Positions 1 to 64,000 of a stretch of 64,000 nt of DNA are shown piece by piece; position 1 is the first letter of the stretch, and the number at the start of each line of letters is the position of its first letter. A model generated the notes under the pieces. It made no database searches. It saw only the letters and a program-made list of their open reading frames with translations, and had not been told where the DNA came from. The stretch comes from Syntrophales bacterium (GTDB lineage Bacteria; Desulfobacterota; Syntrophia; Syntrophales; UBA2192). The stretch is from NCBI GenBank assembly GCA_035450185.1, contig DAOTMG010000003.1, positions 65,562-129,561 on the forward strand. The letters run 5' to 3'. The position numbers were made by a program, and so were the translations under genes.

Positions 1-2
1 GT

Positions 3-821
3 GGCTCGAGCGGAACGGGTAACGGGACCGTTACCTATAGTATTACCGAGAACACGGAAGCAAAGCGTCGAACCGGAACGATAAGCATCGCCGGGCAGAC
101 CTATACGGTGACCCAGGCCGGGATACCCCCGACCGTTGTTTCCATGAGCCCGGAGACCGGCGCAACAGGAGCTTCTACCGGCACGGCTGTCAGGGCGACC
201 TTCAGCGAGACCATGAAGGCGTCGTCTTTCACGACGGCGACCTTCATGCTCACCCGCGGGGCGACACCGGTTGCGGGCGTCGTTTCCTACGACGCCCTGA
301 CGATGACGGCGACCTTTACGCCCTCCTCCGCGCTCGCCCTCGGCGCGACGTACACCGCGACGATCACCACGGCGGTGCAGGATGACGAGGGTGTGTCGCT
401 GCCTTCACCCGTCTCCTGGAACTTCACAACGACAGGCGGCGAGTCGGTGGCGACGAATCCATCAAACGGCGGCGGAGGCGGGTGCTTCATCGCGACGGCG
501 GCTTTCGGTTCACCCCTGGAGCCTCACGTGCAGATCCTCCGGGATTTCAGGGACAAGTATCTGCGCGGCCGCGCGGCGGGTTCCTCGATGGTACGGCTCT
601 ACGAGGATCTCTCGCCGCCTGTTGCCCGTTTCGTCTCCACGAACGAGGTGCTGAAGGCGGCCGTGAGGCTGTCGCTGCTGCCCCTGATCGGCTTTGCCTT
701 CGTCGTTCTTCAGATGGGTGCGGAGTTCACGATGGCGGCGGGGTTTTTCAGTGTCGCTTTAGTCGCGGTCGGCGTCTCGCGGCGGAGACGTTTACAGGGG
801 GGCGCTTCTGACAGATCCTGA
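3..821 (+). CDS. Surface/secreted repeat protein, 5' end outside window: BACON-like beta module, SbsA/Big_5-like Ig domain, C-terminal GCFIATAAFGS box plus TM anchor
   Basis: Frame is open from nt 3 (GSSGTGNGTVTYSITEN..TGTISIAGQTYTVTQ), so the GTG at 108 in the ORF track is internal. Ig-like pattern PTVVSMSPETGATG..ATFSETM. GGGGCFIATAAFGSPLEPHVQILRDFRDKYL is followed by a hydrophobic helix and RRRR. Stop at 819-821. Confidence 0.6.
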   Translation, partial: GSSGTGNGTVTYSITENTEAKRRTGTISIAGQTYTVTQAGIPPTVVSMSPETGATGASTGTAVRATFSETMKASSFTTATFMLTRGATPVAGVVSYDALTMTATFTPSSALALGATYTATITTAVQDDEGVSLPSPVSWNFTTTGGESVATNPSNGGGGGCFIATAAFGSPLEPHVQILRDFRDKYLRGRAAGSSMVRLYEDLSPPVARFVSTNEVLKAAVRLSLLPLIGFAFVVLQMGAEFTMAAGFFSVALVAVGVSRRRRLQGGASDRS

Positions 822-844
822 TTTCGGGAGAACGTTGCCTTCCA

Positions 845-1201
845 CTATTTGCTCCGTCCGCCCTTTTCGATCTTTTTCAGGGTTCCGCCCTGAAAGGTGA
901 GAATGTAGACAAAACCGCCGTACCCCTCGTCGTAGTACCACTTTTCGACGCGTGTCGATTTCCCCTTGGTCGTCTTCTGCCCGGGCGCGGTTTTTTCTTT
1001 TTTTGTGTTTCCGGTCGCACCCGCCTTCTCCGTGCGGGCCGGCTTGCCGCAGGCCTTCTGGACGGTGTAGGTCGAATCGCCGACCGAGACGGCCTCGTCG
1101 CCGCAGCGATACGTCGTATCCCCGGCGGGGGCGGGGGCCGGCAGGGATATAGAAAGAAAGAACAGGGATGAGATAGCCGCTAAGGCGGTTTTCGGGTTCA
1201 T
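845..1201 (-). CDS. Small secreted protein, DUF2845-like
   Basis: Signal peptide MNPKTALAAISSLFFLSISLPAPAPAG. C-terminal WYYDEGYGGFVYILTFQGGTLKKIE resembles the DUF2845 pattern. GGGAGG lies 11 nt upstream of ATG 1201 (alternative ATG at 1210). Confidence 0.5.
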   Translation of the reverse strand: MNPKTALAAISSLFFLSISLPAPAPAGDTTYRCGDEAVSVGDSTYTVQKACGKPARTEKAGATGNTKKEKTAPGQKTTKGKSTRVEKWYYDEGYGGFVYILTFQGGTLKKIEKGGRSK

Positions 1202-1318
1202 GGGTATCATGGCCTCCCGGGATTGAAATGGAATGCACAACCCTTTTTATCGGTTTCCCGTGACGAATCTTGAATAGAGTTGTTTCAGGTGTTTTCACCG
1301 GGTGAGTGCATTTTTTGG

Positions 1319-1347
1319 TTGACAAAACCCGGGTGAACCTTTAGGAT
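1319..1347 (+). promoter_or_regulatory. Sigma70-like promoter candidate for the cimA leader
   Basis: TTGACA (1319-1324), 17-nt spacer, TAGGAT (1342-1347); about 40 nt upstream of the leader ORF. Confidence 0.4.
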
Positions 1348-1386
1348 ACGCCCCACTGAGGGGAAGGAAACAGAGCAGTTCAATCC

Positions 1387-1455
1387 ATGATCCGGAACAT
1401 TATTTCCATCATTCAGGCCATCATTATTATCGTCATACAGGATACGTCTGGATGA
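1387..1455 (+). CDS. Ile-rich leader peptide (22 aa) MIRNIISIIQAIIIIVIQDTSG
   Basis: ATG 1387 to TGA 1453-1455. 10 of 22 codons are Ile, including the run IIIIVI. Sits between the promoter-like site and a terminator hairpin directly upstream of cimA. SD is weak. Confidence 0.55.
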   Translation: MIRNIISIIQAIIIIVIQDTSG

Positions 1456-1505
1456 CGTAGGGGGCCGGTGATGGAATAATGCAGAGGACATAAATCTCTT
1501 GAAAG

Positions 1506-1537
1506 ATCCGTTATCCGGTTTCCGGTAACGGATTTTT
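1506..1537 (+). terminator. Intrinsic terminator / attenuator upstream of cimA
   Basis: atccgttatccgg / ccggtaacggat stem (12 bp, one bulged T), ttt loop, followed by TTTTT; ends 24 nt before the cimA start. Confidence 0.6.
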
Positions 1538-1560
1538 CAGTTTATGGGGGAATGTTCATC

Positions 1561-3156
1561 ATGAAGAAATGGGATGTGCTTCTCTACGACACCACCCTGA
1601 GGGATGGGACCCAGGGTGAACAGATCAACTTCTCCGCCGAGGAGAAACTGAGGATCGCCCAGCGGCTGGACGACATCGGTTTCCACTACATCGAGGGAGG
1701 GTGGCCGGGGTCGAACCCGAAGGACATGCGCTTCTTCGAAATTGCCCGGGAGAAGACCTTCCGGCAGGCGAAGCTCTCGGCCTTCGGGAGCACGAGGAAG
1801 GCGGGAATCAAGCCGCGGGAGTGCCCGAACCTGCTGGCTCTCCTCGGTGCCGGGACGCCGGTGGTGACCATCTTCGGGAAAACCTGGGATCTCCACGTCC
1901 ATGAAATCCTCAAGGTACCCCTCAAGGAGAATCTGGCCATGATCGGGGACACCGTTCGTTATCTCAAGGACCGGGGCAAGGAGCTCATCTACGACGCGGA
2001 GCATTTCTTCGACGGCTACAAGGCAAACCCCGCTTACGCGAGAGAAACCATCCGGTCGGCCCTTTCGGCAGGCGCGGACATGATCGTTCTTTGCGACACC
2101 AACGGCGGGTCCCTCCCCGAGGAGGTCCGCCGGATCACCCTGGAACTGTCCGATATCGTCCCCGGGGGGAAGCTCGGCATCCATACCCACAATGACGGCG
2201 GCCTGGCCGTGGCCAACACGCTGGCGGCCGTCGCGGCCGGTGCCAGGATGGTCCAGGGCACCATCAACGGTTTCGGGGAGCGTTGTGGAAACGCCGATCT
2301 GATCCCCATCATCGCCAATCTCCAGTTGAAAATGCAGAAGAGGTGCCTGACGGAAGCGTCGATGCGTCAGCTCACGAACCTCTCCCGGTTCGTGGGCGAC
2401 ATCGCCAATGTTCCGCCCCTGAACTCCCGGCCCTTCGTGGGCCGCAGCGCCTTCGCGCACAAAGGGGGCGTTCACGTGAATGCCGTCCGGAAAAACCCCG
2501 CTGCTTACGAGCATATCGACCCGGGACGCGTGGGGAATGTGAGAAGAGTTCTCGCCTCGGACCTGTCGGGGAAAAGCACCATCGAATACAAGGCCGGGGA
2601 ACTGGGTCTGTCGCTGGGCCGGGACAAATCGGCCAGCCGGAAGATCGTCCAGGTCATCAAGCAGATGGAGGACCAGGGGTACACCTTCGATGCCGCCGAC
2701 GGCTCGCTGTCCCTTCTCATCAAGAAAGCCACCGGCCAGTTCGAGGAGCCTTTTGAGCTCGAGCTTTTCCGCGTGATCAACGAAAAGGACGAAGAGAACC
2801 CCTCGCAGGCCCAGGCGATGATCAAGATCTGGGTGGGAGACGAGGTGGAGATCACGGCGGCCGAGGGCAACGGCCCCATCAATGCCCTCGACAACGCGCT
2901 CCGGAAGGCGCTGCGCACTTTCTATCCCGAAATCGACGAGATGCAGCTCATCGACTTCAAGGTCAACATCCTCGACGGCAGCGAGGGAACGGCCGCCAAG
3001 GTGAGGGTGCTCATCGAGTCCCGGGACCCGACGGAGATCTGGAGCACCGTCGGCGTGTCGGAGAGCGTCATCGAGGCAAGCTGGCTGGCCCTGGTGGACA
3101 GTTTCCAGTACAAGCTGAGCAAGGACTGCCTCAATTACAATCACCGGAAATCCTGA
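1561..3156 (+). CDS. cimA: (R)-citramalate synthase (2-isopropylmalate synthase family, long form with LeuA-dimer-type C-terminal domain)
   Basis: MKKWDVLLYDTTLRDGTQGEQINFS..HYIEGGWPGSNPKD..HTHNDGGLAVANTLAAV: HMGL-like TIM-barrel motifs of the CimA/LeuA family, ~530 aa. GGGGGA SD before ATG 1561 (the ORF-track ATG 1552 is too close to the SD). Followed by leuCDB. Confidence 0.85.
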   Translation: MKKWDVLLYDTTLRDGTQGEQINFSAEEKLRIAQRLDDIGFHYIEGGWPGSNPKDMRFFEIAREKTFRQAKLSAFGSTRKAGIKPRECPNLLALLGAGTPVVTIFGKTWDLHVHEILKVPLKENLAMIGDTVRYLKDRGKELIYDAEHFFDGYKANPAYARETIRSALSAGADMIVLCDTNGGSLPEEVRRITLELSDIVPGGKLGIHTHNDGGLAVANTLAAVAAGARMVQGTINGFGERCGNADLIPIIANLQLKMQKRCLTEASMRQLTNLSRFVGDIANVPPLNSRPFVGRSAFAHKGGVHVNAVRKNPAAYEHIDPGRVGNVRRVLASDLSGKSTIEYKAGELGLSLGRDKSASRKIVQVIKQMEDQGYTFDAADGSLSLLIKKATGQFEEPFELELFRVINEKDEENPSQAQAMIKIWVGDEVEITAAEGNGPINALDNALRKALRTFYPEIDEMQLIDFKVNILDGSEGTAAKVRVLIESRDPTEIWSTVGVSESVIEASWLALVDSFQYKLSKDCLNYNHRKS

Positions 3157-3171
3157 GCGGGAGAGCGAATC

Positions 3172-4431
3172 ATGGCCATGACCATCACCGAAAAAATACT
3201 TGCTGCCCACTCGGGGCGGAAATCGGTGTCGCCGGGCGACCTCGTCGAGGTCCGGGTCGATCTCGCCTTTGCCCATGATTTCACGGCGCCGCTGGCCATC
3301 CAGGTCTTCGAGGAAACCGGTGCCGAGAAGGTCTTCAACCGCAACAGGATCGCCCTCGTGGCGGATCACTTCGTTCCCAACAAGGATATCGCCTCGGCCC
3401 AGCAGGCCAAGCGAATGCGGGAGTTCGCGAGGAAACACCGGATCCGACACTATTATGAAGTCGGGGAGGCGGGTATCGGTCACGTTATTCTTCCCGAGAA
3501 GGGGCTTGTCGTGCCGGGAATGGTGGTCATCGGGGCGGACAGCCACACCTGCGCCTACGGCGCCCTCGGGGCCTTTTCGACCGGTGTCGGAAGCACCGAC
3601 CTCGGTGCCGTCATGGCCACGGGGGAGATCTGGCTGAAGGTCCCGCCGACGATCCGGCTGGAATACACGGGGAAAAGACGCCGCTGGGTCACCGGCAAGG
3701 ATCTCATCCTCTACACCATCGGACGGATCGGCGTTGAAGGCGCCCTCTACAGCACCATGGAATTCGCCGGACCCGTCGTCCGGGATCTCCCCATGTATCA
3801 GCGCTTTGCCATGACGAACATGGCCGTGGAGGCCGGGGCGAAGAACGGCATCATGGAGCCCGACGAGAAGACCCTGGCGTGGGTGAAGGGTCGTTCTGGC
3901 CTGAAGCCCCGGGTCTTCAGGGGCGACCCCGATGCGGCCTGCGCGAAGGTTATCCCGATTGACGTTAACGCCATCGAACCCCAGGTGGCCTTCCCGTCCT
4001 CGCCGGCCAATGACCGGCCGCTTTCGGCCGTGGGGAAGGTTCCCCTGGATCAGGTTTTCATCGGTTCCTGCACGAACGGCTGGCTCGAGGACCTGCGGGA
4101 CGCGGCGCGAATCCTCAAGGGGAAGAAGGCGGCCCGGGGGCTTCGGCTCATCGTGATTCCGGGCTCCCCCTGGATCCTGAAGGAGGCCGTGAAGGAAGGC
4201 ATCCTCGAAACCTTTCTGGAGGCCGGTGCCGTCATCGGGCCGCCCTGCTGCGGTCCCTGCCTGGGCGGTCACATGGGGGTTCTTGCCGAGGGGGAACGGG
4301 CACTGGCAACGACGAACCGCAATTTCGTCGGGCGCATGGGTCACCCGAAAAGCGAGGTCTATCTGAGCAACCCCTATGTGGCGGCGGCGTCGGCGGTGAT
4401 GGGGCGCATAGCAGGACCGGACGAATTATGA
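3172..4431 (+). CDS. leuC: 3-isopropylmalate/citramalate isomerase large subunit (aconitase family, 419-aa archaeal-type LeuC)
   Basis: MTITEKILAAHSG..DLAFAHDFT..GADSHTCAYGALGAF..GSCTNG..CGPCLG aconitase-family cluster-ligand motifs; operon context. Confidence 0.9.
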   Translation: MAMTITEKILAAHSGRKSVSPGDLVEVRVDLAFAHDFTAPLAIQVFEETGAEKVFNRNRIALVADHFVPNKDIASAQQAKRMREFARKHRIRHYYEVGEAGIGHVILPEKGLVVPGMVVIGADSHTCAYGALGAFSTGVGSTDLGAVMATGEIWLKVPPTIRLEYTGKRRRWVTGKDLILYTIGRIGVEGALYSTMEFAGPVVRDLPMYQRFAMTNMAVEAGAKNGIMEPDEKTLAWVKGRSGLKPRVFRGDPDAACAKVIPIDVNAIEPQVAFPSSPANDRPLSAVGKVPLDQVFIGSCTNGWLEDLRDAARILKGKKAARGLRLIVIPGSPWILKEAVKEGILETFLEAGAVIGPPCCGPCLGGHMGVLAEGERALATTNRNFVGRMGHPKSEVYLSNPYVAAASAVMGRIAGPDEL

Positions 4432-4433
4432 AC

Positions 4434-4555
4434 GGCTGTTGAAAAACACCCGTCTGCGGCGTTGTCCTCGTCCCTCGTCGCTCAACGTACGCTTCATAGT
4501 ACGCCTCGCTTCTCGGGAGGTCGGGCGCCTTGCATCCGGGCATTTTTGAACAGCC
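4434..4555 (+). repeat. MITE-like intergenic element, copy 1 (~122 bp, 14-bp terminal inverted repeats)
   Basis: GGCTGTTGAAAAAC...ATTTTTGAACAGCC. Roughly three-quarters identical by eye to 46195-46317. Begins 3 nt after the leuC stop and ends 28 nt before the leuD start. Confidence 0.7.
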
Positions 4556-4583
4556 GGAAACGTTTACCGGGAGATATCATCAG

Positions 4584-5102
4584 ATGAAAATTGAAGGACG
4601 GGTGTGGAAATTCGGGGATGATGTGGATACGGACCTCATCATCCCCGCTCGTTATTGCAATACCTCCGACGGCGCACAGCTCGCAAGACATGTGTTTGCC
4701 GATTCACGGCCGGACTTCGCCGGCGCCGTATCGGCGGGCGACGTCGTCGTGGCGGGAAGGAACTTCGGCTGCGGGTCGTCGCGTGAGCACGCGCCTCTGG
4801 CGCTGAAAGAGGCCGGCATCCGTGCCGTCATCGCCAGGAGCTTTGCCAGGATATTCTACCGCAACGCCTTCAACATCGGCCTCCCCCTGCTGGAATCCGG
4901 CGAGGCGGTCGACCGTATCCGGGACGGGGAGAAAATCTCTGTTGATCTTTCAACGGGGAAGATCGAAGATAGAACCAATCATCAGACCTTCCGAACGGAC
5001 CCGGTTCCCGATTTCATGAGGGAACTCATACGGACAGGGGGACTCGTCGATCACGTGAAGCGGAACAAGCTGAAGAAAAAAACGGTGAGGAGATCAAGAT
5101 GA
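4584..5102 (+). CDS. leuD: 3-isopropylmalate/citramalate isomerase small subunit
   Basis: MKIEGRVWKFGDDVDTDLIIPARY..GRNFGCGSSREHAP is the typical LeuD swivel domain. GGGAGA SD; the upstream part of the ORF-track ORF lies inside the repeat element. Confidence 0.9.
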   Translation: MKIEGRVWKFGDDVDTDLIIPARYCNTSDGAQLARHVFADSRPDFAGAVSAGDVVVAGRNFGCGSSREHAPLALKEAGIRAVIARSFARIFYRNAFNIGLPLLESGEAVDRIRDGEKISVDLSTGKIEDRTNHQTFRTDPVPDFMRELIRTGGLVDHVKRNKLKKKTVRRSR

Positions 5103-6172
5103 AAACTTACAATATCGGCGTCATTCCCGGCGACGGGACCGGCCCCGAGGTCATTGCGGAGGCCGTCAAGACCCTGAAGGCGATCACCGACGCGGGGGGA
5201 CCCGACTTCAACCTCGTCTACCAGGACCTGGGCGGCGACCGTTTCCTCAAGAAAGGGGAGCTTCTTCCCGACTCCGTCCTGCGGGAATTGAGGCAGATGG
5301 ACGCCATCCTGCTCGGCGCCCTCGGTCACCCCGATGTGAAGCCCGGCATCCTGGAGCGGGAAGTCCTGCTCAAACTCCGGTTCGACCTTGACCTCTACAT
5401 CAACCTGAGGCCCGTCGTGCTGTTTCCCGGCGTCTACACCCCCCTCAAGGACAAGGGCCCCGAGGAGATCGATTTTGTCGTCGTCCGGGAAAACACGGAG
5501 GGGCTCTACGTCGGAAGCGGCGGGTTTTTCCGGAAAGGCACCGCCGACGAAATCGCCATTCAGGAATCCGTCAACACGAGGCGCGGAGTCGAGCGCTGCA
5601 TCCGTTTCGCCTTCGACTACTGCCGCAGGAGAAACAGGAGAAAGAAGCTCACCCTCTGCGGAAAGACGAACGTCCTCACCTACGCCTTCGATCTCTGGGA
5701 GCGTGTCTTCCGGGAGGTGGGCAGGGACTATCCGGACGTGGAACTCGATTATGCCCACGTCGACGCGATCTGCATGTGGATGGTGAAAAACCCCGAGTAT
5801 TTCGATGTGATCGTGACGGACAACATGTTCGGCGACATCATCACCGACCTGGGCGCCATGATTCAGGGAGGGATGGGGATTGCCGCGGGCGGAAACATCA
5901 ACCCGGAGGCCGCATCCATGTTTGAACCGATCAGCGGATCGGCGCCGAAGTACACGGGACTGAACAAGATCAACCCGCTGGCGGCCATCTGCGCCGCCCA
6001 GATGATGCTGGAGCACCTCGGGGAGACCTCGGCGGCGGGGATGCTCCTCGAGGCCGTCAAGGCCGTGGTTCAAAACGACGTCAGGAGCATGGATGCCGGG
6101 AAGATGGGGTACGGCACCCGGGAGGTCGGTGACCTGGTCGTCAAGTACATCGTGGAGCCCATGACAACCTGA
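5099..6172 (+). CDS. leuB: 3-isopropylmalate dehydrogenase (isocitrate/isopropylmalate dehydrogenase family)
   Basis: [38 protein letters not shown] motifs; ATGA overlap with the leuD stop. Confidence 0.85.
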
Positions 6173-6230
6173 ACCATCCGGAAACGGATGGACGATGACG
6201 CCCAGAGGCAGGAGACACGCGAGAGCCAAA

Positions 6231-6265
6231 GGGGGCAGAGGACATCCCTTTCCGCCCCCTTTTTC
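6231..6265 (+). terminator. Intrinsic terminator after leuB
   Basis: GGGGGC (6231-6236) / GCCCCC (6254-6259) stem followed by TTTTT. Confidence 0.55.
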
Positions 6266-6427
6266 ATATGGGGATCTTCTCCATCCCGTGAAAAAAATTG
6301 ACGAAAGTCGCCGCATTGGGATATGAGGGATTTGTCCGTTTTTCAGACCATCTCCCGAAGCCCGCGGGGCGATACCGACGAGATCGGCGCCCCGGTCGGG
6401 TAAAATTCAGCGAAACGGCAGACCCTG

Positions 6428-7231
6428 ATGGCCATGAAAAATCCCATGATCGTCATGTCCGATTCCGCGGGCCGGGCGGGCCGCGCAACCATCGAATGGT
6501 TGAAACACTATCTCGATCTCAGCGCCTTCGCCTGGAGAATGATCCGCGAGCTGTTCCGCTGGCCGAGGGAGGGGAGGTCCCTGCTTTACCGGGTCACGCT
6601 GGAGCAGGTCTATTTCACGGCGGTCCAGGCCCTCCGGATCGTGATCCCCGTTGCACTCATTCTCGGGACCTCGTTCATCCTGCAGTTCAGCAAAGTATCG
6701 GGCCAGATCGATCTGGGCAAGATCGTCGTTGTCATTCTGGTGAGGGAAACGGGACCCCTTGTGACGGCGCTGATCGTCATTCTCAGGTCGGCAACGGCCG
6801 TCACGATCGAAACGGGTTACATGAATGTGCTCCGCGAGATGGAGACCCTGGAGATGGGGGGGATGGACCCTGTGAGGCTCTATGCCCTGCCGAGGCTGAT
6901 CGGCATGGTGACGGCGATGGTCTGCCTTGTTTTCATATTCACGACCAGCGCGATCCTCGGGGGCTACGCCATCGTCTGGCTGATCACAAACGTACCGATG
7001 CAGAATTTTCTTCTGGAAATCGCCAAGGCCCTCACACCCGCAGATTACATGGTTTCGGCGCTGAAGGCGGTCTTCTTCGGCGGGGTCATTGCGGTCGTGT
7101 CCCTGTACCGGGGTTTTTCCGTCGGGCGGGCCATCACGGAGGTCCCCGTCGCGACGTCGAAGGGCGCCGTGGAGTGTCTCATTTACTGCATGATCATCAG
7201 CGGACTGCTCTCCGCCCTGTTTTACATGTGA
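6428..7231 (+). CDS. mlaE: MlaE-family ABC transporter permease
   Basis: 267 aa, multi-TM. LVRETGPLVTALIVILRSATAVTIETGYMNVLREMETLEMGGMDP matches the conserved MlaE/Ttg2B core. Confidence 0.85.
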   Translation: MAMKNPMIVMSDSAGRAGRATIEWLKHYLDLSAFAWRMIRELFRWPREGRSLLYRVTLEQVYFTAVQALRIVIPVALILGTSFILQFSKVSGQIDLGKIVVVILVRETGPLVTALIVILRSATAVTIETGYMNVLREMETLEMGGMDPVRLYALPRLIGMVTAMVCLVFIFTTSAILGGYAIVWLITNVPMQNFLLEIAKALTPADYMVSALKAVFFGGVIAVVSLYRGFSVGRAITEVPVATSKGAVECLIYCMIISGLLSALFYM

Positions 7232-7233
7232 GA

Positions 7234-7989
7234 ATGAACTCGAAACTGATCGAACTCGTCAACTACACGCTCGCCCCTATTGGGCGGGGCAGGGGTCTGC
7301 GGAATTTCTCCTGCACCATCGCGGAGGGGGATATCGTCTATATCGAAGGGGATCGCTTCGATGACAGCCATCTGTTTCTCAGGGCCCTGGCGACCCTTGA
7401 AAGGCCTCAAGGGGGAACGTATTATTATCGCGGACAGGCTCTCGATTTCTCCGATTACCGCAAGCTTCTTCCATACAAGAGAAAAATAGGTTACATGTCG
7501 GCGGATGCCGCCCTCCTTTCGAACCGGACGATCGGAGAGAACATCCTGTGGCTGAGGTACTACCTGGAGGGCAAAAGATCCCTGAAGGCGGCCGATGACG
7601 TTCTTCATCTCTGCCGCATGTTCAACATCGAGGACAAGATGGACCTCCGGCCCTCACAGGTCTTCCGTGACGAGGTGAGGGCGGCCATCATCATCCGTGA
7701 GCTGATCAAGGGGGCGGAGATCCTTCTCGCGGAACCCGTAAGGGATGCCCTGTCCCGGGTTCACTACGACACGGCTGTCCAGCTGACGAAAGAGTCTTTA
7801 TCGCGAAAGACAACCGCTGTTTTTTCCTACAGTGACGAACCTTTCATCCGGGAGGCGGCGACGAAAAAGGTGAGGATCGTCGAGGGAGAACTGGAAGTCG
7901 TCAACCTGAGAAACGGGGCCGTGACGTTCGGCCAAAAGGAGGATCGAACCGTGGGGGAAGAAGATGGAGCTGAAATTCAGTCGAATTGA
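7234..7989 (+). CDS. Degenerate MlaF-like ABC ATPase homologue lacking Walker A, signature, Walker B and H-loop
   Basis: ATG 7234 is 3 nt after the mlaE stop. Collinear with ABC NBDs, but GDRFDDSH replaces GxxGxGK[ST], VFRDEV replaces LSGGQ, ILLAEP replaces hhhhDE and YSD replaces the H-loop. The first 312 codons of ORF 6298..7989 are a shadow over mlaE. Confidence 0.6.
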   Translation: MNSKLIELVNYTLAPIGRGRGLRNFSCTIAEGDIVYIEGDRFDDSHLFLRALATLERPQGGTYYYRGQALDFSDYRKLLPYKRKIGYMSADAALLSNRTIGENILWLRYYLEGKRSLKAADDVLHLCRMFNIEDKMDLRPSQVFRDEVRAAIIIRELIKGAEILLAEPVRDALSRVHYDTAVQLTKESLSRKTTAVFSYSDEPFIREAATKKVRIVEGELEVVNLRNGAVTFGQKEDRTVGEEDGAEIQSN

Positions 7990-8836
7990 GAAAGCCGTCG
8001 GGCTTTTCATGACGGTCGTTGTCCTGCTGGTCCTGGTTACCGTCGTGCTCATCGGGCGCGGCCAGGACTGGTTCAGGGAATACGTGACGTACTTCACGAC
8101 CTTCAAGGAAGGTTACAACCTGCAGGTCGGCGCGCCGGTGAAGCTCTTCAAGACGGATATCGGCAAGGTGAAAAGGATCACCCTTGTCGAGGACAAGGTC
8201 CGTGTGGAGCTGGCCATTCTTGCGGAATACGCCAGCCGGATCCGGAAGGATACCGTGGCCACTGTGGAAAGCCCCACGATCATCGGCTCGGAGTATGTGT
8301 CGATCCGACCGGGTTCGCCCAAGGAACCGGCCCTCCACCCGCGCGAGGAAATCAGGTCGGAATCCAAGAAAACCCTCGATGACATCCTGCAGGAATTCGA
8401 GGTCGAGAAGACGGCCAAGAAACTCATCGGTGCGCTCCAGGATCTCTCCCATATCATCGAAGAGCTTCAGGATCCCGCGGGGCCGCTCTTCTCGTCGCTT
8501 CGCGGCATCGATGAGGTGATGAAGGACGTGAAAGCCATCGTTGCCGGCATCGAAAACGGAGAGGGCACCATCGGTGGTCTCGTCAAATCCGACGAACTTC
8601 TCGAGAAGATCAATGACGCCATGGACAGGATCGATCAGATTCTCGCCAACGTGGAGAAGGGGAGCGAAGATGTCCCCGCAATCACGAAATCCACAAAACG
8701 CGGTATCCAGGAGACCCGGGACGCCCTGAGAGAGGTCGACCGGCTGGTGAGGGCAGCGCAGAAAAACGTGCTCATCCGCAGAGACATTCCGCCCGCGCCG
8801 GAGGGGAAAGACATGGACGCCGGGTTGAGGAGGTAA
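7964..8836 (+). CDS. mlaD: MlaD/MCE-domain periplasmic substrate-binding protein
   Basis: N-terminal TM (GLFMTVVVLLVLVTVVLIG), then an MCE fold pattern (GAPVKLFKTDIGKVKRITL..VRVELAI); C-terminal coiled coil. Confidence 0.8.
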   Translation: MELKFSRIEKAVGLFMTVVVLLVLVTVVLIGRGQDWFREYVTYFTTFKEGYNLQVGAPVKLFKTDIGKVKRITLVEDKVRVELAILAEYASRIRKDTVATVESPTIIGSEYVSIRPGSPKEPALHPREEIRSESKKTLDDILQEFEVEKTAKKLIGALQDLSHIIEELQDPAGPLFSSLRGIDEVMKDVKAIVAGIENGEGTIGGLVKSDELLEKINDAMDRIDQILANVEKGSEDVPAITKSTKRGIQETRDALREVDRLVRAAQKNVLIRRDIPPAPEGKDMDAGLRR

Positions 8837-8844
8837 GGCAGCCG

Positions 8845-9777
8845 ATGAAAATGAAATTACTTGCCGTGTTTCTTCTGACCCTTCCGGGGCTCGTGTCCTG
8901 TGGCGGTGGCGTCGTCAAGACGGCACCGCCGCATCTGGCCGCCGGCCGGGAGCAGATTGCGAGGGGGATGCCCTACTACCAGAAAGGTTGCTACAAGAGA
9001 GCCATCGAGTACTTCCTGAAGGCTCACGAACTGTGCACCTCTTATGATCAGCGCGAGTGTGTCGCTATGAGCCTCAACAACCTGGGGGCCGCCTACCGTG
9101 GAATCGAGGAGCCCGAAAGCGCTCTCATCCTCTTCCGGGAGTCCAATCGGGTTTATACCGGCGTCGGAAACGCCGCCGGGGCGAGACAGGCCCTCTGCAA
9201 CGAGGCCGCCGCGCTCATGGACACGGGCGATCTCGAAGGAGCCGAAAAAGCCCTGGACGAAGCCTCGAAGATGGGGGCCGGGATCGAGGGAAAACCTTTC
9301 ATACCCCTCATGAGCAACCGGGGGATCCTCCTCACGAAGAAGAAGGAATACGCGAAGGCGGAGGATGTCCTGAGGAACGCCCTGATTCAGGCGGATCCTG
9401 AAAATCCGGCGGACACGGCCGTCGTGAACGCGGCCCTCGGACATCTCATGCTGGACAGGGGCGACAACCGGCAGGCCGTCGGTTATTTCGAACGGGCCCT
9501 CGACGCGGACCGAAAGGCGGGTTTCCACAAGGGGATCGCCGACGATCTCCGTTATATCGGTGAGGCCTGTGAAAGGCTCGGCGAGGACCGCAGGGCCGTG
9601 CAAAACTGGCAGGAAGGCATCAAGATATACGCCCTGCTCGGCCTCGAGGATGAGGTGGACGACCTGCTGGAACGGCTCCGGACCGCGGCGGAAAGGACAT
9701 CCGTCAACATCGAGCTGACGGAATTTTTTGTCAACCACTGGCTGGAGGGGAGGGCGACGGAGGGCCTGTGCGACTGA
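8845..9777 (+). CDS. TPR-repeat lipoprotein
   Basis: Lipobox LPGLVSCGG; repeated TPR-like A..Y...G......A...F..AL units. Confidence 0.65.
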   Translation: MKMKLLAVFLLTLPGLVSCGGGVVKTAPPHLAAGREQIARGMPYYQKGCYKRAIEYFLKAHELCTSYDQRECVAMSLNNLGAAYRGIEEPESALILFRESNRVYTGVGNAAGARQALCNEAAALMDTGDLEGAEKALDEASKMGAGIEGKPFIPLMSNRGILLTKKKEYAKAEDVLRNALIQADPENPADTAVVNAALGHLMLDRGDNRQAVGYFERALDADRKAGFHKGIADDLRYIGEACERLGEDRRAVQNWQEGIKIYALLGLEDEVDDLLERLRTAAERTSVNIELTEFFVNHWLEGRATEGLCD

Positions 9778-9792
9778 ACCTTCCCGGAAGGC

Positions 9793-9881
9793 AATTTTGA
9801 GATTTGAGTGTCGAGTTTTGAATTCAAAAAAACGAAAATCGCCTGCCGAATTCATAACTCAAAATTCGCAACTCAAAACTC
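9793..9881. repeat. Inverted pair of AT-rich TTTTGAG/CTCAAAA 8-nt-periodic repeats
   Basis: Left arm aattttgagatttgagtgtcgagttttgaattc, right arm gaattcataactcaaaattcgcaactcaaaactc. The inner 13 nt (9813-9825 vs 9848-9860) are 12/13 complementary. Confidence 0.7.
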
Positions 9882-9890
9882 CGGATTTTT

Positions 9891-10784
9891 ATGTACGATG
9901 TTTTCGGTCTGGGCCAGTGCTCCCTCGACTACGTCGGCACCTTCGACGTCTACCCTGCCGCAGACTCCAAGCAGGAATTCCACGGGATGATCATCCAGGG
10001 TGGAGGCCCCGTGGCCACGGCCCTGGTGGCCCTTTCACGATGGGGCCTTCGATGCTGTTTCACCGGCGTCATCGGGGATGACGGCTTCGGAAACGCCATT
10101 CGTTCTTCCCTGGAGGAAGAGGAGGTGGATGTGGGCGGGCTCCTCGTCCGAAAGGGTGAATCTTCACAGTTTGCCTTCATCATCGCCGAACCGGCCACGG
10201 GGAGGCGGACCATCCTCTGGCGAAGGCCCACGGGCGGAGCGCTCGAACCGGACGAAGTGGATTCGGAGAGGCTGACGCGGTCAAAAATCCTTCACACCGA
10301 CGGCCTGTTCATCGAAGCGGCACTGCATGCCGCCGCTGTTGCGAGGCGGGCGGGACTGCGGGTGGTGGTCGACGCCGGGACCCTCCGCGAGGGAATGCTC
10401 GAGCTGGCATCGTTTGCCGACGCTTTCATCGCTTCGGAGACCTTCGCCCGGGCCCTCGCCGGCGATGACGATCCCCTCGAAATCTGCCGGAGGCTCGCTG
10501 CGCTGGGCCCTTCATTGACCGGTGTCACGCTGGGACCGGCGGGATATGTCGCGCTTCACGGGGAGAGAATCATTCAAAAGCCGGCCCATCGGGTGACCGT
10601 TCTCGATACGACGGGCTGCGGTGACGTCTTCCATGCCGGGGTGACCTACGGTCTCCTGCGGGGCTGGGACCCGGAGAAGAGCCTTGATCTGGCCAACTGG
10701 GCCGCCGCCGCCGTGAGCACGCGACCGGGCGGAAGAACCGGCATCCCGTCGCTTTCGGAGCTCCGCGCCCGGGGCTTTGCCTGA
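9891..10784 (+). CDS. PfkB-family carbohydrate kinase (ribokinase-like)
   Basis: GGGPVATALVAL..; C-terminal DTTGCGDVFHAG anion-hole/ATP motif typical of the PfkB family. Confidence 0.8.
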   Translation: MYDVFGLGQCSLDYVGTFDVYPAADSKQEFHGMIIQGGGPVATALVALSRWGLRCCFTGVIGDDGFGNAIRSSLEEEEVDVGGLLVRKGESSQFAFIIAEPATGRRTILWRRPTGGALEPDEVDSERLTRSKILHTDGLFIEAALHAAAVARRAGLRVVVDAGTLREGMLELASFADAFIASETFARALAGDDDPLEICRRLAALGPSLTGVTLGPAGYVALHGERIIQKPAHRVTVLDTTGCGDVFHAGVTYGLLRGWDPEKSLDLANWAAAAVSTRPGGRTGIPSLSELRARGFA

Positions 10785-10856
10785 CCGGTCAGGGGATCGT
10801 TACCGGCCCGGCGGACCGTATTTGTTCGAACCCGGTGACGGATTTCTTTAGGGTGC

Positions 10857-11357
10857 ATGGAAGAAGAAATAAAACTCGAGAGGGACTTCCGGGAGAGGAG
10901 TCGCTCACACATCGAGCATCGGGATCGTGAGGGAGAAAGGCCCAACGAGAAGAGCCTTCATCGAGGGGTCGGCGAACCCGTCCGTTACGGCGTCCCTGGC
11001 GGAATCAAAAAGTTCTACAGGGTGGAGCCCGAAGGGGAGCCCGCGGCGTCTTTCGACCGCATCGTCGCCGCTCCGGCGGGCTGAATGATGGGCGCACTGG
11101 CCATGGTGATGGCCGAAAAAAAGGTCGCGACACCGGAGGATCGCTATCGGGCGGGCATGGAAGGGGACATCGAAGCCGTCAACAACGTCCTCAAGATCAC
11201 AGGGATCCGGATGAAACGTCACCTCAGGGTGTCCCGGGACAAGGTTGCCGACGCGCGGAAGCCTTTCTCAATCTGCATCCGGCACTGCACGGCGGCGCAG
11301 AGCGTCATGAACTCCATCGAGATCAAGGACGAGCTCGTGATCGAGGAAAAGGCCTGA
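10857..11357 (+). CDS. OsmC/Ohr-family peroxiredoxin-like protein with in-frame TGA (candidate selenocysteine at 11082-11084)
   Basis: ORFs 10857..11084 and 11085..11357 share a frame and are separated only by TGA. OsmC-like similarity spans the junction: AAPAG-U-MMGALAMV aligns with E. coli OsmC AAHAA-C-FSMALSL, and the second Cys IRHCTAAQSV with AGCPVSQVL. A hairpin lies 17 nt downstream of the UGA. Confidence 0.65.
11099..11114 (+). promoter_or_regulatory. Candidate bacterial SECIS stem-loop
   Basis: GGCCAT-GGTG-ATGGCC perfect 6-bp stem with a G-rich apical loop 23-26 nt after the UGA. Confidence 0.4.
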
Positions 11358-11393
11358 GAGGACCCGGAAAAGGGGATGGGGATTTGAGAAGAG

Positions 11394-11416
11394 CGGGGCG
11401 GGCCCTGCCCTTTTTT
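11394..11416 (+). terminator. Intrinsic terminator after the OsmC-like gene
   Basis: GC-rich hairpin gggcgggccctgccc followed by TTTTTT. Confidence 0.5.
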
Positions 11417-11498
11417 ATTCATCCAGTTGCTTGAAACAAAAAATTTCTCAGGCATGCCTGTCTTTGTGGTATATTTTTCAAAAAGGGAGAACGTCCGC

Positions 11499-11711
11499 AT
11501 GCACAGGTACCTGCAGGTCTTCCTGATTCTCGGGGCGGCGGCCGTCATCGCCTACCTCTGGGGGTCCATTCCGCCTGAATCCCTGCGCGAGGGCTTGAGC
11601 GGGATCACCTCGGATGCACAATTCGCCCTCACGGTGAGACTGACCGGTTTTGTCGTCCTTCTGACGGTCGCCCTCTATTTCGCCGTCAGGAATATCCGGA
11701 AGGGCGGATGA
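11499..11711 (+). CDS. Small membrane protein (70 aa), unknown function
   Basis: MHRYLQVFLILGAAAVIAYLW.. and ..LTGFVVLLTVALYFAV give two predicted TM helices. GGGAGA SD 8 nt upstream of ATG 11499. Confidence 0.45.
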   Translation: MHRYLQVFLILGAAAVIAYLWGSIPPESLREGLSGITSDAQFALTVRLTGFVVLLTVALYFAVRNIRKGG

Positions 11712-11732
11712 GGTGCCGGGGGGAGGACAGCC

Positions 11733-12746
11733 GTGCTGAAGGAAGCCCTTCTGTACGATACGCTTGAAGAAAACCGGGTCTCCTGCCGTCTCTGCAGTCA
11801 CCGATGCCGGATCAGTGACGGGAAATTCGGAGTCTGCAGCGTCCGGGAAAACAGGGGCGGCACGCTCTACACCCATGTCTACGGTCGACTGATCGCGCAG
11901 AACCTGGACCCCATTGAGAAAAAACCCCTCTACCATTTCCTGCCGGGTTCCACGTCCTACTCCATCGCGACCATGGGGTGCAATTTCCGCTGTGACTTCT
12001 GCCAGAACTGGCAGATCTCCCAGGTCGCGGAGGCCGATCCCCTCGGTGTGCGGGGCCGGGATGTAAAACCCGAGGAGGTCGTCCGGCAGGCGAAGGCCGC
12101 CGGCTCGAAGAGCATTTCCTACACCTACACGGAGCCCACCATCTATTTCGAGTTCGCGTACGACTGCGCGAGGATCGCGAAGGCGGAGGGTCTCTACAAT
12201 GTTTTCGTCACCAACGGCTACATGACGCAAGAAATGCTCGGGATGATCCGTCCTTTTCTCGATGCCGCCAACGTGGACCTGAAATCCTTCCGCAATGATT
12301 TCTACAAACGGCTGTGCAAGGCCCGCCTTCAGCCCGTGCTGGACAATATCAAAACGATGAATGAGATGGGGGTCTGGATCGAGGTCACGACTCTCGTCGT
12401 CCCCGGACAGAACGACTCCGAGGCGGAACTGAAGGACATCGCGGCCTACCTCGCCTCCGTTGATGTCGGCATCCCATGGCACATCAGCCGGTTTCATCCG
12501 CAGTACAGGATGAACCATCTGGAGTCCACCCCCATGAAGATCCTCAACCGTGCCTACGAGATCGGAAGGGAGGCAGGCCTTCGCTACGTATACCTGGGCA
12601 ACGTCGCCGGGAAGCTGAACCACACTTACTGCTACCGCTGCGGCAATCTTCTCATCGAACGGGCCGGTTTCTCAGTGAGGAGGTATGAGGCGGAAGGCGG
12701 AAAATGCCCGAGGTGCGGGACGGTCCAGGCGGGGGTGGGACTATAG
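11733..12746 (+). CDS. AmmeMemoRadiSam-system-type radical SAM enzyme (PFL-activase-like)
   Basis: N-terminal CRLCSHRC..GVC Cys cluster, GCNFRCDFCQNW (CX3CX2C), C-terminal CYRCG..CPRCG. GTG start. No AMMECR1 or Memo partner in the window. Confidence 0.75.
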   Translation: MLKEALLYDTLEENRVSCRLCSHRCRISDGKFGVCSVRENRGGTLYTHVYGRLIAQNLDPIEKKPLYHFLPGSTSYSIATMGCNFRCDFCQNWQISQVAEADPLGVRGRDVKPEEVVRQAKAAGSKSISYTYTEPTIYFEFAYDCARIAKAEGLYNVFVTNGYMTQEMLGMIRPFLDAANVDLKSFRNDFYKRLCKARLQPVLDNIKTMNEMGVWIEVTTLVVPGQNDSEAELKDIAAYLASVDVGIPWHISRFHPQYRMNHLESTPMKILNRAYEIGREAGLRYVYLGNVAGKLNHTYCYRCGNLLIERAGFSVRRYEAEGGKCPRCGTVQAGVGL

Positions 12747-12794
12747 AAGACAGTGGAGAATGGATGGCGGTCCGTGGTGAGCAGGAGGGCGGCA

Positions 12795-12855
12795 AGAAGA
12801 TCAGAAGTTAAGAAGTTCAGAAGTTGAGAAGTTGAGAAGCAGAGAAGCAGAGAGA
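12795..12855. repeat. Tandem 8-nt repeats (NAGAAGTT)x~7
   Basis: aagaagat cagaagtt aagaagtt cagaagtt gagaagtt gagaagca gagaagca; located between convergent gene ends. Confidence 0.8.
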
Positions 12856-12895
12856 ATCCTTTATCACGGACGCCGCGCCTGAACCATGAAAGTTC

Positions 12896-13600
12896 TTATC
12901 CAAGGTCTTTCATGGCCGTCTTGAAGATCCGGAGGGCCTCTTCTTCGCTCACATCGGTCCAGCGCTCGTAGGCGTCCGCGACGGCGAAACTCCAGCCGCC
13001 CCGGACGTTGGCGCAATACAGGCGATCCACTTCAGCGGCCACGCGCCGGACGGCGCCTGCGCTTCCCGTCGGGACGGCGACGATGATCTCCCCCGTCCCG
13101 CTTTTCTTCAAAGCTTCCACCCCCACGAGCAGGGTGAACCCTGAGGCGAGGCCGTCATCGACCAGGATCACCCGCTCCCGGATGAGGGCCGGGTAGGACG
13201 GCTCGCCGCGGAATTTCTCGACACGGCGCTCCACCTTCCCGGTCGTGGCGGCTTTGCCCGCTTCGATCTCTTTTCCCGAAAGGCCGAGCCGGGACAGCAG
13301 ATCGCGATTCAGCCGGACCGTGCCGTCGAAGGCCACGGCGCCGTAGCCCGCTTCGGTGTTCCAGGGCAGGGTGATCTTGCTGACCACGGCCACGTCGAGC
13401 GGAAGGGAGAGTCTGCGGGCCAGGGAAGCGGCGACGGGAATTCCGCCTGCGGGTATCGCCATCACCAGTGTCCGGGACGCCCGGTAATCTTCGAGCATGC
13501 CGGCGAGGATCTCGCCGGCATGAGGCCGGTCGCGAAAGACATGGAGACGATCACGAAGCCCCGGAAGCTCGGTCACGTTTCCGGTCGTCCTGTTTTCCAT
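12896..13600 (-). CDS. Phosphoribosyltransferase-family protein
   Basis: VILVDDGLASGFT PRPP-binding motif; 234 aa, typical of the stand-alone predicted-PRTase family. Confidence 0.75.
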   Translation of the reverse strand: MENRTTGNVTELPGLRDRLHVFRDRPHAGEILAGMLEDYRASRTLVMAIPAGGIPVAASLARRLSLPLDVAVVSKITLPWNTEAGYGAVAFDGTVRLNRDLLSRLGLSGKEIEAGKAATTGKVERRVEKFRGEPSYPALIRERVILVDDGLASGFTLLVGVEALKKSGTGEIIVAVPTGSAGAVRRVAAEVDRLYCANVRGGWSFAVADAYERWTDVSEEEALRIFKTAMKDLG

Positions 13601-13678
13601 GGAGAAACCCCTTCTATCGCATCTTGCCTGAAAGGCCGTCGGTTGTTATTTTACCATGATCACAATGAAAAAAATGAA

Positions 13679-14548
13679 ATGAATATGACCGTGAAAAAAG
13701 GCAGCGGTGAATCTCCTCCGGGTACCGTCCGGATCCGCGAGGTGGAGTGCCGTTCCCTTCTGAACAAATCGGGCCTTGCCGACTATGCCGTGAACTGCTA
13801 CGCCGGATGCTCGCACGGTTGCCGCTACTGCTATGCCCGTTTCGCCACCCGATATTCCCACCCGGGCGAGTCCTGGGGTGATTTTGTCGACGTGAAGATA
13901 AACGCCCCGACGGTTCTCGAGAAGGAACTCAGGCGGAGACGTGCGGGACGGGTCTTCATGAGTTCCGTCTGTGACGGCTGGCAGCCCGCCGAGTCGGGGT
14001 ACGGCCTCTCCGGTCAATGCCTGGAAATGCTCATCCGCCGCGGGTTCCCCGTCACCATCCTGACGAAGAGCGGCCTCATCCTCCGCGATCTCGGGCTCCT
14101 TGCGGGGAAGCCGGACGTCGAACTGGGCGTGACGGTGACCGCGCTCAACGAGGATGTGAGGAAATACATCGAACCCGCGGGCGCCGCCACGGAAAGCCGC
14201 TTCCATGTCCTCGAAGAAGCCCGCCGCAGGGGGATCGAAACCTATGCCTTCGTCGGACCCCTGTTGCCCGGCCTGACGGACACGGAAGAGAACCTCTCGG
14301 GTCTCCTGAAAGCGATCCGTGAATCCGGTGTCGCCTATTTCTATCTGGATCGGTTAAACCCCCGTTTCGGTGTCTGGCCGGACGTCAAGGCACTCCTCGA
14401 AAGACACCACCCCCACCTGGTGGAGCATTGCCGCAGAATTCTTTTCAGTGCCGCCGACCGGGCCGCCTACACCGGGCGCCTGGTGTCGATGACAAGAAGG
14501 ATAGCGAGGAAGCAGGGGATCGAAGACCGGATGACCTTTTGTTTCTGA
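13679..14548 (+). CDS. Radical SAM protein, SplB/DNA-photolyase-like family
   Basis: NCYAGCSHGCRYCYA (CX3CX2C) close to the N-terminus; ~290 aa. The upstream part of ORF 13520.. overlaps the divergent promoter region. Confidence 0.7.
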   Translation: MNMTVKKGSGESPPGTVRIREVECRSLLNKSGLADYAVNCYAGCSHGCRYCYARFATRYSHPGESWGDFVDVKINAPTVLEKELRRRRAGRVFMSSVCDGWQPAESGYGLSGQCLEMLIRRGFPVTILTKSGLILRDLGLLAGKPDVELGVTVTALNEDVRKYIEPAGAATESRFHVLEEARRRGIETYAFVGPLLPGLTDTEENLSGLLKAIRESGVAYFYLDRLNPRFGVWPDVKALLERHHPHLVEHCRRILFSAADRAAYTGRLVSMTRRIARKQGIEDRMTFCF

Positions 14549-14577
14549 CAGGGGCCGCGGCGCCCGGCACGCAGCTT

Positions 14578-16182
14578 TCACCCCTTTTGCCCTTCGGGCA
14601 GACAGGCAAGGAGGGTCTCGAGGGAATCGGCTTCCTCCGGTCGTTTTTCCCGGATGCGGAGGATGCGGGGGAAGCGGACGGCCACACCCGATTTGCGGAG
14701 TCGCGAGCGTTGAATCCCCTCGAAGGTGATCTCGAAGACAAGTTCCGGTCTCACCGACCGCACGGGCCCGAACCCCTCGAGGGTGTTCCGACGGATGAAA
14801 GAGTCGACCTGCCGGATTTCGGCGTCGGTCAGGCCGGAACAAGCCTTCGTTACCGGAACAAGCGCGCCTTCGTTCCAGACCCCGAAGGTGTAATCGGTGA
14901 AGAGACCCGCCGGCCGGCCGTGACCGGGTTCCGCGTACATCAGGACCGCGTCGAAGGTGAGGGGGTTGACTTTCCACTTCCACCAGTCCCCCCGGTGTCT
15001 GCCAGACCGGTAGGGGGAATCCCTCCTTTTGAGCATGAGGCCCTCTGCATGATGTTCCCCGCTTTTTCCCCGTGCCGCCGCCAGTTCTTCCCATGAGCGG
15101 GTATCGAGGACCGGGGAGAGAAGAAGAGCCCCTTCCCGGGACCAGCCTGCCGCCAGGGTCTCGAGCTTGCGCCGTCGTTCCGAGAGTTTTTCTCCGCGCA
15201 GGTCCTTTCCGTCGCCTTCGAGAAGATCGAAGGCCATGAAGGCGGCGGGGAATTCGGCGATGATCTTTTTCCCCGGTTTCTTCCGCCCGATCCTCCGCTG
15301 AAGACTGCTGAAGGGCAGAATAACCCCCTTTGTGCCGGCAAGGATCTCGCCGTCGAGCACGATTCCCTCGGGGATCCCATCGGCTGCCTCTTCTATTTCC
15401 GGAAACGCGCCGGACATCAATTCCCCGGCCCGGGACCAGATGAAGGTCTTCCCGCCGCGCCGCAAAAGCTGGGCGCGAAGGCCGTCCCACTTCCATTCGG
15501 CCTGCCAGACCTCGATGGGACCCAGCCGCTCGGGCTCTCCCTCCAGGAGATAGGAGAGGAAGAAGGGGAAGGGCCGGCCCGGGTCATCGGCATCGTGAAG
15601 CGGTGAGAGGAGTTTGCTGTAGAAATCGGCCGTCGGGATCCAGGGTCCGGCAAGCCGGCCGGCGAGGACGGCGGCGTCGATTCCGCTCAATTCCGCGAGG
15701 ATGCGGACGAGCGTCATCGACGAGACGCCGATGCGAAAGGTCCCCGTGATGAGCTTGTTGAAGACGAAACGCTCCGTCTCATCGAGCGTTCCCCAGACCT
15801 GCAGGACGGCCCGGCGCTTGTCCTCCGCGGCGGCGTTCCGGAGAGGGAGGAGTCTTTCTTCAACCAGCGCGTGCAGGGGTATATCCTTCGTGACGGCAGC
15901 GGGCGGCAGGATGAGGGTGATCGTCTCGGCAAGATCGCCTGCCGCCTCGCAGGATTCGTCGAAAAGCCACCCGGGGATCCCCGCCGCCTCGCCGGCCCAG
16001 GCGCGAAGCTTCCGGGCCGGGATCAGGCCCTTGATCTTCCCGCCGTTCAGGAAGTGCAGGGCCCACGCGGCATCGGCCGGTTCGGCCTTCTCGAAATACC
16101 GTCTGAGGGCCGCGGCCCTTCCACTTGTCTTCGTCGTTCCGTCAAGCTCTTCGTATAACTGAGAGAAGTTTTTCATCGGCAA
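14578..16182 (-). CDS. ATP-dependent DNA ligase (ligase-associated DNA damage response type)
   Basis: 534 aa; adenylation-domain lysine motif AEWKWDGLR; OB-fold C-terminus; downstream of an MBL-fold exonuclease gene. Confidence 0.85.
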   Translation of the reverse strand: MPMKNFSQLYEELDGTTKTSGRAAALRRYFEKAEPADAAWALHFLNGGKIKGLIPARKLRAWAGEAAGIPGWLFDESCEAAGDLAETITLILPPAAVTKDIPLHALVEERLLPLRNAAAEDKRRAVLQVWGTLDETERFVFNKLITGTFRIGVSSMTLVRILAELSGIDAAVLAGRLAGPWIPTADFYSKLLSPLHDADDPGRPFPFFLSYLLEGEPERLGPIEVWQAEWKWDGLRAQLLRRGGKTFIWSRAGELMSGAFPEIEEAADGIPEGIVLDGEILAGTKGVILPFSSLQRRIGRKKPGKKIIAEFPAAFMAFDLLEGDGKDLRGEKLSERRRKLETLAAGWSREGALLLSPVLDTRSWEELAAARGKSGEHHAEGLMLKRRDSPYRSGRHRGDWWKWKVNPLTFDAVLMYAEPGHGRPAGLFTDYTFGVWNEGALVPVTKACSGLTDAEIRQVDSFIRRNTLEGFGPVRSVRPELVFEITFEGIQRSRLRKSGVAVRFPRILRIREKRPEEADSLETLLACLPEGQKG

Positions 16183-16230
16183 CGCAAGTGTGGAATTACG
16201 GCGAATGTGTTACGTCACAGAATCCCGTCT

Positions 16231-16259
16231 GTCAGGCATCAGGCTGAAGGCATAAGACC
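16231..16259. repeat. Heptamer repeats (NNNAGGC)x4
   Basis: gtcaggc atcaggc tgaaggc ataagac in the exonuclease-ligase intercistronic region. Confidence 0.6.
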
Positions 16260-16306
16260 TGAGGCCGTGAAGGCCGGGTCCATGATCATGGATTCTCTCT
16301 TTTTCC

Positions 16307-16340
16307 CAACTTCTGAACTTCTCAACCTCTTAACTTCTGG
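16307..16340. repeat. Tandem 8-nt repeats, reverse orientation of the 12795 array
   Basis: Reverse complement reads ccagaagtt aagaggtt gagaagtt cagaagtt. Confidence 0.7.
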
Positions 16341-16346
16341 TCTTAT

Positions 16347-17354
16347 TCAATCCTCGCTCTCCTCATCGGACGCGAAGGGAATTTCGAGGGGTTTCGCGTC
16401 GAGTCCTCTTTCCCTGAGGGTTCGGGCGATGACGGAGGCATAGCCGTGGGAGACGAGGACCTCCCCGGCCCCGGTCGATGAGATGACCGAAAGCAGGCCC
16501 GGCCAGTCCGCGTGGTCCGAAAGAACGAACCCCCGGTCGACGGACCGGCGGCGGCGCATACCGCGGATCCGCATCCAGCCCGAGGCAAAGCCCGTTGAAG
16601 ATTCCCTGAAGAGCCGGACCCATTCCGTCCCGTGGACCTGAGGGGGAGCGATCACGAGGGCGTTGCTGAAGAGGGTTTTCTTGCCGGTCCCATCGATACA
16701 GGTGGTGTTCGGCAAAGCCACACCGTCAGCCCGGTAACGGCGGTTCACATCCTCCACGGCCCGGTGGGTGTAAACAGGCCCCAGGGAGATGTCGAGCCCC
16801 ATGACCACCCGCTGGGCTTTCCCGACGGCATAGGCGTAGAGAATGCTGGTCCTCCCCGCTTTCTGGTTGGCCAGCCACCAGGCGTTGATGTCCTGATGGA
16901 CTGCACCAGGTTCGGGCCAGCGGTAGACGGGCAGACCGAAAGTCGACTCCGTGATGAACGTATGGCAGCGGACGATTTCGATGGGTCTGCAGGTGGGATC
17001 GGCCTGGATTTTGTAATCCCCTGAAAAAACGATGATTTGACCCCGGTATTCGATCCGGACCTGGGATGAGCCTAAAATGTGGCCGGCGGGGTGAAGGGAA
17101 ACCCTGATACCGTCCAGGTAGGTGTGTTCGCCGTAGGGGACGGCCTGAATGACGGATTCATCCCCGAGGCGCAGGCGAAGGATCTGGAGGCCTTCTCTCG
17201 CGGCTAGATAATGCAGGCAATCCCGCCTCGCGTGGTCCCCGTGAGCGTGGGTAATGACGGCCCGCTCCACGGGCTGCAGAGGGTCTATGTAAAAATTCCC
17301 CACTTCACAGTAAAGACCTTTATCGGTCATGCGAAGAACTTGCGGGTTCATCAC
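16347..17354 (-). CDS. Ligase-associated DNA damage response exonuclease (metallo-beta-lactamase/beta-CASP-like)
   Basis: VITHAHGDHARR MBL motif; 335 aa; directly upstream of the ATP-dependent ligase on the same strand. Confidence 0.8.
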   Translation of the reverse strand: MMNPQVLRMTDKGLYCEVGNFYIDPLQPVERAVITHAHGDHARRDCLHYLAAREGLQILRLRLGDESVIQAVPYGEHTYLDGIRVSLHPAGHILGSSQVRIEYRGQIIVFSGDYKIQADPTCRPIEIVRCHTFITESTFGLPVYRWPEPGAVHQDINAWWLANQKAGRTSILYAYAVGKAQRVVMGLDISLGPVYTHRAVEDVNRRYRADGVALPNTTCIDGTGKKTLFSNALVIAPPQVHGTEWVRLFRESSTGFASGWMRIRGMRRRRSVDRGFVLSDHADWPGLLSVISSTGAGEVLVSHGYASVIARTLRERGLDAKPLEIPFASDEESED

Positions 17355-17532
17355 TGAAAGTATGACACACCCGGCGGGTCCTCTTCAACGGGCATTTCCG
17401 CACCGTCTGCGGCCTGGACGGGGAGAGAAGGGGCCTTTCGGTCCATCAAAATTTTCCGATAGAATTTCGCAAAAAAGATTGATATACATTACTGTAATCG
17501 GAAAGCCGGACTAAAGAAGGAGGAGGGAAACG

Positions 17533-18030
17533 ATGGTTCACCTGAAGATTTTGCGGGAATCGAATATATTAAAAAACCTCAGTGACGCGCAGCTCGAGAA
17601 ACTTGCGGCCTTTGCCATCAGCGAAAGTCATCCCGCCGGGACTCTCCTCTACAAGGAGGGAGATCCGGCCAATAAATTCTATCTCGTCGAGGAGGGGAAG
17701 GTCTTTCTGGAGATGAAGACGGATATGGGCCCCGCCCGTCCGCCGCTCCAGGTGACCATCGATGTGATCACCAAGGGGGAAGGAATGGGCTGGTCGGCTT
17801 TCGTGGAACCCAACCTCTACACCCTGAGCGGCGTGTGCATGGACGCCACGAAGCTCATTTCCTTCGAATCCGGAAAGCTCAGGGACCTCATGGACAAGGA
17901 CCCTGAACTGGGATACAAGCTGCTGAAAGGGATCAACAAGCTCCTGGCCTCCCGCCTCAGCCACACGAGAATCCTGCTGGTCAGTGAAAGAGCCCTGGGG
18001 CTTCTGACCACTCACACGGAGTACGCCTGA
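17533..18030 (+). CDS. Cyclic nucleotide-binding domain protein (stand-alone)
   Basis: LYKEGDPANKFYLVEEGKV..GEGMGWSA matches the cNMP-binding beta-barrel pattern; no DNA-binding domain. AGGAGG SD. Confidence 0.7.
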   Translation: MVHLKILRESNILKNLSDAQLEKLAAFAISESHPAGTLLYKEGDPANKFYLVEEGKVFLEMKTDMGPARPPLQVTIDVITKGEGMGWSAFVEPNLYTLSGVCMDATKLISFESGKLRDLMDKDPELGYKLLKGINKLLASRLSHTRILLVSERALGLLTTHTEYA

Positions 18031-18063
18031 TCATTGACTGAAGCGACAGGATGACTCATGAAA

Positions 18064-18099
18064 GAAGGCGAGGGTTTCCATCCTCGCCTTCTCTTTGTT
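18064..18099 (+). terminator. Intrinsic terminator after the cNMP-binding gene
   Basis: GAAGGCGAGG / CCTCGCCTTC 10-bp stem followed by TCTTTGTT. Confidence 0.6.
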
Positions 18100-18181
18100 G
18101 AAAGGACGGAGGGCGCAGGGCATGAGGCGGAGGGCGGGAAGCCTGTTCAGCCGGTAACTTTCTTTCTGATCCGCGGGACTC

Positions 18182-20152
18182 ATGATTTCACTGCAGGACA
18201 TTTCAAAACAGTACAGCGGTCGGTTTCTCTTCAGGGGGCTCTCGATTCGCATCGGCGAGGGGGAAAAGGTGGCCGTTGTGGGCCCCAACGGTGCGGGCAA
18301 GACCACGCTCCTCAAGATCATCGCCGGGAGCATCGAAGCCGACACCGGGCGGGTCGGCCGGTCACGTTCCGCCACGACGGGCTATCTGCCCCAGGAGACG
18401 GTCATTCACAGGGGCCGCACTCTTCTGGAAGAGGTGAGGCTTGCCTTTGACGAGATCCTTTCTCTCCACGAGCGGATGGAGGGGCTGAGCGCTGAGATCG
18501 CCGAACGGACCGTCTCCGGTGATCCGGATCCCGCCGGGCTGAAGGAATTGCTCTCCGAACTGGGGAAGATCCAGCATCACGTGGAGCACCTGGAGGGATA
18601 CGACATCGATGTGAGAATCAAGCAGGTTCTGTCGGGGCTGGGCTTCCGGGAATCGGAGTTCGACCGGATGACGGAAGAGTTCAGCGGCGGCTGGCAGATG
18701 AGGATTGAGCTGGCGAAACTCCTCCTGAGGGAACCGACCTGTCTTCTTCTCGACGAACCCACCAACCATCTGGACATCCGCTCTCTCCAGTGGCTCGAGT
18801 CGTACCTCCAGGCGTACGACGGTGCGGTGATTCTCGTGTCCCACGATCGGCGGTTTCTCGATAACCTCGTCAGCCGCGTTTTCGAAATCTCGGCGGGGGC
18901 GGTGTCGGAATACGCCGGCAACTACTCCGACTACCTCGTGCAGGAAAGCCGGCGTCGGGCTCTCAAGGAGGCGGCCTATCGGAACCAGCAGGAAACGCTG
19001 CGACGAACGAAGCGGTTCATCGAGCGCAACCGGGCGAGGAAGGACAGGGCGAGGCAGGCCCGGAGCCGCCTGCGGCAACTCGATAAGATGGAACGAATGG
19101 AACTGGGACATGAGGCGGCCGTCGCATCGTTCGATTTCCCCGAGCCGCCCCAGGCCGGCCGGGTCGTCATGGAACTCCGGGAACTCGGCAAATATTACGG
19201 CAAACAGCTTGTATTCCGGGATCTGACCGTCACCGTCCGGCGGGGCGACCGGATCGCCCTCCTGGGCGCGAACGGGTCGGGAAAGTCGACGCTCGTCCGG
19301 ATCATGGCGGGGCTCGAAGATTTCCAGGAGGGTCGTTGCGAGCCGGGATACAGAGCCGTGGTTTCCTACTATGCCCAGAACCAGGCGGAGGCGCTCAACC
19401 CTTCGAGGACGGTCCTCCAGACCCTGGAGGACGCAGTGACGAAGGAGACCCACACCCGCCTGAGAACGCTCCTCGGATCCTTCCTGTTCCGGGACGAGGA
19501 TGTCTTCAAGCCTGTTTCCGTTCTCTCCGGCGGCGAGAAGAGCCGCCTCGCCCTGGCCAAAATGCTTCTGATGCCCGCCAACCTTCTTCTTTTTGACGAG
19601 CCGACCAACCATCTGGACCTGCGCTCCAAGGAGGTGCTCAAGAGGGCTCTGGAGAACTATCCCGGTGCCTGTGTCATCGTCTCTCACGACCGGGATTTCC
19701 TGGAGGGGCTCGTGAACATGGTCTGGGATATGGAAGAGGGCTTGCTCCGGGTTGCCTACGGCTCCGTGGACGGCTATCTCGAGAAATGCCGGCTCGCCGA
19801 TGAGGAGAGGGCCCTCCGGCGGGACACGGCGGGCAGGGAGATCGAGGGACGCTCACCCCTTCACCTTGAAAAAATGCGCAAGCGCGAGGAGGCGAAGAAG
19901 AGACAGGAGCGTTTCCGGCTTCTCAGGCCCCTGAAAGATGAACTCGAAAGACTCCAGCGTGAAATCGGGGCAGGGGAGGAAAAGAAAAAGGAACTGGAGG
20001 CCCTCCTCGCCGACGGGAAGACCTACCAGGATGAGAAAATGGCCCGATCGATTGCTGTCGAGTACCGCGAAGTGACGGTCCGCCTGAGCGAGTTATACGA
20101 CCGGTGGGCGGAGACCCACGAAAAGATCGAAGCCACCGGCCGGACGGACTGA
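18182..20152 (+). CDS. ABC-F family ATPase (Uup/EttA-like, two NBDs, C-terminal coiled coil)
   Basis: Two Walker A motifs (GPNGAGKTT, GANGSGKST), two LSGG signatures (FSGGWQMR, LSGGEKSR), no TM domain, basic linker between the NBDs. Confidence 0.9.
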   Translation: MISLQDISKQYSGRFLFRGLSIRIGEGEKVAVVGPNGAGKTTLLKIIAGSIEADTGRVGRSRSATTGYLPQETVIHRGRTLLEEVRLAFDEILSLHERMEGLSAEIAERTVSGDPDPAGLKELLSELGKIQHHVEHLEGYDIDVRIKQVLSGLGFRESEFDRMTEEFSGGWQMRIELAKLLLREPTCLLLDEPTNHLDIRSLQWLESYLQAYDGAVILVSHDRRFLDNLVSRVFEISAGAVSEYAGNYSDYLVQESRRRALKEAAYRNQQETLRRTKRFIERNRARKDRARQARSRLRQLDKMERMELGHEAAVASFDFPEPPQAGRVVMELRELGKYYGKQLVFRDLTVTVRRGDRIALLGANGSGKSTLVRIMAGLEDFQEGRCEPGYRAVVSYYAQNQAEALNPSRTVLQTLEDAVTKETHTRLRTLLGSFLFRDEDVFKPVSVLSGGEKSRLALAKMLLMPANLLLFDEPTNHLDLRSKEVLKRALENYPGACVIVSHDRDFLEGLVNMVWDMEEGLLRVAYGSVDGYLEKCRLADEERALRRDTAGREIEGRSPLHLEKMRKREEAKKRQERFRLLRPLKDELERLQREIGAGEEKKKELEALLADGKTYQDEKMARSIAVEYREVTVRLSELYDRWAETHEKIEATGRTD

Positions 20153-20359
20153 GAAGGATCGCAGGGATCAGGCCTTCGCAAGCGGAACGGCCCACCGGTC
20201 GAGCGTTCCATCCGGGCTCGTGTGCCGGTGTCCGAAGTCGTCCATGATGAACAGGCCCTTGTTCGTTTTTACTTTTACCGGGCCCGTGTAATACTTCGTG
20301 CCGGATTTGAATTGCAGATCAGGCACCTCGATATTCAGCCCGCCTAAGCCGGCGGGATC

Positions 20360-20387
20360 AAAAAGAAAAGGGGAACCTGTGCTCCCC
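20360..20387 (-). terminator. Intrinsic terminator after the HesB-like gene
   Basis: Minus strand: GGGGAGC-ACAG-GTTCCCC hairpin followed by TTTTCTTTTT. Confidence 0.6.
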
Positions 20388-20415
20388 TTTCCATGTGTTT
20401 ATTTGGATTCCCCGA

Positions 20416-20736
20416 TCAGCCGCAGGAGCCGGCGCAACCTCCGCAGCCTTCCCCCTTCTTGAGGTTCGACTCGATCATGTACCCCGAGCCCCGGGACGTT
20501 TCAATGAAATCGATCTTGACGGGCTTCACCATCTCGAAGAGTTCCTTTTCGATCATGAACGTCAGGCCGTCGACTTTGAAGGTCTCGTCCTTTTCGTTTG
20601 ACTCGTCCAGAGCCATCCCCAGCTGGGGGCCCGCTCAGCCTCCCTGGTTGAGAAAAATGCGGATAAAGGGCTTTTCTTTCCTGGACTTGAAGAATTCGGT
20701 GAGCTGTACCTCCGCTTTTGCCGTCACTTCAAACAT
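20416..20736 (-). CDS. HesB/IscA-like Fe-S assembly-type protein with in-frame TGA (candidate selenocysteine at 20637-20635)
   Basis: ATG 20736 with GGAGG SD. MFEVTAKAEVQLTEFFKSRKEKPFIRIFLNQGG-U-AGPQLGMALDE.., where IscA/HesB proteins have GGC[SA]G. C-terminal GCGGCAGSCG. The ORF track only shows the part after the TGA (20416..20616). Confidence 0.7.
20610..20636 (-). promoter_or_regulatory. Candidate SECIS-like stem-loop starting at the UGA
   Basis: u-GAGC-GGGC-CCCC-AGCU-GGGG-AUG-GCUC: two GC stems with an internal loop. Confidence 0.3.
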
Positions 20737-20902
20737 GAGGGCCTCCTGACAAAATTGGTGTCCTTAAAGTACACATTAATTATGCCTTGTCAATGTGAAT
20801 TCGATGGGGTAAAGACTTTTTTTCAGGCCGTTTTTTTTCGCCGGGCGGAGTCATCGCCGGACCGGCGGGATTGAAACGGTCCGTCGGATACGGGAGGTCA
20901 GG

Positions 20903-21886
20903 ATGCACTGTCTCATATACGGGGCCGGGGCCGTCGGTCTCGGGCTGGCAAGCTTCATCACGAAAACGGGCAGGAGGGTCGACATCCTCGCAAAGGAGGA
21001 AACGGCGGAGGTGCTTCGAAACGAGGGTATCGTGCGCACCGGCATCCTCGGGTTCCACACCACGGCGCCGGGACTTCTCGGCGTCTCCTCCTCCCTGAAG
21101 CAGTTCGCCGACACCCCCTGGACGCACATACTGCTCTGCACGAAATCCTACGATCTCGAAAACGCGGCCAGGGACATGGCTTCCTGCGCCGGTTTCCTGA
21201 AACGTGTCCTTGAAGGGCGCTGCTCGGTGGTTCTCATTCAGAACGGCTGGGGAAACGCCGAGGTCTGTGCCGCCTACTTTCCGGACCAGCAGATCTTCAA
21301 CGCCCGGGTGATTACCGGTTTCGTCCGGAAGGGGCCCAACCACCTGGACGTCACTGTTCATGCCGACGACCTCACCATGGGAAGTCTCTTCGGGGCGCCT
21401 CTCGACCCGCTGATCGAACTGGGCCGTGTCATGGAAGAGGGCGGTTTCCCCTGCAGGGTCACGCCGGAAATCGAGAAGGACCTCTGGGCCAAGATGCTTT
21501 ACAACTGCGCCCTCAATGCCCTGGGGGCCATCTTCGGCGTCCCTTACGGCGTACTGGGGGAATGGGATTACACGAGGTTTATCATGGACAGGATCGTTCA
21601 CGAGACCTTCGATGTCATACAGGCGGCCGGCTACGGAACCCACTGGAAGTCGGCCGAGGACTATCTGAGAATCTTTTATGACAGGCTGCTCCCCGTTACC
21701 TACGGCCACGAATCCTCGACGCTCCAGGACATCCGCCGCCAGAGCAGGACGGAGATAGACGCCCTCAACGGGGCCGTCGTCCGCCTGGGCGAAGGACTCG
21801 GCGTCGACGTGACCGTTAATGCCGTCATCTACAGGATGCTCCGGTTTCTCGAAGAGAGAAACATGGGCCTGAAGCCTTCCTATTGA
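20903..21886 (+). CDS. panE: 2-dehydropantoate 2-reductase family (ApbA/PanE)
   Basis: N-terminal Rossmann motif IYGAGAVGLGLA; ..K.Y....A, NGWGN and LWAKMLYNCALNAL family motifs. Confidence 0.75.
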   Translation: MHCLIYGAGAVGLGLASFITKTGRRVDILAKEETAEVLRNEGIVRTGILGFHTTAPGLLGVSSSLKQFADTPWTHILLCTKSYDLENAARDMASCAGFLKRVLEGRCSVVLIQNGWGNAEVCAAYFPDQQIFNARVITGFVRKGPNHLDVTVHADDLTMGSLFGAPLDPLIELGRVMEEGGFPCRVTPEIEKDLWAKMLYNCALNALGAIFGVPYGVLGEWDYTRFIMDRIVHETFDVIQAAGYGTHWKSAEDYLRIFYDRLLPVTYGHESSTLQDIRRQSRTEIDALNGAVVRLGEGLGVDVTVNAVIYRMLRFLEERNMGLKPSY

Positions 21887-21899
21887 GGATCCCCCCGAC

Positions 21900-23498
21900 G
21901 TGGTTCTGCTCATTCACCCGCCCGTCGTAAAACCCTGCGAGCCTCCTGCAGGGATCGCGAGGATCGCAGGCTACCTGAGGGGACGTTGCCATATCCCCTG
22001 CGCCCTCCTCGACGCGAACCTGGCGGGACTCGAACATCTCCTCGGCAGAGACAGGCCGGCAGCCGACACCTGGACCGGACGGGCCCTTCGCAGCCGTGCT
22101 GCCCACCTGCGGACCTTGAGGGATCCCCTTACCCCCCGTCATTTTGACCGTTACAGGCGCGCCGTTTATGACCTCAACCGGCTTCTTGTCCTGTCCGACC
22201 CCTCGGGAGGACAGGTGCCGAATCTCGTCAACTTCAGGCACCGTGAACGATCCCCCCTGCGGAGCGCCGACCTGATCCGGATGGCTGAAAGGCCCGAAGA
22301 GAACCTGTTTCACGATTCCCTTCAGGGCATTGTCGACGAAGCGTTTGACCGACATCGCCCCTCCCATGCGGGGATCTCGCTCAATTATCTGAGTCAGGCC
22401 CTCTGCGCTTTCGCCCTGATCGGAATGGTGAAGAAACGCCATCCCGGCGTCCCGGTGGTCCTCGGCGGGGGCCTGGTTACATCGTGGATGCGGCGTCCCG
22501 GCTGGGAAAACCCGTTTGCCGGTCTCGTCGATCACATGGTTGCGGGACCGGCGGAAGGAAAACTCGGCGCGATTCTGGGTGCGGGAGTGGAACCTGCGAA
22601 CGATGATCGTTTCTGTCTTCCCGACTACGACGGGTTGCCCCTTGATGCCTACCTTTCACCGGGCAGGGTCCTTCCCTACAGTGCCTCGAGCGGCTGCTAC
22701 TGGGGCAGGTGTCTGTTCTGCCCCGAGAGGGCCGAGGGGAACCCCTATGTGCCGGTCCCTCCCGGACGGGCCGTCCGCGAGCTTGAAGTCCTCGTCCGTA
22801 AATTCCGCCCGGCCCTGATCCATGTCCTCGACAATGCAATGAGCCCGGCCCTGATGGAAGCCCTGGTTCGCGAGCCGCCGGGGGTCCCCTGGTATGGTTT
22901 CGCCAGGATCACGGAACACCTGGCGGACCCGGACTTCTGCGTGAGACTCAGGCGCGCAGGCTGCGTCCTGCTTCAGATCGGCCTTGAGTCGGGAGATCAA
23001 AGTGTGCTCGACACCCTGCAGAAGGGCATCCGTCTTTCGCTGGCGCAAAAGGTCCTCGGGTGCCTGAAGCAGGCGGGCATTGCCGCTTATGTCTATCTTC
23101 TCTTCGGAACACCGCCGGAAACGGCCGCGGGGGCCGAAAGAACCCTCGAGTTCACCGCGGCGATGAGGGAATGTATCGGTTATCTCAATGTCGCCATCTT
23201 CAACATGCCGGCGCAGGGGCCGGAAGCGCAAACCTTTGGGGCACTGCCTTTTTATGAGGGCGACCTTTCCCTCTACACGGATTTTGTCCATCCCGCCGGC
23301 TGGGATCGTAAATCCGTCCGTGCCTTTCTGGACAGGGAGTTCAGGAGGCACCCCTCGATCGCACCCATTCTGAGGCGCGACCCGCCCTTCTTCACGTCCA
23401 ATCACGCCCCCTTTATATCACTTTCGGATGCGACGGTTGCAACGGGTTCGCGGGGGGCGTCGATTTCGCTTGCAAAACAAGGGGAGAACAGGCTATAG
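21900..23498 (+). CDS. B12-binding-domain radical SAM protein
   Basis: N-terminal LLIHPPVVKPCEPPAGIARIAGYL (B12-binding-like) and SGCYWGRCLFCPE cluster motif with CX4CX2C spacing. GTG start. Confidence 0.7.
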   Translation: MVLLIHPPVVKPCEPPAGIARIAGYLRGRCHIPCALLDANLAGLEHLLGRDRPAADTWTGRALRSRAAHLRTLRDPLTPRHFDRYRRAVYDLNRLLVLSDPSGGQVPNLVNFRHRERSPLRSADLIRMAERPEENLFHDSLQGIVDEAFDRHRPSHAGISLNYLSQALCAFALIGMVKKRHPGVPVVLGGGLVTSWMRRPGWENPFAGLVDHMVAGPAEGKLGAILGAGVEPANDDRFCLPDYDGLPLDAYLSPGRVLPYSASSGCYWGRCLFCPERAEGNPYVPVPPGRAVRELEVLVRKFRPALIHVLDNAMSPALMEALVREPPGVPWYGFARITEHLADPDFCVRLRRAGCVLLQIGLESGDQSVLDTLQKGIRLSLAQKVLGCLKQAGIAAYVYLLFGTPPETAAGAERTLEFTAAMRECIGYLNVAIFNMPAQGPEAQTFGALPFYEGDLSLYTDFVHPAGWDRKSVRAFLDREFRRHPSIAPILRRDPPFFTSNHAPFISLSDATVATGSRGASISLAKQGENRL

Positions 23499-23761
23499 GA
23501 TACCGAAATGTCTTGAGAATCGCCCCATAAATTGTTTGCCCCTTTCCTTTTCAGGCTCAATTCTTGCTCATGCTTCTCTATAACCTTTTGAAGGGACAGG
23601 CATTCGGGGGAATCCTTCAAGGCATTCGCCCTTCTGTCGATATATAAAATGACCCAGAATCATCCTTCTGGAGAGTAGTGCGGTCCGCCGCAGGCAGGCC
23701 GGGTGGACATCCGATCCCTTTGAGTCCGGGCCGATGACGGCCCGGGCTGTGGAGAGGCAAG

Positions 23762-25249
23762 ATGCAGGAGAACATGACTGTCCGGGAACAGATAGAACAA
23801 AATGGGTTGATCATCATTGCCGTCGCCATGGCCCTTATCTACTGGTGGTTCGACTCCATGGTGACGGACCAGGTCCTCATCCGGGTGCTGGTGGTCTGCC
23901 TGATTTTCGTATACGGCATTTTCACCCAGTACCTGATCAATTCTCGCAAGCTTGCCGAAATGGATCTGCAGAGGGCCCACGATGAACTCGAGCGGCGTGT
24001 CAAGCAGCGGACGGCCGAGCTGATCCTGGCGAACGAGGAACTGAAACGGGAGGTCCGGGAGCGCAAACAGGCGGAGGAGGAGAAGAAGAAACTGGAAGAC
24101 CAGCTCCTTCATTCCCAGAAGATGGAGGCCCTCGGGACTCTGGCGGGAGGCATTGCCCACGACTTCAACAACCTCCTTCAGGCCATCTCGGGGTACTCAC
24201 AGCTTCTGCTGATGAAAAAGGATCAGACCGACCCGGATTACGGAAAGCTCGAAGTCATTCACGGCACGGCCCAGCGGGCGAGCGAGCTGACCCGGCAGCT
24301 CCTCATCTTCGGCCGCAAGGTGGAAACGAAGCTGAAACCCCTTGATCTCAACCACGAAGTCCAGCAGGTCGCAAGAATCCTGGAGAGGACCATCCCGCGC
24401 ATGATCACCATCAAAATGAATCTATCGGAAAACCTCAAGGTGGTCAGCGGGGATGCAGGCCAGCTCGAACAGATCCTGATGAACCTCGGGGTGAACGCAC
24501 GCGATGCCATGCCGGAAGGCGGTACTCTGACCTTTCAGACGGAAAATGTCACCCTGGCCAAGGGGTACTACACCGCCCTGCTCGGGGCGACGCCCGGCGA
24601 ATATGTCCAGCTCACGGTGGCGGACTCCGGCGTGGGCATGGACAAAGACACCATCAAGCATATCTTTGAACCCTTCTACACCACCAAGGAAGCCGGGAAG
24701 GGAACGGGCCTGGGCCTGGCCATTGTGTACGGCATCGTGAGAAGCCACAACGGGTTTATCCGCTGTACCAGCGAGAAGGGCGGAGGCACGACCTTCAAGA
24801 TTTATTTCCCCACCTTCAGGGCCGAAGGGGTTGACGCGGCTGCCGAAGCAAAGAAAGAGTCCGTCATGCCGCGGGGGGCCGAGACCATCATGCTCGTCGA
24901 CGATGAGAGGGCCGTCCTCGATATCGGCAGGGAACTCCTGACCCAGTACGGGTACCGGGTGATCACAGCCGACGGCGGCGAGAAGGCGGTGGAGCTGTAC
25001 AGCCAGAACAGGGAAGGGATCAAGCTGGTCATCCTCGATCTCATCATGCCGGGCATGGGCGGGACGAAGTGCTACAAGGAGCTCCGCAGGATCAATCCGG
25101 GGTTGAAGGTCATCATCTCGAGCGGGGCCGCTTCCGAGGAGCAGGTGAGGGAAACCTTTGATATCCCGCCGTCGGGGTTCATCAACAAGCCCTACCAGTT
25201 CAAGGACATGCTGACAAAGGTGCGGGAAGTCCTCGATTACCGCAACTGA
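23762..25249 (+). CDS. Hybrid sensor histidine kinase/response regulator
   Basis: Two N-terminal TM helices, coiled coil, H-box GGIAHDFNNLL, N/G boxes (NLGVNARDAM, DSGVGM, GTGLGLA) and a C-terminal receiver (LVDDE..DLIMPGMGG..K). Confidence 0.9.
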   Translation: MQENMTVREQIEQNGLIIIAVAMALIYWWFDSMVTDQVLIRVLVVCLIFVYGIFTQYLINSRKLAEMDLQRAHDELERRVKQRTAELILANEELKREVRERKQAEEEKKKLEDQLLHSQKMEALGTLAGGIAHDFNNLLQAISGYSQLLLMKKDQTDPDYGKLEVIHGTAQRASELTRQLLIFGRKVETKLKPLDLNHEVQQVARILERTIPRMITIKMNLSENLKVVSGDAGQLEQILMNLGVNARDAMPEGGTLTFQTENVTLAKGYYTALLGATPGEYVQLTVADSGVGMDKDTIKHIFEPFYTTKEAGKGTGLGLAIVYGIVRSHNGFIRCTSEKGGGTTFKIYFPTFRAEGVDAAAEAKKESVMPRGAETIMLVDDERAVLDIGRELLTQYGYRVITADGGEKAVELYSQNREGIKLVILDLIMPGMGGTKCYKELRRINPGLKVIISSGAASEEQVRETFDIPPSGFINKPYQFKDMLTKVREVLDYRN

Positions 25250-25299
25250 CCCGAGCCGTAGATTGCGGCGAAAGACCCCTGCCCCGGACCGCTTGCCCG

Positions 25300-26169
25300 T
25301 TGATCGGGGGTATGAAGATCATGACCATGGGCCCGTCCCGCAGGAGAATGAAGCCCATGCTCTGGTCCGTCATTGTTATCCCTCTCTCCGTTTACCTGGC
25401 CTTCACGGTCGCCGTCTGGGTGCTGCAGCCCAAGCTCCTCTATTTTCCCGAACGCAGCCACGATGCCACGCCGGAGGATGCCGGCCTTTCCTATGAGTCC
25501 GTCTTTTTCAAGACGACGGACGGCGTGAAGATTCACGGCTGGTACGTCCCGTCGGCGCAGCCCAGAGGAGCCGTCCTTTTCTGTCACGGGAACGCCGGCA
25601 ATATCTCCCACCGGCTTTTTTTCATTGATCTCCTCAACCGGATGGGGATGAGCACCCTGATCTTCGATTACCGGGGCTATGGCTGGAGCGAAGGGAAACC
25701 GACGGAAGAGGGGACCTATCGGGATGCGGAGGCCGCCTGGGACTACCTCGTTACGGACAAGAAGTTCAAACCCGGGGAGATCGTGATCCTCGGCCGTTCG
25801 ATGGGCGGCGCCATTGCCGCGAGGACCGCCCGGGAGAGAAAGCCGGCGGCGCTCATCGTGGAATCGACTTTCACATCCGTCAAGGACATCGGTGCCGAGG
25901 TCTACCCCTTCCTGCCCGTCCGGTGGCTGTCGAGATACGACTACGATGCTTTCGGGTTTTTGAAGGGCGTAGCTTGCCCGGTTCTCATCATTCACAGCCC
26001 CCAGGACGAGATCATCCCCATTCACCACGGACGGAAACTCTTCGACGCAGCAAACCCGCCCAAGGAGTTCCTCGAGATCAAGGGAAGCCACAACGAGGGA
26101 GCCGTTTTTTCCGGCAGGATCTACACGGAGGGGATAGACTCATTCATCGCCCGTTACGTCAAGCCCTGA
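25300..26169 (+). CDS. Alpha/beta hydrolase (BEM46-like), membrane-anchored
   Basis: N-terminal TM, HGNAGN oxyanion region, GRSMGG nucleophile elbow, C-terminal D..H. Start uncertain (ATG 25300, 25312 or 25348). Confidence 0.75.
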   Translation: MIGGMKIMTMGPSRRRMKPMLWSVIVIPLSVYLAFTVAVWVLQPKLLYFPERSHDATPEDAGLSYESVFFKTTDGVKIHGWYVPSAQPRGAVLFCHGNAGNISHRLFFIDLLNRMGMSTLIFDYRGYGWSEGKPTEEGTYRDAEAAWDYLVTDKKFKPGEIVILGRSMGGAIAARTARERKPAALIVESTFTSVKDIGAEVYPFLPVRWLSRYDYDAFGFLKGVACPVLIIHSPQDEIIPIHHGRKLFDAANPPKEFLEIKGSHNEGAVFSGRIYTEGIDSFIARYVKP

Positions 26170-26466
26170 CGGATCCTTTTCCACCGGTTCGGCCGTTCGG
26201 CAAATATTGCTTTCCCGCGGCAGGAAATACCCCTGGGAGATTTTCTGACATTTGTCCTAATATCGCCATTTTTTTGACGTTTTTTGCCATTGACTCTCCC
26301 TGGACATCCATCGGGTTGTAAACCGTCAAAAATCCTCGGATTTTAACCCCTTTTATGACCGGTGACGCAGGCTGTCGTTATATTGGCACGAAATCTGTAT
26401 ATTTACAGGATAAAACGCTCGCAGTGTTGTCTTCGGTGTTCGGATGTTTTTAAGGAGGCACAGCCG

Positions 26467-26844
26467 ATGAAAAGGACAGCCATCCAGAATTCAGATACCT
26501 TCGATCTGATCTACGAAAGACGAAGGCTCGAGAGGTTCAATCTCGAGGTCCCCGCACGGATCGAGATTCTCGCCCGGGAGGAACAAAACCCGGAAATCCT
26601 CGAATTGAACACGAAAGATGTATCAGCCGGAGGCGCCTATTTCAGAACAAAGAAAGCGCTCCCGGAGGGCACACGGGTGCGGATCGACATCATCCTCCCC
26701 CTGGATCGCCTGCGCAAGTTGAAGGACACCTGCAAGGGTCTCATCAAGGTCACGGGAACCGTCCTGCGGTCCGAACCGACGGGAATGGCCGTCTGTTTCG
26801 ATGAAGGGTACCTGATCACGCCTTTCGGGGAACGCCTGAGCTGA
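26467..26844 (+). CDS. PilZ-domain protein
   Basis: RRRLERF..(RxxxR) and D.SAGGAYF (DxSxxG) c-di-GMP-binding motifs. AGGAGG SD before ATG 26467. Confidence 0.75.
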   Translation: MKRTAIQNSDTFDLIYERRRLERFNLEVPARIEILAREEQNPEILELNTKDVSAGGAYFRTKKALPEGTRVRIDIILPLDRLRKLKDTCKGLIKVTGTVLRSEPTGMAVCFDEGYLITPFGERLS

Positions 26845-26886
26845 AGACCGGCCCGGGTGTGTGCTTGAGGAAATGGAAAATCAAAA

Positions 26887-26911
26887 GCAGGGCTGTCGCC
26901 CTGCTTTTTTT
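26887..26911 (+). terminator. Intrinsic terminator after the PilZ gene
   Basis: GCAGGGC-TGTC-GCCCTGC followed by TTTTTTT. Confidence 0.75.
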
Positions 26912-27428
26912 ATGTCCCGCAGCCCTGCCCCGCCGGAAACGGGGGTAAAAGGAGGAGGGAAAACCCCTTTAAGGCGAGCAGCAAGGAGGGCAAGCTGCAA
27001 ACCTTACGGATCCGGCGGGGCCGGGGCGAGATATCCTTTCGCTCGTGAGAGAAGAAAACGGTATCAACAGACGGAAGATGAATGAGAATTCGTACCTGAA
27101 ACAAATATAATACATCTTTTCTGAAAATCAATACCTCCCCCCTGAGATTTTTTGCTCCCTGTGAGTCCTGCCTGTCCCGGTGCGGGCCTCCTTCGTGCCC
27201 GGCTGCCTGAGACAGAGCCGCTTCCTCCGGGGAAATTTAACCTTGCCATCTCTCAAGAAAAGATAGATATTATGGAAAAGGGCCTTTCGAAACGGCCTTC
27301 CGGGAGGGATGCCGGCGGTATCTTTCCGTTTTCGCCGCAAGGCGTGATTCTTCTGCGTGGCGGGTCCTGTCTGAGTGCTTCGCCGGGTGCATGCTGCGAT
27401 TATTCATTCCAGGGAGAGTCGAGGGATC

Positions 27429-27695
27429 ATGAAACATTCGAGCGAGACGGTCACGATCAAGCAGTATTCAACGGGAAACGTCGGAGACGGCGTGGTTCTC
27501 CTCAGCGTGCTCAGCGTGGGTCACAGCTTCGTCTTTCTCAGAGTCGGGGCCATCGGGTTTCCGAACCGCGACGAGCGTCTCAACATCGGCGAATTCCTGA
27601 ACTTCGATGCCGGCGAGAGCGGACTTTTCGAGATCCGGCTGCTGTCCGTCGCGGGGTTTGATACGGCGACCTTCCTGGTGACGCGCGTCAGGTAG
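27429..27695 (+). CDS. Hypothetical protein (88 aa), no recognisable family
   Basis: High G/C third-position bias in this frame (unlike the antisense ORF 27468..27725). GAGGGA SD before ATG 27429. Beta-strand-rich sequence. Confidence 0.4.
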   Translation: MKHSSETVTIKQYSTGNVGDGVVLLSVLSVGHSFVFLRVGAIGFPNRDERLNIGEFLNFDAGESGLFEIRLLSVAGFDTATFLVTRVR

Positions 27696-27879
27696 CCCGC
27701 TCCCGGTTTTCTTTTCTGTTTTCACCGACGTCTCAAGGCCCGGGATGAAGTTCAGGCGAACCCCCCTCCGACGGATTGAACCGTGGGGGATTCACTCGCC
27801 GCCGGGGCCCTGTTTCCGTGAGCCGTCGGGTTCGTGCCCGCGGCAGGCCTTCATAACCCTTCCGTGAGGGGGAAACGAG

Positions 27880-28617
27880 TTGAGTCAAGAGAAAGAACGG
27901 GATCGGTCGCTCGGAGAATTCGACGGAAAGACACTGGCGGAGTTCGACGGGCGGGACGGAAAACCCGTTTACATTGCCCACGACGGCAGGGTCTACGACG
28001 TCACCGCGAGCAGGATGTGGAAGGGCGGCCTCCACATGAAGCGGCATCGTGCCGGCCGGGATCTCTCCGCGGACCTCCGCGCGGCTCCGCACGGACCCGA
28101 GGTCTTCGAACGGTATCCCCAGGCAGGCATTTTAATACAGGAAGCTCCCGAGAGGCCCCTATCGCCGCTGCTGTCGTCGCTGCTTGCGCGCTTCCCGATC
28201 CTCAGGCGCCATCCTCACCCCATGATGGTGCATTTCCCCATCGTCTTCCTGTTTGCCCTGTTTCTGTTCGCCGGCCTGTTTCTGCTCACCGGCCGTTCGG
28301 CCTTTGAGTCGACGGCTCTGCATTGCCTGGCCGCGGGCGTTCTGTTTTCCCCCCCGGCGATCGTGACAGGCTATTGCACCTGGCGGCTCAATTACCTCTC
28401 GAGGCCGATGCGCCCGGTGAGGATCAAAAAGACCCTCTCCTGGGTCCTTCTGACAGCCTCCGTCGCGGCTCTCGCCTGGAGGCTGTGGGACCCCGCAGTC
28501 CTCTCGGCGGCCGGTCCCGGGAGGCTTCTTTACTTTCTCATGGCTTCGGCCCTGTTCGTCATCGTGGTCGTGATCGCCTATTTCGGCGGCCAGCTCACTT
28601 TCCCCTCCGAGGACTGA
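27880..28617 (+). CDS. Cytochrome b5-like heme/steroid-binding domain fused to a DUF2231-type membrane domain
   Basis: LAEFDGRDGKPVYIAHDGRVYDV..W..G.H matches the cyt-b5-like pattern, followed by four TM helices. TTG start with GAGGGGGA SD. Confidence 0.65.
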   Translation: MSQEKERDRSLGEFDGKTLAEFDGRDGKPVYIAHDGRVYDVTASRMWKGGLHMKRHRAGRDLSADLRAAPHGPEVFERYPQAGILIQEAPERPLSPLLSSLLARFPILRRHPHPMMVHFPIVFLFALFLFAGLFLLTGRSAFESTALHCLAAGVLFSPPAIVTGYCTWRLNYLSRPMRPVRIKKTLSWVLLTASVAALAWRLWDPAVLSAAGPGRLLYFLMASALFVIVVVIAYFGGQLTFPSED

Positions 28618-28782
28618 AAGACCGACCCGCTCTTCCGGTGTTTCTTCCGACAGGACAGATGGTTGTCGGAAAGAGTCGTGATCGGGGCGGTGCATCGCTG
28701 GTTTTGTTTTTTTTCGCATGACGCCGGCCGCCTTTCTCGGTGAATTCCATCCGGCGGTTTTTTTGTCCTTTTTTGTCGGCAG

Positions 28783-29061
28783 GAGCCTCGCTTCAAAACG
28801 AAGGTCCCTGAGACCTTCCCATTTGAAGAGGTTCCGGTTCTGGAGGTGCAATGAAGCGGTCAGGATCTCGTCGATTCGCCGGTCGTCCAGCCGGGGGCCG
28901 CCTTCCGACGCGATGAAGCAGGCAAGCATTCGGGGCGTCGTGCTCTTCCCGGCACCGTCGGCGCCGATAAGCTGCAGGATGTCCTTCTTGTTCGTCCGGA
29001 AGTGGATGCTGTCGACGGCGGCGATATGACCGCAGGGTGTTCTTATGTTTTTCGACGCGAA
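28783..29061 (-). pseudogene. Remnant of an ABC transporter ATP-binding protein (N-terminal ~95 codons only)
   Basis: IAAVDSIHFRTNKKDILQLIGADGAGKSTT (Walker A) .. NLFKWEGLRDLRFEARL (Q-loop region), then homology stops. No start codon after the upstream TGA (29062-29064). The rest of the ORF runs antisense into the cyt b5 gene. Confidence 0.55.
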
Positions 29062-29318
29062 TCAATAAACGCGGCCCGTGACGAAGACATGCATGAAATC
29101 ATGCAGGCAAGTGTGATGCTGAGAGTCCGAGCCCGTGGATACGCCGCGCAGAGTGTCCCGGAATTGTTCTGCAATTCACCTGCCACCCTTCACTGGAGAG
29201 GTTCCGGCGCAGGAAGAACACCAACCCTGTAGATCCGCGGTTCCCTCAACAAAATCAATAACAAAGAGGCAGGACATTTCGGTTGCTGGAACCCCTTCGC
29301 TGTGGTAGAAGCACGGCG

Positions 29319-29945
29319 ATGCTGAACGTGGGGCTGACAGGGGGAATTGCAAGCGGAAAATCCACGGTGGTGAGGATGCTCGCAGGGAAGGGCGCCGTCG
29401 TCATCGATCACGACCGCCTCGCCCATCTGGCCTATGAACCCGGCGGCCCGTCTTACGGGGCCATTGTCGCGGGCTTCGGCCGCGAGGTGCTGGCTCCCGA
29501 CGGAAAGATCGACCGCAAAAAGCTGGGAGCCATCGTCTTCAAAGATCCCGGGAGACTGAAAGACTTAAACGACATCGTCCATCCCGCGGTCCTTTTGGGA
29601 TGGAAGAAGAAACTTGCCGATATCGAAGGACAAAAACCCGGAGCCGTCGTCATCTCGGATGTCCCCCTGCTGATCGAGGTGGGCTGGCAAAAAGAGGTGG
29701 ACGTGGTGCTCCTGGTCTATGCCGCACCCGAGGTCCAGGTCCGGCGCGTAAAGGATAGGGACGGATACACCCTGGAAGAAGCCCTGGACCGGCTTGCTTC
29801 CCAGATGCCCATGGACGAAAAAAGACGATACGCAGACCTCGTCGTCGAGAACAACGGCAACCTGGAAGACCTGCAGAAACAGGTGGACGAGGTGTGGGTA
29901 AGGCTTCTCGAACTTGAAAAACAGAGATTCGGGAAAAAGTTATGA
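29319..29945 (+). CDS. coaE: Dephospho-CoA kinase
   Basis: MLNVGLTGGIASGKSTV P-loop at the N-terminus, ~208 aa, typical CoaE length and pattern. Confidence 0.85.
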   Translation: MLNVGLTGGIASGKSTVVRMLAGKGAVVIDHDRLAHLAYEPGGPSYGAIVAGFGREVLAPDGKIDRKKLGAIVFKDPGRLKDLNDIVHPAVLLGWKKKLADIEGQKPGAVVISDVPLLIEVGWQKEVDVVLLVYAAPEVQVRRVKDRDGYTLEEALDRLASQMPMDEKRRYADLVVENNGNLEDLQKQVDEVWVRLLELEKQRFGKKL

Positions 29946-30033
29946 GTTGCGCGTTGATGGCAATAGAAACAGTCACAGAAAGACTCAGAGGAACTTAGAT
30001 AGACGTAGACAGACCGGGATAAGGAGGATTCTG

Positions 30034-30654
30034 ATGATAGGAAAGAACGTCGTAACGGATTTCAGTTCGAAAGAGAGGGCGCCGGTTATCGACCCGACGG
30101 CTTACGTGCACCCCCTGGGACTCGTCATCGGGAACGTCGTAATCGGGAAGAATGTCTTTGTGGCGCCCTTTGCGGCGGTCCGGGGGGACGAGGGTCAGCC
30201 CCTGCATGTCGGCGACGACTCCAACGTCCAGGATGGGGTCGTCATCCATGCCCTTGAGACGGAGGAACACGGGAAAGCCGTGGAGAAAAACATGGTCGAG
30301 GTCGACGGGAAGAAGTACGCGGTCTACGTCGGTAACCGCGTATCCCTTGCCCACCAGGTCCAGATCCACGGGCCCGCCTGTGTCCTGGACGACACCTTTG
30401 TGGGGATGCAGGTTCTCGTGTTCCGGTCGCAGGTCGGCCGCAACTGCGTCATCGAGCCGGGATGCATCCTCATGGGCGTAAAGGTTACCGACGGACGGTA
30501 TGTCCCCGCGGGCACGGTGCTGAAATCCCAGGCCGATGCGGACAGGCTTCCCGCCATCACCGACGACTACCCTCTGAAAAACCTGAACAAAGGAGTCCTC
30601 CACGTGAACAAGTCCCTCGCGAAGGGCTACGCCGCGGCCGAGAAGAAAAAGTAA
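30034..30654 (+). CDS. cam: Gamma-class carbonic anhydrase, Cam type (left-handed beta-helix)
   Basis: Near-collinear with Methanosarcina thermophila Cam as I remember it: IDPTAYV, RGDEGQP, VQDGVVIHALE, VEVDGKKYAVYVGNRVSLAHQVQIHGPA, LP.ITDDY. AAGGAGG SD. Confidence 0.8.
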   Translation: MIGKNVVTDFSSKERAPVIDPTAYVHPLGLVIGNVVIGKNVFVAPFAAVRGDEGQPLHVGDDSNVQDGVVIHALETEEHGKAVEKNMVEVDGKKYAVYVGNRVSLAHQVQIHGPACVLDDTFVGMQVLVFRSQVGRNCVIEPGCILMGVKVTDGRYVPAGTVLKSQADADRLPAITDDYPLKNLNKGVLHVNKSLAKGYAAAEKKK

Positions 30655-30669
30655 TCTCACAAAAAAATA

Positions 30670-30712
30670 CCCCCGCGCTTCTTCGATGGAGGAACGCGGG
30701 GGGTGTTTTTTT
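30670..30712. terminator. Bidirectional intrinsic terminator between cam and the GGDEF gene
   Basis: CCCCCGCG / CGCGGGGG stem flanked by an A-run upstream and a T-run downstream. Confidence 0.7.
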
Positions 30713-31757
30713 ATCGGACCTTCCCCTTTTTGATCCTTTTGCTCATTCCGAGCCTTTCATCGGCTTTTCTGAGAAGCGAGGACGCGTCGCTCACGTTCCG
30801 GTCCCTGTTCGTCGCCACACCGCAGCTGAGCGAAAGCGTCACGTGGGTCTCTCCGCGTCGCATGGGGTTGGTGAGGAAAAAGGTCTGGATGCGGTCGGAG
30901 AAGCGAAAGGCGTTTTCGCCTTCCGTGTGGGGGAGGATGACGACGAACTCGTCCCCGGCGAACCTCGCCACGATGTCGCTCTCGCGGCTCATGACCCGGA
31001 GGTGCACGGCCACGTATTTGAGGGCCTCGTCGCCGAAGTCGCGGCCATGGAGGTCGTTGAGTTCCTTGAAGTGATCCAGGTCCAGGAAGACCACCGAGAG
31101 CGGCGTGCCGTAGCGGGCGGCCCGGCTGAACTCCCGCCTCAGGGCCTCCTCGAGGACCCGGCGGTTGAGAAGCCCCGTGAGGGTGTCCTGGAAGGCGAGC
31201 ATGCGAAGTTTCTCCTGTGCCATGACGTTGGAGAGGCAGATGGACACCTTCACGGCGAGTTGCTCCAGGAGGGTCGTCTCCATCCCCGGGGCGTAGCGCT
31301 GGTCCGACGAGTCAGCCAGGTTGAGGCTCCCGATGACCTCCCGGTCGAGGGTGAGAGGGACGATGGCGAGGGAACGGATTTTCTTTCGTCCCTGCTCGGG
31401 AAGAATCGGCTCATAGTCCTTGAGCTGATCGTTGATGAGGACGGGTGAGCGCCGGCTGTCCGTCAGGCGGAAGAGGGTCTCCTTCGCGATGGTTCGCAGG
31501 TTCCTCCGGACGGTCTGGGGGGCTTCGATGGTCTCGAGGAGCTTGAGCGGTTCGCTTCCCTCGATCAGGGCGATCCAGACGTGGGGGATGTCGAATTTTT
31601 CCCGTATTTCCCTGAGAAGCCTTTGCAGGAAATCCTTGAAGTGACGGATGGAGAGGATGCTGGTTTCGATCTCGAAAAACTTCCGGGCGATCTCCTCGTT
31701 GTCGCGAATGACCTGGAGAAGCTCGCTCACGTCTTGCAGGGGCTGTCTTCCGGTCAT
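30711..31757 (-). CDS. Diguanylate cyclase (N-terminal DUF484/GAF-like sensor + GGDEF)
   Basis: LTGLLNRR.., FLDLDHFKELND, RFAGDEFVV (GGDEF variant AGDEF) in the C-terminal half. Confidence 0.8.
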   Translation of the reverse strand: MTGRQPLQDVSELLQVIRDNEEIARKFFEIETSILSIRHFKDFLQRLLREIREKFDIPHVWIALIEGSEPLKLLETIEAPQTVRRNLRTIAKETLFRLTDSRRSPVLINDQLKDYEPILPEQGRKKIRSLAIVPLTLDREVIGSLNLADSSDQRYAPGMETTLLEQLAVKVSICLSNVMAQEKLRMLAFQDTLTGLLNRRVLEEALRREFSRAARYGTPLSVVFLDLDHFKELNDLHGRDFGDEALKYVAVHLRVMSRESDIVARFAGDEFVVILPHTEGENAFRFSDRIQTFFLTNPMRRGETHVTLSLSCGVATNRDRNVSDASSLLRKADERLGMSKRIKKGKVR

Positions 31758-32707
31758 GGGGTCTTCTTCAGTGCCTCGATGAGTTTCGGTACGACGTCGT
31801 ACAGATTGCCGACGATGCCGAGGTCCGCGGCACCGAAGATGGGGGCGTGCTCGTCCTTGTTGACGGCGGCGATCACCTTGGAACGGCTGATCCCCGTGAC
31901 ATGCTGGATCTGGCCGGAGACGCCGAGACCGATGTAGAGGTCCGGCTTGACGGAGATGCCGGAGAGGCCGATGCAGAGTTCCTCCGGAAGCCAGTGCAAC
32001 TCCTCCGTGACCGGCCGTGTGCCGGCGACCTCTCCTCCGAGAACTTCCGCCAGTTCCCGTACGAGGGAAAGATCCTCCTTCTTTTCAACACCCCTTCCCG
32101 CGCAGACGACGACAGGAGATTCCGTGATATCCTTTATCTCGCGGGTCCTGGCCCTTTTCTCGAGGATCTTCACGGCTGAATGCGCCGGGGCGGCAAGTTC
32201 CCGGACCTTTCCCTCCCTTCCCGCAAACTCCGGCGCCGGTTCGAAGGTCCGGGGCGGGATGGTAGCCATGACGGGGCGGGTGGAGCAGGAGACCCTCTGC
32301 AGGGCTGCGCCGCCGTATGCGAGACGGTCCATCAGAACGGATTTTGACTCTTCGTCAAAGGTGATCGCCGTGCAGCTGCTGCAGAGGCCCGTCTTGAGCC
32401 GAACCGCGAGTCGGGCGGCAAGTTCCTTCCCCCGGTAGGTCGCCGGGATCAGGATCAGATCGGGCTCCGTCCTGCCGGCCTCTTCGGCGATGAGCGGAAT
32501 GAAGGCATCCGGTGACTGTCCTTCCGGAAGCGCCGGCAGGAGAATCGCTTCGTCCGCGCCGTGAGCGATGAAGACCTTTGCCCCTTCAGGCGTGTCGCCG
32601 ATCATGACCGAAAGGGACACTCCCATCTTGTCCGCGAGTTGCCTGCCGATGCCCAAAAGCTCGAGGGCCTGGTCTCTCCATTCCGCAAGAATCCAGATTC
32701 CTGCCAT
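31754..32707 (-). CDS. etfA: Electron transfer flavoprotein alpha subunit
   Basis: 317 aa; C-terminal FAD-binding pattern PELYIGLGVSGQIQH..G......IAAVNKD..API; overlaps the GGDEF start by 4 nt. Confidence 0.9.
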   Translation of the reverse strand: MAGIWILAEWRDQALELLGIGRQLADKMGVSLSVMIGDTPEGAKVFIAHGADEAILLPALPEGQSPDAFIPLIAEEAGRTEPDLILIPATYRGKELAARLAVRLKTGLCSSCTAITFDEESKSVLMDRLAYGGAALQRVSCSTRPVMATIPPRTFEPAPEFAGREGKVRELAAPAHSAVKILEKRARTREIKDITESPVVVCAGRGVEKKEDLSLVRELAEVLGGEVAGTRPVTEELHWLPEELCIGLSGISVKPDLYIGLGVSGQIQHVTGISRSKVIAAVNKDEHAPIFGAADLGIVGNLYDVVPKLIEALKKTP

Positions 32708-32717
32708 GGTATTTCCT

Positions 32718-33488
32718 CTATCGTATGACGCCCTTTCTCACCAGGGCGTCGATGAATTTTTTGATCTCCCCGGGATCCGTCCCGAATTTCTCGCAGCTTC
32801 TCTCCATCCGCGCCGCCTTCATGTCCACTGTCTTGAGCCGGGCTTCCGGCATGGAGGGGAGATCCCTCTTCGTGATGGTCGTCACGGGCTTCTTGCCCGC
32901 CATCAGCGTGTCCTTCACGCCGGGGATCCGCGGCGTGTTGATGTCGGGGAGCACCGTCACCAGGGCCGGCGTCGGGGCCGATACGACTTCCGTGCCTTCC
33001 TCGACCTTTCGCTCCGCGACGATCTTTCCATCCCCCAGGGTGATCTTCTGAACGAAGGCAACGCAGGGGATGCCGAGGAGTTCCGCGAGACGCGGTCCGA
33101 CCTGCTGGGCATAGAGGTCGCTCGAACCTTCGCCGCAGGTGATGAGATCGTATTGGGGGATGCGGGACTGTATGACCTCCGCGAGAATGGCGGCCGTCCG
33201 GGCGGGTTCGAGGTCGCGGAAGTCCGGGTCCGCTATGAAGAAGGCCCGGTCCATCCCGCGGGACAGACCGTCCTTGACCCCTTTCGCGGCCTCCGTCGTC
33301 CCGACGGTGATGCCGATCACGCTCCCGCCGCCCCCTGCATCTCGCAGGCGGGCGGCCTCCTCGATGGCATTGCGGTCATATTCCCCGATCTTGTAGTCCA
33401 CGGCCGATAAGTCGAGCTTCCCGTCGGACCCCCGGCGGATGTAGGCTTCGTCGATGACCCACTTGAAACAGGCAATAAGGGTGGGCAT
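32718..33488 (-). CDS. etfB: Electron transfer flavoprotein beta subunit
   Basis: MPTLIACFKWVIDEAY.., DLITCGEGSSD.. GGAGG SD before ATG 33488; the ORF-track start at 33527 lies in the repeat region. Confidence 0.85.
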   Translation of the reverse strand: MPTLIACFKWVIDEAYIRRGSDGKLDLSAVDYKIGEYDRNAIEEAARLRDAGGGGSVIGITVGTTEAAKGVKDGLSRGMDRAFFIADPDFRDLEPARTAAILAEVIQSRIPQYDLITCGEGSSDLYAQQVGPRLAELLGIPCVAFVQKITLGDGKIVAERKVEEGTEVVSAPTPALVTVLPDINTPRIPGVKDTLMAGKKPVTTITKRDLPSMPEARLKTVDMKAARMERSCEKFGTDPGEIKKFIDALVRKGVIR

Positions 33489-33502
33489 ATATGCCTCCGG
33501 TC

Positions 33503-33579
33503 TCAAGGCTAAAGGCTCAAGGTGCAAGGCGAAGATGGCATTGCCATAAGCCCTTAGCCTTACGCCTTATGCCTTATGT
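33503..33579. repeat. Heptamer (AAGGCNN / NNGCCTT) arrays in inverted orientation around a perfect ATGGCA-T-TGCCAT palindrome
   Basis: tcaaggct aaaggct caaggtg caaggcg aag ATGGCATTGCCAT aagccct tagcctt acgcctt atgcctt atg; acd-etfB intercistronic. Confidence 0.75.
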
Positions 33580-33586
33580 CTTTCTT

Positions 33587-34726
33587 TTATCTCAGCACCG
33601 TACCCGAGATAACCATCCGCTGGGCTTCCGAGGACCCCTCGTAGATCTCCAGGATCTTGGCGTCGCGCATGATGCGCTCCACCTTCGCGCCCTTGATGTA
33701 GCCGTACCCGCCGTGAATCTGGACGGCCTTGATCGTGTGGTGCATGGCTTTTTCCGACGCGTAGAGCTTGGCCATGGAGGCTTCCTTGCTGAAGGGCTTT
33801 CCCTGGTCCTTCAGCCATGCGGCATGGTAGGTGAGCCAGCGCGCCGCCTGGAGGTCCGTCGCCATGTCGGCGATCATCCAGGCGATGGCCTGGTGACGGG
33901 CGATGGGAGTACCCATCTGGACCCTTTCCTTGGAGTACCTGATGGACTCATCGAGGGCCGCCTGGAGGATGCCCACGCCCTGCGCGGCGATCCCCACGCG
34001 CCCGTGGTCGAAGCCGAGCATGGCGTTGCCGAGGCCCGCCCCTTCCGGCCCCAGGAGATTTGCCTTGGGGACGCGGCAGTCCTTGAATACGACCTCCGAG
34101 GTCTGCGAGGAGCGGAGCCCCATTTTGTGAAAGTGCTCGCCGGGTTTCAGGCCGGCGGTCCCTTTCGGGATGATGAAGGAACTCATCCCCTTGCGCCCCG
34201 CCGCCTTGTCGGTCCAGCAGAAGACGAGGTAGGTGTCGGCCAGCGGCCCGTTGGAGATAAAGGTCTTCGTGCCGTTGATCACGTAGAAGTCGCCGTCCTT
34301 GGCGGCCGTCGTCGTCGCGGCCATGACGTCGGTGCCGGCCCCCGGTTCGGTGAGGACGAAGGCCCCCATGTGCTGTCCCGTGGCGAGAGGGACGAGGTAC
34401 TTCTTCTTCTGATCCTCGTTTCCGAGGAGGTTGATGAGCATGCAGGCGATTCCGACGTGGATCGAAACGGTGAACCCCGTCGAGGAGCAGGAGCGTGACA
34501 GCTCCTCCACGACGATGGCGTTGGTCAGGTAGTCCGACCCGGAGCCGCCCCATTGCGTCGGGATGGGGATGCCCATCCAACCTCCCTCTGCGAGCTTTTT
34601 GAAGAGGTCCGCCGGGTGGATTTCTTTCTCGTCGATCTCGGCGGCGATGGGATCGACATGTTTCACACAGAATTCACGGATGTTCTTTCGGATCAGTTCC
34701 TGTTCCTCCGTCAGTTTGAAGTCCAT
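33587..34726 (-). CDS. Acyl-CoA dehydrogenase (short/medium-chain, butyryl-CoA dehydrogenase-like)
   Basis: 379 aa; LTEPGAGTD, ..KTFISNG.., YEGSSEAQR family motifs; adjacent to etfBA. Confidence 0.9.
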   Translation of the reverse strand: MDFKLTEEQELIRKNIREFCVKHVDPIAAEIDEKEIHPADLFKKLAEGGWMGIPIPTQWGGSGSDYLTNAIVVEELSRSCSSTGFTVSIHVGIACMLINLLGNEDQKKKYLVPLATGQHMGAFVLTEPGAGTDVMAATTTAAKDGDFYVINGTKTFISNGPLADTYLVFCWTDKAAGRKGMSSFIIPKGTAGLKPGEHFHKMGLRSSQTSEVVFKDCRVPKANLLGPEGAGLGNAMLGFDHGRVGIAAQGVGILQAALDESIRYSKERVQMGTPIARHQAIAWMIADMATDLQAARWLTYHAAWLKDQGKPFSKEASMAKLYASEKAMHHTIKAVQIHGGYGYIKGAKVERIMRDAKILEIYEGSSEAQRMVISGTVLR

Positions 34727-34769
34727 GGTCCCCTCCTTCCGGGTTGCAGGCCGGTGCCTGCTCCCATTA

Positions 34770-34797
34770 TGAATTTTAAATTTTGAATTTTGAATTC
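34770..34797. repeat. AT-rich 8-nt-periodic repeats (TGAATTTT family)
   Basis: tgaatttt aaatttt gaatttt gaattcc; upstream (gene sense) of the acd leader box. Confidence 0.7.
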
Positions 34798-34931
34798 CTT
34801 ATTTAAGCTGTTTCACTTCACTCGCCTCGGCCTCCCCGTTCCGTTCAGCCTCTTCCTTCTTTCCCGTCAATATTCCAGCAGGGCACTTTTTCAATCCCTG
34901 TACCCGATACCCTTGACCCTGTCCCCCGGTT

Positions 34932-35204
34932 TCATCCGAAGCGGAACTGGACGCCGAAGCCGCCCTCGGGGTAGTTCCAGTCGAGAACCGCCGTCCCGCA
35001 GGCGATCCGGCAGGTCCCGCACTCGAGGCACCCATCTACGTTGATGGAGACCTCTCCCTTCTCGTTTTCGCTGTAGCAGCCGGCAGGGCAGATTTTCACG
35101 GCGGGCTTGAGCAAAGGATCTTTTTCACACCCGGCCTTTATTACGATGTGTGGCTCCCTGCCGGGTTTGAAGACATCGAGCCCGAGCTTTGCCTTTAAAT
35201 CCAC
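34932..35204 (-). CDS. fixX: Ferredoxin-like protein FixX
   Basis: 90 aa; CPAGCY..CLECGTCRIAC ferredoxin-like Cys pattern; follows fixC. Confidence 0.85.
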   Translation of the reverse strand: MDLKAKLGLDVFKPGREPHIVIKAGCEKDPLLKPAVKICPAGCYSENEKGEVSINVDGCLECGTCRIACGTAVLDWNYPEGGFGVQFRFG

Positions 35205-35260
35205 GCTGTCACCTGTGATTTATTCCTGTTGTGTTGAAACCCTGAACCGCCCGCCCCGGT

Positions 35261-35279
35261 CCTCTCCCTTCGGGAGAGG
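35261..35279 (-). other. Stable intercistronic hairpin between fixC and fixX
   Basis: CCTCTCCC-TTC-GGGAGAGG perfect 8-bp stem. Confidence 0.4.
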
Positions 35280-35307
35280 GAGTGATCGAAAGTGTCCGGA
35301 CAAACGG

Positions 35308-36594
35308 TCATATTCTTGCTATACCTCTCAGGTCCTTGAAGATCGCCCATATCTCGCCGAGCGGGAGGTGCTTTCTAACGGTCGGAAAGATCCTCTCCTT
35401 GGGGCCGGCAGGTATGCTGTAAAGGTCCTTCATGATCTCCCCGATGAGATCGGGGTAGTGGTTGAAAAATCGCGGGTTTGAAAGCACCGCCGGCGACTCA
35501 CGGAAACGGATGAAGTCTTTGAGCACGAAACTCTCTTCGAGCATTTTCCCGTAGATGGAAAGGGACGTCGCGTCGAAAATCCCTGCCTCCTTCGCTTTCA
35601 GGACGGCTTTCCCCGCGAAGTGGCCCGAGGCCATGGCGTATTCCATGCCTCGCACGGTGAATCCCATGTTGAGGGCGAATCCCGCTGCGTCGCCCGCGAC
35701 GAGGATGCCGTCGCCGAAAAGCGGGACCAAGCCCCCGTACCCCCCTTCGGGGATCATGTGGGCGCCGTATTCCAGGGTCCTGCCGCCTTTTACCAGAGGG
35801 GCGATCTCCGGCCGCGACTTGAAGGCGTCGAGAAGGGCGGGAAGCTCGGCGGCGCCTCCTTTCCGGACGAAGTCCTGAATGCCCATGACGAGCCCGAGAC
35901 TCAGGCTGTCTTTGTTTGTGTAGAGAAAACCGCCCCCGAAGAGCCCTCCGGTGACCTCGCCGACGTAGAGTCGCGCCGTCCCCTCGTTTCCATCGAGGTT
36001 GAAGCGGTCGTTGATACGGGACGGGTCGAGGGCGATGACTTCCTTGATTGCGACGGCGTAGTGTTCGGCCCTCCCGGGCGGGTGGAGCCCGGCTTTTTCG
36101 GCAAGAAGCGAGACCACGCCGTCGCAGGCCACGACCACGTCGGCGCGGAGATCATCGCCGCCGGCGATGACGCCCGCGATTTTGCCGTTTTCCCTGATCG
36201 CGTCATCGACGCGGGTCTTGGGCAGAATCATGACGCCCTTTTCCTCGAGGCGCTCGGATATCCACCGGTCGACTCTCGACCGAAGGACGCTGTAACTCTG
36301 GTGAGGAGCGGCCCGAAGTTCGTCGCCGGAGTAATCGAGCGTGAGCGAACGCTCTCCGGCCATGACCGTGACCCCTTCATGGACAATGAAGCGTTCGAGC
36401 GGCACCTCATCCCACAGACCGGGAAAGAGTTCCCGCACGGGATTCACATAAAGTCGCCCGCCCGAGAGGTTTTTCGCACCGGGGTAGTCCCCCCGCTCCA
36501 GGACGAGGACCTCGAGCCCTTTTCCGGCGAGGGTCCAGGCGCATCCCAGGCCGGCGAGCCCCGCCCCCACGATGATCGCGTCGAATTTCTCCAT
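35308..36594 (-). CDS. fixC: FAD-dependent electron-transfer-flavoprotein:quinone oxidoreductase FixC
   Basis: MEKFDAIIVGAGLAGLGCA dinucleotide-binding motif; 428 aa; paired with fixX. Confidence 0.85.
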   Translation of the reverse strand: MEKFDAIIVGAGLAGLGCAWTLAGKGLEVLVLERGDYPGAKNLSGGRLYVNPVRELFPGLWDEVPLERFIVHEGVTVMAGERSLTLDYSGDELRAAPHQSYSVLRSRVDRWISERLEEKGVMILPKTRVDDAIRENGKIAGVIAGGDDLRADVVVACDGVVSLLAEKAGLHPPGRAEHYAVAIKEVIALDPSRINDRFNLDGNEGTARLYVGEVTGGLFGGGFLYTNKDSLSLGLVMGIQDFVRKGGAAELPALLDAFKSRPEIAPLVKGGRTLEYGAHMIPEGGYGGLVPLFGDGILVAGDAAGFALNMGFTVRGMEYAMASGHFAGKAVLKAKEAGIFDATSLSIYGKMLEESFVLKDFIRFRESPAVLSNPRFFNHYPDLIGEIMKDLYSIPAGPKERIFPTVRKHLPLGEIWAIFKDLRGIARI

Positions 36595-36751
36595 GGATTA
36601 CCTTTTCCGGACGGCGAAAAACCCTATCTCACATACCCCATTTCCCGGGCCCAGTGCAACCCAAAACAGGCGGGTCTGACGACCCCTTGAGGCGCCCGTT
36701 GCCATCGGCCGGCAGCGAGCGGGATGTGCCGATAATGTTCAGTGATTTTCG

Positions 36752-36767
36752 GGGTATGTTTTTTGCA
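36752..36767 (+). promoter_or_regulatory. Sigma54 (-24/-12) promoter candidate upstream of the PqqD/rSAM cluster
   Basis: gGGTATGttttTTGCA: GG at 36753-54 and GC at 36765-66 with canonical spacing; about 117 nt upstream of ATG 36884. Confidence 0.4.
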
Positions 36768-36883
36768 AAACCTTTCTTGCCGACCGGGTTCGTCCCGGTC
36801 TCGATGCGGTATGCGATAGCGCATAAATTAATTATCTACGCTGAATCATTAAAGATATTGTTCAGGGCAGACAGGAGGAAGTA

Positions 36884-37168
36884 ATGGACATGAAAGACAG
36901 GCCGGTAGCAAACCCGCTCATCGTGCTGCGCGAGGAGTTCGACGACTGGGCCATCCTCTTCGATCCCGACACGGGGAACGCCTTCGGCCTCAACCCGACG
37001 GGCGTCTTTGTCTGGAAGCTCCTCGACGGCGATCATTCCATTGATGACATATCGGCTGAGCTCAGGGAAAGCGCCGAAGCCGTTCCGGAGGAGGTGAAGG
37101 ACCACCTCCATGAATTCGTCCGGAGCCTGGAAAAGCAGGGCCTCGTGGGGTTCGAAGTTGCAGGATAG
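36884..37168 (+). CDS. PqqD-family peptide-chaperone (RRE-like) protein
   Basis: 94 aa; REEFDDWAILFDPDTGNAFGLNPTGVFVWKLLDG..I..I matches the PqqD/ScmD-like pattern. AGGAGG SD. Confidence 0.8.
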   Translation: MDMKDRPVANPLIVLREEFDDWAILFDPDTGNAFGLNPTGVFVWKLLDGDHSIDDISAELRESAEAVPEEVKDHLHEFVRSLEKQGLVGFEVAG

Positions 37169-37176
37169 AGCACTTT

Positions 37177-38460
37177 ATGGAGAAAAACATGAAGCAAAGT
37201 GAGCGGAAGAAAAAATCCCTTTACATCAAAGAGAACCCCGAGCGCTGCACTCCTGATGCAAAGCGCCCCTCGAGCGAAGCGCCCCTCGAAGGCGGTGTTC
37301 CGCCGGCCGAGCGCTCTTCGAAGCCGGCGCACCTCGAGGGAAGCATCCCGATCTACCCCCTGAACTGCATCTACTTCTATCTGACCGAAGGGTGCAACCT
37401 CTGCTGCCGGCACTGCTGGATCCAGCCGAAGTTTCAGAACGGTGAGCGGGTGTATCCCTCGCTGGAGGTGGATCTCTTCAAATCGATTATCGATCAGGCA
37501 AAGGCCCTGGGGCTCGGCTCCGTAAAACTGACGGGCGGCGAACCGCTCCTCCATCCGCAGATCGGCGAACTTCTCGATCACATCGAAGAAGAGGGTCTCC
37601 GCCTGACGATCGAGACGAACGGCGTCCTCTGCACGCCCGCACTCGCGAGGAAGATCGCATCCTGCGCGAGCCCTTTTGTGTCCGTGAGCATCGACGGGGC
37701 GGACGCGGAGACGCACGAGTGGGTGAGAGGCGTCGCGGGGTCTTTCCGGCAGGCCGTCGACGGCGTCCGCAACCTCGTCGAGGCGGGCATCCACCCCCAG
37801 ATCATCATGACCGTCATGCGTCGCAACAGGGAACAGATCGAGGATGTGGTCCGTCTCGCCGAAGGGCTGAGAGCCGATTCGGTGAAATTCAACATCGTCC
37901 AGCCGACGGCCCGGGGGGAGAAGATGCACGAGACCGGGGAGACGCTGACGATCGAGGAACTGGTCGACATCGGCCGGTGGGTGGAAAACGAACTATCCGC
38001 GACCACACCCCTGCGGTTGCACTACAGTCACCCGATCGCCTTCAGACCTATGAGCAGGATGTTCGGGGAGAAAGGCGACGGGTGCGGCGTGTGCGGTATC
38101 CTGGGGATCCTCGGTGTCCTGGGAAACGGCTCTTACGCCCTTTGCGGGATCGGTGAGACGATCCCCGAGCTTGTCTTCGGCCATGCCGCCCATGACCGGC
38201 TTGCGGACATCTGGGAGAACAACGCCATTCTGAAGGAACTTCGCGAGGGGCTCCCCCACCGATTTGAGGGTATCTGCGGCGACTGCGTCATGCGGGGGAT
38301 CTGCCTGGGGAGCTGTGTGGCCCAGAACTATTACAGCTCCGGGAACCTCTGGGCGGGCTACTGGTTCTGCGAGGCGGCAAAAAAAGAGGGACTCTTCCCC
38401 GGTACACGCCTGGAAGGCGGACGAAGGATGAAACGGGTAGAAGCGAGGCCGTCCCTGTGA
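37177..38460 (+). CDS. Radical SAM/SPASM-domain maturase (PqqE/Scm-like)
   Basis: YLTEGCNLCCRHCW (CX3CX2C), GGEPLL, and C-terminal SPASM motifs CGVCG..G....C..and CGDCVMRGICLGSC (CX2CX5CX3C). ~60-aa low-complexity N-terminal extension (alternative ATG 37189). Confidence 0.85.
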   Translation: MEKNMKQSERKKKSLYIKENPERCTPDAKRPSSEAPLEGGVPPAERSSKPAHLEGSIPIYPLNCIYFYLTEGCNLCCRHCWIQPKFQNGERVYPSLEVDLFKSIIDQAKALGLGSVKLTGGEPLLHPQIGELLDHIEEEGLRLTIETNGVLCTPALARKIASCASPFVSVSIDGADAETHEWVRGVAGSFRQAVDGVRNLVEAGIHPQIIMTVMRRNREQIEDVVRLAEGLRADSVKFNIVQPTARGEKMHETGETLTIEELVDIGRWVENELSATTPLRLHYSHPIAFRPMSRMFGEKGDGCGVCGILGILGVLGNGSYALCGIGETIPELVFGHAAHDRLADIWENNAILKELREGLPHRFEGICGDCVMRGICLGSCVAQNYYSSGNLWAGYWFCEAAKKEGLFPGTRLEGGRRMKRVEARPSL

Positions 38461-38646
38461 CGCCGATACGGCCATGATGAAGGGAGAATCCCGACATCCC
38501 ACAGCCTGCTTTGGTGTGAGCATGGACCTGATCTTCGAGGACCCGCAATTCCGGCATGACCGTTTCCCGGCCTTCCGGTGAAACGGACAGGGTGTCTCAT
38601 GGCGCCACGAAACAGGGGGTAAGAGCGGGAGTCAAAGGAGAGATCG

Positions 38647-40314
38647 ATGAAAGGCGAAGCGTTACAGGAGCATCCCGGTACTGAAAAACGGGCAGGGCAG
38701 CCGGCCGTCGGGCCGATCAGCCCGACCGCATTGCCGGCGGGGGGAGAGAGCGTTTTTTTCCGCGAATGGCTGGCCGGAAACCGTTACCCGAACCAGCTTC
38801 CCATCAGCGCGATCTGCAACAGCCGCTGCATCTTCTGCTCGAACAATCTGAACCCCTTCCCGATCGCGAGGGGCCTGTTCCGCGACATCGAGGACGTCAA
38901 GCACCAGCTGAGCCTCATGCCCCTGCACAAGGACCCCATCCGCATGAGCGACAGCCTCCCGGGCCGGATCGCCGAGGGCGAGGCCTTTCTCCACCCGAAG
39001 TTTTTCGAGATCCTCAAGCTCATCCGTCGAAAGTACCTGTCGAACAAGATCTGCTTCACCACGAATGCCGTCATGCTCGACGAGACTTTTCTGAAGGAGC
39101 TTTCCCGTTTCAGGCCCATCGAGATCAACGTCTCGATGCACTCCGCGAAACCCGAGCTCTGGGCGAAGATCTTTCGCAAGAGGCGCAGGGACGGCGAAAC
39201 CGCCATCGCTTCCCTTCCGCTTCTCCGGAAGTACAAGATGGATCTGGTCGGGACGATCGTCCCTCTGCCCCGGGTCTGCGGCTGGAACGACATCGAGAAC
39301 ACCTACGAGTACTTCGCGGCCTATGGCGCGAAGAGCATGATCCTCTACTGGCCCGGCTACACCCTGTGCGTTGCGCCGGAAACGGTTGAAAAGCTCGAGT
39401 GCCCCATGGAGGAATTCATGGAATTTTCGAGTCGCATGCGCAGCCGTTTCGAAATCCCCCTGAATCCCTACCCGGACATGCGGGCGCCGCTCACGACCCC
39501 CATCAGGGTCGTCATGGAGCGGACCCTGAAGGGAAACCTGACGAATTTCGGGGGCGCCTACCGCAGTGTGCTCTGGCTCACGTCCGAGGCCGCCCATGGC
39601 CGTATCAGTACGGCCCTGGCGGAGCGTGGAGGAGCCTTTCAGAACGAGCATCATGCCTTTGCGGTCAAGAATGAAACCTACGGAGGTAACATCATCGTCT
39701 CCGGGCTCATCATGGTGGATGATTTCATCCGGGCCGGCAGGATGGCGCTTGAGCAGTGGCCCGAGACGGAGCTCATCCTCGTGCCGAAGGAGCCCTTCGA
39801 TCAGATCTACCGGGACCTCAAGGGGGTCCCCGCATACCGGATTTCCGACGAACTCGGCAGGCCCGTGTGGGTCGTTGAGGGCTGCGGCTGTGTGAACACG
39901 CTTCTCGACAGGCCCTTCAGGAAAAAGGAGAATCAGACGCTGCAGCCCCTCATGGACGCCATGAAGTTGTTCAACGCCGGCCGGCAGGACCCTTTACAGG
40001 TCGAGAAGAGCCTCGACATGGTGAGCGCATACCCCCTGCGGGTCGGTGAGGACGATGTGAGCCGCGAAGGACTCCGGGCATCCATCCTCGGGGCGGCGGG
40101 TTTGAATGGAGGGTTGCGGCGCCCTCTGAACCAGCGCTTCGAGGTCCTCGACGAAACGCAGGCCCTCTGCCTGGAAAACTGGCCCACCGAGGATGAAGCC
40201 AGGCAGATCAGCCGGTGGACCTTCCTGGTCAAGAGAAGCGGAGAGTGGAAAATAGAACGCATCATGACCGGCGAGGTCAAAACGGACGATGACGTCTGCA
40301 GGGGCCGCTCCTGA
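38647..40314 (+). CDS. DUF512-type radical SAM protein with extra C-terminal NTF2/SnoaL-like module
   Basis: ICNSRCIFCSNN (CX3CX2C). VKNETYGGNIIVSGLIMVDDFI resembles the DUF512 FG..ITV[TS]GL.TG.D motif. No PDZ domain. The last ~130 aa end in WTFLVKRSGEWKIERIM. Confidence 0.65.
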   Translation: MKGEALQEHPGTEKRAGQPAVGPISPTALPAGGESVFFREWLAGNRYPNQLPISAICNSRCIFCSNNLNPFPIARGLFRDIEDVKHQLSLMPLHKDPIRMSDSLPGRIAEGEAFLHPKFFEILKLIRRKYLSNKICFTTNAVMLDETFLKELSRFRPIEINVSMHSAKPELWAKIFRKRRRDGETAIASLPLLRKYKMDLVGTIVPLPRVCGWNDIENTYEYFAAYGAKSMILYWPGYTLCVAPETVEKLECPMEEFMEFSSRMRSRFEIPLNPYPDMRAPLTTPIRVVMERTLKGNLTNFGGAYRSVLWLTSEAAHGRISTALAERGGAFQNEHHAFAVKNETYGGNIIVSGLIMVDDFIRAGRMALEQWPETELILVPKEPFDQIYRDLKGVPAYRISDELGRPVWVVEGCGCVNTLLDRPFRKKENQTLQPLMDAMKLFNAGRQDPLQVEKSLDMVSAYPLRVGEDDVSREGLRASILGAAGLNGGLRRPLNQRFEVLDETQALCLENWPTEDEARQISRWTFLVKRSGEWKIERIMTGEVKTDDDVCRGRS

Positions 40315-40362
40315 AGCGCCTCGGCAAAGAGGCTTTTTGACAGTGATGTCGGAGCACCCGGT

Positions 40363-41316
40363 GTGAAGATTTCCGTGGTCATACCCGTGTACAACGGCGA
40401 TCGCTTTCTCCCCGAGGCGATCGAGAGCGTCCTCGGCCAGAGCCATCAGGATGTTGAAATCCTCCTTGTGGACGACGGTTCCACCGACGGAAGCCAGGGG
40501 GTTATGAAGCGCTATGCCCGCCTGGACAAACGGGTGAGATTCATCGCGCAGGAAAACCGCGGCCGTTGCGAGGCGGCCAACCGGGGCCTGGAGGAAGCCC
40601 GTTTCGACTGGGTGGCAAGGCTCGACGCCGATGATGTCTTTCTGCCGAGGAAGATCGAGAGGCAGCTTCAGTACCTTGCGGAACACCCCGGGGCCCGGGT
40701 GATCGGGACGCTCGGGTGTTTCATCAACGAGGAGGGCAGGCGCCTGGGATTCATCGGCACCGCCGGGCCCTTCGACGAGAAGGATTTCCGCAAATTTGTC
40801 GAAAACGGCGTTCCCCTCCGCTTCATCCATTCCTCCGTCCTGATGCACCGGCCAACCGTTCTCGACGCCGGCGGCTACCGGCCGGAGTTCCGCCAGGTCG
40901 AGGACACGGATCTCTGGAACCGCCTGGCGGAAAAGGGGCATCTTCTTCTCACCGTCCCCGAGCCTCTCGTTCTCTACAGGATCCACGGGAGATCCGTTTC
41001 CATCAAGAGGAAAAAGGAGCAGGAACTCTACGACGCCTGGGCCCTCGAACGCATGCGGCGGAGAAGGCGGGGAGAGGAAGAGCCGTCCCTTGCGGATTTC
41101 CTGAGCGAGCAGGAAAGACGCCCCTGGTATGAGAAGGCGGACAGCCGGCGGCGGTACACCGGGGAGGCCCTCTACCAGAAAGCGGCCCTCTGCTACGCGG
41201 AAGGCGATTTCATCGGGTTGTCATTCCTGCTGGCGGCGGCCGCCGCGGTTCATCCCTCTCACGTTCTAAGGCGGATCTACGGGAGAAAGATCTATCCCCT
41301 CCTGAGGGGATTGTAA
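40363..41316 (+). CDS. Family 2 glycosyltransferase
   Basis: KISVVIPVYNGDRFLPEAIESVLGQSHQDVEILLVDDGSTDGS and ..LDADD.. (DxD). GTG start with GGAG SD. Confidence 0.85.
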   Translation: MKISVVIPVYNGDRFLPEAIESVLGQSHQDVEILLVDDGSTDGSQGVMKRYARLDKRVRFIAQENRGRCEAANRGLEEARFDWVARLDADDVFLPRKIERQLQYLAEHPGARVIGTLGCFINEEGRRLGFIGTAGPFDEKDFRKFVENGVPLRFIHSSVLMHRPTVLDAGGYRPEFRQVEDTDLWNRLAEKGHLLLTVPEPLVLYRIHGRSVSIKRKKEQELYDAWALERMRRRRRGEEEPSLADFLSEQERRPWYEKADSRRRYTGEALYQKAALCYAEGDFIGLSFLLAAAAAVHPSHVLRRIYGRKIYPLLRGL

Positions 41317-41321
41317 AAAAA

Positions 41322-41340
41322 GGGGACAGTCCCCTTTTTT
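41322..41340 (+). terminator. Intrinsic terminator after the GT2 gene
   Basis: GGGGA-CAG-TCCCC followed by TTTTTT. Confidence 0.6.
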
Positions 41341-41368
41341 AAAAAAGCGCCGGTCGATCCGACCGGCG
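41341..41368 (-). terminator. Intrinsic terminator after the MFS gene
   Basis: GCGCCGGTC / GACCGGCGC 9-bp stem; on the minus strand it is followed by TTTTTT. Confidence 0.65.
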
Positions 41369-41404
41369 CTTTCGTTTCCGGGACAGATTTTGGAATGCCG
41401 GGGG

Positions 41405-42637
41405 CTATGCCTTTTTCACCGGCTTCATCATCATGAAGGCGATGATCATACCCAGGACGGCGAGACCCGCCGTGGGATAGAAGGCGTAGGTGAAAGACCC
41501 GAAGGCGTCCTTTGCCTGTCCCGCGATGATGCCGCCCAGGATGGCGCCGATGCCGTAAGCGAAGAAGACGAGCCCGTAATTCTTGGCGTAGTTTTTCACG
41601 CCGAAGAAGATCGTCGTCGCCGTGGGCGCAATCGCCAGCCACCCGCCGAGCACGAGCCAGAAACCGACGAAGCACAGTGTGTAGAGCATCACGTTTCCGG
41701 GGCCTGCCGTCAGCATGCCGAGCGAGCTCACCAGGATAAGGACGAAGGAGATGAGCGCCGCATTCCGGGGGTTGAGTTTGTCCGTCAACACCCCGAAAAG
41801 GGGTCGGCCCAGACCATTGAAAATGGCGAAGACACCGACCAGCATGGCGGCCGTCGCTGCGTCGATCTTGATGATTTCCAGGCCGACGGAGGCCGAAATC
41901 CCGATCGCCATGAGTCCCGCGAGGCAGCCGATGATGTAGCAAAGAAAGAGCCCCCAGAAGGTAGAGGTCTTCGACATCTGGCCCATGTTGAGGTCGATGG
42001 CGCTTGCCGCGGCCGCAGCCGGCGGCGTCCAACCGGCGGGTCTCCAGCCCTCAACGGGGAATCGGAAGGGGATGAAACAGGCCAGCATGATGACGAGGAA
42101 GGCCGCCCCCATGTAGAAGAAGGTCTGCATGGGCCCCACGGCCTTGATGAGGGCCGCAGCGACGTTGGCGGACACGAAGGGCGACCCGCCGAAGCCGGCC
42201 AGCGTCAGTCCGAGGGCGAGGCCCCGCTTGTCGGGGAACCATCGGCCGTTGACGGCCAGGGGCACCCCGTAGGCGAGCCCCACACCGCCGCCGCCGATCA
42301 CGCCGTAGGTGATGTTCAGCATGTTAATGCTCGATGACTGGCTCGCCAGCATCCACCCCGCGCCCACGATGATCCCGCCGATCATGCCCAGCATCTTGGG
42401 GCCGAGCTTGGCCATGACCTGGCCGCCGAAGAAAACCATGATGGCAAAAAGGGCCAGAAAGATCATGAAGGGCATACCCGCCTCGGTTGCGGATGCGTTC
42501 AGGAGTTTCTGGACCGGACCCCTGAAGACGCTGTATGCGTAGACGCTTCCTAGACAGAGGTTAATAATGAACCCCAGCAGAACGAAGATCCATCGCCCGC
42601 TTTCCGCAGGCAAGCCGAAAAGTTTCTCGCCGCTCAT
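41405..42637 (-). CDS. MFS transporter, oxalate/formate antiporter (OFA)-like
   Basis: 410 aa, ~12 TM. N-terminal RWIFVLLGFIINLCLGSVYAYSVF is typical of the OFA family. Confidence 0.8.
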   Translation of the reverse strand: MSGEKLFGLPAESGRWIFVLLGFIINLCLGSVYAYSVFRGPVQKLLNASATEAGMPFMIFLALFAIMVFFGGQVMAKLGPKMLGMIGGIIVGAGWMLASQSSSINMLNITYGVIGGGGVGLAYGVPLAVNGRWFPDKRGLALGLTLAGFGGSPFVSANVAAALIKAVGPMQTFFYMGAAFLVIMLACFIPFRFPVEGWRPAGWTPPAAAAASAIDLNMGQMSKTSTFWGLFLCYIIGCLAGLMAIGISASVGLEIIKIDAATAAMLVGVFAIFNGLGRPLFGVLTDKLNPRNAALISFVLILVSSLGMLTAGPGNVMLYTLCFVGFWLVLGGWLAIAPTATTIFFGVKNYAKNYGLVFFAYGIGAILGGIIAGQAKDAFGSFTYAFYPTAGLAVLGMIIAFMMMKPVKKA

Positions 42638-42765
42638 AGAATACCCCCCCTTATGGATGAAAATAGGATGAGCTCAAAACCCTCCTCATATCGGCAGGGC
42701 GACAATGGACGAAGTGCTATCCAAAAACCTCCGAATTGTCAACCGAAAACTGGGACGGGGCGGCT

Positions 42766-43341
42766 TCATCGGTCGGCCAGATTTTCGAGTTCTTCGGCCG
42801 TGTTGATATTCATGAAGAGGCGCATCTCCGGGTCGAACTCGGTTATCTTCTCCGGGGGGATTTCCCGGACGCCGGATTTGAGAAAAAGATCAGTGATTTT
42901 AAGCCGATCCTCCTCGATGAGCCGCCGGATCGGTTTTATGAGCCTGCGGGAATATATGGCGTGAAGGGGCTGGAGTCCCTCGGGAGTGCGCGGGACGACG
43001 ACGCTGTGGTTCTTCGTTTCGCTCATCATGTATCGGATAAAGGGGGCATTCAGAAAGGGCATATCGCAGGCCGAGACAAAAGCATGATCGCAGGTGGCAA
43101 AGAAAAGCCCCGTGTAAATTCCCCCGAGGGCGGCTTTTCCCGGGATGATGTCCGTCACGATCTCCACATTGAACTCGAGGTAGTCGAGAGGGGAGTTGGT
43201 CACAATGAAAATATCTTTAAAGAGTTTCCGATAGATCCGGATCGTCCTTTCGATAAGCCGCTCCCCCCGGACCTGGATGAAGGCCTTGTTCAGACCGCCG
43301 AGGCGGGTGCTTTTGCCGCCGGACAGGATGATCCCCGTCAT
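42766..43341 (-). CDS. mobA: Molybdenum cofactor guanylyltransferase
   Basis: MTGIILSGGKSTRLGG.NKAF.. N-terminal motif. The ORF-track extension (to 43380) covers a partial copy of the MITE-like end. Confidence 0.8.
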   Translation of the reverse strand: MTGIILSGGKSTRLGGLNKAFIQVRGERLIERTIRIYRKLFKDIFIVTNSPLDYLEFNVEIVTDIIPGKAALGGIYTGLFFATCDHAFVSACDMPFLNAPFIRYMMSETKNHSVVVPRTPEGLQPLHAIYSRRLIKPIRRLIEEDRLKITDLFLKSGVREIPPEKITEFDPEMRLFMNINTAEELENLADR

Positions 43342-43459
43342 CGGCTGTTGAAAAACGTCTGTCTGTTTTGTCTCTCTCATCCCTCGTCCCTGTAGCGTAC
43401 GCCCCCGGCAAAGTGGTTAACGGCGAATGGCGAAGGGTCAGCCTAAAGAATGATTGGGT

Positions 43460-44623
43460 CTATCGGCACAGTTTCAGAATGTCGGCGATGACCTCCTCCG
43501 GGTAGCCGGTAAGGCGCCAGGTCTCAGCGAGCATGACGGCATTTGCGGCGATTTTTTTGATGTCCCGTGCCGGGATGTCGACCTCCCGCAGCCTCACCGG
43601 GGCTTTAATGGCAATGAACCAGGCCTTCAGTCTTGAAATCCCCCGTGCGGCGGCCCGGACGTCGTCTTTGAGCTTCACGCCGAAGACCTCCCTTGCAAGC
43701 CTTGCGAACTTGGCCGGGTTCTTCCGGCTCGCCCAGGTCATCCAGGCGGGGAGCACGATGGAAAGCCCCGCCCCGTGTGGGACATCGTATATGGCGCTCA
43801 GGGAGTGCTCGATCATGTGAACCGGGTAACGCACGTTTCCCATGCCCGCCGTCGTGAGTCCGTTGAAACCCAGTGTGGCGGCCCACATGAAGTTCGCCCG
43901 GGCATTGTAATCCGCCGGGTCCCTGAGACAGGCCTCCGTCGCTTCCATGAGGGTCCGCATCAGGCTCTCCACGAGGCGGTCCTGGAGGATGCCCGCGGGT
44001 TCCGTGTTGTTGAAATACCCCTCGAGCATGTGAGCGATCGCGTCGGCGGCGCTGTAAGCCGTGTAGGCGTCGCTCAGGGAGGAAAGCACTGAAGGGTCCA
44101 TGATGGAAACTTTCGGCTGGATGAAAAGGGAGCGGATGCTGAACTTCTGGCAGGTTTCTTCCTTCGTTATGACGGCCGCCGGGTTCATTTCGGAAGCGCT
44201 CGCCGAGATGGTGAGGATCGTCAGCACCGGCAGGGCGCCCCCGATGGATTTCTTGTAAGTGAAGAAATCCCAGATGTCGTGATCGGCCTTCACGCCGCAG
44301 GCGATGGTCTTCGCCGTGTCGATAACGCTTCCGCCGCCGACGGCGAGGATCACATCCGTCTGCTCCCTTTTGGCAACCTCGATCCCTTCCAGAACCTTGG
44401 AGAGGTAGGGGTTGGAGCGGACGCCCGCGAATTCGACAAAGGGGACCCGGGCCTCTTTCAGCGAGGCCACCACCTGGTCGTAGACACCGTTTTTCTTGAT
44501 GCTCCCCGAGCCGTATACAAGGAGGGCCTTGCTTCCGAAGCGCTTCAACTCCTGGCCGATCCGCGCGATGCTGCCCTTCCCGAAGATGACCCGGGTCGGG
44601 TTTTCAAAGACGAAGTTCTGCAT
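43460..44623 (-). CDS. Iron-containing alcohol dehydrogenase (butanol dehydrogenase/YqhD-like)
   Basis: MQNFVFENPTRVIFGKGS.., GGGSVIDTAK, metal-binding His motifs. AAGGGAGA SD before ATG 44623. Confidence 0.85.
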   Translation of the reverse strand: MQNFVFENPTRVIFGKGSIARIGQELKRFGSKALLVYGSGSIKKNGVYDQVVASLKEARVPFVEFAGVRSNPYLSKVLEGIEVAKREQTDVILAVGGGSVIDTAKTIACGVKADHDIWDFFTYKKSIGGALPVLTILTISASASEMNPAAVITKEETCQKFSIRSLFIQPKVSIMDPSVLSSLSDAYTAYSAADAIAHMLEGYFNNTEPAGILQDRLVESLMRTLMEATEACLRDPADYNARANFMWAATLGFNGLTTAGMGNVRYPVHMIEHSLSAIYDVPHGAGLSIVLPAWMTWASRKNPAKFARLAREVFGVKLKDDVRAAARGISRLKAWFIAIKAPVRLREVDIPARDIKKIAANAVMLAETWRLTGYPEEVIADILKLCR

Positions 44624-44663
44624 GACATGTCTCCCTTGGTTCACAGGACCGGAGCCTGCTCCC

Positions 44664-44695
44664 ATTTTGAGTTTTGAATGATGAGTATTGAATGG
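44664..44695. repeat. AT-rich 8-nt-periodic repeats (TTTTGAGT family)
   Basis: attttgag ttttgaat gatgagta ttgaatgg; shares ACTCATCATTC (minus sense) with the 53719-53760 copy. Confidence 0.7.
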
Positions 44696-44894
44696 ATGGG
44701 TGTGAAAAATTTCTCTATCACGGTTCAATCCGTATTCGGTGTCATGAAAACTCGGAATTCACAATGGTCAGGGACTTATATCCGCGAACATCCGCGCTTT
44801 GCAAGCGTGAAGTTTCGAATCGAACGGTTTTTTGTCTTGATAAATTCCCCGCCGGATTGTAAGAAATTTCCAAACGAAGCGGAGGGCTTGAAGC

Positions 44895-46193
44895 ATGTAC
44901 TGGGAACCGGATATCGAAACCATGCCGCGGGAGAAACTCGAGGCCGTCCAGATGGAGCGGCTGAAAAGCACGCTCCGGAGGGCCGCGGAATCTCCTCACT
45001 ACGGAGGCGTCTTCAGGGAGAAGGGGTTTGACCCGGCGAAAATCAATTCCCTCGACGATGTGAAGCGTATCCCCCTGACGACGAAGGAAGACCTCCGGGC
45101 GAGCTGGCCTTACGGGTTTCTGGCCGTCTCGAAGAATGAACTCGTCCGGATGCACTCCTCCTCCGGCACCACGGGACGGGCGACGGTCATCTTTCACACG
45201 GTGAATGACGTCGGGGCCTGGACGAACCTTGTGGCCCGGTGCATGTACATGACGGGTGTGCGCAGGGGGGATGTCTTCCAGAACATGATGACCTACGGTC
45301 TTTTCACGGGGGGGCTCGGCTTTCACTACGGGGCCGAGAAGCTCGGGGCCCTCGTCATCCCCGCCGGGGCGGGGAACAGCAAGCGCCAGATCCAGCTCAT
45401 GCGCGATTTCGGCACCACCGTGATCCACATCATTCCGAGCTACGCCCTCCATCTCTACACCGTCTTCGGGGAGATGAGTCTGGATCCAAAGCAAGACACG
45501 AAACTGAAGATCGCCTTCATCGGGGCGGAGCCGCACTCGGAAAAGACGCGAAAGAGGATCGAGGAGTTTTACGGGATCAAGGCCTATAATTCCTACGGCC
45601 TCTCCGAGATGAACGGTCCCGGCGTTGCCTTCGAATGCCCCTGTCAGACGGGTCTTCACATCTGGGAAGACAATTTCATCGTGGAGATCATCAATCCCGA
45701 CACCCTGGAGCCGGTGCCGGACGGCGGGGAAGGAGAACTGGTCATGACGACCCTTCTGCGCGAGGGGATGCCCATCCTGCGCTACCGGACGAAGGACCTC
45801 ACGCGGATCATTCCCGGGGTCTGCGAATGCGGCCGGACCCACCGCCGCATCGACAGGATCAAGGGGAGGACCGATGACATGCTCATCATCAAGGGCGTCA
45901 ACATCTTCCCCATCCAGGTCGAAAAAAAACTCATGGAGATCCCCGGCGTGGGGACGGATTACGTCATCATCCTGGATCGGGAGGAGTTCAACGACATCAT
46001 GACCGTCCGGGTGGAGGTGCAGAGGGAATTCTTCGACGGGGACCTGCTGCATCTCGAGGCTCTCCAGAAAAGGATCATCGAAGCGTTAAAGAGCGACATT
46101 CTGATCACGCCGAAAGTGGACCTGGTGGCCCCCGGGGGCTTGCCGAAGACGGAGGGGAAGGCGGTAAGGGTCATCGACAATCGCAAAGAGTAG
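44895..46193 (+). CDS. paaK: Phenylacetate-CoA ligase family (PaaK / coenzyme F390 synthetase-like)
   Basis: MYWEPDIETMPREKLE..Q.ERL, SSGTTGR AMP-binding motif, 432 aa. Confidence 0.85.
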   Translation: MYWEPDIETMPREKLEAVQMERLKSTLRRAAESPHYGGVFREKGFDPAKINSLDDVKRIPLTTKEDLRASWPYGFLAVSKNELVRMHSSSGTTGRATVIFHTVNDVGAWTNLVARCMYMTGVRRGDVFQNMMTYGLFTGGLGFHYGAEKLGALVIPAGAGNSKRQIQLMRDFGTTVIHIIPSYALHLYTVFGEMSLDPKQDTKLKIAFIGAEPHSEKTRKRIEEFYGIKAYNSYGLSEMNGPGVAFECPCQTGLHIWEDNFIVEIINPDTLEPVPDGGEGELVMTTLLREGMPILRYRTKDLTRIIPGVCECGRTHRRIDRIKGRTDDMLIIKGVNIFPIQVEKKLMEIPGVGTDYVIILDREEFNDIMTVRVEVQREFFDGDLLHLEALQKRIIEALKSDILITPKVDLVAPGGLPKTEGKAVRVIDNRKE

Positions 46194-46194
46194 C

Positions 46195-46317
46195 GGACTG
46201 TTGAAAAACAACCATCTACGGCGTTTCCCTCATCCTTCGTCGCTGCGGCGTACGTATCACAGTACGCCTCAGTCCTCAGGATATCGGGGGCCTTGTATCT
46301 GGCGTTTTTGAACAGCC
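46195..46317 (+). repeat. MITE-like intergenic element, copy 2
   Basis: GGACTGTTGAAAAAC...GTTTTTGAACAGCC. Begins 2 nt after the paaK stop and ends 44 nt before the ACT-gene start. Same orientation as copy 1. Confidence 0.7.
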
Positions 46318-46361
46318 CGGGGAGGACAGCATTCTTGTAGCGTTACCATAGGAGCAGAGAC

Positions 46362-46817
46362 ATGACGGTGCATCAGCTATCCGTGTTCGCGGAGAACAAG
46401 CCGGGGCAGCTCGCCCGGATCACCCGTGTTCTTTCGAAAGAAAAGGTCAACATCCGGGCCACCACCATCGCCACGTCTCACAGTTATGGCGTCATCAACC
46501 TCATCGTCGACGATCCCGGGCGGGCCCGGAAGGCGTTGACCGCCGAGGGGCTCATGGTCACCATGAAGGAGGTCATGGCCGTCATTATCGAGGACAAGCC
46601 CGGCGGACTGGACAAGCTGACGCAGCTTCTCGCCAAGGAGAACATCAATATCAACAATGCCTACGGGTTCGTTCTCGAGAGCTGGAAAACAGCCATTTTC
46701 GTCGTCGATGTCGACCAGATGGAAAAAGCCCGGCAACTCATCGAGAAGGCCAAGTTCAAGACCCTTGACGATGACTCCCTCGCGGCCGTCGAACCGTTCC
46801 ATTATGTGAAGTATTAG
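46362..46817 (+). CDS. ACT-domain protein (two ACT domains)
   Basis: LSVFAENKPGQLARIT..L....VNI.. and VIIEDKPGGLDKLTQLLAKENINI are two ACT-like repeats; common partner of PaaK-like ligases. Confidence 0.75.
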   Translation: MTVHQLSVFAENKPGQLARITRVLSKEKVNIRATTIATSHSYGVINLIVDDPGRARKALTAEGLMVTMKEVMAVIIEDKPGGLDKLTQLLAKENININNAYGFVLESWKTAIFVVDVDQMEKARQLIEKAKFKTLDDDSLAAVEPFHYVKY

Positions 46818-46888
46818 GCATCAAGCGGCCGGCATCGGGCATCGGGCGAAAGGCAGAGAGCTGAAGGTTCGACGCGTCTTCTCCGCAC

Positions 46889-47320
46889 CTAAAAGGCGCC
46901 CAGCTGACAGTGCGATATCTTGATGCCGAGTTTCTCACAGGCGGCGGAAACCCGGATCTTCGCCATCTTGAATTCTTTCGCTATTTTCCAGGAGGCATCG
47001 CAGGAAAGTCTCCCGTCCGTCACGGCTTCGCGTATTGCCCTTTCCAATTCGACGGAAACGGTCTCCGCTTTCTGGATGATCCTGCTGATCGGGCTGTATC
47101 CGAAAAGACCCAGTTGACATTTCTTTATCGGAATCTCCAGCCTGTCCATGGCAAATCCGATCTCCGCGGGAGAGACCTTCGCCGCCTCGGCAATGTTAAA
47201 GGCTATCGCGCAGGTCAAATCCCCCTTCTGAGCCTTTTTCCTGACCGCCTCGGCGACGTTATCATCCAGTTTCCGGTCAGCGGGATATTTTTCCTTATAG
47301 TGCCCTTTGTCCTTTCGCAT
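46889..47320 (-). CDS. Hypothetical protein with tandem duplicated ~45-aa module ending in CQLG[LA]F
   Basis: GDLTCAIAFNIAEAAKVSPAEIGFAMDRLEIPIKKCQLGLFG and GRLSCDASWKIAKEFKMAKIRVSAACEKLGIKISHCQLGAF. GGGAGAG SD before ATG 47320. Confidence 0.5.
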   Translation of the reverse strand: MRKDKGHYKEKYPADRKLDDNVAEAVRKKAQKGDLTCAIAFNIAEAAKVSPAEIGFAMDRLEIPIKKCQLGLFGYSPISRIIQKAETVSVELERAIREAVTDGRLSCDASWKIAKEFKMAKIRVSAACEKLGIKISHCQLGAF

Positions 47321-47395
47321 CGCTTTCTCTCCCTGTCTGAGCGTTCTCTGCAATGAAGAGATGGGAATAACGGGTGGAAACAGCGCCGGTCTTCC

Positions 47396-47424
47396 CATTC
47401 AACAATCAAAACTCAAAATCAAAC
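47396..47424. repeat. AT-rich 8-nt-periodic repeats (CTCAAAA family)
   Basis: cattcaac aatcaaaa ctcaaaat caaac. Confidence 0.65.
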
Positions 47425-47939
47425 TACCCCTTTACCTCCTCGTATCTTGCCAGTGTGAAGAGCATGTCGGCCAGCCGGTTGAGGTACTTGTGGATCTCGG
47501 GGTTTTTCACCAGGCCGTCGTCCTTCATCTTCGCCGCGTTCCGTTCCGCCCGCCGTATGACCGTTCGAGCCACGTCGATCTGGGCGGACACCACCGTTTC
47601 GCCCGGGTAGATGAACTCGTTCTTCAATTTGACCTCTTTCTGCAGGTCGTCGATGAGATCCTCGACGCGCTGGACGTCCGATTCGTCGATCCGTTTCGAG
47701 AGCTTCTGGACGTCCCCGGGGAGTGCCGAAAGCTCGGCGCCCATCATCAGGAGATCCTTCTGAACGGCAAGGAGGATGTCCTTGATCTTCTGACTTCTCG
47801 TCATGGCCCTCGCCACACCCATGACGGAGCTCGCTTCATCGAGAACGCCGTATGTCTCGGGCCTCGGGTCGTATTTCGGGACCCGCTGTCCGCCCAGCAG
47901 GCTTGTCTCTCCCTTGTCCCCCCTTTTTGAGAACTTCAT
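47424..47939 (-). CDS. pduO: ATP:cob(I)alamin adenosyltransferase, PduO type
   Basis: KRGDKGETSL..G.RV.K...R...YG.LDE and ..R.V.RRAER motifs; ATGA overlap with the upstream gene. Confidence 0.85.
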   Translation of the reverse strand: MKFSKRGDKGETSLLGGQRVPKYDPRPETYGVLDEASSVMGVARAMTRSQKIKDILLAVQKDLLMMGAELSALPGDVQKLSKRIDESDVQRVEDLIDDLQKEVKLKNEFIYPGETVVSAQIDVARTVIRRAERNAAKMKDDGLVKNPEIHKYLNRLADMLFTLARYEEVKG

Positions 47940-48646
47940 TTCCGGCTCCTTTCGATGTACTTGCCGACAATCGTCAGCATGGTTTCGCGGTTTCTCTTTG
48001 CGCCCTCGATGATCGTCTCCATGGTCAGGGGTGTTTCCACCACGCCGTTGCAATAGTTGTCGACCGAGCAGAGCGCGGCATAGGAAAGCCCGAGCTCCTG
48101 CGCGATAATCGCTTCGGCGGCCATGGTCATCCCCACAATGTCGGCGAAAGAGGCCATCATACGGATTTCGGCCTTCGTTTCCAGCCGCGGACCCACCGTC
48201 TGCCAGTAGACGCCCCGTTCGACGACGGGAATCCCGCAGGCGCCGGCCGCCTCGATGAGGCGGCGCCGCACCTCGCCGGACAGCTCGGGCGTGATGTGAA
48301 CGGGCCGGTCTGAGAAGATCGTGGGCGTGTCGGCGACCAGGATGAAGTCATCGGGCACGACGATGGACCCCGGCGGCAGCTCCTTTTTCAGGGAGCCCGT
48401 CGAGTTGAGGGCGACGACTTCTCCGATGCCGAGGGTCTTCAGGGCCGTGAGGTTGGCCTGGTGGTTGATGAGATGGGGAAGGACGTATTCCCCGGGGTCG
48501 CGGTCATGGCGTGAGATGAGGACGATCTCCTTTGAAACCCAGACGGTGACCCGCCCGAATTCATTGACCATGTGCTCTTTCTTCAGTCCATCGAAGACGT
48601 TTGCCCCGTGCAGGACCGTGCCGGCGATGATGCCGAGCGGCCTCAT
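47936..48646 (-). CDS. MTAP-family purine/5'-methylthioadenosine nucleoside phosphorylase
   Basis: GIIAGT..; RH......P..IN..AN..ALK.LG; VGMT...E PNP/MTAP family pattern; 236 aa. Confidence 0.75.
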   Translation of the reverse strand: MRPLGIIAGTVLHGANVFDGLKKEHMVNEFGRVTVWVSKEIVLISRHDRDPGEYVLPHLINHQANLTALKTLGIGEVVALNSTGSLKKELPPGSIVVPDDFILVADTPTIFSDRPVHITPELSGEVRRRLIEAAGACGIPVVERGVYWQTVGPRLETKAEIRMMASFADIVGMTMAAEAIIAQELGLSYAALCSVDNYCNGVVETPLTMETIIEGAKRNRETMLTIVGKYIERSRK

Positions 48647-48802
48647 GAGTGAAGACCTCCCTTTCCGTTTTGCAGGTGTCTCACATGCCCGGGCCTTCCC
48701 CGGCCGCGGGGGACGCCTGTCGATACAGGCTGAAGCCGCCCCCTCTATTATCAGATATGGAAAGCCCTGTCAAAACCTTGTCTTCCGGGACTGAAAATGG
48801 GT

Positions 48803-48833
48803 TTGACAGAACGGACATCTGATGGCATATAAA
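48803..48833 (+). promoter_or_regulatory. Sigma70-like promoter candidate for trxA
   Basis: TTGACA (48803-48808); CATATA/TATAAA at 48826-48833 (17-19 nt spacer). Confidence 0.45.
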
Positions 48834-48919
48834 ACAAAAAAGGGCGCCTCGCTGTTTGCATGGCGAGGGAAGGTGCCCTTTATTTTTCCGGCAGCGATCG
48901 CCGTGACGGAGGTCACCCG

Positions 48920-49246
48920 ATGAGCGAAGATTTGATTCATGTCAGTGACGGTAACTTTGATCAGGAAATTTTGAAATCCGACCAGCCCGCCCTCGTCGAT
49001 TTCTGGGCGCCCTGGTGCGGTCCCTGCCAGAGGATCGCGCCTATCATCGACGAACTGGCAAAGGAGTACAAGGGCAGGGTCAAGGTCGCGAAGATCAACG
49101 TGGATGAAAGCCGGAAGGTTGCCACCGATCTGGGCGTCATGAGCATCCCCACGCTCATCCTCTTCAAGGGCGGACAGATCGTCGATAAAATCGTTGGTCT
49201 CGCGCCCAAGGACCGGCTGAAGGAGTTCGTGAACAAGGCTCTGTAA
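48920..49246 (+). CDS. trxA: Thioredoxin
   Basis: 108 aa; FWAPWCGPCQ active site. GGAGG SD before ATG 48920. Confidence 0.95.
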   Translation: MSEDLIHVSDGNFDQEILKSDQPALVDFWAPWCGPCQRIAPIIDELAKEYKGRVKVAKINVDESRKVATDLGVMSIPTLILFKGGQIVDKIVGLAPKDRLKEFVNKAL

Positions 49247-49285
49247 TTTCCCGAGATCACTACCTGCGGGGTTCGAAGGAGCATC

Positions 49286-50068
49286 ATGACGGAAAAAACG
49301 TGTCGAGAACGGCTTCCATCGGGGGATCGGAAATGGACCCGGACCTCGATAGGGGTCGGTCTTGTTCTCCTGTGGCTTCTTTCGATTTCAGGCTGCGCTT
49401 TGTGGGACCGGCTGTGGGGCGGCGATGAGCGCCTGAGGACGCCCGAGAGCCTGTACGCGCGGGGCAAGGAACAGTACGACAGGAAAAATTATGAGAAGGC
49501 CATCGAGGCCTTCAGAAGGGTGAAGGAAGAATATCCCTTAAGCCAGCTTGCCATCATGGCCGAACTCGGGATCGCCGACTCTTATTTCAGCGATGAAAGA
49601 TACATCGATGCTCTGGTGTTTTACAATGAATTCGTCGAACTTCACCCGACGAACCCGAATGTCCCCTACGCCATGTACCAGACGGGGATGTGCCACTACA
49701 ACCAGATGGAGACCATCGACCGCGACCAGACGGAAACGGTGAAAGCCCGGTCGGCCTTTGAAAAACTGATCACCCGTTTTCCCGACAGCAAGTTCTCTTT
49801 CCTGGCCGAGAAAAAGTTGAGGGAGTGCAAGGAGCGGCAGGCCGAGCATGAATTTTACGTGGGGTATTTCTATTTCAAGAGCAAGAGATATTATGCGGCC
49901 ATGAGACGCTTCGAAGGCATCGCGAAGAATTACCCGAACCTGGGCCTGGACTACAAGGTGAATTACTTCCTTGCCGAATCGAAGAAACTCTACGAGAAAG
50001 AAAAAGTGGAGAAAAAGGAACCGGAAAAGGAAGACGTGGGAGGGATTATTCGAACCCCCGTGGAGTGA
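49286..50068 (+). CDS. bamD: Outer membrane protein assembly factor BamD (TPR lipoprotein)
   Basis: Lipobox LLSISGCAL; YxxG...Y......Y..A...F TPR units and the C-terminal pattern typical of BamD/YfiO. Confidence 0.8.
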   Translation: MTEKTCRERLPSGDRKWTRTSIGVGLVLLWLLSISGCALWDRLWGGDERLRTPESLYARGKEQYDRKNYEKAIEAFRRVKEEYPLSQLAIMAELGIADSYFSDERYIDALVFYNEFVELHPTNPNVPYAMYQTGMCHYNQMETIDRDQTETVKARSAFEKLITRFPDSKFSFLAEKKLRECKERQAEHEFYVGYFYFKSKRYYAAMRRFEGIAKNYPNLGLDYKVNYFLAESKKLYEKEKVEKKEPEKEDVGGIIRTPVE

Positions 50069-50098
50069 CCGGGGCAGGGGAAGGTATGTTGAACAGGG

Positions 50099-50136
50099 GC
50101 CGGGCGGCATCGGGAAGGTGCCGGCCGGCTTTTTTT
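50099..50136 (+). terminator. Intrinsic terminator after bamD
   Basis: gccgggcggcatc / ggtgccggccggc 13-bp stem (2 mismatches) followed by TTTTTTT. Confidence 0.6.
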
Positions 50137-51712
50137 ATGCCGTCTGCCGCTTCTGGATTTCGGCGATTACCCCGTGGACGCAGCGTTCCGGGTCCCGGGA
50201 CGTGTCGACGACAATGTGAGAACGGGCCGGGACCTCGTCGATCGCCTCGAAATCCCCTTTCTGGGCTCCCAGGAGGTCCGCCCGGCCGTCCGAAACCTCT
50301 CCCTTCTCGGACATCCTCGCCTTCAGCCTCTGCGTGATGAGCCGGTCGGGCAACCGGCATTCGAGGATGAAGAAATCCGCCTGGAGGTCTTTCGCCATTT
50401 GAGCGGCCTTCAGGCGTTCCGTCCTGCTTTTGAAGGAGGCGTCGATGATCACCGATTTCCCTGCTCTGAGCCTCGACGCAGCCGTTTCCAGGGCCCTGTC
50501 GTAGACCCGCCGCGAAACCTCTTCCGAGTAGATGCCCTTCCCGAATTCCTCGTAACGGTGCTCCCCGGGATCGATATGGAGCATCTCCTTCCTCACGACG
50601 TCCGTCCGGATGAGGTCGGCCCGGAGGAGAGAGGCGAGGCGGGAGGCCAGGATGCTTTTTCCCGTACCCATGAGTCCCGCCGTGAGGATCAGGGTCTTCC
50701 TTTCCGGTCGGGCGGCGTAAGCGTAGGCCAGATCGAAGTAACGGGAGGCGAGTTCTTTGGCCGCCTCCCGGTCCCGCTCCCCGATGCCCCGGTCGTCGAG
50801 GCGGAAGCTGATGACCTTGCCGCGGACATAGGCGTAGTAGGCCCTGTAGAAGTTGAGAAGCTTTACAAGCTCGATATCCGCGGAGTGACGGACGTAGGCA
50901 TCCACGAAGGCCGTCGCGTGATCGGGGTATCCGTTGAAGTCCAGGTCCATGGCCAGGAAGGCGACCTCGGCGGCTGCGTCGCCGAAGCGGAACCGCTCGT
51001 TGAACTCGATGCAGTCGAAGATGACGACGCCGTCGACGAGGCAGATGTGCTCGATGTGCAGGTCGCCATGACAGTCCCGGATGCGGTGCTCCCGCACGCG
51101 CCTTTCAAAAAGGGGACGATGCCTGTCCATGAATCCGTTGATGAAGGATTGGATGAAGCGGTATGTCTCACCGGGGATGGTGGTCCCGATGTATTTCTCG
51201 GTCTGCTCGAAGTTTTCGTCCTGGTTGTGCCTGATGACGGCCGGTGCGCCGTTTTCGTCGATGCGGCCCCCCGTATCCGCCTGCCGGTGAAAATCGGAAA
51301 CTTTCCGGGCGATCTTCTCCATGTCCGGAGGCGAGAACCTTCCCTCGGAGAGCAGCTTCTTGAGCATCCGGTCTGCCGGGAGCCTTCTCATTCGAACGGC
51401 GTACTCGATGATCCTTCCGCGGGGCTCCAGGTTGATGTTCCCGCCGGTATCCTCGGCGATCTCGACGACATCGAGATAGAAATCCGGCGCCAGCCGCCTG
51501 TTCAGCCGCAGTTCCTCCTCGCAGAAATGCTTTCTCTTTTCCAGGGAGGTGAAATCCAGGAAACCGAAATCGACGGCTTTCTTGACCTTGTAGACGTAAT
51601 CGCCCGCGAGAAAGATGAAGGAGATGTGGGTCTGGAGGGTTTCGACCTCCGGGGGCCGGTGAGGGTAAAACCCCGGCTTCGTCATCGCCTCAACCAGTCT
51701 CGGATGGGTCAT
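50135..51712 (-). CDS. Bifunctional aminoglycoside-phosphotransferase-like kinase domain / P-loop (AAA) ATP-binding protein
   Basis: N-terminal APH-like domain (..CHGDLHIEHICL..) and C-terminal LTAGLMGTGKS P-loop kinase domain; 525 aa. Confidence 0.75.
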   Translation of the reverse strand: MTHPRLVEAMTKPGFYPHRPPEVETLQTHISFIFLAGDYVYKVKKAVDFGFLDFTSLEKRKHFCEEELRLNRRLAPDFYLDVVEIAEDTGGNINLEPRGRIIEYAVRMRRLPADRMLKKLLSEGRFSPPDMEKIARKVSDFHRQADTGGRIDENGAPAVIRHNQDENFEQTEKYIGTTIPGETYRFIQSFINGFMDRHRPLFERRVREHRIRDCHGDLHIEHICLVDGVVIFDCIEFNERFRFGDAAAEVAFLAMDLDFNGYPDHATAFVDAYVRHSADIELVKLLNFYRAYYAYVRGKVISFRLDDRGIGERDREAAKELASRYFDLAYAYAARPERKTLILTAGLMGTGKSILASRLASLLRADLIRTDVVRKEMLHIDPGEHRYEEFGKGIYSEEVSRRVYDRALETAASRLRAGKSVIIDASFKSRTERLKAAQMAKDLQADFFILECRLPDRLITQRLKARMSEKGEVSDGRADLLGAQKGDFEAIDEVPARSHIVVDTSRDPERCVHGVIAEIQKRQTA

Positions 51713-51725
51713 GCCCCAACCTCCA

Positions 51726-52529
51726 TTATCGACCGCGGAAATCGGGTTTTCGCCTCTCCATGAAAGCCCGGACGGCCTCCTTCAAATCTTCCGAGGCGAA
51801 AAGAACCATGTTCTTGTGCATGGCCAGGGACATGCCGTCCTCCACCGTGGCGTGGCGGCTCATGTTCAGGACCTCCTTCGTGGCCTGGACAGCAAGAGGC
51901 GCATTCGCGGCAATCTGCAGTGCAAGGGCCCGTGCCCCCTCCATTAGGGCCTCCCGGTCGGGGTAGACGGCGCTCACAAGCCCCATCTTCTCGGCTTCCT
52001 TTGCGCTGTAGAAGCGGGCCGTGTAGGCCATCTCCCGGGTGAAGCCCTGTCCGATGACGTGCGGCAGGCGCTGGAGCACGCCCATGTCCGCCACGAGTCC
52101 CACGGCCGCCTCCCGCAGGGAGAACGAGGCGTCCCGGGTGCACAGGCGGATGTCGCAGGCCGAGACGATGTCCAGCCCCCCGCCGATGCAGGCCCCGTGA
52201 ACGGCGGCGATCACGGGCTTTCTGCAGGCCTCGATGAAATCGCAGCTGTCGAAGATGGACCGGAGCTTGTCGGGGAATTCTAGGCTCGCCTTCGGCGAAC
52301 CGTCGATTCCCGTCGAGGTAAAAGCCTTGAGGTCAAGCCCGGCGCAGAAGGCCTTGGCCCGGCTGCACAGGATGGCAACCCTCACATCGTCGCGAGCACC
52401 CGCCTCGCGAAATACGGCCGCGATCTCGGCCGAGAAAGGGACGTCGAGGGCGTTGAGGCTTTCTGTTTTCGACAGCGTCACCGTGGCGACATTATCTTTG
52501 ACCTGCAAGTCAATGAATCGGTAGGACAT
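51726..52529 (-). CDS. Enoyl-CoA hydratase/isomerase (crotonase) family
   Basis: ..LNAL......E........D..VRVAIL.....AFCAGLDLK.. and GACIGGGLD oxyanion-hole motifs. Confidence 0.85.
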   Translation of the reverse strand: MSYRFIDLQVKDNVATVTLSKTESLNALDVPFSAEIAAVFREAGARDDVRVAILCSRAKAFCAGLDLKAFTSTGIDGSPKASLEFPDKLRSIFDSCDFIEACRKPVIAAVHGACIGGGLDIVSACDIRLCTRDASFSLREAAVGLVADMGVLQRLPHVIGQGFTREMAYTARFYSAKEAEKMGLVSAVYPDREALMEGARALALQIAANAPLAVQATKEVLNMSRHATVEDGMSLAMHKNMVLFASEDLKEAVRAFMERRKPDFRGR

Positions 52530-52572
52530 CGTTTCCTCCTACGGCCTGAAGGGCTTGGTATTGGTATCGGGT

Positions 52573-53676
52573 TCAGGGTAAAGGGTCCGGGTTCTGCTGC
52601 AATTGTGACCGATCTTCCGAACTTCTCATCTTCTCAACCTCCGTCCCGTCCCCGTGCCGGCCCGAGAGCTGTCCGCAGGCGGCGAGGATGTCCTGGCCGC
52701 AGCTCTTCCGAATGACGGCCGTGTAATGGTGATCCACGAGGACTTTCCGGAACGCCTCGACGGTCTTCTTCGAGGGGGCCCGGTAGGGGGTGCCGGGGAA
52801 TTCATTGAAGGGTATGAGGTTGAACTTGCACTTCATGCCCCTGAACAGCCGGACGAGTTTTTTCGCGTGTTCCGGGGAGGCGTTGATACCGTCGATGAGG
52901 ATGTACTCGAAGGTGATCCGGCGGCGCCTCGGCATGGGGTAGTCCCGGCAGGCCCGGACCAGCGTCTCCAGCGGGTATTTCCTGTTGACGGGCATGAGGG
53001 CATTCCGCGTGGTGTCGTCCGGCGCGTTGAGGGAGACGGCGAGATTGACGCAGACGTCCTCGCCGAGTTTCAGGATCATGGGCGGGATTCCGCAGGTGGA
53101 CAGGGTGATCCGCCGGCTGGAGAAGGCCAGGCCGTCGTCGCAGTTCATGATCCGGATGGCCTTGAGGGTGTTTTCGTAGTTCGCGAGGGGCTCTCCCATG
53201 CCCATGAGGACGATGTTCCCGACCTTCTTCCCTTCCTCCATGGCAAAACGGACCCGGGTGACCTGGTCGACGATTTCCGACGGCAGAAGGTCCCTGCTGA
53301 AACCCGACAGCCCCGTCAGGCAGAACGTGCACCCCATCCGGCAGCCCGCCTGCGTGGAGACGCACTGTGTCCAGTGATTTCTCCCCGGGATGAGAACGCC
53401 CTCGATGGGAAGCCCGTCCTCCAGGCGGAAAAGGATCTTGATCGTGCCGTCCGAGGAAATCCGGGTAGCGGCGATCCGGAGGGAACTGATCCGCGCGATG
53501 TTCTTCATCTGTGCACGGAATTCCTTGGAGAGGTTCGTCATCTCGTCAAAGGAGACGGCCCCCTGCCGGTAGATCCACTTCAGGATCTGCCGCGCCCGGT
53601 ATTTTTCCTTGCCGTGTTTCGCGACGAAGGTCTCGATCTCGCCGAGAGTCATGTCCTTAATATTGGCATAGGGCAT
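52573..53676 (-). CDS. rlmN: 23S rRNA/tRNA (adenine-C2)-methyltransferase RlmN (radical SAM)
   Basis: YRARQILKWIY, CVSTQAGCRMGCTFCLTG (CX3CX2C), MGMGEPL, ..SCGQL. ATG 53676 taken (the track's TTG 53685 lies in the repeat). No clear SD. Confidence 0.85.
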   Translation of the reverse strand: MPYANIKDMTLGEIETFVAKHGKEKYRARQILKWIYRQGAVSFDEMTNLSKEFRAQMKNIARISSLRIAATRISSDGTIKILFRLEDGLPIEGVLIPGRNHWTQCVSTQAGCRMGCTFCLTGLSGFSRDLLPSEIVDQVTRVRFAMEEGKKVGNIVLMGMGEPLANYENTLKAIRIMNCDDGLAFSSRRITLSTCGIPPMILKLGEDVCVNLAVSLNAPDDTTRNALMPVNRKYPLETLVRACRDYPMPRRRRITFEYILIDGINASPEHAKKLVRLFRGMKCKFNLIPFNEFPGTPYRAPSKKTVEAFRKVLVDHHYTAVIRKSCGQDILAACGQLSGRHGDGTEVEKMRSSEDRSQLQQNPDPLP

Positions 53677-53704
53677 AAGGCGCAAGGCGCAAGGCGCAAG
53701 GCTA
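53677..53704. repeat. Heptamer array (AAGGCGC)x3 + AAGGCTA abutting the rlmN start codon
   Basis: aaggcgc aaggcgc aaggcgc aaggcta, immediately 5' (gene sense) of the rlmN ATG. Confidence 0.85.
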
Positions 53705-53718
53705 ATGGATCCTCGAAT

Positions 53719-53760
53719 GATGAGTTATGAATTTTGAGTTTTGAGTTTCTCAAATTCATT
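53719..53760. repeat. AT-rich 8-nt-periodic repeats (TTTTGAGT family)
   Basis: atgagttatgaattttgagttttgagtttctcaaattcatt. Confidence 0.7.
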
Positions 53761-53808
53761 CTTGTTTTGTTCTTGTTAACCGCTGTTCACTTGCCACTGA
53801 CCACTGTC

Positions 53809-55035
53809 TTATTTGCGGCCGAAGCTTCGCTCCAGCCTCTCGGCGATCGCATGGATGAACCCTTCCGTCGTGACCTGCCTGTTCGAGGGGCTCTTCCTCG
53901 CAACGTTCAGAAGGTCGCCGGTCATGACGCCGCTCTCCACCGTCCGAATCGCCGCCTTCTCGAGCCTGTCGGCGAAACGGACAACGCCGGGCGTGCCGTC
54001 GAGCTCCCCGCGCTTGCGCAGGCAACCCGTCCAGGCGAAGATCAGGGCCATGGAATTCGTGGAGGTCGCCTCTCCCTTCAGGTGTTTGTAGTAATGTTTC
54101 TGAACGGTACCGTGGGCGGCTTCGTATTCGAAATGCCCCCGCGGCGAGACGAGAACGGAGGTCATCATGGCGAGGCTCCCGAAGGCAGAGGCGATCAGGT
54201 CGGACATGACGTCGCCGTCGTAGTTCTTCAGGGCCCAGAGGATCCCCCCTTCGGACCGGATGATCCTTGCCGCCGCGTCGTCGATGAGGGTGAAGAAGTA
54301 CCGGATCCCCGCCGTCTCAAACTTCTCCTTCCAGTTCTTTTCGTACTCCCCTTCGAAGATGTTCCGGAAGCGGGCATCGTAGGTCTTCGAGATGGTGTCC
54401 TTCGTGCTGAACCAGAGGTCCGTCTTCTGGTCGAGGGCGAAGGTGAAGCAGGCGCGGGCGAATGCCGTGATGGATTCGTCGGAATTGTGGATGCCCTGCA
54501 GGATCCCCGGCCCCTTGAAGTCTCTGATCTTCACCCTGAACGGCTTTCCATCGGCGGGCGTGAACAGAAGCTCGGCCCTGCCTGCACCGCGTACCCGGAT
54601 CTCCACGTTGTCGTAAACGTCGCCGTAGGCGTGTCTACCGACGGTGATGGGCTTTTTCCACGCCGGCACGAAGGGCCGGATGTTTTTCACGAGGATCGGT
54701 TTCCTGAAGACCGTCCCGTCCAGCATTGCACGGATCGTCGCGTTCGGGCTCTTCCACATCTTCTTGAGGCCGTACTCCCCGACGCGGTCCTGGTTGGGCG
54801 TGATGGTGGCGCATTTCACGCCCACCCCGTGCTGCAGGATGGCTTTAGCGGCGTCGACCGTCACGCGATCGTCCGTATCGTCACGATGCTTGACGTGGAG
54901 GTCGTAGTAACGGATATCCATGTCCAGGTAGGGGAAGAGGAGGTTTTCCTTGACCATCTTCCACATGACCCGGGTCATTTCGTCGCCGTCCATCTCCACG
55001 ATGGGGTTCTTTACCTTGATCTTGTCATATACCAT
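53809..55035 (-). CDS. icd: NADP-dependent isocitrate dehydrogenase (eukaryote-like ~408-aa type)
   Basis: [19 protein letters not shown]..., KCATITP, GTVFR.PI, YDGDV.SD motifs of the IDH1/2-like subfamily. Confidence 0.9.
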
Positions 55036-55084
55036 GGACTGCTCATCCTTTTCACACTCCCCGCTGTTTCACACATGATGAAGG

Positions 55085-57076
55085 TCACGGGCCTTTGAGC
55101 CGACGGCTTCTTTTCCCGTCCCCGGACCCTGATGCTCTCGTTTTCACCATATTCAAAGCGCCTCCGGCGAGCAGGATGTCTCTCTGCCTCCGGGAGAGGC
55201 TGCAGGCGGCTTTGAAATCGGTTTCCTTCGTCGTGTTCCGGACGACGATCTCTCCGCCGTTTTCGATGATCCGCCGGATGCCGGGGATCGCGAGTCCGTC
55301 CCCCTGTGCGATCCCGTCATAGGCTTTCCCGTCTTTGAAGGTCAGGGGCAGGATGCCGAAGTTGATGAGGTTGGCCGCGTGGATCCGCTCGAAGGACCTG
55401 GCGATCACGGCCTTGACGCCGAGATACATGGGGCAGAGAGCCGCGTGCTCCCGGGAAGAGCCCTGTCCGTACGAAAGGCCCGCGACGATGAGGTTGTGCC
55501 TGCCGGCCTTCCGGTTTTTCATCGCCCGCCTGTAAAACTCCCTGTCCAGGGATTCGAAGACGTACTCCGCATATCTGGGGATGTTGGAGCGGTACTTCAT
55601 CCTCGCGCCCGCGGGCATGATATGATCCGTCGTGATCTTGTCGCCCACCTTGATGGTCACCTCGCCCTCAATGTCTGCCGGTAGCGGATTGTTTTCCGGC
55701 GGAGGACCGATGTTCGGTCCGCGGACGATCACGGCGGCAGCCCTGACCGCGGGCGGTTCGGGCCGGATGATCATGTCATCGTTGACGTGAAAACGCTCCG
55801 GCATTTCCGCGGCGGGGTATGGCATGGAGAGTTCCCTCGGGTCGAGAAGCTTACCTGTGATCGCGGCAGCCGCTGCCGTCTCGGGGCTTGAGAGGTAGAC
55901 CTCGGCGTCCTCCGTACCGGACCGGCCGGGGAAATTGCGATTCGATGTGCGTATCGATACACCGCTCGACTCCGGGCTGTGACTTGCGCCGATGCAGAAT
56001 CCGCAGGTACTCTCGGTCAGCCTCGCGCCGGCGGCGAGGAGATCGGAAAGGTAGCCGTTGTCTGCCAGGTTTTCCAGAACCTGCTTGGAGCCCGGGGTGA
56101 TCACCAGACTCACCCCCTCGTGAACGTGTCGGCCCCGGAGGATCTTCGCGACGGTCACAAGGTCCTTGTAGGAGGAGTTCGTACAGCTCCCGATGCAGAC
56201 CTGGCTGACGGGGATTCCGCCGGCTGCCGTCACGGGGCTCACGTTGTCCGGGCTGTGGGGTTTTGCCACCATGGGGACAAGTTCCGGAAGATGGATCTCG
56301 ACGGTCCGTTCATAGACCGCACCGGGGTCCGCCTGGATCTCGGACCAGTCCTGTTCCCGGCCTTCGGCGCGCAGGAACCGTCTCGTCATACCGTCGCTGG
56401 GAAAGACGGAGGTCGTCACCCCGCACTCGGCGCCCATGTTGGCGATGGTTGCCCTCTCCGGGACGGAGAGCGTGGAGAGGCCGTCGCCGCCGTATTCGAA
56501 GACAGTCCCCACATTGCCCTTGGTGCTGAAGATATCCAGGACCTTGAGGATGATGTCCTTGGCCGACACCCAGGGCTGGAGCCGGCCCGTCAGGTTGATG
56601 CGGATCACCCGGGGGCATTCGAAGTAAAACGGCTCCCCCGCCATGGCAAGCGCCACGTCGAGACCGCCGGCCCCCATGGCGAGCATTCCCAGGGCCCCCG
56701 CCGTGGAGGTGTGGCTGTCCGACCCGAGGAGGGTCTTACCCGGTTTGCCGAAACGCTCGAGGTGGACCTGGTGGCAGATTCCGTTTCCCGCGCGGGAGAA
56801 ATAGATGCCGTATCTCCTTGCCACGCTCTGGAGATAGCGGTGGTCATCGGCGTTTTCGAAGCCGATCTGGATCGTATTGTGATCTACGTAGCTGACCGAC
56901 AGCTCCGTCTTCACCCCGTCGATTTTCATGGCCTCGAACTGCAGGTAGGCCATGGTGCCCGTAGCATCCTGGGTGAGCGTCTGGTCGATCCTTACGGCGA
57001 TCTCCTCCCCGGGTGCAAAACGGCCGGAGACCAGGCGGCTTTCAATGATTTTCTGCGTGATCGTCTTTCCCATCAT
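55085..57076 (-). CDS. acn: Aconitate hydratase (~660-aa mitochondrial/Aquifex-like type)
   Basis: MMGKTITQKII.., GSDSHT, GSCTNSSY, CGFCIG cluster ligands, C-terminal swivel domain GQGSSREHAA. N-terminal 30 codons of the track ORF not supported. Confidence 0.85.
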   Translation of the reverse strand: MMGKTITQKIIESRLVSGRFAPGEEIAVRIDQTLTQDATGTMAYLQFEAMKIDGVKTELSVSYVDHNTIQIGFENADDHRYLQSVARRYGIYFSRAGNGICHQVHLERFGKPGKTLLGSDSHTSTAGALGMLAMGAGGLDVALAMAGEPFYFECPRVIRINLTGRLQPWVSAKDIILKVLDIFSTKGNVGTVFEYGGDGLSTLSVPERATIANMGAECGVTTSVFPSDGMTRRFLRAEGREQDWSEIQADPGAVYERTVEIHLPELVPMVAKPHSPDNVSPVTAAGGIPVSQVCIGSCTNSSYKDLVTVAKILRGRHVHEGVSLVITPGSKQVLENLADNGYLSDLLAAGARLTESTCGFCIGASHSPESSGVSIRTSNRNFPGRSGTEDAEVYLSSPETAAAAAITGKLLDPRELSMPYPAAEMPERFHVNDDMIIRPEPPAVRAAAVIVRGPNIGPPPENNPLPADIEGEVTIKVGDKITTDHIMPAGARMKYRSNIPRYAEYVFESLDREFYRRAMKNRKAGRHNLIVAGLSYGQGSSREHAALCPMYLGVKAVIARSFERIHAANLINFGILPLTFKDGKAYDGIAQGDGLAIPGIRRIIENGGEIVVRNTTKETDFKAACSLSRRQRDILLAGGALNMVKTRASGSGDGKRSRRLKGP

Positions 57077-57230
57077 CGTCTTCGATCGAATCAGGTCCGT
57101 TGACTTTTTCAATCCTATAAGGTTCCGACGTTTTTGTAAACAATTCACCGGTTGAATGGAGGGCAACTTTATTTCTTCACGCCCGCATTTTCAACTTATT
57201 TTTGCGATCCTCCGCCCGGAAAATTGCCCC

Positions 57231-57260
57231 TTGAAAATTACGGGGTCCCGGGATTAGAAT
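57231..57260 (+). promoter_or_regulatory. Sigma70-like promoter candidate upstream of the DUF360-mutS pair
   Basis: TTGAAA (57231-57236), 18-nt spacer, TAGAAT (57255-57260). Confidence 0.45.
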
Positions 57261-57398
57261 CCCCTGGAACCGTCAAAGGACGAAACGGGGGTTCCCGCCC
57301 GTTCTTCCCTCCCGAAGACTCCGGCACCTGTCGCACAACACCCGGCATGCCCGATCGCTGTTCCGCCGGGTGCACTTTCTCGATAAAGGAGGAACATC

Positions 57399-57809
57399 AT
57401 GACCGGTCTTCTCATCCGCTGGCTTGTCCTGACGGCGGCCATCCTGGCGGCATCCTACCTGCTCGACGGAATCACCGTCACCGGTTTCGGCTCCGCCCTG
57501 GCGGCCGCCGCCATCCTGGGCGTGCTGAACGTCATACTCCGTCCCGTGATCATCATCTTGACCCTTCCTGTCAATATTTTGACGCTAGGGCTCTTCACTT
57601 TCGTCATCAATGCCGCCCTCCTGATGCTCGTCTCGAGCCTCATCCCCGGCTTCGACGTCCGCGGTTTCTGGCCCGCCCTGTGGGGTTCGATCGTCATCAG
57701 CATCGTGAGCTGGCTGCTGACGGTCTTCATCAGTGACCGCGGCAGGGTTGTCTACATCCGGGATGAAAGGGCCGTCGATCTCAAGAAGCGGGGAGACAGG
57801 TGGGAATGA
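57399..57809 (+). CDS. Phage-holin-4_2/DUF360 family membrane protein (YvlD-like)
   Basis: 136 aa, 4 TM; LLDGITV.GF..A..AA..LG.LN...RP....LTLP...LTLGLF..V.NA pattern. AGGAGG SD. Confidence 0.75.
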
Positions 57810-60427
57810 CGAGCCTCACGCCGGCCATGCGGCAGTACCTCGAGATCAAGGAGAAGCACAAGGACTGCATCCTCTTCTTCCGGATGGGTGATTTCTACGA
57901 GATGTTCTTCGAGGATGCCGTCGTGGCCTCGAAGGCCCTGGAGATCACGCTGACATCCCGGAACAAGGGCAGGGAGGACAGCATCCCCCTCTGCGGTGTC
58001 CCCTACCACGCGGCTTCTTCCTACATTGCCCGGCTGATCGACAAAGGATTCAAGGTGGCCATCTGCGAGCAGGTGGAGGATCCGCGGACGGCGAAGGGGA
58101 TCGTCAGGCGGGAGGTCGTCCGCATCGTCACCCCCGGGCTCGTCGTCGACGCGGAGAACCTGGCAGCCAAGGAGAATAACTTCCTGGCGGGGATCGCCCT
58201 TCGGGGTTCTCACTTCGGTCTCGCCTTTATCGACATCTCGACGGGCGATTTCTGGGTGACGGAGTCGGAGGACCGGGATTTCTTCCTCGACGAGGTGATC
58301 GGCCACGGCTTCAGAGAGATCCTCCTCGAGGAGTCCCTGAAAGGAAGCCCGTTTCAGAAAGCCCTTTCCAGGGACCTCGGGGCCTGCGTCGTCAACTATT
58401 TCCCGCCGGAGTACTTCGAGCCGGCCGCTTCGGAAACGATCCTCCGGAGTTACTTCCCTCCGGAGACCCTCTCACGGATCAACGCCGCCGGGCGCCCGGC
58501 CATGACATCCGCGGCGGGAGCCGTTCTTCGCTACGTCAGGGAAACCCAGAAGGAAGACGTCGCCCACGTGAGCGACATCCGCTGGTATCAGGCCGGGAAC
58601 TTCCTCATCCTGGATGAAAACGCACGGAGCAACCTGGAACTCTTCGCGACGATCCAGGGCGGCCGCAGGGAGGGATCCCTCTTTCACGTGCTCGATGAGA
58701 CGGTGACGGCCATGGGCGGACGGCGGCTCCGCTGGTGGCTCGCCCACCCCCTGGTTGCGCCGGAGCGCATCCGGGAGCGTCTTGCGGCCGTCTCGGAGAT
58801 CAAGGACAGGCACCTGCCCCGGCGCGATCTGAGAGAGACGCTCAAGGGCATCTACGACCTCGAACGTCTGGCGGGCAGGATATCCATCGGGGCGGCGAAC
58901 GCCCGGGACCTGAACGCTCTCAAGGCATCGATCATCACACTGCCGGCGATCAAAAAGCTTCTCCAGGAATACGATTCCTCTCTGATGAAAGATGTCCGCG
59001 AGGGGATCGATGAGATGCCCGATATCGCCGGCCTCATCGCCGCGGCCATCGCCGACGATCCGCCGATGACGATCCGGGAAGGCGGCATCATTCGGGAGGG
59101 TTACGACAGCGAGCTCGACGGGCTCATCTCCGTTACCCGGGACGGCAGACGCTGGATCGCGGCACTGGAGGAAAGAGAAAAAAAACGCACGGGGATCCCG
59201 TCTCTCAAGGTGGGGTTCAACAATGTTTTCGGCTATTACATCGAGGTGACGAAAGCCCACAGCCGCGCCGTTCCCGGGGACTACGTCCGGAAACAGACCC
59301 TGGTCAATGCCGAGCGTTACATCAACGAGGAACTCAAGGGACACGAGACCACCGTCCTCAACGCCGACGAGAAACGGAGACAGCGGGAGTACGATCTCTT
59401 CATCGGGGTCCGGGACGAAATCGCCCGCCACGTCCGCCGGATCCAGTCGACGGCCTCGAAGCTGGCCGACCTCGATGCCGTCGCCTCCCTGGCCGAAGTC
59501 GCCGAGCGTTACAACTACCGGATGCCGAGTGTCGATGACGGTGACATCGTCGAGATCCGGGAGGGGCGGCATCCCGTCGTGGAGCGGATGCCCCATCCCG
59601 AAAGCTTCGTGCCCAACGATACCTGCCTCGACCTCGAGAAGAACCGCTTCCTGATCATCACGGGCCCGAACATGGCCGGGAAGTCCACTTACATCCGGCA
59701 GGTGGCCCTCATCGTGATCCTGGCCCAGATGGGGAGCTTCGTGCCGGCCGGGGAGGCGAGGATCGGTGTCGTGGACCGGATCTTCACGCGCGTCGGTGCC
59801 GCCGACAGCCTGGCCCGCGGCCAGAGCACCTTCATGGTCGAGATGACGGAGGTCGCAAGCATTCTCCGGAACGCCACCTCGCGCAGCCTCATCCTCCTGG
59901 ACGAGGTGGGGAGGGGCACGAGCACCTTCGACGGCCTGAGTATCGCCTGGGCCGTGGCGGAGTTCATTCACGACTCGGAGCGACTGGGGGCCCGGACCCT
60001 TTTCGCCACCCACTATCACCAGCTGACCGATATGGCCCTGACCCGCGACGGGGTCCGGAATTACTACGTGGCCGTCAAGGAGTGGGGGGACCGGGTCATC
60101 TTCCTGCGGAAGATCATGAAGGGCTCGACGAACCGGAGCTACGGCATCGCCGTCGCTCGCCTCGCCGGCGTGCCCGACGACGTGATCCTCCGCGCCCGGG
60201 AGGTCCTGGAAAACCTCGAGAAGGGGGAGTTCGACGAAATCGGCATGCCCACCATCGCCCGCCGCAGAAAGGAAGCACGCGGATCCCGCACCGGTCAACT
60301 GAGTCTCTTTGCCGAAGAGGAGAGCGTCGTCCTGGGGGAAATCGCGTCTACGGATGTGAACGCCCTCACGCCTATGGAGGCCATAAATCTCATAGCGGAT
60401 TGGAAGGAGCGACTGAATAAAAAATAG
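57800..60427 (+). CDS. mutS: DNA mismatch repair protein MutS
   Basis: [54 protein letters not shown]; 875 aa; overlaps the preceding gene by 10 nt. Confidence 0.95.
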
Positions 60428-60467
60428 GATTCCGGATTCAGGATGCGGGCTTCAGGATAGAAGAAGA

Positions 60468-60501
60468 GGGCGGAAGATCATGTTTTCCGCCCTTATTTTT
60501 T
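60468..60501 (+). terminator. Intrinsic terminator after mutS
   Basis: GGGCGGAA / TTCCGCCC stem followed by TTATTTTTT. Confidence 0.65.
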
Positions 60502-60510
60502 ACTTATGTT

Positions 60511-60549
60511 GCGCCTTGAGCCTTTTGCCTGACGCCTTGCGCCTGCCTT
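60511..60549. repeat. Heptamer-type (GCGCCTT) repeats
   Basis: gcgcctt gagcctt ttgcct gacgcctt gcgcct gcctta between convergent mutS and gspE-like genes. Confidence 0.7.
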
Positions 60550-62866
60550 ATTTGATACAGACCCTGCGGACCTGCTCGAAGTCCGTCTGGCCCTGCAGGA
60601 CCTTGAGGATGCCGTCCTGAAGGAGCGTGGTCATGCCGTCGGCGATGGCAATCTCGCGGATGACTTCGACGGTGTCGTGCTTCTGGATGAGCCGCTTGAT
60701 ATTATCCGTGGCGACGAGCAATTCATGGATGGCGGTCCTGCCCCGGTAACCCGTATTGTCGCATTCCCCGCAACCCTTCCCCCGGTAGAGTTTGAAATCG
60801 TCGTTGTAGGGGTAATTGAGCTTCGCGAAGTGTTCCGGCCCATAGGCGTCGACCAGCTCGTCGTACTGCTCCTTCGTGGGGTGATAACTTTCTTTGCAGT
60901 TGTTGCAGATGGTCCTGGCGAGCCTCTGTGCGAGGATTCCCAGGAGGGAGTCGGCGAAGTTCAAGGGGTCGATCCCCATGTCCAGAAGCCTCACGATGGT
61001 CTCGGGGGCGCTGTTGGTGTGGAGGGTCGACAGAACAAGGTGGCCCGTGAGGGAGGCCTCGATGCCGATCTTGGCCGTCTCGAAGTCCCGCATCTCGCCG
61101 ACCATGATCACGTCGGGGTCGGCCCGGAGGAAGGCCCTCATGGCCCGGGCGAAATCAAGACCGATTTTAGGGTTGACCTGGACCTGGCGGATACCGTTCT
61201 GGGTGATTTCAACGGGATCCTCGATGGTCCAGATCTTCAGGTCCGGCGTGTTGATGCGATGCAGGGCCGCGTGAAGGGTGGTGGTCTTTCCGGAACCCGT
61301 GGGCCCCACGCACAGGATGAGCCCGTAGGGCTTCGACAGGATGTTGACCATGTTGTCGAAATTGTAAGTTGAAAGCGCCATGTCCTCCAGGCGCATGATC
61401 TCCCCCTTGGCCAGGATCCGGAGGACCACGTCTTCCATGTTTCCCTGGGTGGGCAGTGTGGCCACGCGGAGCTCGATCTCCTGCCCGCCGGGGCGTTTGA
61501 ACTTGATCTTGCCGTCCTGGGGCAGGCGCCTTTCGGTGATGTCGAGGTTGGACATGATCTTGATCCTCGAGACGATGGCCGCGCGGTAGCTGTAGGGCAC
61601 CGTCTGGAAGAGCGAACAGTGGCCGTCGATGCGGTACCGGATCTCGACGTTCTTTTTCGCGTAGTTGGGTTCGATGTGGATGTCCGAGGCTCGCCTCGAC
61701 TGGGCGTCGTTGATGATTTTGTTCACCAGCTGCATGATGGCGCTGTCGGACTCGGATACGGCCTCCTCCTCTTCGTCCGCCACTTCTTCGACCGGCCCGA
61801 GACCGCTCAGGATGTCCTGGATCGAGGAGCCGGAGTCCTCCTGGATCTGGTAAAAGTGATTGATGTACTTGATGATGTCTTCCCGGAGGGCGACGCAGTA
61901 TTCGATGGACTTGGTCTTCAGGAGGTTCTGGATGATGTCCCGCTTGATGATGTTGTTGGGATCGTCGACGACGACGCGGATCTTGCCGTCGGTCCTCTCG
62001 AGAGGCACCCAGAGTTCCCTGCGGAGATAGTCCCGTTTCAGCTCCCGGAGGAGATCGTCGGGGATCGGCTGCTTGGAATTGAACTGGACGAACCGGCAGC
62101 GGTAGAAATCCTCCAGGGACCGGCCGATATCTTCCCTGGAGATTTTGTATTTGCTGAGCAGGATGCCTTCGACGGTGTCGCTCGATTTCCTCGCCTCGGT
62201 CCAGAGGTTTTCCAGATCCTGCGGCTTGATGAGATCGCGCTGGACGAGGTAGTCGAACCGGGTCCTGCGACGGGGCGCGGTGGCTTTCTGCTGGTTGTAG
62301 AAGGCGATGCCCAGAACCTCGGCGATTTCCTCGAGGAAGCTCTGGTCCTCGGCGTTGAATTTTCCCCCGCCTTTCTTGTTGACGAGCTGGACGACCCCCA
62401 TGAGGTTGTTCTCGTGATAGACGGGCACGGCGAGGACCTGGGTCGTGCGGTAGCCCGATTTCTTGTCCCAGCTTTCATCGAAGGTCAGGGACTTGTGGAT
62501 GGCCTTGAGCTCCTCCTTGTCGTAGGCGTCGGCGATGTTCACGGGCTTCCCGTTGGCGGCCGCGAATCCCGCAATGCTGGTGTTGCCGATCGGCACGCGG
62601 ATTTCCTTGAGCTGGGACCCCGCGAGGAAGTAGGTAAAAAGCTCGTTTTTCGGACGGTCCACCACAAAGATGGAGATCATGTAGGCATTGAAGAGGGCGA
62701 GGATCCCGTCCTTGAGATCGACGAGGATCTCCCGGATGTTCTGCGCGGCGTGGATGCGGTTGGTGATCTCGAGAAGGGACTTGCGAAGGGCGAGTTTCTC
62801 CGAGAGAAGCGAGATCTCTCTGAAGTCAAAACCGCCCGACGTTTTCTCCGTCTTTTCCGGGAACAT
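60548..62866 (-). CDS. GspE/PilB-family secretion ATPase with N-terminal GAF domain
   Basis: N-terminal GAF-like region (..VLAVPVYHENNLMGVVQLVN..), T2SSE N-domain, GPTGSGKTT Walker A, Asp/His boxes and a C-terminal tetra-Cys CNNC..CGEC. ATG 62866 (alternative TTG 62881). Confidence 0.85.
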   Translation of the reverse strand: MFPEKTEKTSGGFDFREISLLSEKLALRKSLLEITNRIHAAQNIREILVDLKDGILALFNAYMISIFVVDRPKNELFTYFLAGSQLKEIRVPIGNTSIAGFAAANGKPVNIADAYDKEELKAIHKSLTFDESWDKKSGYRTTQVLAVPVYHENNLMGVVQLVNKKGGGKFNAEDQSFLEEIAEVLGIAFYNQQKATAPRRRTRFDYLVQRDLIKPQDLENLWTEARKSSDTVEGILLSKYKISREDIGRSLEDFYRCRFVQFNSKQPIPDDLLRELKRDYLRRELWVPLERTDGKIRVVVDDPNNIIKRDIIQNLLKTKSIEYCVALREDIIKYINHFYQIQEDSGSSIQDILSGLGPVEEVADEEEEAVSESDSAIMQLVNKIINDAQSRRASDIHIEPNYAKKNVEIRYRIDGHCSLFQTVPYSYRAAIVSRIKIMSNLDITERRLPQDGKIKFKRPGGQEIELRVATLPTQGNMEDVVLRILAKGEIMRLEDMALSTYNFDNMVNILSKPYGLILCVGPTGSGKTTTLHAALHRINTPDLKIWTIEDPVEITQNGIRQVQVNPKIGLDFARAMRAFLRADPDVIMVGEMRDFETAKIGIEASLTGHLVLSTLHTNSAPETIVRLLDMGIDPLNFADSLLGILAQRLARTICNNCKESYHPTKEQYDELVDAYGPEHFAKLNYPYNDDFKLYRGKGCGECDNTGYRGRTAIHELLVATDNIKRLIQKHDTVEVIREIAIADGMTTLLQDGILKVLQGQTDFEQVRRVCIK

Positions 62867-63091
62867 TCTGTCCTGCAGCAACCCTGAATCTGGGCATGGC
62901 TGATCGCCCGGCTTTTTCTTCCGGGATCCGGGCGCAGTTTTCCCAACGGGTTCAGATAGTGTTTTTATTCATTATACATGCCAGACCGGCGGCACCCCAT
63001 GGAGAACAAGAAGGATCCGACCCATCCTTATACACACTATATCGGCAGGCGGAGCCCGATCGTTAGGACTTTTCCACGGGCTTTTTTTAGA

Positions 63092-63106
63092 GGCATGGTC
63101 TTTGCA
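63092..63106 (+). promoter_or_regulatory. Sigma54 (-24/-12) promoter candidate
   Basis: aGGCATGgtctTTGCA: GG 63092-93, GC 63104-05; 45 nt upstream of ATG 63151. Confidence 0.55.
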
Positions 63107-63150
63107 AAAAAAGCGGGCACTCCGGCCACATACCGCAAGGATCAGAGGCG

Positions 63151-63633
63151 ATGATCCGGGGTTCAGAAGTTCGGACACCCATCCACATCCTCTTTGTCTG
63201 CACGGCCGACATCTGCAGGAGCTTTCTCGTCGAGCGCATCCTCAAAAAGGTCCTCGAGGTCGAAAAAATTCATTCCATCGAGGTCTCCTCGGAGGGCCTG
63301 ACGGACATGGAAGGGGCCTCCGCGGATGTCGGGGCCGCGAGGCTTCCGCACGACAGGGGGATGGACGGCACAAAGCATCGATCGAGGCTACTGACCAAGA
63401 CCCCGGTGCGCCGGGCGGACGTTATCCTTGTCACGGAGGGGATCCACAGGGACGAGATCGCCAAAAGATATCCGGAAGCCGGGAAAAAGGTCCGCCTCCT
63501 CGGGACTTTCTCCGGCGGGGGAAAAAACGGCGACGCAAAAATTAAAGATTGTCATGGACTTACCGATTACCATTACAGGACCTGTTTCGCCGAGATTTAT
63601 CTCGCCCTGGATGGGTTGATTAAATGTATCTAA
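63151..63633 (+). CDS. Low-molecular-weight protein-tyrosine-phosphatase-like protein
   Basis: ILFVCTADICRSF (CX5R[ST] P-loop) near the N-terminus; 160 aa. The usual C-terminal DP(Y) acid-loop motif is replaced by KDCHG. Confidence 0.7.
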   Translation: MIRGSEVRTPIHILFVCTADICRSFLVERILKKVLEVEKIHSIEVSSEGLTDMEGASADVGAARLPHDRGMDGTKHRSRLLTKTPVRRADVILVTEGIHRDEIAKRYPEAGKKVRLLGTFSGGGKNGDAKIKDCHGLTDYHYRTCFAEIYLALDGLIKCI

Positions 63634-64000
63634 ATTACTGGGGATTCCAGGCATATCCCTACGAGATCTCGCCGGACCCGAAGTTCATCTTCTACTCGCG
63701 CGATCACGAAGAGGCCATGACGAGGCTCCTGTACGCGGTTTACCGCAAGAGGGGGGCGGCCCTTCTCACCGGTGAGATCGGCTGCGGGAAAACGACCCTC
63801 AGCCGGGCCCTCATCCAGCAGCTCCCGAAACAGAAGTACAACGTCGGCCTGATCGCCAACCCCAACCTGAACCCCACGGACTTCCTGAAGGAGACCCTTT
63901 ACCAGTTCGGGCTCAATCCCGGCACGGACTCCAAGGTGGATCTCCTCAACACGCTCGGGGAGATGATTCTGCAGGATTTCAGGAAAGGGGTGACGACGCT
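63624..64000 (+). CDS. ExeA/GspA-like AAA ATPase (secretion/EPS-locus associated), 3' end outside window
   Basis: Not in the ORF track (no stop within the window). ATG 63624: MYLNYWGFQAYPYEISPDPKFIFYSRDHEEAMTRL..LLTGEIGCGKTTL Walker A. Overlaps the preceding gene by 10 nt. Confidence 0.7.
   Translation, partial: MYLNYWGFQAYPYEISPDPKFIFYSRDHEEAMTRLLYAVYRKRGAALLTGEIGCGKTTLSRALIQQLPKQKYNVGLIANPNLNPTDFLKETLYQFGLNPGTDSKVDLLNTLGEMILQDFRKGVTT

Follow-up and report, generated by a model that had tools for sequence, protein, structure and literature searches.

A predicted isoleucine-codon attenuator in the leader of cimA operons of Syntrophales and related anaerobes

A short ORF crowded with isoleucine codons, followed by a terminator-like hairpin, precedes cimA in the 64-kb Syntrophales sequence analysed here (hereafter the window). 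The question raised by this locus is whether the leader governs transcription of the operon and, if so, what it senses. The products of cimA and leuCDB convert pyruvate and acetyl-CoA into 2-oxobutyrate, the precursor used for isoleucine (citramalate pathway). Attenuation by leader peptides is textbook biology, and the mechanism itself is unsurprising; most mapped cases are from Proteobacteria, Actinobacteria and some Firmicutes and concern threonine-dependent ilv genes. The analysis below leads to the view that the cimA leader is very probably a ribosome-mediated (leader-peptide) transcription attenuator coupling cimA-leuCDB to the charging of tRNA-Ile.

The operon, its promoter and the leader ORF

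The genes downstream of the leader, named cimA-leuCDB in an earlier sequence-only reading of this DNA, had their identities borne out by profile matches (TIGR00977, TIGR02083 and NF002898; Table 1). The cimA start used here is ATG 1561. Public gene calls begin at ATG 1552, and no public match was found for a CimA product that begins at 1561. The U-run of the terminator is separated from the cimA ATG by about 24 nt, with no room for a second promoter, so that RNA polymerase has to pass the terminator to make any cimA transcript. The terminator does not serve the upstream neighbour gene (845-1240) because that gene lies on the opposite strand.

The same reading had pointed to a promoter-like pair, TTGACA-17-TAGGAT, which is present at that place with 10/12 matches. 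Promoter-like sites number 4 in the 1.2-kb region versus 0.4 expected. In nearly all relatives, as read from their sequences, the corresponding position has a TTGACA followed after about 17 nt by a hexamer resembling a -10 box. Judging from the position of the promoter, transcription would start at about 1354.

The leader ORF had been described as 22 codons long with 10 Ile codons, six of them within seven consecutive codons. Its length and its mix of Ile codons (ATT five times, ATC four times, ATA once) stand as described, while the claimed density has to be corrected: at its densest, Ile takes five of the six codons 12-17 or six of the eight codons 8-15. Of the 1040 ORFs with 10 codons or more, both strands of the window included, no other has at least 6 Ile in 8 codons (the next best has 4), and the 10 Ile per 16 codons of the leader ORF are followed by 5 in the runner-up. 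Six-frame segments of 16 codons with at least 6 Ile codons amount to 13 of 127,900 over the whole window. Isoleucine codon usage is 6/10 for ATT plus ATA in the leader and 81/96 for ATC in the operon, and the G+C content of the leader ORF is 39% versus 60% in the window. The RNA of region 1350-1563 folds with z = -5.6 relative to dinucleotide shuffles. Translation would begin at an ATG whose Shine-Dalgarno sequence, already judged weak, is indeed poor: the only purine-rich tract, GGAAGGAAA, precedes the start codon by about 17 nt. Several relatives have a good Shine-Dalgarno sequence 5-9 nt before the leader start (e.g., GAGAGGA in locus L001, AAGGA in L089 and GGAAG in L081).

Table 1. Features of the leader and of the downstream operon in the window.
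Feature	Position	Strand	Description and basis
Sigma-70-type promoter (predicted) of the leader-cimA-leuCDB transcript	1319-1347	+	-35 TTGACA 1319-1324, 17-nt spacer, -10 TAGGAT 1342-1347; 10/12 matches
Leader peptide ORF (predicted)	1387-1455	+	22 codons, MIRNIISIIQAIIIIVIQDTSG, stop TGA 1453-1455; translation and unusual Ile content
Region 1, anti-antiterminator strand	1398-1419	+	inside the ORF, codons 4-11 (N I I S I I Q A); pairs with 1463-1481
Second Ile run	1420-1437	+	codons 12-17 (I I I I V I), between region 1 and the mid hairpin
Mid hairpin	1431-1457	+	1431-1440 CGTCATACAG with 1448-1457 CTGGATGACG, one A.G mismatch; read and folded
Region 2, switch strand	1462-1481	+	partner is region 1 (1463-1481) or region 3 (1462-1475)
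Small hairpin AGAGG/UCUCU	1483-1499	+	in the antiterminator loop; folds of truncated transcripts
Region 3, terminator 5' arm (1503-1518) and loop	1503-1521	+	1507-1521 pairs with region 2 (antiterminator)
Region 4, terminator 3' arm (1522-1536) and U-run (1533-1537)	1522-1537	+	folding and family conservation
cimA Shine-Dalgarno GGGGGAA	1545-1551	+	outside all leader helices; read from sequence
cimA, (R)-citramalate synthase, first regulated gene	1561-3156	+	TIGR00977, 701.6 bits (cut-off 450)
leuC, isopropylmalate/citramalate isomerase large subunit	3172-4431	+	TIGR02083, 630 bits (cut-off 610.65)
leuD, isomerase small subunit	4530-5102	+	start uncertain, 4530 or 4584
leuB, 3-isopropylmalate dehydrogenase, last operon gene	5099-6172	+	NF002898, 522.8 bits (cut-off 393)

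Mutually exclusive helices of the leader RNA

Four regions of the leader RNA pair in three alternative helices. Helix 1:2 (1398-1419 with 1463-1481) has 19 bp and -24.4 kcal/mol, a value matched by 9/1000 dinucleotide shuffles. Together with the mid hairpin, which includes the leader stop codon, it makes up the 'protector' fold. Helix 2:3, the antiterminator (1462-1475 with 1507-1521), has -17.8 kcal/mol and 38/1000 shuffles are as good. The terminator helix 3:4 (1503-1518 with 1522-1536) has 15 bp with U1514 bulged and -26.1 kcal/mol. Bases 1463-1475 are common to helices 1:2 and 2:3, and bases 1507-1518 to helices 2:3 and 3:4. The support given by single-sequence shuffles to helices 2:3 and 1:2 is only modest, and the case therefore rests on conservation.

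Most of this agrees with what had been read by eye. The hairpin 1431-1440/1448-1457 with one mismatch, said to hold the 3' end of the ORF, was found both by reading and by folding, and the terminator hairpin with its U-run placed before cimA is recovered at 1503-1537 as 15 bp followed by UUUUU. The point that did not hold is that no convincing antiterminator could be seen: one was identified, helix 2:3, plus the anti-antiterminator 1:2. Fold prediction, which had been proposed as the check for mutually exclusive structures, thus yields a competitor of the terminator.

The effect of a ribosome was mimicked by masking a 29-nt footprint. In equilibrium folds of the full leader the terminator is always present, with or without the masked ribosome; such folds are uninformative about switching and transcripts cut before region 4 were used for this reason. 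In the window, the antiterminator results from a footprint placed at any of the Ile codons 5-16, and 11 bases of region 3 are then paired with 1465-1475. Helix 1:2 is found, and the terminator arm is free, when there is no ribosome or when it sits at codon 17 or on the stop codon. The switch in these truncated, masked folds is clean in the window and in L081, and partial in L006 and L008. Truncated equilibrium folds of most other relatives give helix 2:3 even without a ribosome, which implies that the decision must be kinetic.

From these parts we infer translation of the leader, stalling, an order of folding, termination and read-through. The transcript would begin at about 1354 and ORF 1387-1455 would be translated as RNA polymerase proceeds, transcription-translation coupling being assumed. 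When charged tRNA-Ile is plentiful the ribosome would reach the stop codon at 1453, its footprint lying over the 5' part of region 2, and after its departure region 1 (1398-1419) would pair with region 2 (1463-1481). Region 3, left free, would then pair with region 4 to form the terminator 1503-1537, and transcription would stop about 24 nt before cimA. When charged tRNA-Ile is scarce the ribosome would stall on the Ile codons at 1399-1437, covering or separating region 1. Region 2 (1462-1475) could then take the terminator 5' arm (1507-1521) once this is made, no terminator would form, and the polymerase would read into cimA-leuCDB.

Conservation of the element and codon content of the leaders

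A homologous element is found upstream of cimA in at least 17 further loci (at least 18 with the window), so that the Ile-rich mini-ORF and the terminator passed the comparison with relatives that had been suggested as a check. These loci belong to Syntrophales, Desulfatiglandales and Desulfobacterales-type genomes and metagenomes. CimA identity of the 17 other element-bearing loci is 61-73%, and the best CimA match to the window among the listed genome-representative matches is 66%, in a Syntrophales MAG. A covariance model gives 56-87 bits for the 18 loci and nothing else above 33 bits on the plus strand in 694 kb.

All helices are in register across the 18 loci. The terminator has 96.9% of cells paired in the family and compensatory changes in 4 pairs. 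Helix 1:2 is paired in 81% of cells and has 5 compensatory pairs, a result reached by 0/500 shuffles. Helix 2:3 has 85% of cells paired in register versus 15-54% when slid (16-18 loci), and its covariation score is reached by 57/500 and 78/500 shuffles; its family support is conservation in register, not significant covariation. The equivalent of the mid hairpin in the long-leader relatives features compensatory changes in 8/12 pairs, and 0/500 shuffles reach the observed value. Two successive pairings tie the terminator arms to the AUU/AUC codons, which explains why an intrinsic terminator can be conserved in sequence.

The region-2 core CCUGAUAAUG is conserved in 18/18 loci whatever the reading frame. 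It is found coding GLIMT and a stop, holding the stop codon (L081, L082), or untranslated (window), and its retention in three coding states shows that the constraint on region 2 acts on the RNA. An open frame with ATH triplets runs from the start codon to a stop at region 2 in 18/18 loci. The position of this stop is in region 2 or at most 8 nt away in 16/16 loci analysed: it lies 8-9 nt upstream of region 2 in the window (codon at 1453), and in or directly adjoining it in the other 15. The leaders themselves differ in length. Those of the relatives with long leaders have 37-41 aa (e.g., MRNVINNSIVIISATGILVSLLLLLVLELKPPGLIMT), while those of the window clade have 21-25 residues, with every RNA helix kept. 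Note that six public contigs, in which CimA starts at 1552, have leaders 100% identical to that of the window and thus offer no variation at the population level. Samples containing the genome of the window include JGI 3300009667, JGI 3300025686 and ENA ERZ795051.

The codon content of the leaders matches the genes found downstream. Ile-only leaders precede cimA-leuC (3/3: window, L081 and L082), Ile plus Leu leaders precede cimA-leuA-leuC (11/11, for example L005 at 202-388), and Ile plus Val leaders precede cimA-ilvD (2/2: L008 and L096). This match stands for about two independent evolutionary transitions (three clades) and not for 16 independent cases. A codon content that shifts with the operon genes is what sensing of tRNA charging via translation predicts, and the same RNA relay combined with Ile, Ile plus Leu or Ile plus Val runs according to the genes downstream makes a tidy natural experiment. 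The attenuation architecture proposed from the single sequence is in this way supported by the conserved ORF and terminator, by competing helices in register and by the match of codons and operon.

Alternative explanations and relation to known systems

Other explanations of the locus have to be set against these data. An AT-rich divergent intergenic region could carry a fortuitous ORF and a terminator-like hairpin, and its base composition (39% versus 60% G+C) does make ATH triplets likelier; this chance origin deserves next to no credence, since the ORF stands out from the 1040 ORFs and 127,900 segments of the window, the fold has z = -5.6, and a homologous element in 17 other loci, whose CimA identity is just 61-73%, refutes it. 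More specific is the view that the mini-ORF is a gene in its own right, served by its own terminator and encoding a small hydrophobic peptide of membrane or toxin-like type, and that cimA owes its expression to constitutive leak-through or to a different promoter. The long leaders of relatives (37-41 aa, such as MRNVINNSIVIISATGILVSLLLLLVLELKPPGLIMT) resemble a single transmembrane helix and have some residues in common, but conservation of the peptide is limited to its Ile, Leu and Val runs. The 'GLIMT' segment is kept as nucleotides across three coding states, and 'ATGIL' is a hairpin arm with compensatory changes. The peptide, about 40 residues long, is cut to 21-25 in the window clade while the RNA helices are all kept, its composition follows the gene content of the operon, and the gap of about 24 nt between U-run and cimA obliges cimA transcripts to cross the terminator. 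We hold this explanation to be highly improbable.

The remaining alternatives accept a switch or a translated leader. A factor other than the ribosome (uncharged tRNA in T-box fashion, an isoleucine riboswitch or an RNA-binding protein) might set the switch, the Ile codons being a by-product of AU-rich pairing strands. The alternative helices do exist with or without translation of the ORF and the Shine-Dalgarno sequence of the window leader is weak; against this stand the lack of a match to the T-box or any other Rfam family (at E up to 10 in 1100-1700, and at gathering score in the whole window and in 20 relatives), the absence of an apparent conserved unpaired pocket or specifier-like loop, and the single open frame that holds the ATH triplets from the start to the region-2 stop in 18/18 loci. 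Leu and Val runs that appear exactly with leuA and ilvD are also hard to explain without decoding, which makes control by such a factor very unlikely. Equally, a translated leader might act mainly via Rho and polarity or via arrest by the nascent peptide rather than through the 1:2, 2:3 and 3:4 relay. Poly-Ile or hydrophobic nascent chains and the rare ATA codon could slow ribosomes whatever the charging, and codon substitutions in actinobacterial ilvB leaders gave ambiguous results (PMC1262725). The conserved canonical intrinsic terminator with its U-run, the relay helices in register with compensatory changes, and peptide sequences that vary freely outside the codon runs all argue for the relay, and a Rho- or arrest-based mode has very little likelihood.

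Attenuation by tRNA-Ile-dependent translation of the leader, the preferred reading, has parallels in several known systems. One is ilvL, the leader of ilvGMEDA in Escherichia coli and Salmonella, a multivalent Ile/Val/Leu attenuator. Both have a short ORF rich in branched-chain codons, mutually exclusive protector, antiterminator and terminator helices, termination by default and an isoleucine-pathway target, and the Ile plus Leu or Ile plus Val leaders of the relatives are multivalent as well. The cimA leader differs by having no detectable sequence or covariance-model relationship to ilvL, by its place on the threonine-independent citramalate route and not on ilvA or ilvGM, and by its occurrence in Desulfobacterota-type anaerobes instead of Gammaproteobacteria. 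Its window version is predicted to sense Ile alone, and many of its regulatory codons are found between regions 1 and 2, in the conserved mid hairpin, and not just in region 1. The four-region relay is the same as in the trp, his, leu and thr leaders of Proteobacteria (RF00513, RF00514, RF00512 and RF00506), and the stop codon is placed, as in trpL, so that a terminating ribosome would occlude region 2; unlike in these leaders, another amino acid would be sensed for another operon, and their models give no match at E up to 10. Multi-use strands of attenuators are conserved over long evolutionary distances (PMC1262725), which is likewise seen in the cimA element.

Outside Gammaproteobacteria, the actinobacterial ilvB leaders and the Leu-rich ilv-leu leader of Staphylococcus aureus (PMC1262725, PMC11857589, PMC10272879, PMC5794164) also lie upstream of branched-chain operons and have Ile/Val/Leu runs followed by a terminator. 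Their targets (ilvBNC, ilvD-leu) and phyla are different. For some of the actinobacterial leaders there is doubt about the antiterminator or about dependence on the codons; the cimA element, by contrast, has all three helices, each identifiable and conserved. The ILE-specific T-box has the same signal (tRNA-Ile charging, predicted here) and the same terminator/antiterminator output in a 5' leader, but it binds uncharged tRNA directly and needs no translation, and no T-box (RF00230) was detected in 1100-1700 at E up to 10. Rfam scans of that region at the same threshold returned noise only, with the amino-acid leader families (Leu, His, Thr, Trp, Phe, Lactococcus leu/phe) absent, and scans at gathering score gave no match in the whole window or in the loci of 20 relatives. 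The cimA leader is thus not in any curated RNA family; ilv attenuators were also without an Rfam family in 2013 (PMC3766115).

The 2004 paper by Vitreschak (FEMS Microbiol Lett) reportedly does not cover the group of these bacteria. The study of delta-proteobacterial regulons by Rodionov (2004) does not mention leader peptides. The literature search found no paper tying cimA or citramalate to a leader peptide or an attenuator, the sole paper found with both 'citramalate' and 'leader peptide' dealing with valine production in a methanogen. It seems reasonably likely that the locus is the first known member of an attenuator family not described before (18 loci to date; Syntrophales, Desulfatiglandales and Desulfobacterales-type), the first leader-peptide control to be reported for the citramalate route, and one whose sensor is reprogrammed with the operon: Ile alone, plus Leu with leuA, or plus Val with ilvD. 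Such a family would provide a natural series in which attenuator specificity evolves through changes to the leader ORF, with the RNA relay left intact. The leader would also be independent evidence for the isoleucine role of this LeuA-family enzyme and help to annotate paralogues that are hard to separate, namely as a sequence-readable label distinguishing CimA from LeuA in uncultured anaerobes. What it would control is the citramalate bypass, in hard-to-grow anaerobes from digesters and sediments. Contigs of the window type come from digester and sewage metagenomes.

The leader of cimA-leuCDB and its alternative helices

The leader of cimA-leuCDB very probably works as a ribosome-mediated attenuator. 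The sequence-only reading had proposed this from a promoter-like pair, a leader ORF with ten Ile codons, a hairpin (here the mid hairpin) and a terminator hairpin before cimA, all of which are present; its run of six Ile in seven codons is not, the densest stretches being five in six or six in eight. The proposal is supported and is extended by an antiterminator, a defined family and a match between leader codons and operon genes. The terminator belongs to the leader transcript and to no neighbour, because the upstream gene lies on the opposite strand.

Features of the window around the cimA leader and further downstream
Feature	Position	Strand	Remarks
CFI-box-CTERM sorting-type domain protein	108-821	+	NF041770, 88 bits
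DUF2845 gene	845-1240	-	upstream, divergent from leader
Sigma-70-like promoter pair	TTGACA 1319-1324, TAGGAT 1342-1347	+	17-nt spacing, 10/12 matches
Leader ORF	1387-1455	+	translation MIRNIISIIQAIIIIVIQDTSG, then stop
Region 1	1398-1419		codons 4-11
Mid hairpin	1431-1440 with 1448-1457	+	one A.G mismatch
Region 2	1462-1481		pairs with 1507-1521 in helix 2:3
Terminator (regions 3 and 4)	1503-1537		helix 3:4; region 4, 1522-1537
cimA-leuCDB	1561-6172		cimA (TIGR00977, 701.6 bits, cut-off 450), then leuC, leuD, leuB
Cluster after leuB	6298-9777		563-aa ORF with ABC ATPase-like C-terminal part directly 3' of leuB
MlaD/MCE-family protein	7964-8836		in cluster after leuB
TPR protein	8845-9777		in cluster after leuB
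ATP-dependent DNA ligase	14578-16182	-	
ETF-alpha and acyl-CoA dehydrogenase pair	31754-34726	-	
Two radical-SAM proteins	37177-40314	+	

A chance origin of the leader ORF is excluded. Compared with the other ORFs of the 64-kb window (1040 in all, each ≥10 codons long), it stands out with 6 Ile in 8 codons and 10 in 16, the runner-up reaching 4 and 5, and only 13/127,900 16-codon windows in the six frames hold at least 6 Ile codons. The leader fold has a z of -5.6 vs shuffles. Six of its ten Ile codons are ATT or ATA (five ATT, four ATC, one ATA) and 81/96 of those in cimA-leuCDB are ATC; the leader bias may stem from a pairing constraint on regions 1 and 2, or from slowly decoded codons being favoured in the sensor. 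The window leader is devoid of a well-spaced Shine-Dalgarno; good ones are found in several relatives.

The antiterminator, which had escaped the sequence-only reading, is formed by region 2 with the 5' arm and loop of the terminator. Bases 1463-1475 are common to helix 1:2 (anti-antiterminator; 19 bp, two small bulges, -24.4 kcal/mol) and helix 2:3 (antiterminator; 14 bp, U1514 bulged, -17.8 kcal/mol), and bases 1507-1518 to helix 2:3 and the terminator duplex (1503-1518 with 1522-1536, -26.1 kcal/mol), so that the three helices are mutually exclusive, in attenuator order. In the window alone, 1:2 and 2:3 moderately outdo dinucleotide shuffles (9/1000 and 38/1000 as good, respectively). The equilibrium fold of the full-length leader RNA always contains the terminator, ribosome mask included, which is expected for a default-termination element and uninformative on switching. 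Predicted folds of window transcripts ending at 1519 and 1522, just before region 4, do switch under a 29-nt ribosome footprint: on Ile codons 5-16 it yields the antiterminator, and when it is absent or moved on to codon 17 or to the stop codon, helix 1:2 forms and region 3 is unpaired. Placed at the stop codon (1453), a ribosome extends to ~1466, also masking the G+C-rich foot of region 2, an arrangement like that of trpL, where the ribosome at the stop codon covers region 2.

A family of homologous elements upstream of cimA

A search with CimA of GTDB genome representatives and JGI metagenomes gave at least 160 loci. Among the matches listed, the closest CimA identities (73%, 71%, 71% and 69%) are all from metagenome contigs, the best genome is a Syntrophales MAG (66%), and a homologous element lies directly 5' of cimA in 17 loci (L001-L003, L005-L008, L081, L082, L085-L089, L093, L096 and L097). 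The Ile-rich mini-ORF and terminator are thus kept beyond the window, and the TTGACA box accompanies them in nearly all 17 relatives. With a covariance model spanning region 2 to the terminator, the 18 members reach 56-87 bits and the rest of the + strand (694 kb) no more than 33 bits; the model finds no second copy in the window. Contigs of the window organism, which is uncultured, number at least 22 and derive from assemblies of anaerobic digesters and sewage; the leader is identical in all six that were compared.

Across the family the terminator has 96.9% of cells paired and 4 compensatory pairs, with covariation above all 500 shuffles. Helix 1:2 (81% paired, 5 compensatory pairs) and the mid hairpin of the long leaders (90.8%, 8/12 compensatory) are each matched by 0/500 shuffles. 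The antiterminator has 85% of cells paired, 15-54% when slid by 1-3 columns, and 3 compensatory pairs; its covariation alone is not significant (57/500 and 78/500 shuffles), and it is maintained mainly through sequence conservation. Duplex energies per locus range from -14.5 to -23.8 kcal/mol for 2:3 and from -10 to -31 kcal/mol for 1:2. In most relatives equilibrium folds do not distinguish the two states, and co-transcriptional folding order has to decide, as in classical attenuators.

The region-2 core CCUGAUAAUG encodes ...GLIMT and the stop in long leaders, includes the stop codon of the L081 and L082 leaders, which is read in a different frame, and is untranslated in the window, where region 3 UCAGG has become UCCGG jointly with CCUG to CCGG in its partner regions 2 and 4. 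Conservation of the core across these coding states and the concerted change of three strands place the constraint on the RNA, not on the peptide. The terminator arms are near-identical in nearly all relatives (CCGUUAUCAGG ... CCUGAUAACGG; window, CCGUUAUCCGG ... CCGGUAACGG). This unusual conservation is explained by a relay that locks the strands: AUU/AUC codons make up region 1, to which region 2 is complementary; region 3 in turn complements 2 and region 4 complements 3. The L085 terminator (1433-1470) has a double compensatory change, CCGCUAUCAGG / CCUGAUAGCGG vs the family's CCGUUAUCAGG / CCUGAUAACGG; its region 2 is still AAUG, so that its antiterminator has one mismatch.

The other cimA loci have an unrelated upstream sequence, or cimA follows ilvC or aspartokinase without a gap fit for a leader. 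In many genomes cimA stands directly after ilvC (C-terminus ...MWRAGAAVRSLRPENRK, then stop) or an aspartokinase ACT domain, without its own leader (L004, L009, L010, L013, L015, L017-L020, L022, L023 and others; L049, L058, L060, L063, L071, L120-L152 and others), so only one subset of cimA contexts has the attenuator. Two Paenibacillus genomes give weak hits to the model (22-33 bits) just 3' of cimA (L051 4579-4703, L047 4582-4718); these are palindromic on both strands and most likely ordinary terminators outside the family. Between terminator and cimA, L007 (345-425) has a G+C-rich palindrome, CACCCCCACCC...GGGTGGGGGTG, and L008 (1225-1360) ~150 extra nt with a further TTGACA box, perhaps a second promoter from which transcription would avoid the attenuator. 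In L012 a repeat unit of ~100 nt fills the sequence 5' of cimA (1218-1600), two Acido-Lenti-1 RNA motif copies (RF01687, 44 and 41 bits; 1218-1600 and 3318-3363) flanking the gene; in L021 (2850-2960), GCTGTTAGC / GCTGTTGGC-type units are repeated in tandem just 5' of cimA.

Leader codons, operon genes and known attenuators

Leader codons follow the gene after cimA. Ile-only leaders (window, L081 MGLNAITIIIGIIIRGGHSPA, L082 MKSSIGIIIPIIIDIIGIRPGGVGG) precede cimA followed directly by leuC. An Ile run then a Leu run, as in MRNVINNSIVIISATGILVSLLLLLVLELKPPGLIMT (L005), occurs where leuA lies between cimA and leuC (L001-L003, L005-L007, L085-L087, L093 and L097), L001, which has just three Leu codons, being the weakest case. 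Runs of Ile and of Val codons (L008 MQPQAITSTVGIIAVVVGIIISLLPAGGLVMA, L096 MIRSRAITSTTEIILGVVVIVGIIISLLPAGGLVMA) occur where ilvD follows cimA; L088 and L089 break off before the gene after cimA. This match is predicted by decoding-based sensing and is hard to explain otherwise, though the leader types are three clades, so that the pattern counts as about two evolutionary transitions instead of sixteen independent trials. The Leu/Val codons of long leaders sit 3' of region 1 and 5' of region 2, some of them in the mid hairpin; a ribosome stalled on them would melt this hairpin and hold regions 1 and 2 apart, which is predicted to have the effect of stalling on region 1.

In its predicted mode of action the cimA element resembles the trp, his, leu, thr and ilv attenuators, and it has every defining feature of theirs that can be assessed in sequence, apart from a well-spaced ribosome-binding site in the window. 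It is not a T-box (Rfam search of the leader, E up to 10), and no Rfam leader family matches the leader, the whole window or 20 relatives' loci. The searchable literature yielded no connection between cimA, or citramalate synthase, and an attenuator or leader peptide. A survey of RNA regulons notes that Ile/Val attenuators characterised earlier were absent from Rfam, and suggests a Gammaproteobacteria origin of amino-acid attenuators with few transfers (PMC3766115); a delta-proteobacterial regulon reconstruction leaves leader peptides unmentioned (PMC545781). The mechanism is classical; what is new, as far as checked, is the pathway targeted, the taxon and the modular series of leaders. Both for the citramalate route and for this phylum, this may be the first attenuator family on record.

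Neighbouring genes

The genes at 108-821 and 845-1240 bound the divergent intergenic region and have no relation to the attenuator. The 20 long ORFs sampled from 8.8-45 kb of the window include no more branched-chain amino acid genes. The cluster after leuB resembles those for Mla-type lipid transport.

Follow-up and report, generated by a model that had tools for sequence, protein, structure and literature searches.

The region at positions 10857–11357 of the 64,000-nt stretch of Syntrophales DNA analysed here (hereafter the window) is divided by a single in-frame TGA, and comparison with related loci supports the conclusion that it is one gene with a selenocysteine (Sec) codon at which Sec would be inserted in the host. 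The best explanation overall, which we hold to be probable rather than firmly established, is that the region forms one gene from a widespread Sec-containing family with the OsmC/Ohr fold, that a hairpin guides recoding of the UGA, that the window copy has been remodelled, and that a commoner cysteine (Cys) allele co-circulates.

Results

Two open reading frames (ORFs), 10857..11084 (75 aa) and 11085..11357 (90 aa), lie in the same frame with the TGA as their sole separator, as the original prediction had described and as both the sequence and the ORF list confirm; public annotation splits the gene into HPC73337.1 and HPC73336.1. A TGA-split pair alone is not above chance, since the window, with a GC content of 60%, contains 204 pairs of ORFs that share a frame with just one TGA between them. 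Those with high GC3 are adjoining ordinary genes (leuA/leuC, rSAM/GT2), and a window-wide scan of such pairs, uninformative as a test, revealed no second selenoprotein gene. The hairpin downstream of the TGA is likewise within chance when taken singly, so that the significance of both features comes only from comparison with relatives.

The region is the positional orthologue of a canonical family of ~155-aa proteins characterized by the motif U-MMGT (U, Sec). The gene order TPR-PfkB-gene-rSAM-PRT is common to the window and the canonical Sec loci L015, L016 and L021, and the neighbourhood of locus L002 contains oxidative-stress genes (a Crp-type regulator, MsrB, MsrA and a pyridine-nucleotide disulfide oxidoreductase). 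An intact second paralogue within the window was considered and rejected, as tblastn with the family consensus matched this locus only. A hairpin with a T-run resembling an intrinsic terminator follows the gene; weak Rfam matches coincide with this hairpin and are chance matches. The features of the locus are collected in Table 1.

Table 1. Features of the Sec-containing OsmC-like locus, in window coordinates
Feature	Position	Strand	Basis or description
Joined gene, predicted Sec-containing and OsmC/Ohr-like	10857..11357	+	166 codons including UGA
Lineage-specific N-terminal 37 codons (MEEEIKLERDFRERSRSHIEHRDREGERPNEKSLHRG)	10857..10967	+	ancestral N-terminal DNA in a shifted frame, new ATG
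Relic of ancestral N-terminus, +1 frame (G-RGVAHTSSIGIVREKGPTRRAFIEG)	10891..10968	+	DNA alignment to L015/L016/L021; ORF list
1-nt deletion joining the two frames	10965..10970	+	GAG GG- GTC GGC versus canonical GAG GGY TTY GGY
Polymorphism hot spot around Sec/Cys codon	11035..11094	+	9 variable sites in 60 nt
UGA, putative Sec codon at peroxidatic-Cys column	11082..11084	+	column conservation; TGC allele in population
SECIS-like hairpin	11098..11115	+	stem 11098-11104/11109-11115 (U.G, 4 G-C, 2 A-U), loop GGUG 11105-11108
Predicted resolving-Cys codon, TGC	11286..11288	+	window C-TAAQSV; family C-PAAQSV
Intrinsic-terminator-like hairpin and T-run	11393..11419	+	36 nt past stop codon

Among 81 distinct related loci, the codon aligned with this TGA is TGA in 75 and TGC or TGT in six (L001, L013, L017, L018, L024 and L032), with Cys being the only natural replacement. 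The Cys orthologues whose alignment at the TGA the original prediction had called for were thus found, including a full-length homologue from L001 (P0001) that is 96% identical to the window protein; P0090-95, P0097, P0102 and P0106 are also full-length Cys proteins, and fused Cys homologues occupy at least four places in the family tree. In the 75 TGA loci, conservation at the protein level extends over both flanks of the codon, 64 aa upstream (MGEIVHTSRIKIVREKGPTRRAMIEGFxEPVYYGVHGGIKKFYKVEPEKEHAATLDHIVAATAG) and ~90 aa downstream, and the spacing at the UGA junction shows zero variation across 75 genomes. Because the upstream halves are kept in frame in relatives, homology is not confined to the 90-aa ORF. 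In the Sec allele of the window, the junction peptide reads ...IVAAPAG-U-MMGALAMVMAEK. As judged from the TGA carried by the outgroups L015, L016 and L021 and by 75 of the 81 loci, Sec is ancestral in this column, and the Cys forms, found at several tips of the tree, are derived.

The family takes in 1517 protein clusters and is present in 371 or more species-level genomes, with hosts among the Syntrophales, other Thermodesulfobacteriota and the Nitrospirota. Approximately 1500 of the database clusters are ~91-aa proteins that start with MMGTLA, and about ten 'full-length' database members carry W at the Sec column, which is best explained as an artefact of gene callers using code 4.

Both Pfam scores and structural modelling bear out the assignment of the product as OsmC-like. 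When U is read as C, the joined window protein scores 27.4 bits against PF02566, versus 18 bits for the downstream half alone; this is 0.1 below the gathering threshold of 27.5 bits. P0001 scores 25.2 bits, and canonical orthologues, at 36-40 bits, lie above the threshold. For the AF2 model of the canonical protein P0097 (pLDDT 87, pTM 0.82), each of the 50 best PDB matches is either an OsmC/Ohr structure or an OsmC-like protein from structural genomics. The fold is shared by E. coli OsmC (1nye/1qwi) and by Ohr (for example 6d9n and 1n2f), with a Foldseek probability of 1.0 and TM of ~0.5-0.6. We defined the OsmC fold by beta1-3, a long Cys-bearing helix, a beta-hairpin, the helices of the second Cys and a C-terminal strand. 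The P0097 model has the OsmC fold as judged from its PDB matches, and the window lineage folds confidently over residues 66-166 only, with a pLDDT below 50 over residues 1-54 in the model of P0001.

In profile alignments to PDB entries, U76 falls on Cys59 of E. coli OsmC (AAHAA-C-FSMAL) and on the peroxidatic Cys of Ohr, which places the TGA where the original prediction had put it. C144, in the C-P/TAAQSV segment, falls on OsmC Cys125 (CPVS, within the resolving motif G-C-PVSQ) and on the second Cys of Ohr (CPYS). The two redox residues are spaced by 68 in the window protein and by 66 in OsmC. The family nevertheless differs from OsmC/Ohr in its low identity (10-18%), its weak profile E-values (0.012-0.3) and its use of Sec for Cys, with peroxidase activity being predicted, and the window copy in addition is devoid of the N-terminal strands of OsmC/Ohr.

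The perfect hairpin noted previously downstream of the UGA is present, its core (GGCCAU-GGUG-AUGGCC, 11099-11114) starting 17 nt past the U of the UGA and being extended by a U.G pair to 11098-11115, and it proved to be conserved in the family. There the hairpin lies 15-35 nt past the UGA (alignment columns 16-22/29-35) with 97.5% of pair cells paired, the loop nucleotide G24 is at least 90% conserved, and the hairpin is the minimum free energy (MFE) structure in most Sec members; in the Smithella Cys clade, the stem is broken or absent. Covariation is weak, with two double (compensatory) changes only, because the stem is almost invariant, and a synonymous-site entropy test was used in place of classical covariation. 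At codons +4, +5, +6 and +10, third positions have an entropy of 0.10-0.93 bits, versus 1.3-2.0 elsewhere. This freezing of synonymous sites, found only in the hairpin arms, demonstrates from aligned sequences that the arms are under constraint at the RNA level.

In the window itself, a G-to-A change at 11116 removes the C-G pair at the base of the family stem, and the MFE structure is a competing fold rather than the SECIS-like hairpin. The 45-57 nt past the UGA fold no better than shuffled sequences (z -1.25 to -1.34; 17-24 of 200 fold as well). Rfam searches gave no SECIS or other relevant family, either at gathering thresholds over the whole window or at E up to 10 over 10800-11450.

The prediction of a single 166-aa Sec protein rather than two genes holds, on the comparative data, as regards the one gene; it does not hold for the first 37 residues, which are non-homologous to the family and for which no homologues were found outside the species cluster. 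These residues are non-homologous because the ancestral start has been lost, its ATG having become GGG at 10891-10893, and because of a 1-nt deletion that is common to all independent assemblies of the species (L001, L086-L090). The family consensus matches the window by tblastn at 10900-10980 in the other frame, and this relic frame is without any ATG, GTG or TTG from the TAA at 10870 to the GTG at 10927. Invariant Arg residues of the canonical HTSR and PTRR motifs fall within the out-of-frame relic; in OsmC/Ohr proteins, the activating Arg is borne by the N-terminal strands, which also build the dimer. Programmed -1 frameshifting on GGGG 10965-10968 could restore the ancestral N-terminus, and was rejected as the principal mechanism, since no start codon precedes GTG 10927 in that frame and this GTG is itself without a good Shine-Dalgarno (SD) sequence.

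Changes in the window copy extend beyond its N-terminus. It differs at 22 of 72 near-invariant residues, where canonical members (n=80) average 0.8 such changes and never exceed 6. Among the losses are three His and the third Cys, along with all of the conserved N-terminus. Its identity to orthologues is 74-76%, versus 89-96% for canonical pairs at equal divergence of the neighbouring genes, and dN/dS on its branch is ~0.37 versus 0.03-0.11 in canonical relatives. Nonetheless, the 125 codons past the deletion contain no stop and no further indel despite a branch dS of ~0.3. Constraint on the remainder of the window copy, as read from these substitution patterns, is relaxed but not absent, and it is uncertain whether this copy still works.

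Within the same Syntrophales population, an allele encoding C-LKGT is commoner than the U-MMGA allele of the window, the two differing by a linked block (TGA ATG ATG GGC GCA versus TGC CTG AAG GGC ACA). Polymorphic sites number 12 in the 501 nt of the gene, eight of them nonsynonymous, versus ~21 across 4.4 kb of the adjacent genes. Of at least 46 contigs, most carry the ORF intact, and five contigs bear a frameshifted variant (P0081/P0082). No donor for the Cys-allele patch, GGCTGCCTGAAGGGCACACTGGCC, was found in the window or in any collected locus, which leaves gene conversion from a paralogue unsupported. We tentatively suggest that two old recombining alleles of the remodelled OsmC-like gene, Sec (U-MMGA) and Cys (C-LKGT), may be kept in the population, with the peak of diversity at the catalytic codon reflecting either a Sec-to-Cys replacement in progress or balancing selection (for example, under a fluctuating selenium supply).

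Neither Pfam scans of the 64-kb window (40 ORFs) nor gene calls within +/-10 kb on matching JGI and NCBI contigs revealed selA, selB or selD, and ARAGORN found 0 tRNAs in the window, which thus contains no tRNA-Sec gene (selC). Since the window contains none of these genes, Sec decoding in the source genome is inferred rather than directly demonstrated. The lineages that host the family are known Sec users (PMC1794560, PMC9312934), including the Syntrophales, of which Syntrophus aciditrophicus has 19 selenoproteins (PMC1794560).

Discussion

Selenoproteins of the OsmC-like kind had already been described (Zhang, Fomenko and Gladyshev 2005; PMC1088965), as the original prediction stated. Like those from the Sargasso Sea and GOS, the proteins described here are of the PF02566 type, with an in-frame UGA for Sec at the redox-active Cys, a downstream SECIS hairpin with a G in its small apical loop, and Cys homologues. 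The Sargasso-type protein (COG1765/YhfA type) carries a UxxT motif (PMC1088965, PMC13188914), whereas the present family has U-M-M-G-T (UxxxT) and the window U-M-M-G-A. The hosts differ as well, marine plankton for the Sargasso type and anaerobic members of the Syntrophales, Thermodesulfobacteriota and Nitrospirota for the present family. The U-MMGT clade also has features of its own, namely three conserved His and an N-terminus that is invariant (MGEIVHTSRIKIVREKGPTRRA). Against the NCBIfam model NF041052 ('OsmC-related (seleno)protein', cut-off 95 bits), canonical P0097 scores 16.1 bits, and the window protein and P0001 gave no match.

The E. coli fdhF SECIS is a stem-loop directly past the UGA with a loop GGU at approximately positions 22-24 from the U, and bSECISearch allows 16-37 nt between UGA and loop. 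The candidate hairpin falls within that range and, like the fdhF element, lies inside the ORF, with a loop GGU at 24-26 in the family and GGUG at 24-27 in the window, counted from the U. It differs from fdhF in its shorter stem (6-7 bp), its start 15 nt past the UGA and the lack of an evident bulged U.

Taken together, these comparisons suggest how the gene might operate. The UGA would be recoded by SelB and tRNA-Sec under the guidance of the hairpin within the coding sequence. The resulting selenol would attack the hydroperoxide in place of a peroxidatic cysteine, and regeneration would proceed via the resolving Cys, as in two-Cys OsmC/Ohr peroxidases. In the window lineage, with the ancestral start gone and the frame shifted by the 1-nt deletion, the ORF now opens at an upstream ATG, and 37 unrelated, probably disordered residues stand in place of beta-strands one and two and, probably, of the activating Arg. 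The remodelled protein may still be made and useful, within a recombining population in which the commoner allele combines Cys with two altered following residues.

It is possible, if rather unlikely, that the window copy is instead a decaying pseudogene, in which an inherited Sec TGA, the start loss, the frameshift, the catalytic-site mutations and the change of TGA to TGC with its nearby changes are a record of neutral drift. The ATG-to-GGG change and the deletion point in that direction, yet the new frame has its own ATG and with it a complete ORF, which nearly all contigs of either allele keep intact, and no internal stop or second indel has followed. The number of altered near-invariant columns and the low orthologue identity fit decay, as does the raised omega, which is still well below 1. 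Likewise, the gene is rich in nonsynonymous polymorphism compared with its neighbours, but the Sec/Cys site carries four changes in tight linkage, for which there are no intermediates, and these look non-neutral. The frameshifted variant and the predicted disorder of the N-terminal third also favour drift; the retention of TGA and hairpin core in the Sec allele, and of the gene's own terminator, does not.

Two translationally coupled small genes, with the TGA as a genuine stop directly followed by a genuine ATG start at 11085 (UGAAUG) and yielding 75-aa and 90-aa proteins, is the arrangement given in all public annotations. It would account for the split public gene calls and for the many short clusters with an MMGTLA start, and in a degenerate copy termination and re-initiation could be the main outcome. 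This reading is nonetheless highly improbable, given the fused Cys homologues, the invariant junction spacing and the fact that either half is a mere part of a single OsmC fold. RNA-level constraint on a hairpin past the UGA would be unexpected at a plain stop-start junction, and the upstream sequence is conserved as protein, with no SD-like conservation required. That the UGA might be read as a standard amino acid, through Trp or Gly recoding or high near-cognate read-through, is scarcely credible: the W-bearing database entries that suggest it are best attributed to code 4 gene calling, TGA is the terminator of 13 of the 26 Pfam-supported genes in the window, and the column, that of the catalytic Cys, admits Cys alone as a replacement in lineages known to use Sec. 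A single gene with a Sec codon remains our preferred reading.

The U-MMGT clade lies outside NCBI's curated OsmC selenoprotein model, and its members are almost always deposited as two fragments (a 'hypothetical protein' alongside an 'OsmC family protein' of 91 aa) or with Trp in place of Sec. Adding the clade would correct selenoproteome counts for the Syntrophales, Thermodesulfobacteriota and Nitrospirota. The window copy, with its start codon and N-terminus gone, also cautions that a convincing selenoprotein call at the level of the family does not equate to an intact individual copy.

Bacterial Sec-to-Cys replacements, as in FdhA and SelD, were called rare in a 2026 review (PMC13188914). 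Despite that assessment, several have occurred in this family, one of them a live polymorphism in the window species. As with FdhA and SelD, Sec is ancestral and Cys derived; unlike those cases, the replacement affects a thiol-oxidoreductase-type family and segregates, in linkage with two other amino-acid changes, inside a single species-level population. If the two-allele interpretation is true, a Sec-to-Cys replacement would have been caught within a large selenoprotein clade missed by curated models and annotation, and the live Sec/Cys polymorphism would offer a direct route to asking what favours Sec over Cys.

Family-wide conservation of the interrupted reading frame

The two open reading frames (ORFs) composing the OsmC/Ohr-like gene share a frame and are separated solely by TGA, as the original prediction had proposed. 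Taken alone, this arrangement and the hairpin that follows it are unremarkable, because the window (60% GC) has 204 pairs of same-frame ORFs with just one TGA between them and the RNA downstream of the UGA folds no better than shuffled controls (z ~ -1.3), its MFE structure being a competing fold rather than the hairpin. TGA is moreover the ordinary stop in 13 of 26 Pfam-supported window genes, and a recoding signal of its own is therefore required. The joined halves, with Cys standing in for U (selenocysteine, Sec), score 27.4 bits against Pfam OsmC (cut-off 27.5), compared with 18 bits for the downstream half.

Features of the locus and its surroundings (window coordinates)
Feature	Coordinates	Strand	Remarks
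Upstream half	10857-11084	+	75 codons; opens at new ATG, 10857
Ancestral start codon	10891-10893	+	ATG now GGG
GGGG run	10965-10968	+	Site of frameshifting deletion
Variable block	11035-11094	+	60 nt
In-frame TGA	11082-11084	+	Putative Sec codon
Downstream half	11085-11357	+	90 codons
Hairpin	11099-11114	+	GGCCAU/GGUG/AUGGCC; 11098-11115 with added U.G pair
Small ORF	11427-11711	+	70-94 aa by different callers; TGA 11709
Radical SAM gene (rSAM)	11733-12746
Deletion polymorphism	12826-12841		Intergenic, between rSAM and phosphoribosyltransferase genes
Phosphoribosyltransferase gene	12896-13600	-
ETF alpha and beta, acyl-CoA dehydrogenase, FAD-dependent oxidoreductase, enoyl-CoA hydratase	31754-36594 (-) and 51726-52529

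An initial protein search returned one full-length match, P0001 (166 aa, 96% identical), with Cys precisely at the TGA column (AVPAG-C-LKGTLAMV); the remaining 74 clusters are ~91-aa proteins, every one beginning MMGTLA. At the several loci whose DNA was read, a conserved ORF of 64-73 aa and its TGA run in-frame, without a spacer, into these 91-aa 'genes', revealing homology beyond the downstream 90-aa ORF. When one genome per species was scanned, relatives turned up in 371 genomes, among Syntrophales/Smithellaceae, other Thermodesulfobacteriota and Nitrospirota (Thermodesulfovibrionales), together with single MAGs labelled Chloroflexota and Hyphomicrobiales. Of 81 distinct loci, 75 have TGA at the column and six have TGC or TGT, and the family consensus reads MGEIVHTSRIKIVREKGPTRRAMIEGFNEPVYYGVHGGIKKFYKVEPEKEHAATLDHIVAATAG-U-MMGTLATVLAGKKIPTPEDRYWADVEGDIENVNGVLKITQIRVKYHLKV....AFSSYLxxCPAAQSVIGCIEIKDELVIEE.

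Canonical members (~155 aa, U-MMGT type) score 36-40 bits against Pfam OsmC, above the cut-off. When modelled with AlphaFold2, the Cys member P0097 exhibits OsmC topology (pLDDT 87, pTM 0.82), and each of the model's top 50 PDB matches is an OsmC/Ohr structure or an OsmC-like protein from structural genomics. In PDB profile alignments to OsmC/Ohr (E 0.012-0.3), the Sec column falls on the Cys of Ohr 6d9n (AGYSA-C-FDSAL) and on Cys59 of E. coli OsmC (IGAAHAA-C-FSMALS), and C-PAAQSV falls on the resolving Cys (C-PYS, C-PVSQ). The original assignment of the TGA to the peroxidatic Cys of the fold is thereby confirmed. In a Nitrospirota MAG (L002, 4135-10276), the canonical Sec gene adjoins genes for a Crp-family regulator, MsrB (SelR), MsrA (PMSR) and a pyridine-nucleotide disulfide oxidoreductase, an oxidative-stress neighbourhood consistent with a peroxidase role.

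A putative SECIS element

Downstream of the UGA, the 75 Sec loci share CUGGCCR-(loop)-UGGCCGG. Its 7-bp stem (columns 16-22/29-35, numbering from the U of UGA) is paired in 97.5% of cells and encloses a loop with one nearly invariant G. Classical covariation is weak, with only two double changes, because the stem scarcely varies; we therefore measured third-position entropy at amino-acid-conserved four- and six-fold codons over the entire gene. Values are generally 1.3-2.0 bits, and are 0.93, 0.10, 0.28 and 0.61 bits at codons +4, +5, +6 and +10 after the UGA, which correspond to the two stem arms; the sole further low value occurs at Ser codon +73 (0.8 bits, T/C only). For most Sec members the MFE structure is the hairpin (-10.7 to -12.3 kcal/mol), which the Smithella Cys clade has lost (CUGUCC or UUUUCC; -5 kcal/mol, z > 0). 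No Rfam model matches it. Its loop carries GGU at positions 24-26, resembling the fdhF SECIS loop. The pairing and the low synonymous entropy at the arms argue for a SECIS-type element, as originally suggested, and this candidate signal, the UGA at the catalytic Cys column and the Cys orthologues together uphold the view that the halves are one gene, not two.

A remodelled and rapidly evolving orthologue

The gene order TPR-PfkB-gene-rSAM-PRT is common to the window and to three loci with canonical Sec genes (L015, L016, L021), neighbouring proteins are 75-85% identical, and the window locus is their positional orthologue. Aligning the window DNA to these loci and running tblastn with the consensus revealed that the ancestral ATG has been lost and that the ancestral N-terminal coding sequence (..VAHTSSIGIVREKGPTRRAFIEG) is still present in the +1 frame; loss of a single nucleotide near 10968 connects this stretch with the frame in which the rest of the gene is read. 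The first 37 residues of the current ORF have no homologue outside the species in the protein search and are predicted to be disordered. In the P0001 model, residues 1-54 all have pLDDT below 50 and residues 66-166 retain the OsmC core. The proposed 166-aa protein would still be the product of a single OsmC-like gene, its first 37 residues being a frameshift product. A -1 slip at the GGGG run would give the near-canonical junction IEG-V-GEPVRY; programmed frameshifting there seems unlikely, since the ancestral frame has no usable upstream start codon.

The window protein deviates at 22 of 72 columns of >=95% conservation (canonical mean 0.8, maximum 6), including 14 of the 57 downstream of the deletion point; among the residues lost are three His (VHGG, EHAAT, LDHIV), the CPAAQSV Pro, the YHL Tyr and the GCI Cys. 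When neighbouring genes have diverged to the same extent, its identity is 74-76%, versus 89-96% for canonical pairs, and branch omega (Nei-Gojobori distances) is ~0.37 for the window lineage versus 0.03-0.11 for L015/L016. The 125 codons after the deletion contain zero stops and zero further indels. With divergence and omega raised but the codons intact, constraint is strongly relaxed yet not gone, and the window copy is a fast-evolving remodelled orthologue. The lost residues and raised omega might also mark a decaying gene, which we consider the less likely reading; on the sequence alone, it is somewhat more likely than not that the copy is still a working selenoprotein.

Sec and Cys alleles within one population

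Over 8200-13600 the window matches two JGI contigs exactly and two Syntrophales MAGs from NCBI almost exactly; the gene halves are deposited as HPC73337.1 and HPC73336.1, each named 'hypothetical protein [Syntrophales bacterium]'. One 90% cluster contains two allele classes, U-MMGALA, split as 75 + 90 aa (22 contigs read), and C-LKGTLA, the commoner form (166 aa; P0078 occurs in 69 indexed blocks of the collection), and no intermediates were seen. G60A and R121C occur with either class, which indicates recombination or recurrent mutation. The haplotypes are ~99.5% identical over 5.4 kb. The 501-nt gene holds 12 variable sites, eight nonsynonymous, compared with ~21 in 4.4 kb of neighbouring genes, and nine of the 12 fall in the variable block centred on the Sec/Cys codon (assemblies L001, L090 vs L086-L089), where TGA-ATG-ATG-GGC-GCA is linked as against TGC-CTG-AAG-GGC-ACA. 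No donor for this block was found in the window or the fetched loci. Because outgroups read TGA ATG ATG GGN ACN, both alleles are derived, the Sec allele by T to A and the Cys allele by U to C, M to L and M to K. The intergenic deletion polymorphism (8 bp in L001 and L090, 16 bp in L088) involves a short direct repeat, GAGAAG(TT/CA).

In a family NJ tree, Cys forms appear at four or more separate places amid Sec forms, which points to repeated Sec-to-Cys change, an event described as rare in bacteria (2026 review, PMC13188914). One Sec member, L020, is nested within the Smithella-type Cys clade (L013, L017, L018, L024, L032, P0090-P0095), reflecting either multiple Sec losses or a regain of Sec there.

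Genomic context and relation to known selenoproteins

Neither selA, selB, selD or tRNA-Sec nor a second selenoprotein gene was found within the 64-kb window. The organism would be expected to decode Sec, given family-level conservation of UGA and hairpin (the Sec allele here included) and known Sec-using relatives: 19 selenoproteins are known from Syntrophus aciditrophicus (PMC1794560), and no bacteria are richer in selenoproteins than the Deltaproteobacteria (PMC9312934). The ETF, acyl-CoA dehydrogenase, FAD-dependent oxidoreductase and enoyl-CoA hydratase genes, together with at least five radical SAM genes across the window, are what is typically found in a syntrophic degrader of fatty acids or aromatics, which fits the Syntrophales assignment. 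The OsmC-like gene's terminator is followed, ahead of the radical SAM gene, by a small conserved ORF that shares the latter's frame, with a TGA between them. This ORF has no Pfam match, is predicted to contain a hydrophobic segment and probably encodes an ordinary small membrane protein.

OsmC-like selenoproteins were, as the original prediction stated, already in the literature, described in 2005 from three sequences (COG1765, motif UxxT; PMC1088965) and included in 2022 and 2026 reviews (PMC9312934, PMC13188914). The present clade appears to share with them Sec at the peroxidatic position of an OsmC fold and a coding-region SECIS, whereas its motif is U-M-M-G-T; it is absent from the 19 S. 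aciditrophicus selenoproteins listed in 2006 (PMC1794560). It scores 16 bits against NCBIfam NF041052 'OsmC-related (seleno)protein' (cut-off 95) and so falls outside that curated subfamily. We file it as a new subfamily of OsmC-like selenoproteins.

A second search, with a Cys member as query, returned 1517 clusters at 90% identity. About ten are true full-length Cys forms and about ten are 'full-length' forms with W at the Sec column (P0096, P0098-P0101, P0103-P0105, P0123, P0153); the others are 88-94-aa halves named 'OsmC family protein' or 'organic hydroperoxide reductase OsmC/OhrA'. The family is large and its annotation systematically wrong. The W forms are most simply explained by code-4 metagenome gene callers reading TGA as Trp, an artefact that makes selenoprotein genes look like ordinary ORFs.

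Follow-up and report, generated by a model that had tools for sequence, protein, structure and literature searches.

A HesB-like gene with an in-frame UGA in a Syntrophales bacterium, a probable selenoprotein gene with a candidate SECIS hairpin inside its coding sequence

INTRODUCTION

Within a 64,000-nucleotide stretch of a Syntrophales bacterium contig (hereafter, the window; coordinates count from its first letter), a short frame on the minus strand runs into a TGA, and an open frame resembling an iron-sulfur (Fe-S) carrier continues in register beyond it. The question raised by this locus is whether the TGA is a genuine stop codon or a selenocysteine (Sec) codon within a single longer gene. 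A first-pass annotation of the DNA proposed the latter, namely a 106-aa HesB-like selenoprotein, and noted that such a family belongs to the published prokaryotic selenoproteome. HesB-like proteins are indeed listed as a classical prokaryotic selenoprotein family carrying the motif UxGP (PMC1794560, PMC13188914). Members have been listed for Syntrophus aciditrophicus, Syntrophobacter fumaroxidans, Geobacter sulfurreducens, Desulfovibrio, and others, and related Syntrophales are documented Sec users (PMC1794560).

RESULTS

Layout of the gene

Translation of the minus strand revealed 33 sense codons (MFEVTAKAEVQLTEFFKSRKEKPFIRIFLNQGG) between the ATG at 20736 and the TGA at 20637-20635, followed by 72 further sense codons (AGPQLGMALDES...GEGCGGCAGSCG) and an ordinary stop codon (Table 1). 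The residues directly after the Sec position start with AGPQLGMALDE and the frame ends in GEGCGGCAGSCG; the surroundings of residue 34 in the protein read ...IFLNQGG-U-AGPQLGMALDESNEK. The mechanical list of open reading frames contained the 66-aa tail alone (20416..20616). All of these elements, including the GGAGG Shine-Dalgarno sequence, the ATG, the in-frame TGA, and the listed tail, were found exactly where the first-pass annotation had placed them. An intrinsic terminator 24 nt 3′ of the stop codon makes the selenoprotein gene a self-contained unit. At the gene, a sigma-70 promoter scan returned no match, and a perfect TTGACA (20793-20788) was accompanied by no acceptable -10 hexamer.

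Table 1. Sequence features of the HesB-like locus, in window coordinates and in 5′ to 3′ order of the gene
Feature	Coordinates	Strand	Description and basis
Shine-Dalgarno sequence GGAGG	20742..20746	-	5 nt before the ATG; read from the sequence
Full coding sequence (CDS), HesB-like selenoprotein (probable)	20416..20736	-	106 codons plus TGA stop (20418-20416); ATG at 20736-20734
In-frame UGA, codon 34 (U of UxGP)	20635..20637	-	Occupies the column of the first ligand Cys in A-type carriers
Hairpin 1, CCCC/GGGG around a 4-5 nt loop	20617..20629	-	nt 9-21 from the U of UGA; covariation; TGA-type genes only
Hairpin 2, U GGCUC UGGAC GAGUC A (loop UGGAC)	20599..20615	-	nt 23-39 from the U of UGA; proposed SECIS apical hairpin
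Cys-rich C-terminal tail, C98-G-G-C101-A-G-S-C105	20422..20445	-	Translation; family alignment; alignment with the tail of 1nwb
Intrinsic terminator, 12-bp stem, 4-nt loop, T-run	20365..20392	-	Terminator scan; 24 nt past the stop codon

Family membership and predicted fold

With Cys placed at the TGA, the 106-aa protein matched the NCBIfam model NF038090 (IscA_HesB_Se) with a score of 118.2 bits (cut-off, 85; E = 1.6e-34), residues 1-99 being aligned to positions 1-100 of the 101-position profile. An arrangement of this kind is well outside what chance would give. The more general family PF01521 was reached marginally by the read-through protein (27.0 bits; gathering score, 26.3). The 66-aa tail by itself matched no Pfam family. 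The window protein remained below the cut-off of TIGR01911, the archaeal-type HesB-like selenoprotein (41.5 bits; cut-off, 66.35), and far below those of the IscA, SufA, and ErpA equivalog models.

Among solved structures, the best match was the Aquifex IscA-type protein 1nwb (E = 8.6e-10; residues 2-106). The Sec position was aligned to the Cys of GGCSG, the first cluster ligand, in 1nwb, 2apn, and E. coli IscA (1s98), and the window protein carries U-A-G-P at this site, in agreement with the published UxGP motif. These alignments, together with TGC or TGT in Cys-type relatives at the same column, bear out the earlier proposal that the TGA occupies the position of the first cluster-ligand Cys. 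The product is accordingly predicted to adopt the A-type Fe-S carrier fold, with Sec probably replacing the first cluster-ligating Cys. A C-terminal CGC motif had also been expected from A-type carriers, but the actual tail is C98-G-G-C101...C105. The protein therefore departs from the A-type ligand pattern C-x(about 63)-C-x-C, the first ligand being Sec and the tail C98-x-x-C101-x3-C105; across the family alignment, tails are variable and of the CxxC...C type.

Conservation of the TGA and of the codons on either side

For codon comparison at the TGA, 85 loci were fetched from genomes and metagenomes. Among motif-matched homologous genes, the column held TGA in 82 of 84 and TGC in the other 2. 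Two loci missed by the motif search, L050 and L005, likewise have TGA, the latter from the Firmicute Anaeromonas at 30% identity, and all 88 of the TGA-type loci fetched retain it. Seven distinct Cys-type genes carry TGC or TGT at this column, which supplies the comparison with Cys homologues that the first-pass annotation had proposed as a check.

These data bear on the possibility that a mistake in sequencing or assembly introduced the TGA into a normal iscA-like gene that encodes Cys, which would take a single base change from TGC or TGT. The identical locus, TGA included, was assembled independently from different samples (22 contigs read; L086-L088 differ by 0 to 1 nt across 345 nt), and about 80 diverged relatives share the TGA. 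We regard an error as exceedingly improbable.

The 33 codons upstream of the TGA were similarly informative. An ATG lies exactly 33 codons 5′ of the TGA in 71 of 80 distinct homologous genes, and none of these 71 in-register genes has an in-frame stop within the interval. Entropies at codon positions 1, 2, and 3 were 0.87, 0.56, and 1.54 bits upstream, and 0.80, 0.49, and 1.56 bits downstream. Relative to the closest relative (L006), the upstream codons contain nine synonymous-only changes and four amino-acid changes. By this pattern of variation, the upstream codons evolve as coding sequence does.

The same evidence weighs on the simplest reading of the locus, in which the TGA is a real stop, the 66-aa tail is translated from the ATG at 20616, perhaps alongside a 33-aa peptide, and the upstream frame is decayed or a pseudogene. 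All gene callers divide the locus into 33 + 66 aa, and there is an ATG six codons past the TGA. However, this ATG encodes the invariant Met of the conserved GPxLGMALDE and has no Shine-Dalgarno sequence of its own, and the 33 upstream codons are conserved at the protein level, with variation biased to third positions, across about 80 lineages. In addition, no domain is recognised in the tail, while NF038090 spans the fused protein end to end, and a pseudogene would not be expected to keep TGA precisely where relatives encode Cys, as 82 of 84 genes do. A true stop is therefore very improbable. The scenario named in the first-pass annotation as fatal to its proposal, an internal start at 20616 behind unconserved upstream codons, is excluded by the coding signature of those codons. 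The selenoprotein proposal as a whole is well supported by the NF038090 score, by conservation of the UGA, and by coding constraint on both sides of it.

A conserved hairpin downstream of the UGA

Sec insertion in bacteria would call for a SECIS element, and a comparative search of the RNA 3′ of the UGA was made with 77 distinct TGA-type sequences, aligned without gaps. Comparison was chosen because shuffled-sequence z-scores were uninformative, the energies of the window hairpins being no better than those of shuffled sequence (z = -0.66 and +0.39). Codons +7 to +11 (AUG GCU CUG GAY GAG) were invariant at the nucleotide level, including synonymous sites: Ala+8 is GCT, Leu+9 is CTG, and Glu+11 is GAG in 77 of 77 genes. 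At contrast sites in the same genes, synonymous codons are mixed (Asp+16, 39 GAC and 38 GAT; Glu+17, 44 GAG and 25 GAA; Gly-1, 36 GGC and 35 GGG). Third-position entropy in the +7 to +11 zone was half that of the remaining gene. The search pattern was specified in amino acids, and the frozen codons are therefore not a product of it.

The frozen zone coincides with hairpin 2, whose family-wide form is (U)GGCUC-UGGAY-GAGYC(A). It is paired in 96.5% of cells and constitutes the RNAalifold consensus. Its loop (20609-20605 in the window, 25 nt past the UGA) reads UGGAU in 65 genes and UGGAC in 12, and one of its pairs alternates between G-C and G-U (46 to 31). Two independent compensatory changes were observed. 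In L050, the hairpin is GGCCC-UGGAC-GGGCC, where C-G takes the place of U27-A35, a change that costs a Glu (replaced by Gly); in the Firmicute L005, it is UUGCUC-UGGAU-GAGCAA, in which G24-C38 has become U-A. The 15-nt hairpin 2 is nearly invariant between Desulfobacterota and this Firmicute, whose protein identity is 30%.

The Cys-type genes (seven distinct genes) served as a control. For the same amino acids, they use GCG, GCA, or GCC (never GCT), CTT or CTG, and GAA or GAG, and the codon-choice contrast with TGA-type genes was significant (Fisher p from 3e-9 to 4e-4). Where Cys and Sec paralogs stand in tandem within a single genome (L057, L098), the contrast persists. The complete set of five core pairs in hairpin 2 is possible in 75 of 77 TGA-type genes vs 0 of 7 Cys-type genes (Fisher p = 8e-9). 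A composite DNA pattern, TGA-N3-GGNCCN-N10-ATGGCTCTGGAYGAG, was found in 88 fetched loci and was absent from 12 that are Cys-only or outliers; it misses the divergent TGA genes L005 and L050 and is specific but not exhaustive. The exact hairpin 2 motif occurs once in the window.

According to the bacterial SECIS model, the apical loop has 3-9 nt and the upper stem 4-16 bp, a G stands in the first two loop positions and is usually followed by G or U, the UGA-to-loop spacing is 16-37 nt, and the minimum free energy (MFE) is -7.5 kcal/mol or lower (PMC13188914). Hairpin 2 agrees with the model in its 5-nt loop (UGGAC), its 5-6 bp stem (6 pairs in the window), the G in the second loop position with another G after it, and a spacing of 25 nt. 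With the first 12-15 nt blocked, as by a ribosome on the UGA, it folds at -7.8 kcal/mol, which is also within the limit. These features suggest hairpin 2 as the SelB-binding element, although Rfam gave no SECIS or credible family, either in a gathering-threshold search of the whole window or in a permissive search of 20350-20850.

A second, smaller hairpin and a competing stem

The first-pass annotation had pointed to two other stems, GAGC/GCUC and CCCC-AGCU-GGGG, in the region where it proposed SECIS prediction. Both do fold, and GAGC/GCUC enclosing CCCC-AGCU-GGGG constitutes the MFE structure of the window RNA (-14.4 kcal/mol). The small hairpin, our hairpin 1, covaries: its closing pair, which joins the wobble positions of two Gly codons, occurs as GC (40), GU (10), CG (7), UG (5), AU (2), and UA (2). 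Its four pairs are all possible in 63 of 77 TGA-type genes vs 0 of 7 Cys-type genes (p = 3e-5). We treat it as a putative accessory Sec-specific structure on the strength of this comparison. It was rejected as the SelB-binding loop itself, since its spacing of 9-10 nt breaks the 16-37 nt rule (PMC13188914). The GAGC/GCUC lower stem was likewise rejected as a conserved element, its pair at columns 13-35 forming in just 28 of 77 sequences. A SECIS-type hairpin is present past the UGA, but the candidate is hairpin 2 (20615-20599), which had been missed, rather than either of the stems originally noted.

The GAGC/GCUC stem takes up the 5′ arm of hairpin 2, and the two are mutually exclusive because both use this arm. 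In free window RNA, the difference is marginal: hairpin 1 with GAGC/GCUC gives -14.4 kcal/mol vs -13.9 kcal/mol for hairpin 1 with hairpin 2.

Sec machinery and reading of the UGA

No tRNA-Sec was detected in the 64-kb window by ARAGORN, and signature motif searches of the window found no selA, selB, or selD. Pfam annotation of 30 large ORFs, together with annotation of 10.4-30.6 kb, also revealed no Sec machinery. Use of Sec by the organism is suggested by its lineage and by the comparison of homologues.

The window thus holds no demonstrable Sec machinery, which is compatible with a reading of the UGA without selenium, either as Trp or Gly under an alternative code (code 4 or 25) or as Cys or Trp through a near-cognate tRNA, yielding a full-length protein that is not a selenoprotein. 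Several database homologues are indeed stored with W at the site, and the column of the protein alignment shows Cys in some relatives and W in others. However, the DNA of one W homologue (P0037, L100) has TGA at the site, and the W entries are therefore TGA codons mistranslated by metagenome pipelines. A reassigned code is also at odds with the window, where, at 60% GC, TGA is the commonest stop of long frames, terminating most of them, as well as this gene and its ABC-F and ApbA neighbours. Moreover, homologues have Cys, the standard counterpart of Sec, at the column, the SECIS-fitting hairpin is conserved in TGA genes only, and the lineage is known to be rich in selenoproteins (PMC1794560). 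We consider decoding without selenium very unlikely, and Sec insertion remains the preferred reading.

Genomic neighbourhood

A window-wide scan for ORFs interrupted by TGA produced 177 candidates, almost all of them spurious at 60% GC. The neighbours of the gene in the window encode an ApbA-type reductase, radical SAM enzymes, a histidine kinase/response regulator, an ABC-F ATPase, and a cNMP-binding protein. Elsewhere in the window, housekeeping functions were found (MutS, a LeuA-like protein, aconitase-family proteins, ETF, acyl-CoA dehydrogenase, and RlmN). The window gene lies outside any isc, suf, or nif operon. In a census of neighbours over 78 loci, the recurrent genes were Ham1/RdgB (27/72), an Ala_racemase_N-type gene (16/66), TPR (13), and ABC-F (11), and no functional or Fe-S assembly partner emerged. 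The neighbour pattern is lineage-specific synteny with housekeeping genes. The identical tail protein of 66 aa is deposited in GenBank under the label 'hypothetical protein', from a Syntrophales MAG, and another Syntrophales genome contains a gene with 81% identity.

DISCUSSION

Our data indicated that the locus is, with high probability, one gene of 106 codons that encodes a HesB-like selenoprotein (IscA/HesB family), with Sec at UGA-34; the residual doubt arises because the Sec machinery of the organism is unconfirmed. The selenoprotein family to which it belongs is a known one, recorded from this lineage before, and the gene had simply gone unannotated. What is added here is DNA-level evidence that points to a family-wide SECIS as the second hairpin, together with a clean contrast between TGA-type and Cys-type genes. 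This contrast yields a compact DNA signature and directs attention to a candidate SelB-binding hairpin.

In the proposed mechanism, translation would begin at the ATG at 20736. Once the ribosome arrives at UGA-34 (20637-20635), the mRNA just beyond the entry channel would fold into the hairpin GGCUC-UGGAC-GAGUC (20615-20599), predicted to be the sole fold still possible with the ribosome seated on the UGA. This hairpin would recruit SelB-GTP-Sec-tRNA(Sec), Sec would be inserted at UGA-34 instead of termination, and translation would run on to the ordinary TGA stop at 20418.

A more speculative view is that the recoding signal of the HesB-like Sec family is bipartite, with hairpin 1 playing an active part, rather than a simple one-hairpin SECIS; we hold this to be rather doubtful. 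Under such an arrangement, hairpin 1 might, for example, pause the ribosome or position hairpin 2. In Ala-type genes, including the window gene, the stem that includes the UGA might hide the 5′ arm of hairpin 2 up to the moment of melting by the ribosome, and exposure of the SelB site would then be coupled to ribosome arrival. If the bipartite reading is true, a hairpin 2 so little changed between Desulfobacterota and a Firmicute with 30% protein identity would mark a mobile gene-plus-SECIS module.

The practical value of these findings lies mostly in annotation. The first-pass annotation had suspected that standard ORF callers under-annotate such genes, a suspicion that holds in all assemblies examined, in which the gene is split into 33 + 66 aa. 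At least 14 protein clusters of 66-68-aa tails occur among the protein search matches, beside full-length proteins of ~105 aa. With the UGA taken as a stop, the window gene and these clusters (at least 14) are mis-called in public databases, and other pipelines store the protein with a Trp wrongly placed at the Sec residue. Together with an OsmC-like gene, the locus flags the organism as a likely Sec user, and other genes in its genome may be cut likewise. The product most likely handles iron or Fe-S clusters or has a redox role, in which Sec would act jointly with the cysteines of the C-terminal tail. The reason for employing Sec as a ligand on an A-type carrier scaffold is a modest biological question.

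Comparison with known systems

The window protein resembles the bacterial HesB-like family (NF038090) in its length of ~105 aa, its UxGP motif, the predicted placement of Sec at the first ligand-Cys column, its origin in the common Syntrophales lineage, its above-cut-off score, and the existence of Cys-containing homologues. There is no substantive difference, the window copy merely not being annotated as a selenoprotein. The archaeal TIGR01911 type is likewise a small IscA/HesB-related protein with Sec at the UxGP position. Sec has been confirmed by 75Se labelling in its Methanococcus maripaludis member MMJJ_08070, whose function 'is not clear' and whose disruption mutant was unimpaired in nitrogen fixation (PMC11097638). 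The archaeal SECIS sits in the 3′ UTR, whereas the element proposed in the window lies inside the CDS just past the UGA. Judged by profile scores, the window protein and the archaeal type are related but belong to different subfamilies. With the A-type carriers IscA, SufA, and ErpA (PF01521; 1nwb, 2apn, 1s98, 2d2a), the window protein shares a fold family by sequence. These carriers have a C-x-C tail and a first ligand Cys, in contrast to the CGGC...C and the Sec of the window protein.

The prototype of the bacterial SECIS is that of E. coli fdhF. As in the bSECISearch model (PMC13188914), hairpin 2 lies within the CDS, 3′ of the UGA, and fits in loop, stem, G position, spacing, and energy. 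The window differs from this model in having a covarying, apparently Sec-specific hairpin 1 between the UGA and hairpin 2 and, as in Ala-type genes generally, an alternative stem that includes the UGA and competes with hairpin 2.

Results and discussion

In two divergent relatives of the HesB-like gene carrying TGA at the Sec codon, the proposed SECIS hairpin (hairpin 2) occurred as compensatory variants. Its loop and the distance from the UGA to the loop were retained even in one of these, a low-GC Firmicute with 30% protein identity (L005), which suggests that the HesB-like gene and its SECIS pass on as a single module, by inheritance or transfer. Elsewhere in the window, hairpin 2 was matched with one mismatch by ATGGCTCTGGCCGAG, which is antisense to a gene for a family-2 glycosyltransferase. 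At up to two mismatches, three matches including the true one were found in the window, against 0.35 expected; the match of ATGGCTCTGGCCGAG is probably due to chance. Upstream of the HesB-like gene, a perfect -35 hexamer was located 52 nt 5' of the start codon; no acceptable -10 hexamer was found 16-18 nt 3' of it, and the promoter scan returned no match.

Tandem pairs of HesB-like paralogs were present at three loci, each with the Cys-type gene (TGC or TGT at the Sec codon) immediately 5' of the Sec-type gene, and an ArsR-type regulator (HTH_5/HTH_20) preceded the pair in L098 and L099. Such pairs could represent selenium- or metal-responsive isoforms. Other Cys-type homologues adjoined genes encoding a 2-hydroxyacyl-CoA dehydratase (HGD-D) and its BcrAD/BadFG-type activator, a neighborhood that may point to clients of this carrier subfamily. 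The dehydratase and the activator are Fe-S enzymes. The window itself contained an unusually large number of radical SAM genes (at least six, RlmN among them), which fits a high demand for Fe-S clusters.

Many full-length HesB-like entries in public protein databases (P0028, P0030, P0031, P0033, P0034, P0036-P0041, and P0043) have Trp at the Sec position. Because the underlying codon was TGA in P0037, for which the DNA was compared (L100), the Trp entries are read-through artefacts of gene calling with a code in which TGA specifies Trp. At least 14 further HesB-like protein clusters consisted of 66-68-aa truncations.

The other selenoprotein candidate of the first-pass annotation, an OsmC-like gene, scored 27.4 bits against PF02566 (cut-off, 27.5) with Cys placed at the TGA site. 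TGA was found in the window and in L086 (context AG-U-MMGA), and TGC occupied the same codon in L087 and L088, two near-identical strains (context AG-C-LKGT). This site comprised four substitutions inside 11 nt, in surrounding DNA that was ~99% identical, and the HesB-like gene was identical across all these strains. The TGA/TGC difference looks like a Sec/Cys polymorphism inside one species. A candidate hairpin, GGCCA-UGGUGA-UGGCC, located 18 nt after the UGA (-8.3 kcal/mol), was the same in Sec and Cys strains, and its loop starts with UGG, as in hairpin 2 of the HesB-like gene.

Coordinates of the features discussed, by locus
Feature	Locus	Position	Strand	Remark
SECIS hairpin variant	L050	2100-2140		GGCCC-UGGAC-GGGCC
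SECIS hairpin variant	L005	3100-3140		UUGCUC-UGGAU-GAGCAA
Hairpin-2 motif match	window	40432-40446	-	
Glycosyltransferase gene	window	40363-41316	+	
-35 hexamer	window	20788-20793	-	TTGACA
Tandem paralog pair	L057	1493-2330		
Tandem paralog pair	L098	1063-2226		
Tandem paralog pair	L099	819-1769		
Cys-type neighborhood	L089	3001-5981		
Cys-type neighborhood	L095-L097	286-1818		
P0037 TGA codon (Trp in the protein entry)	L100	328-330		
OsmC-like gene	window	10857-11357	+	in-frame TGA 11082-11084
OsmC-like gene	L087	19272-19772	-	
OsmC-like gene	L088	16011-16511	-	
Radical SAM gene	window	11733-12746		
Radical SAM gene	window	13520-14548		
Radical SAM gene	window	21900-23498		
Radical SAM gene	window	37177-38460		
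Radical SAM gene	window	38647-40314		
Radical SAM gene	window	52573-53685
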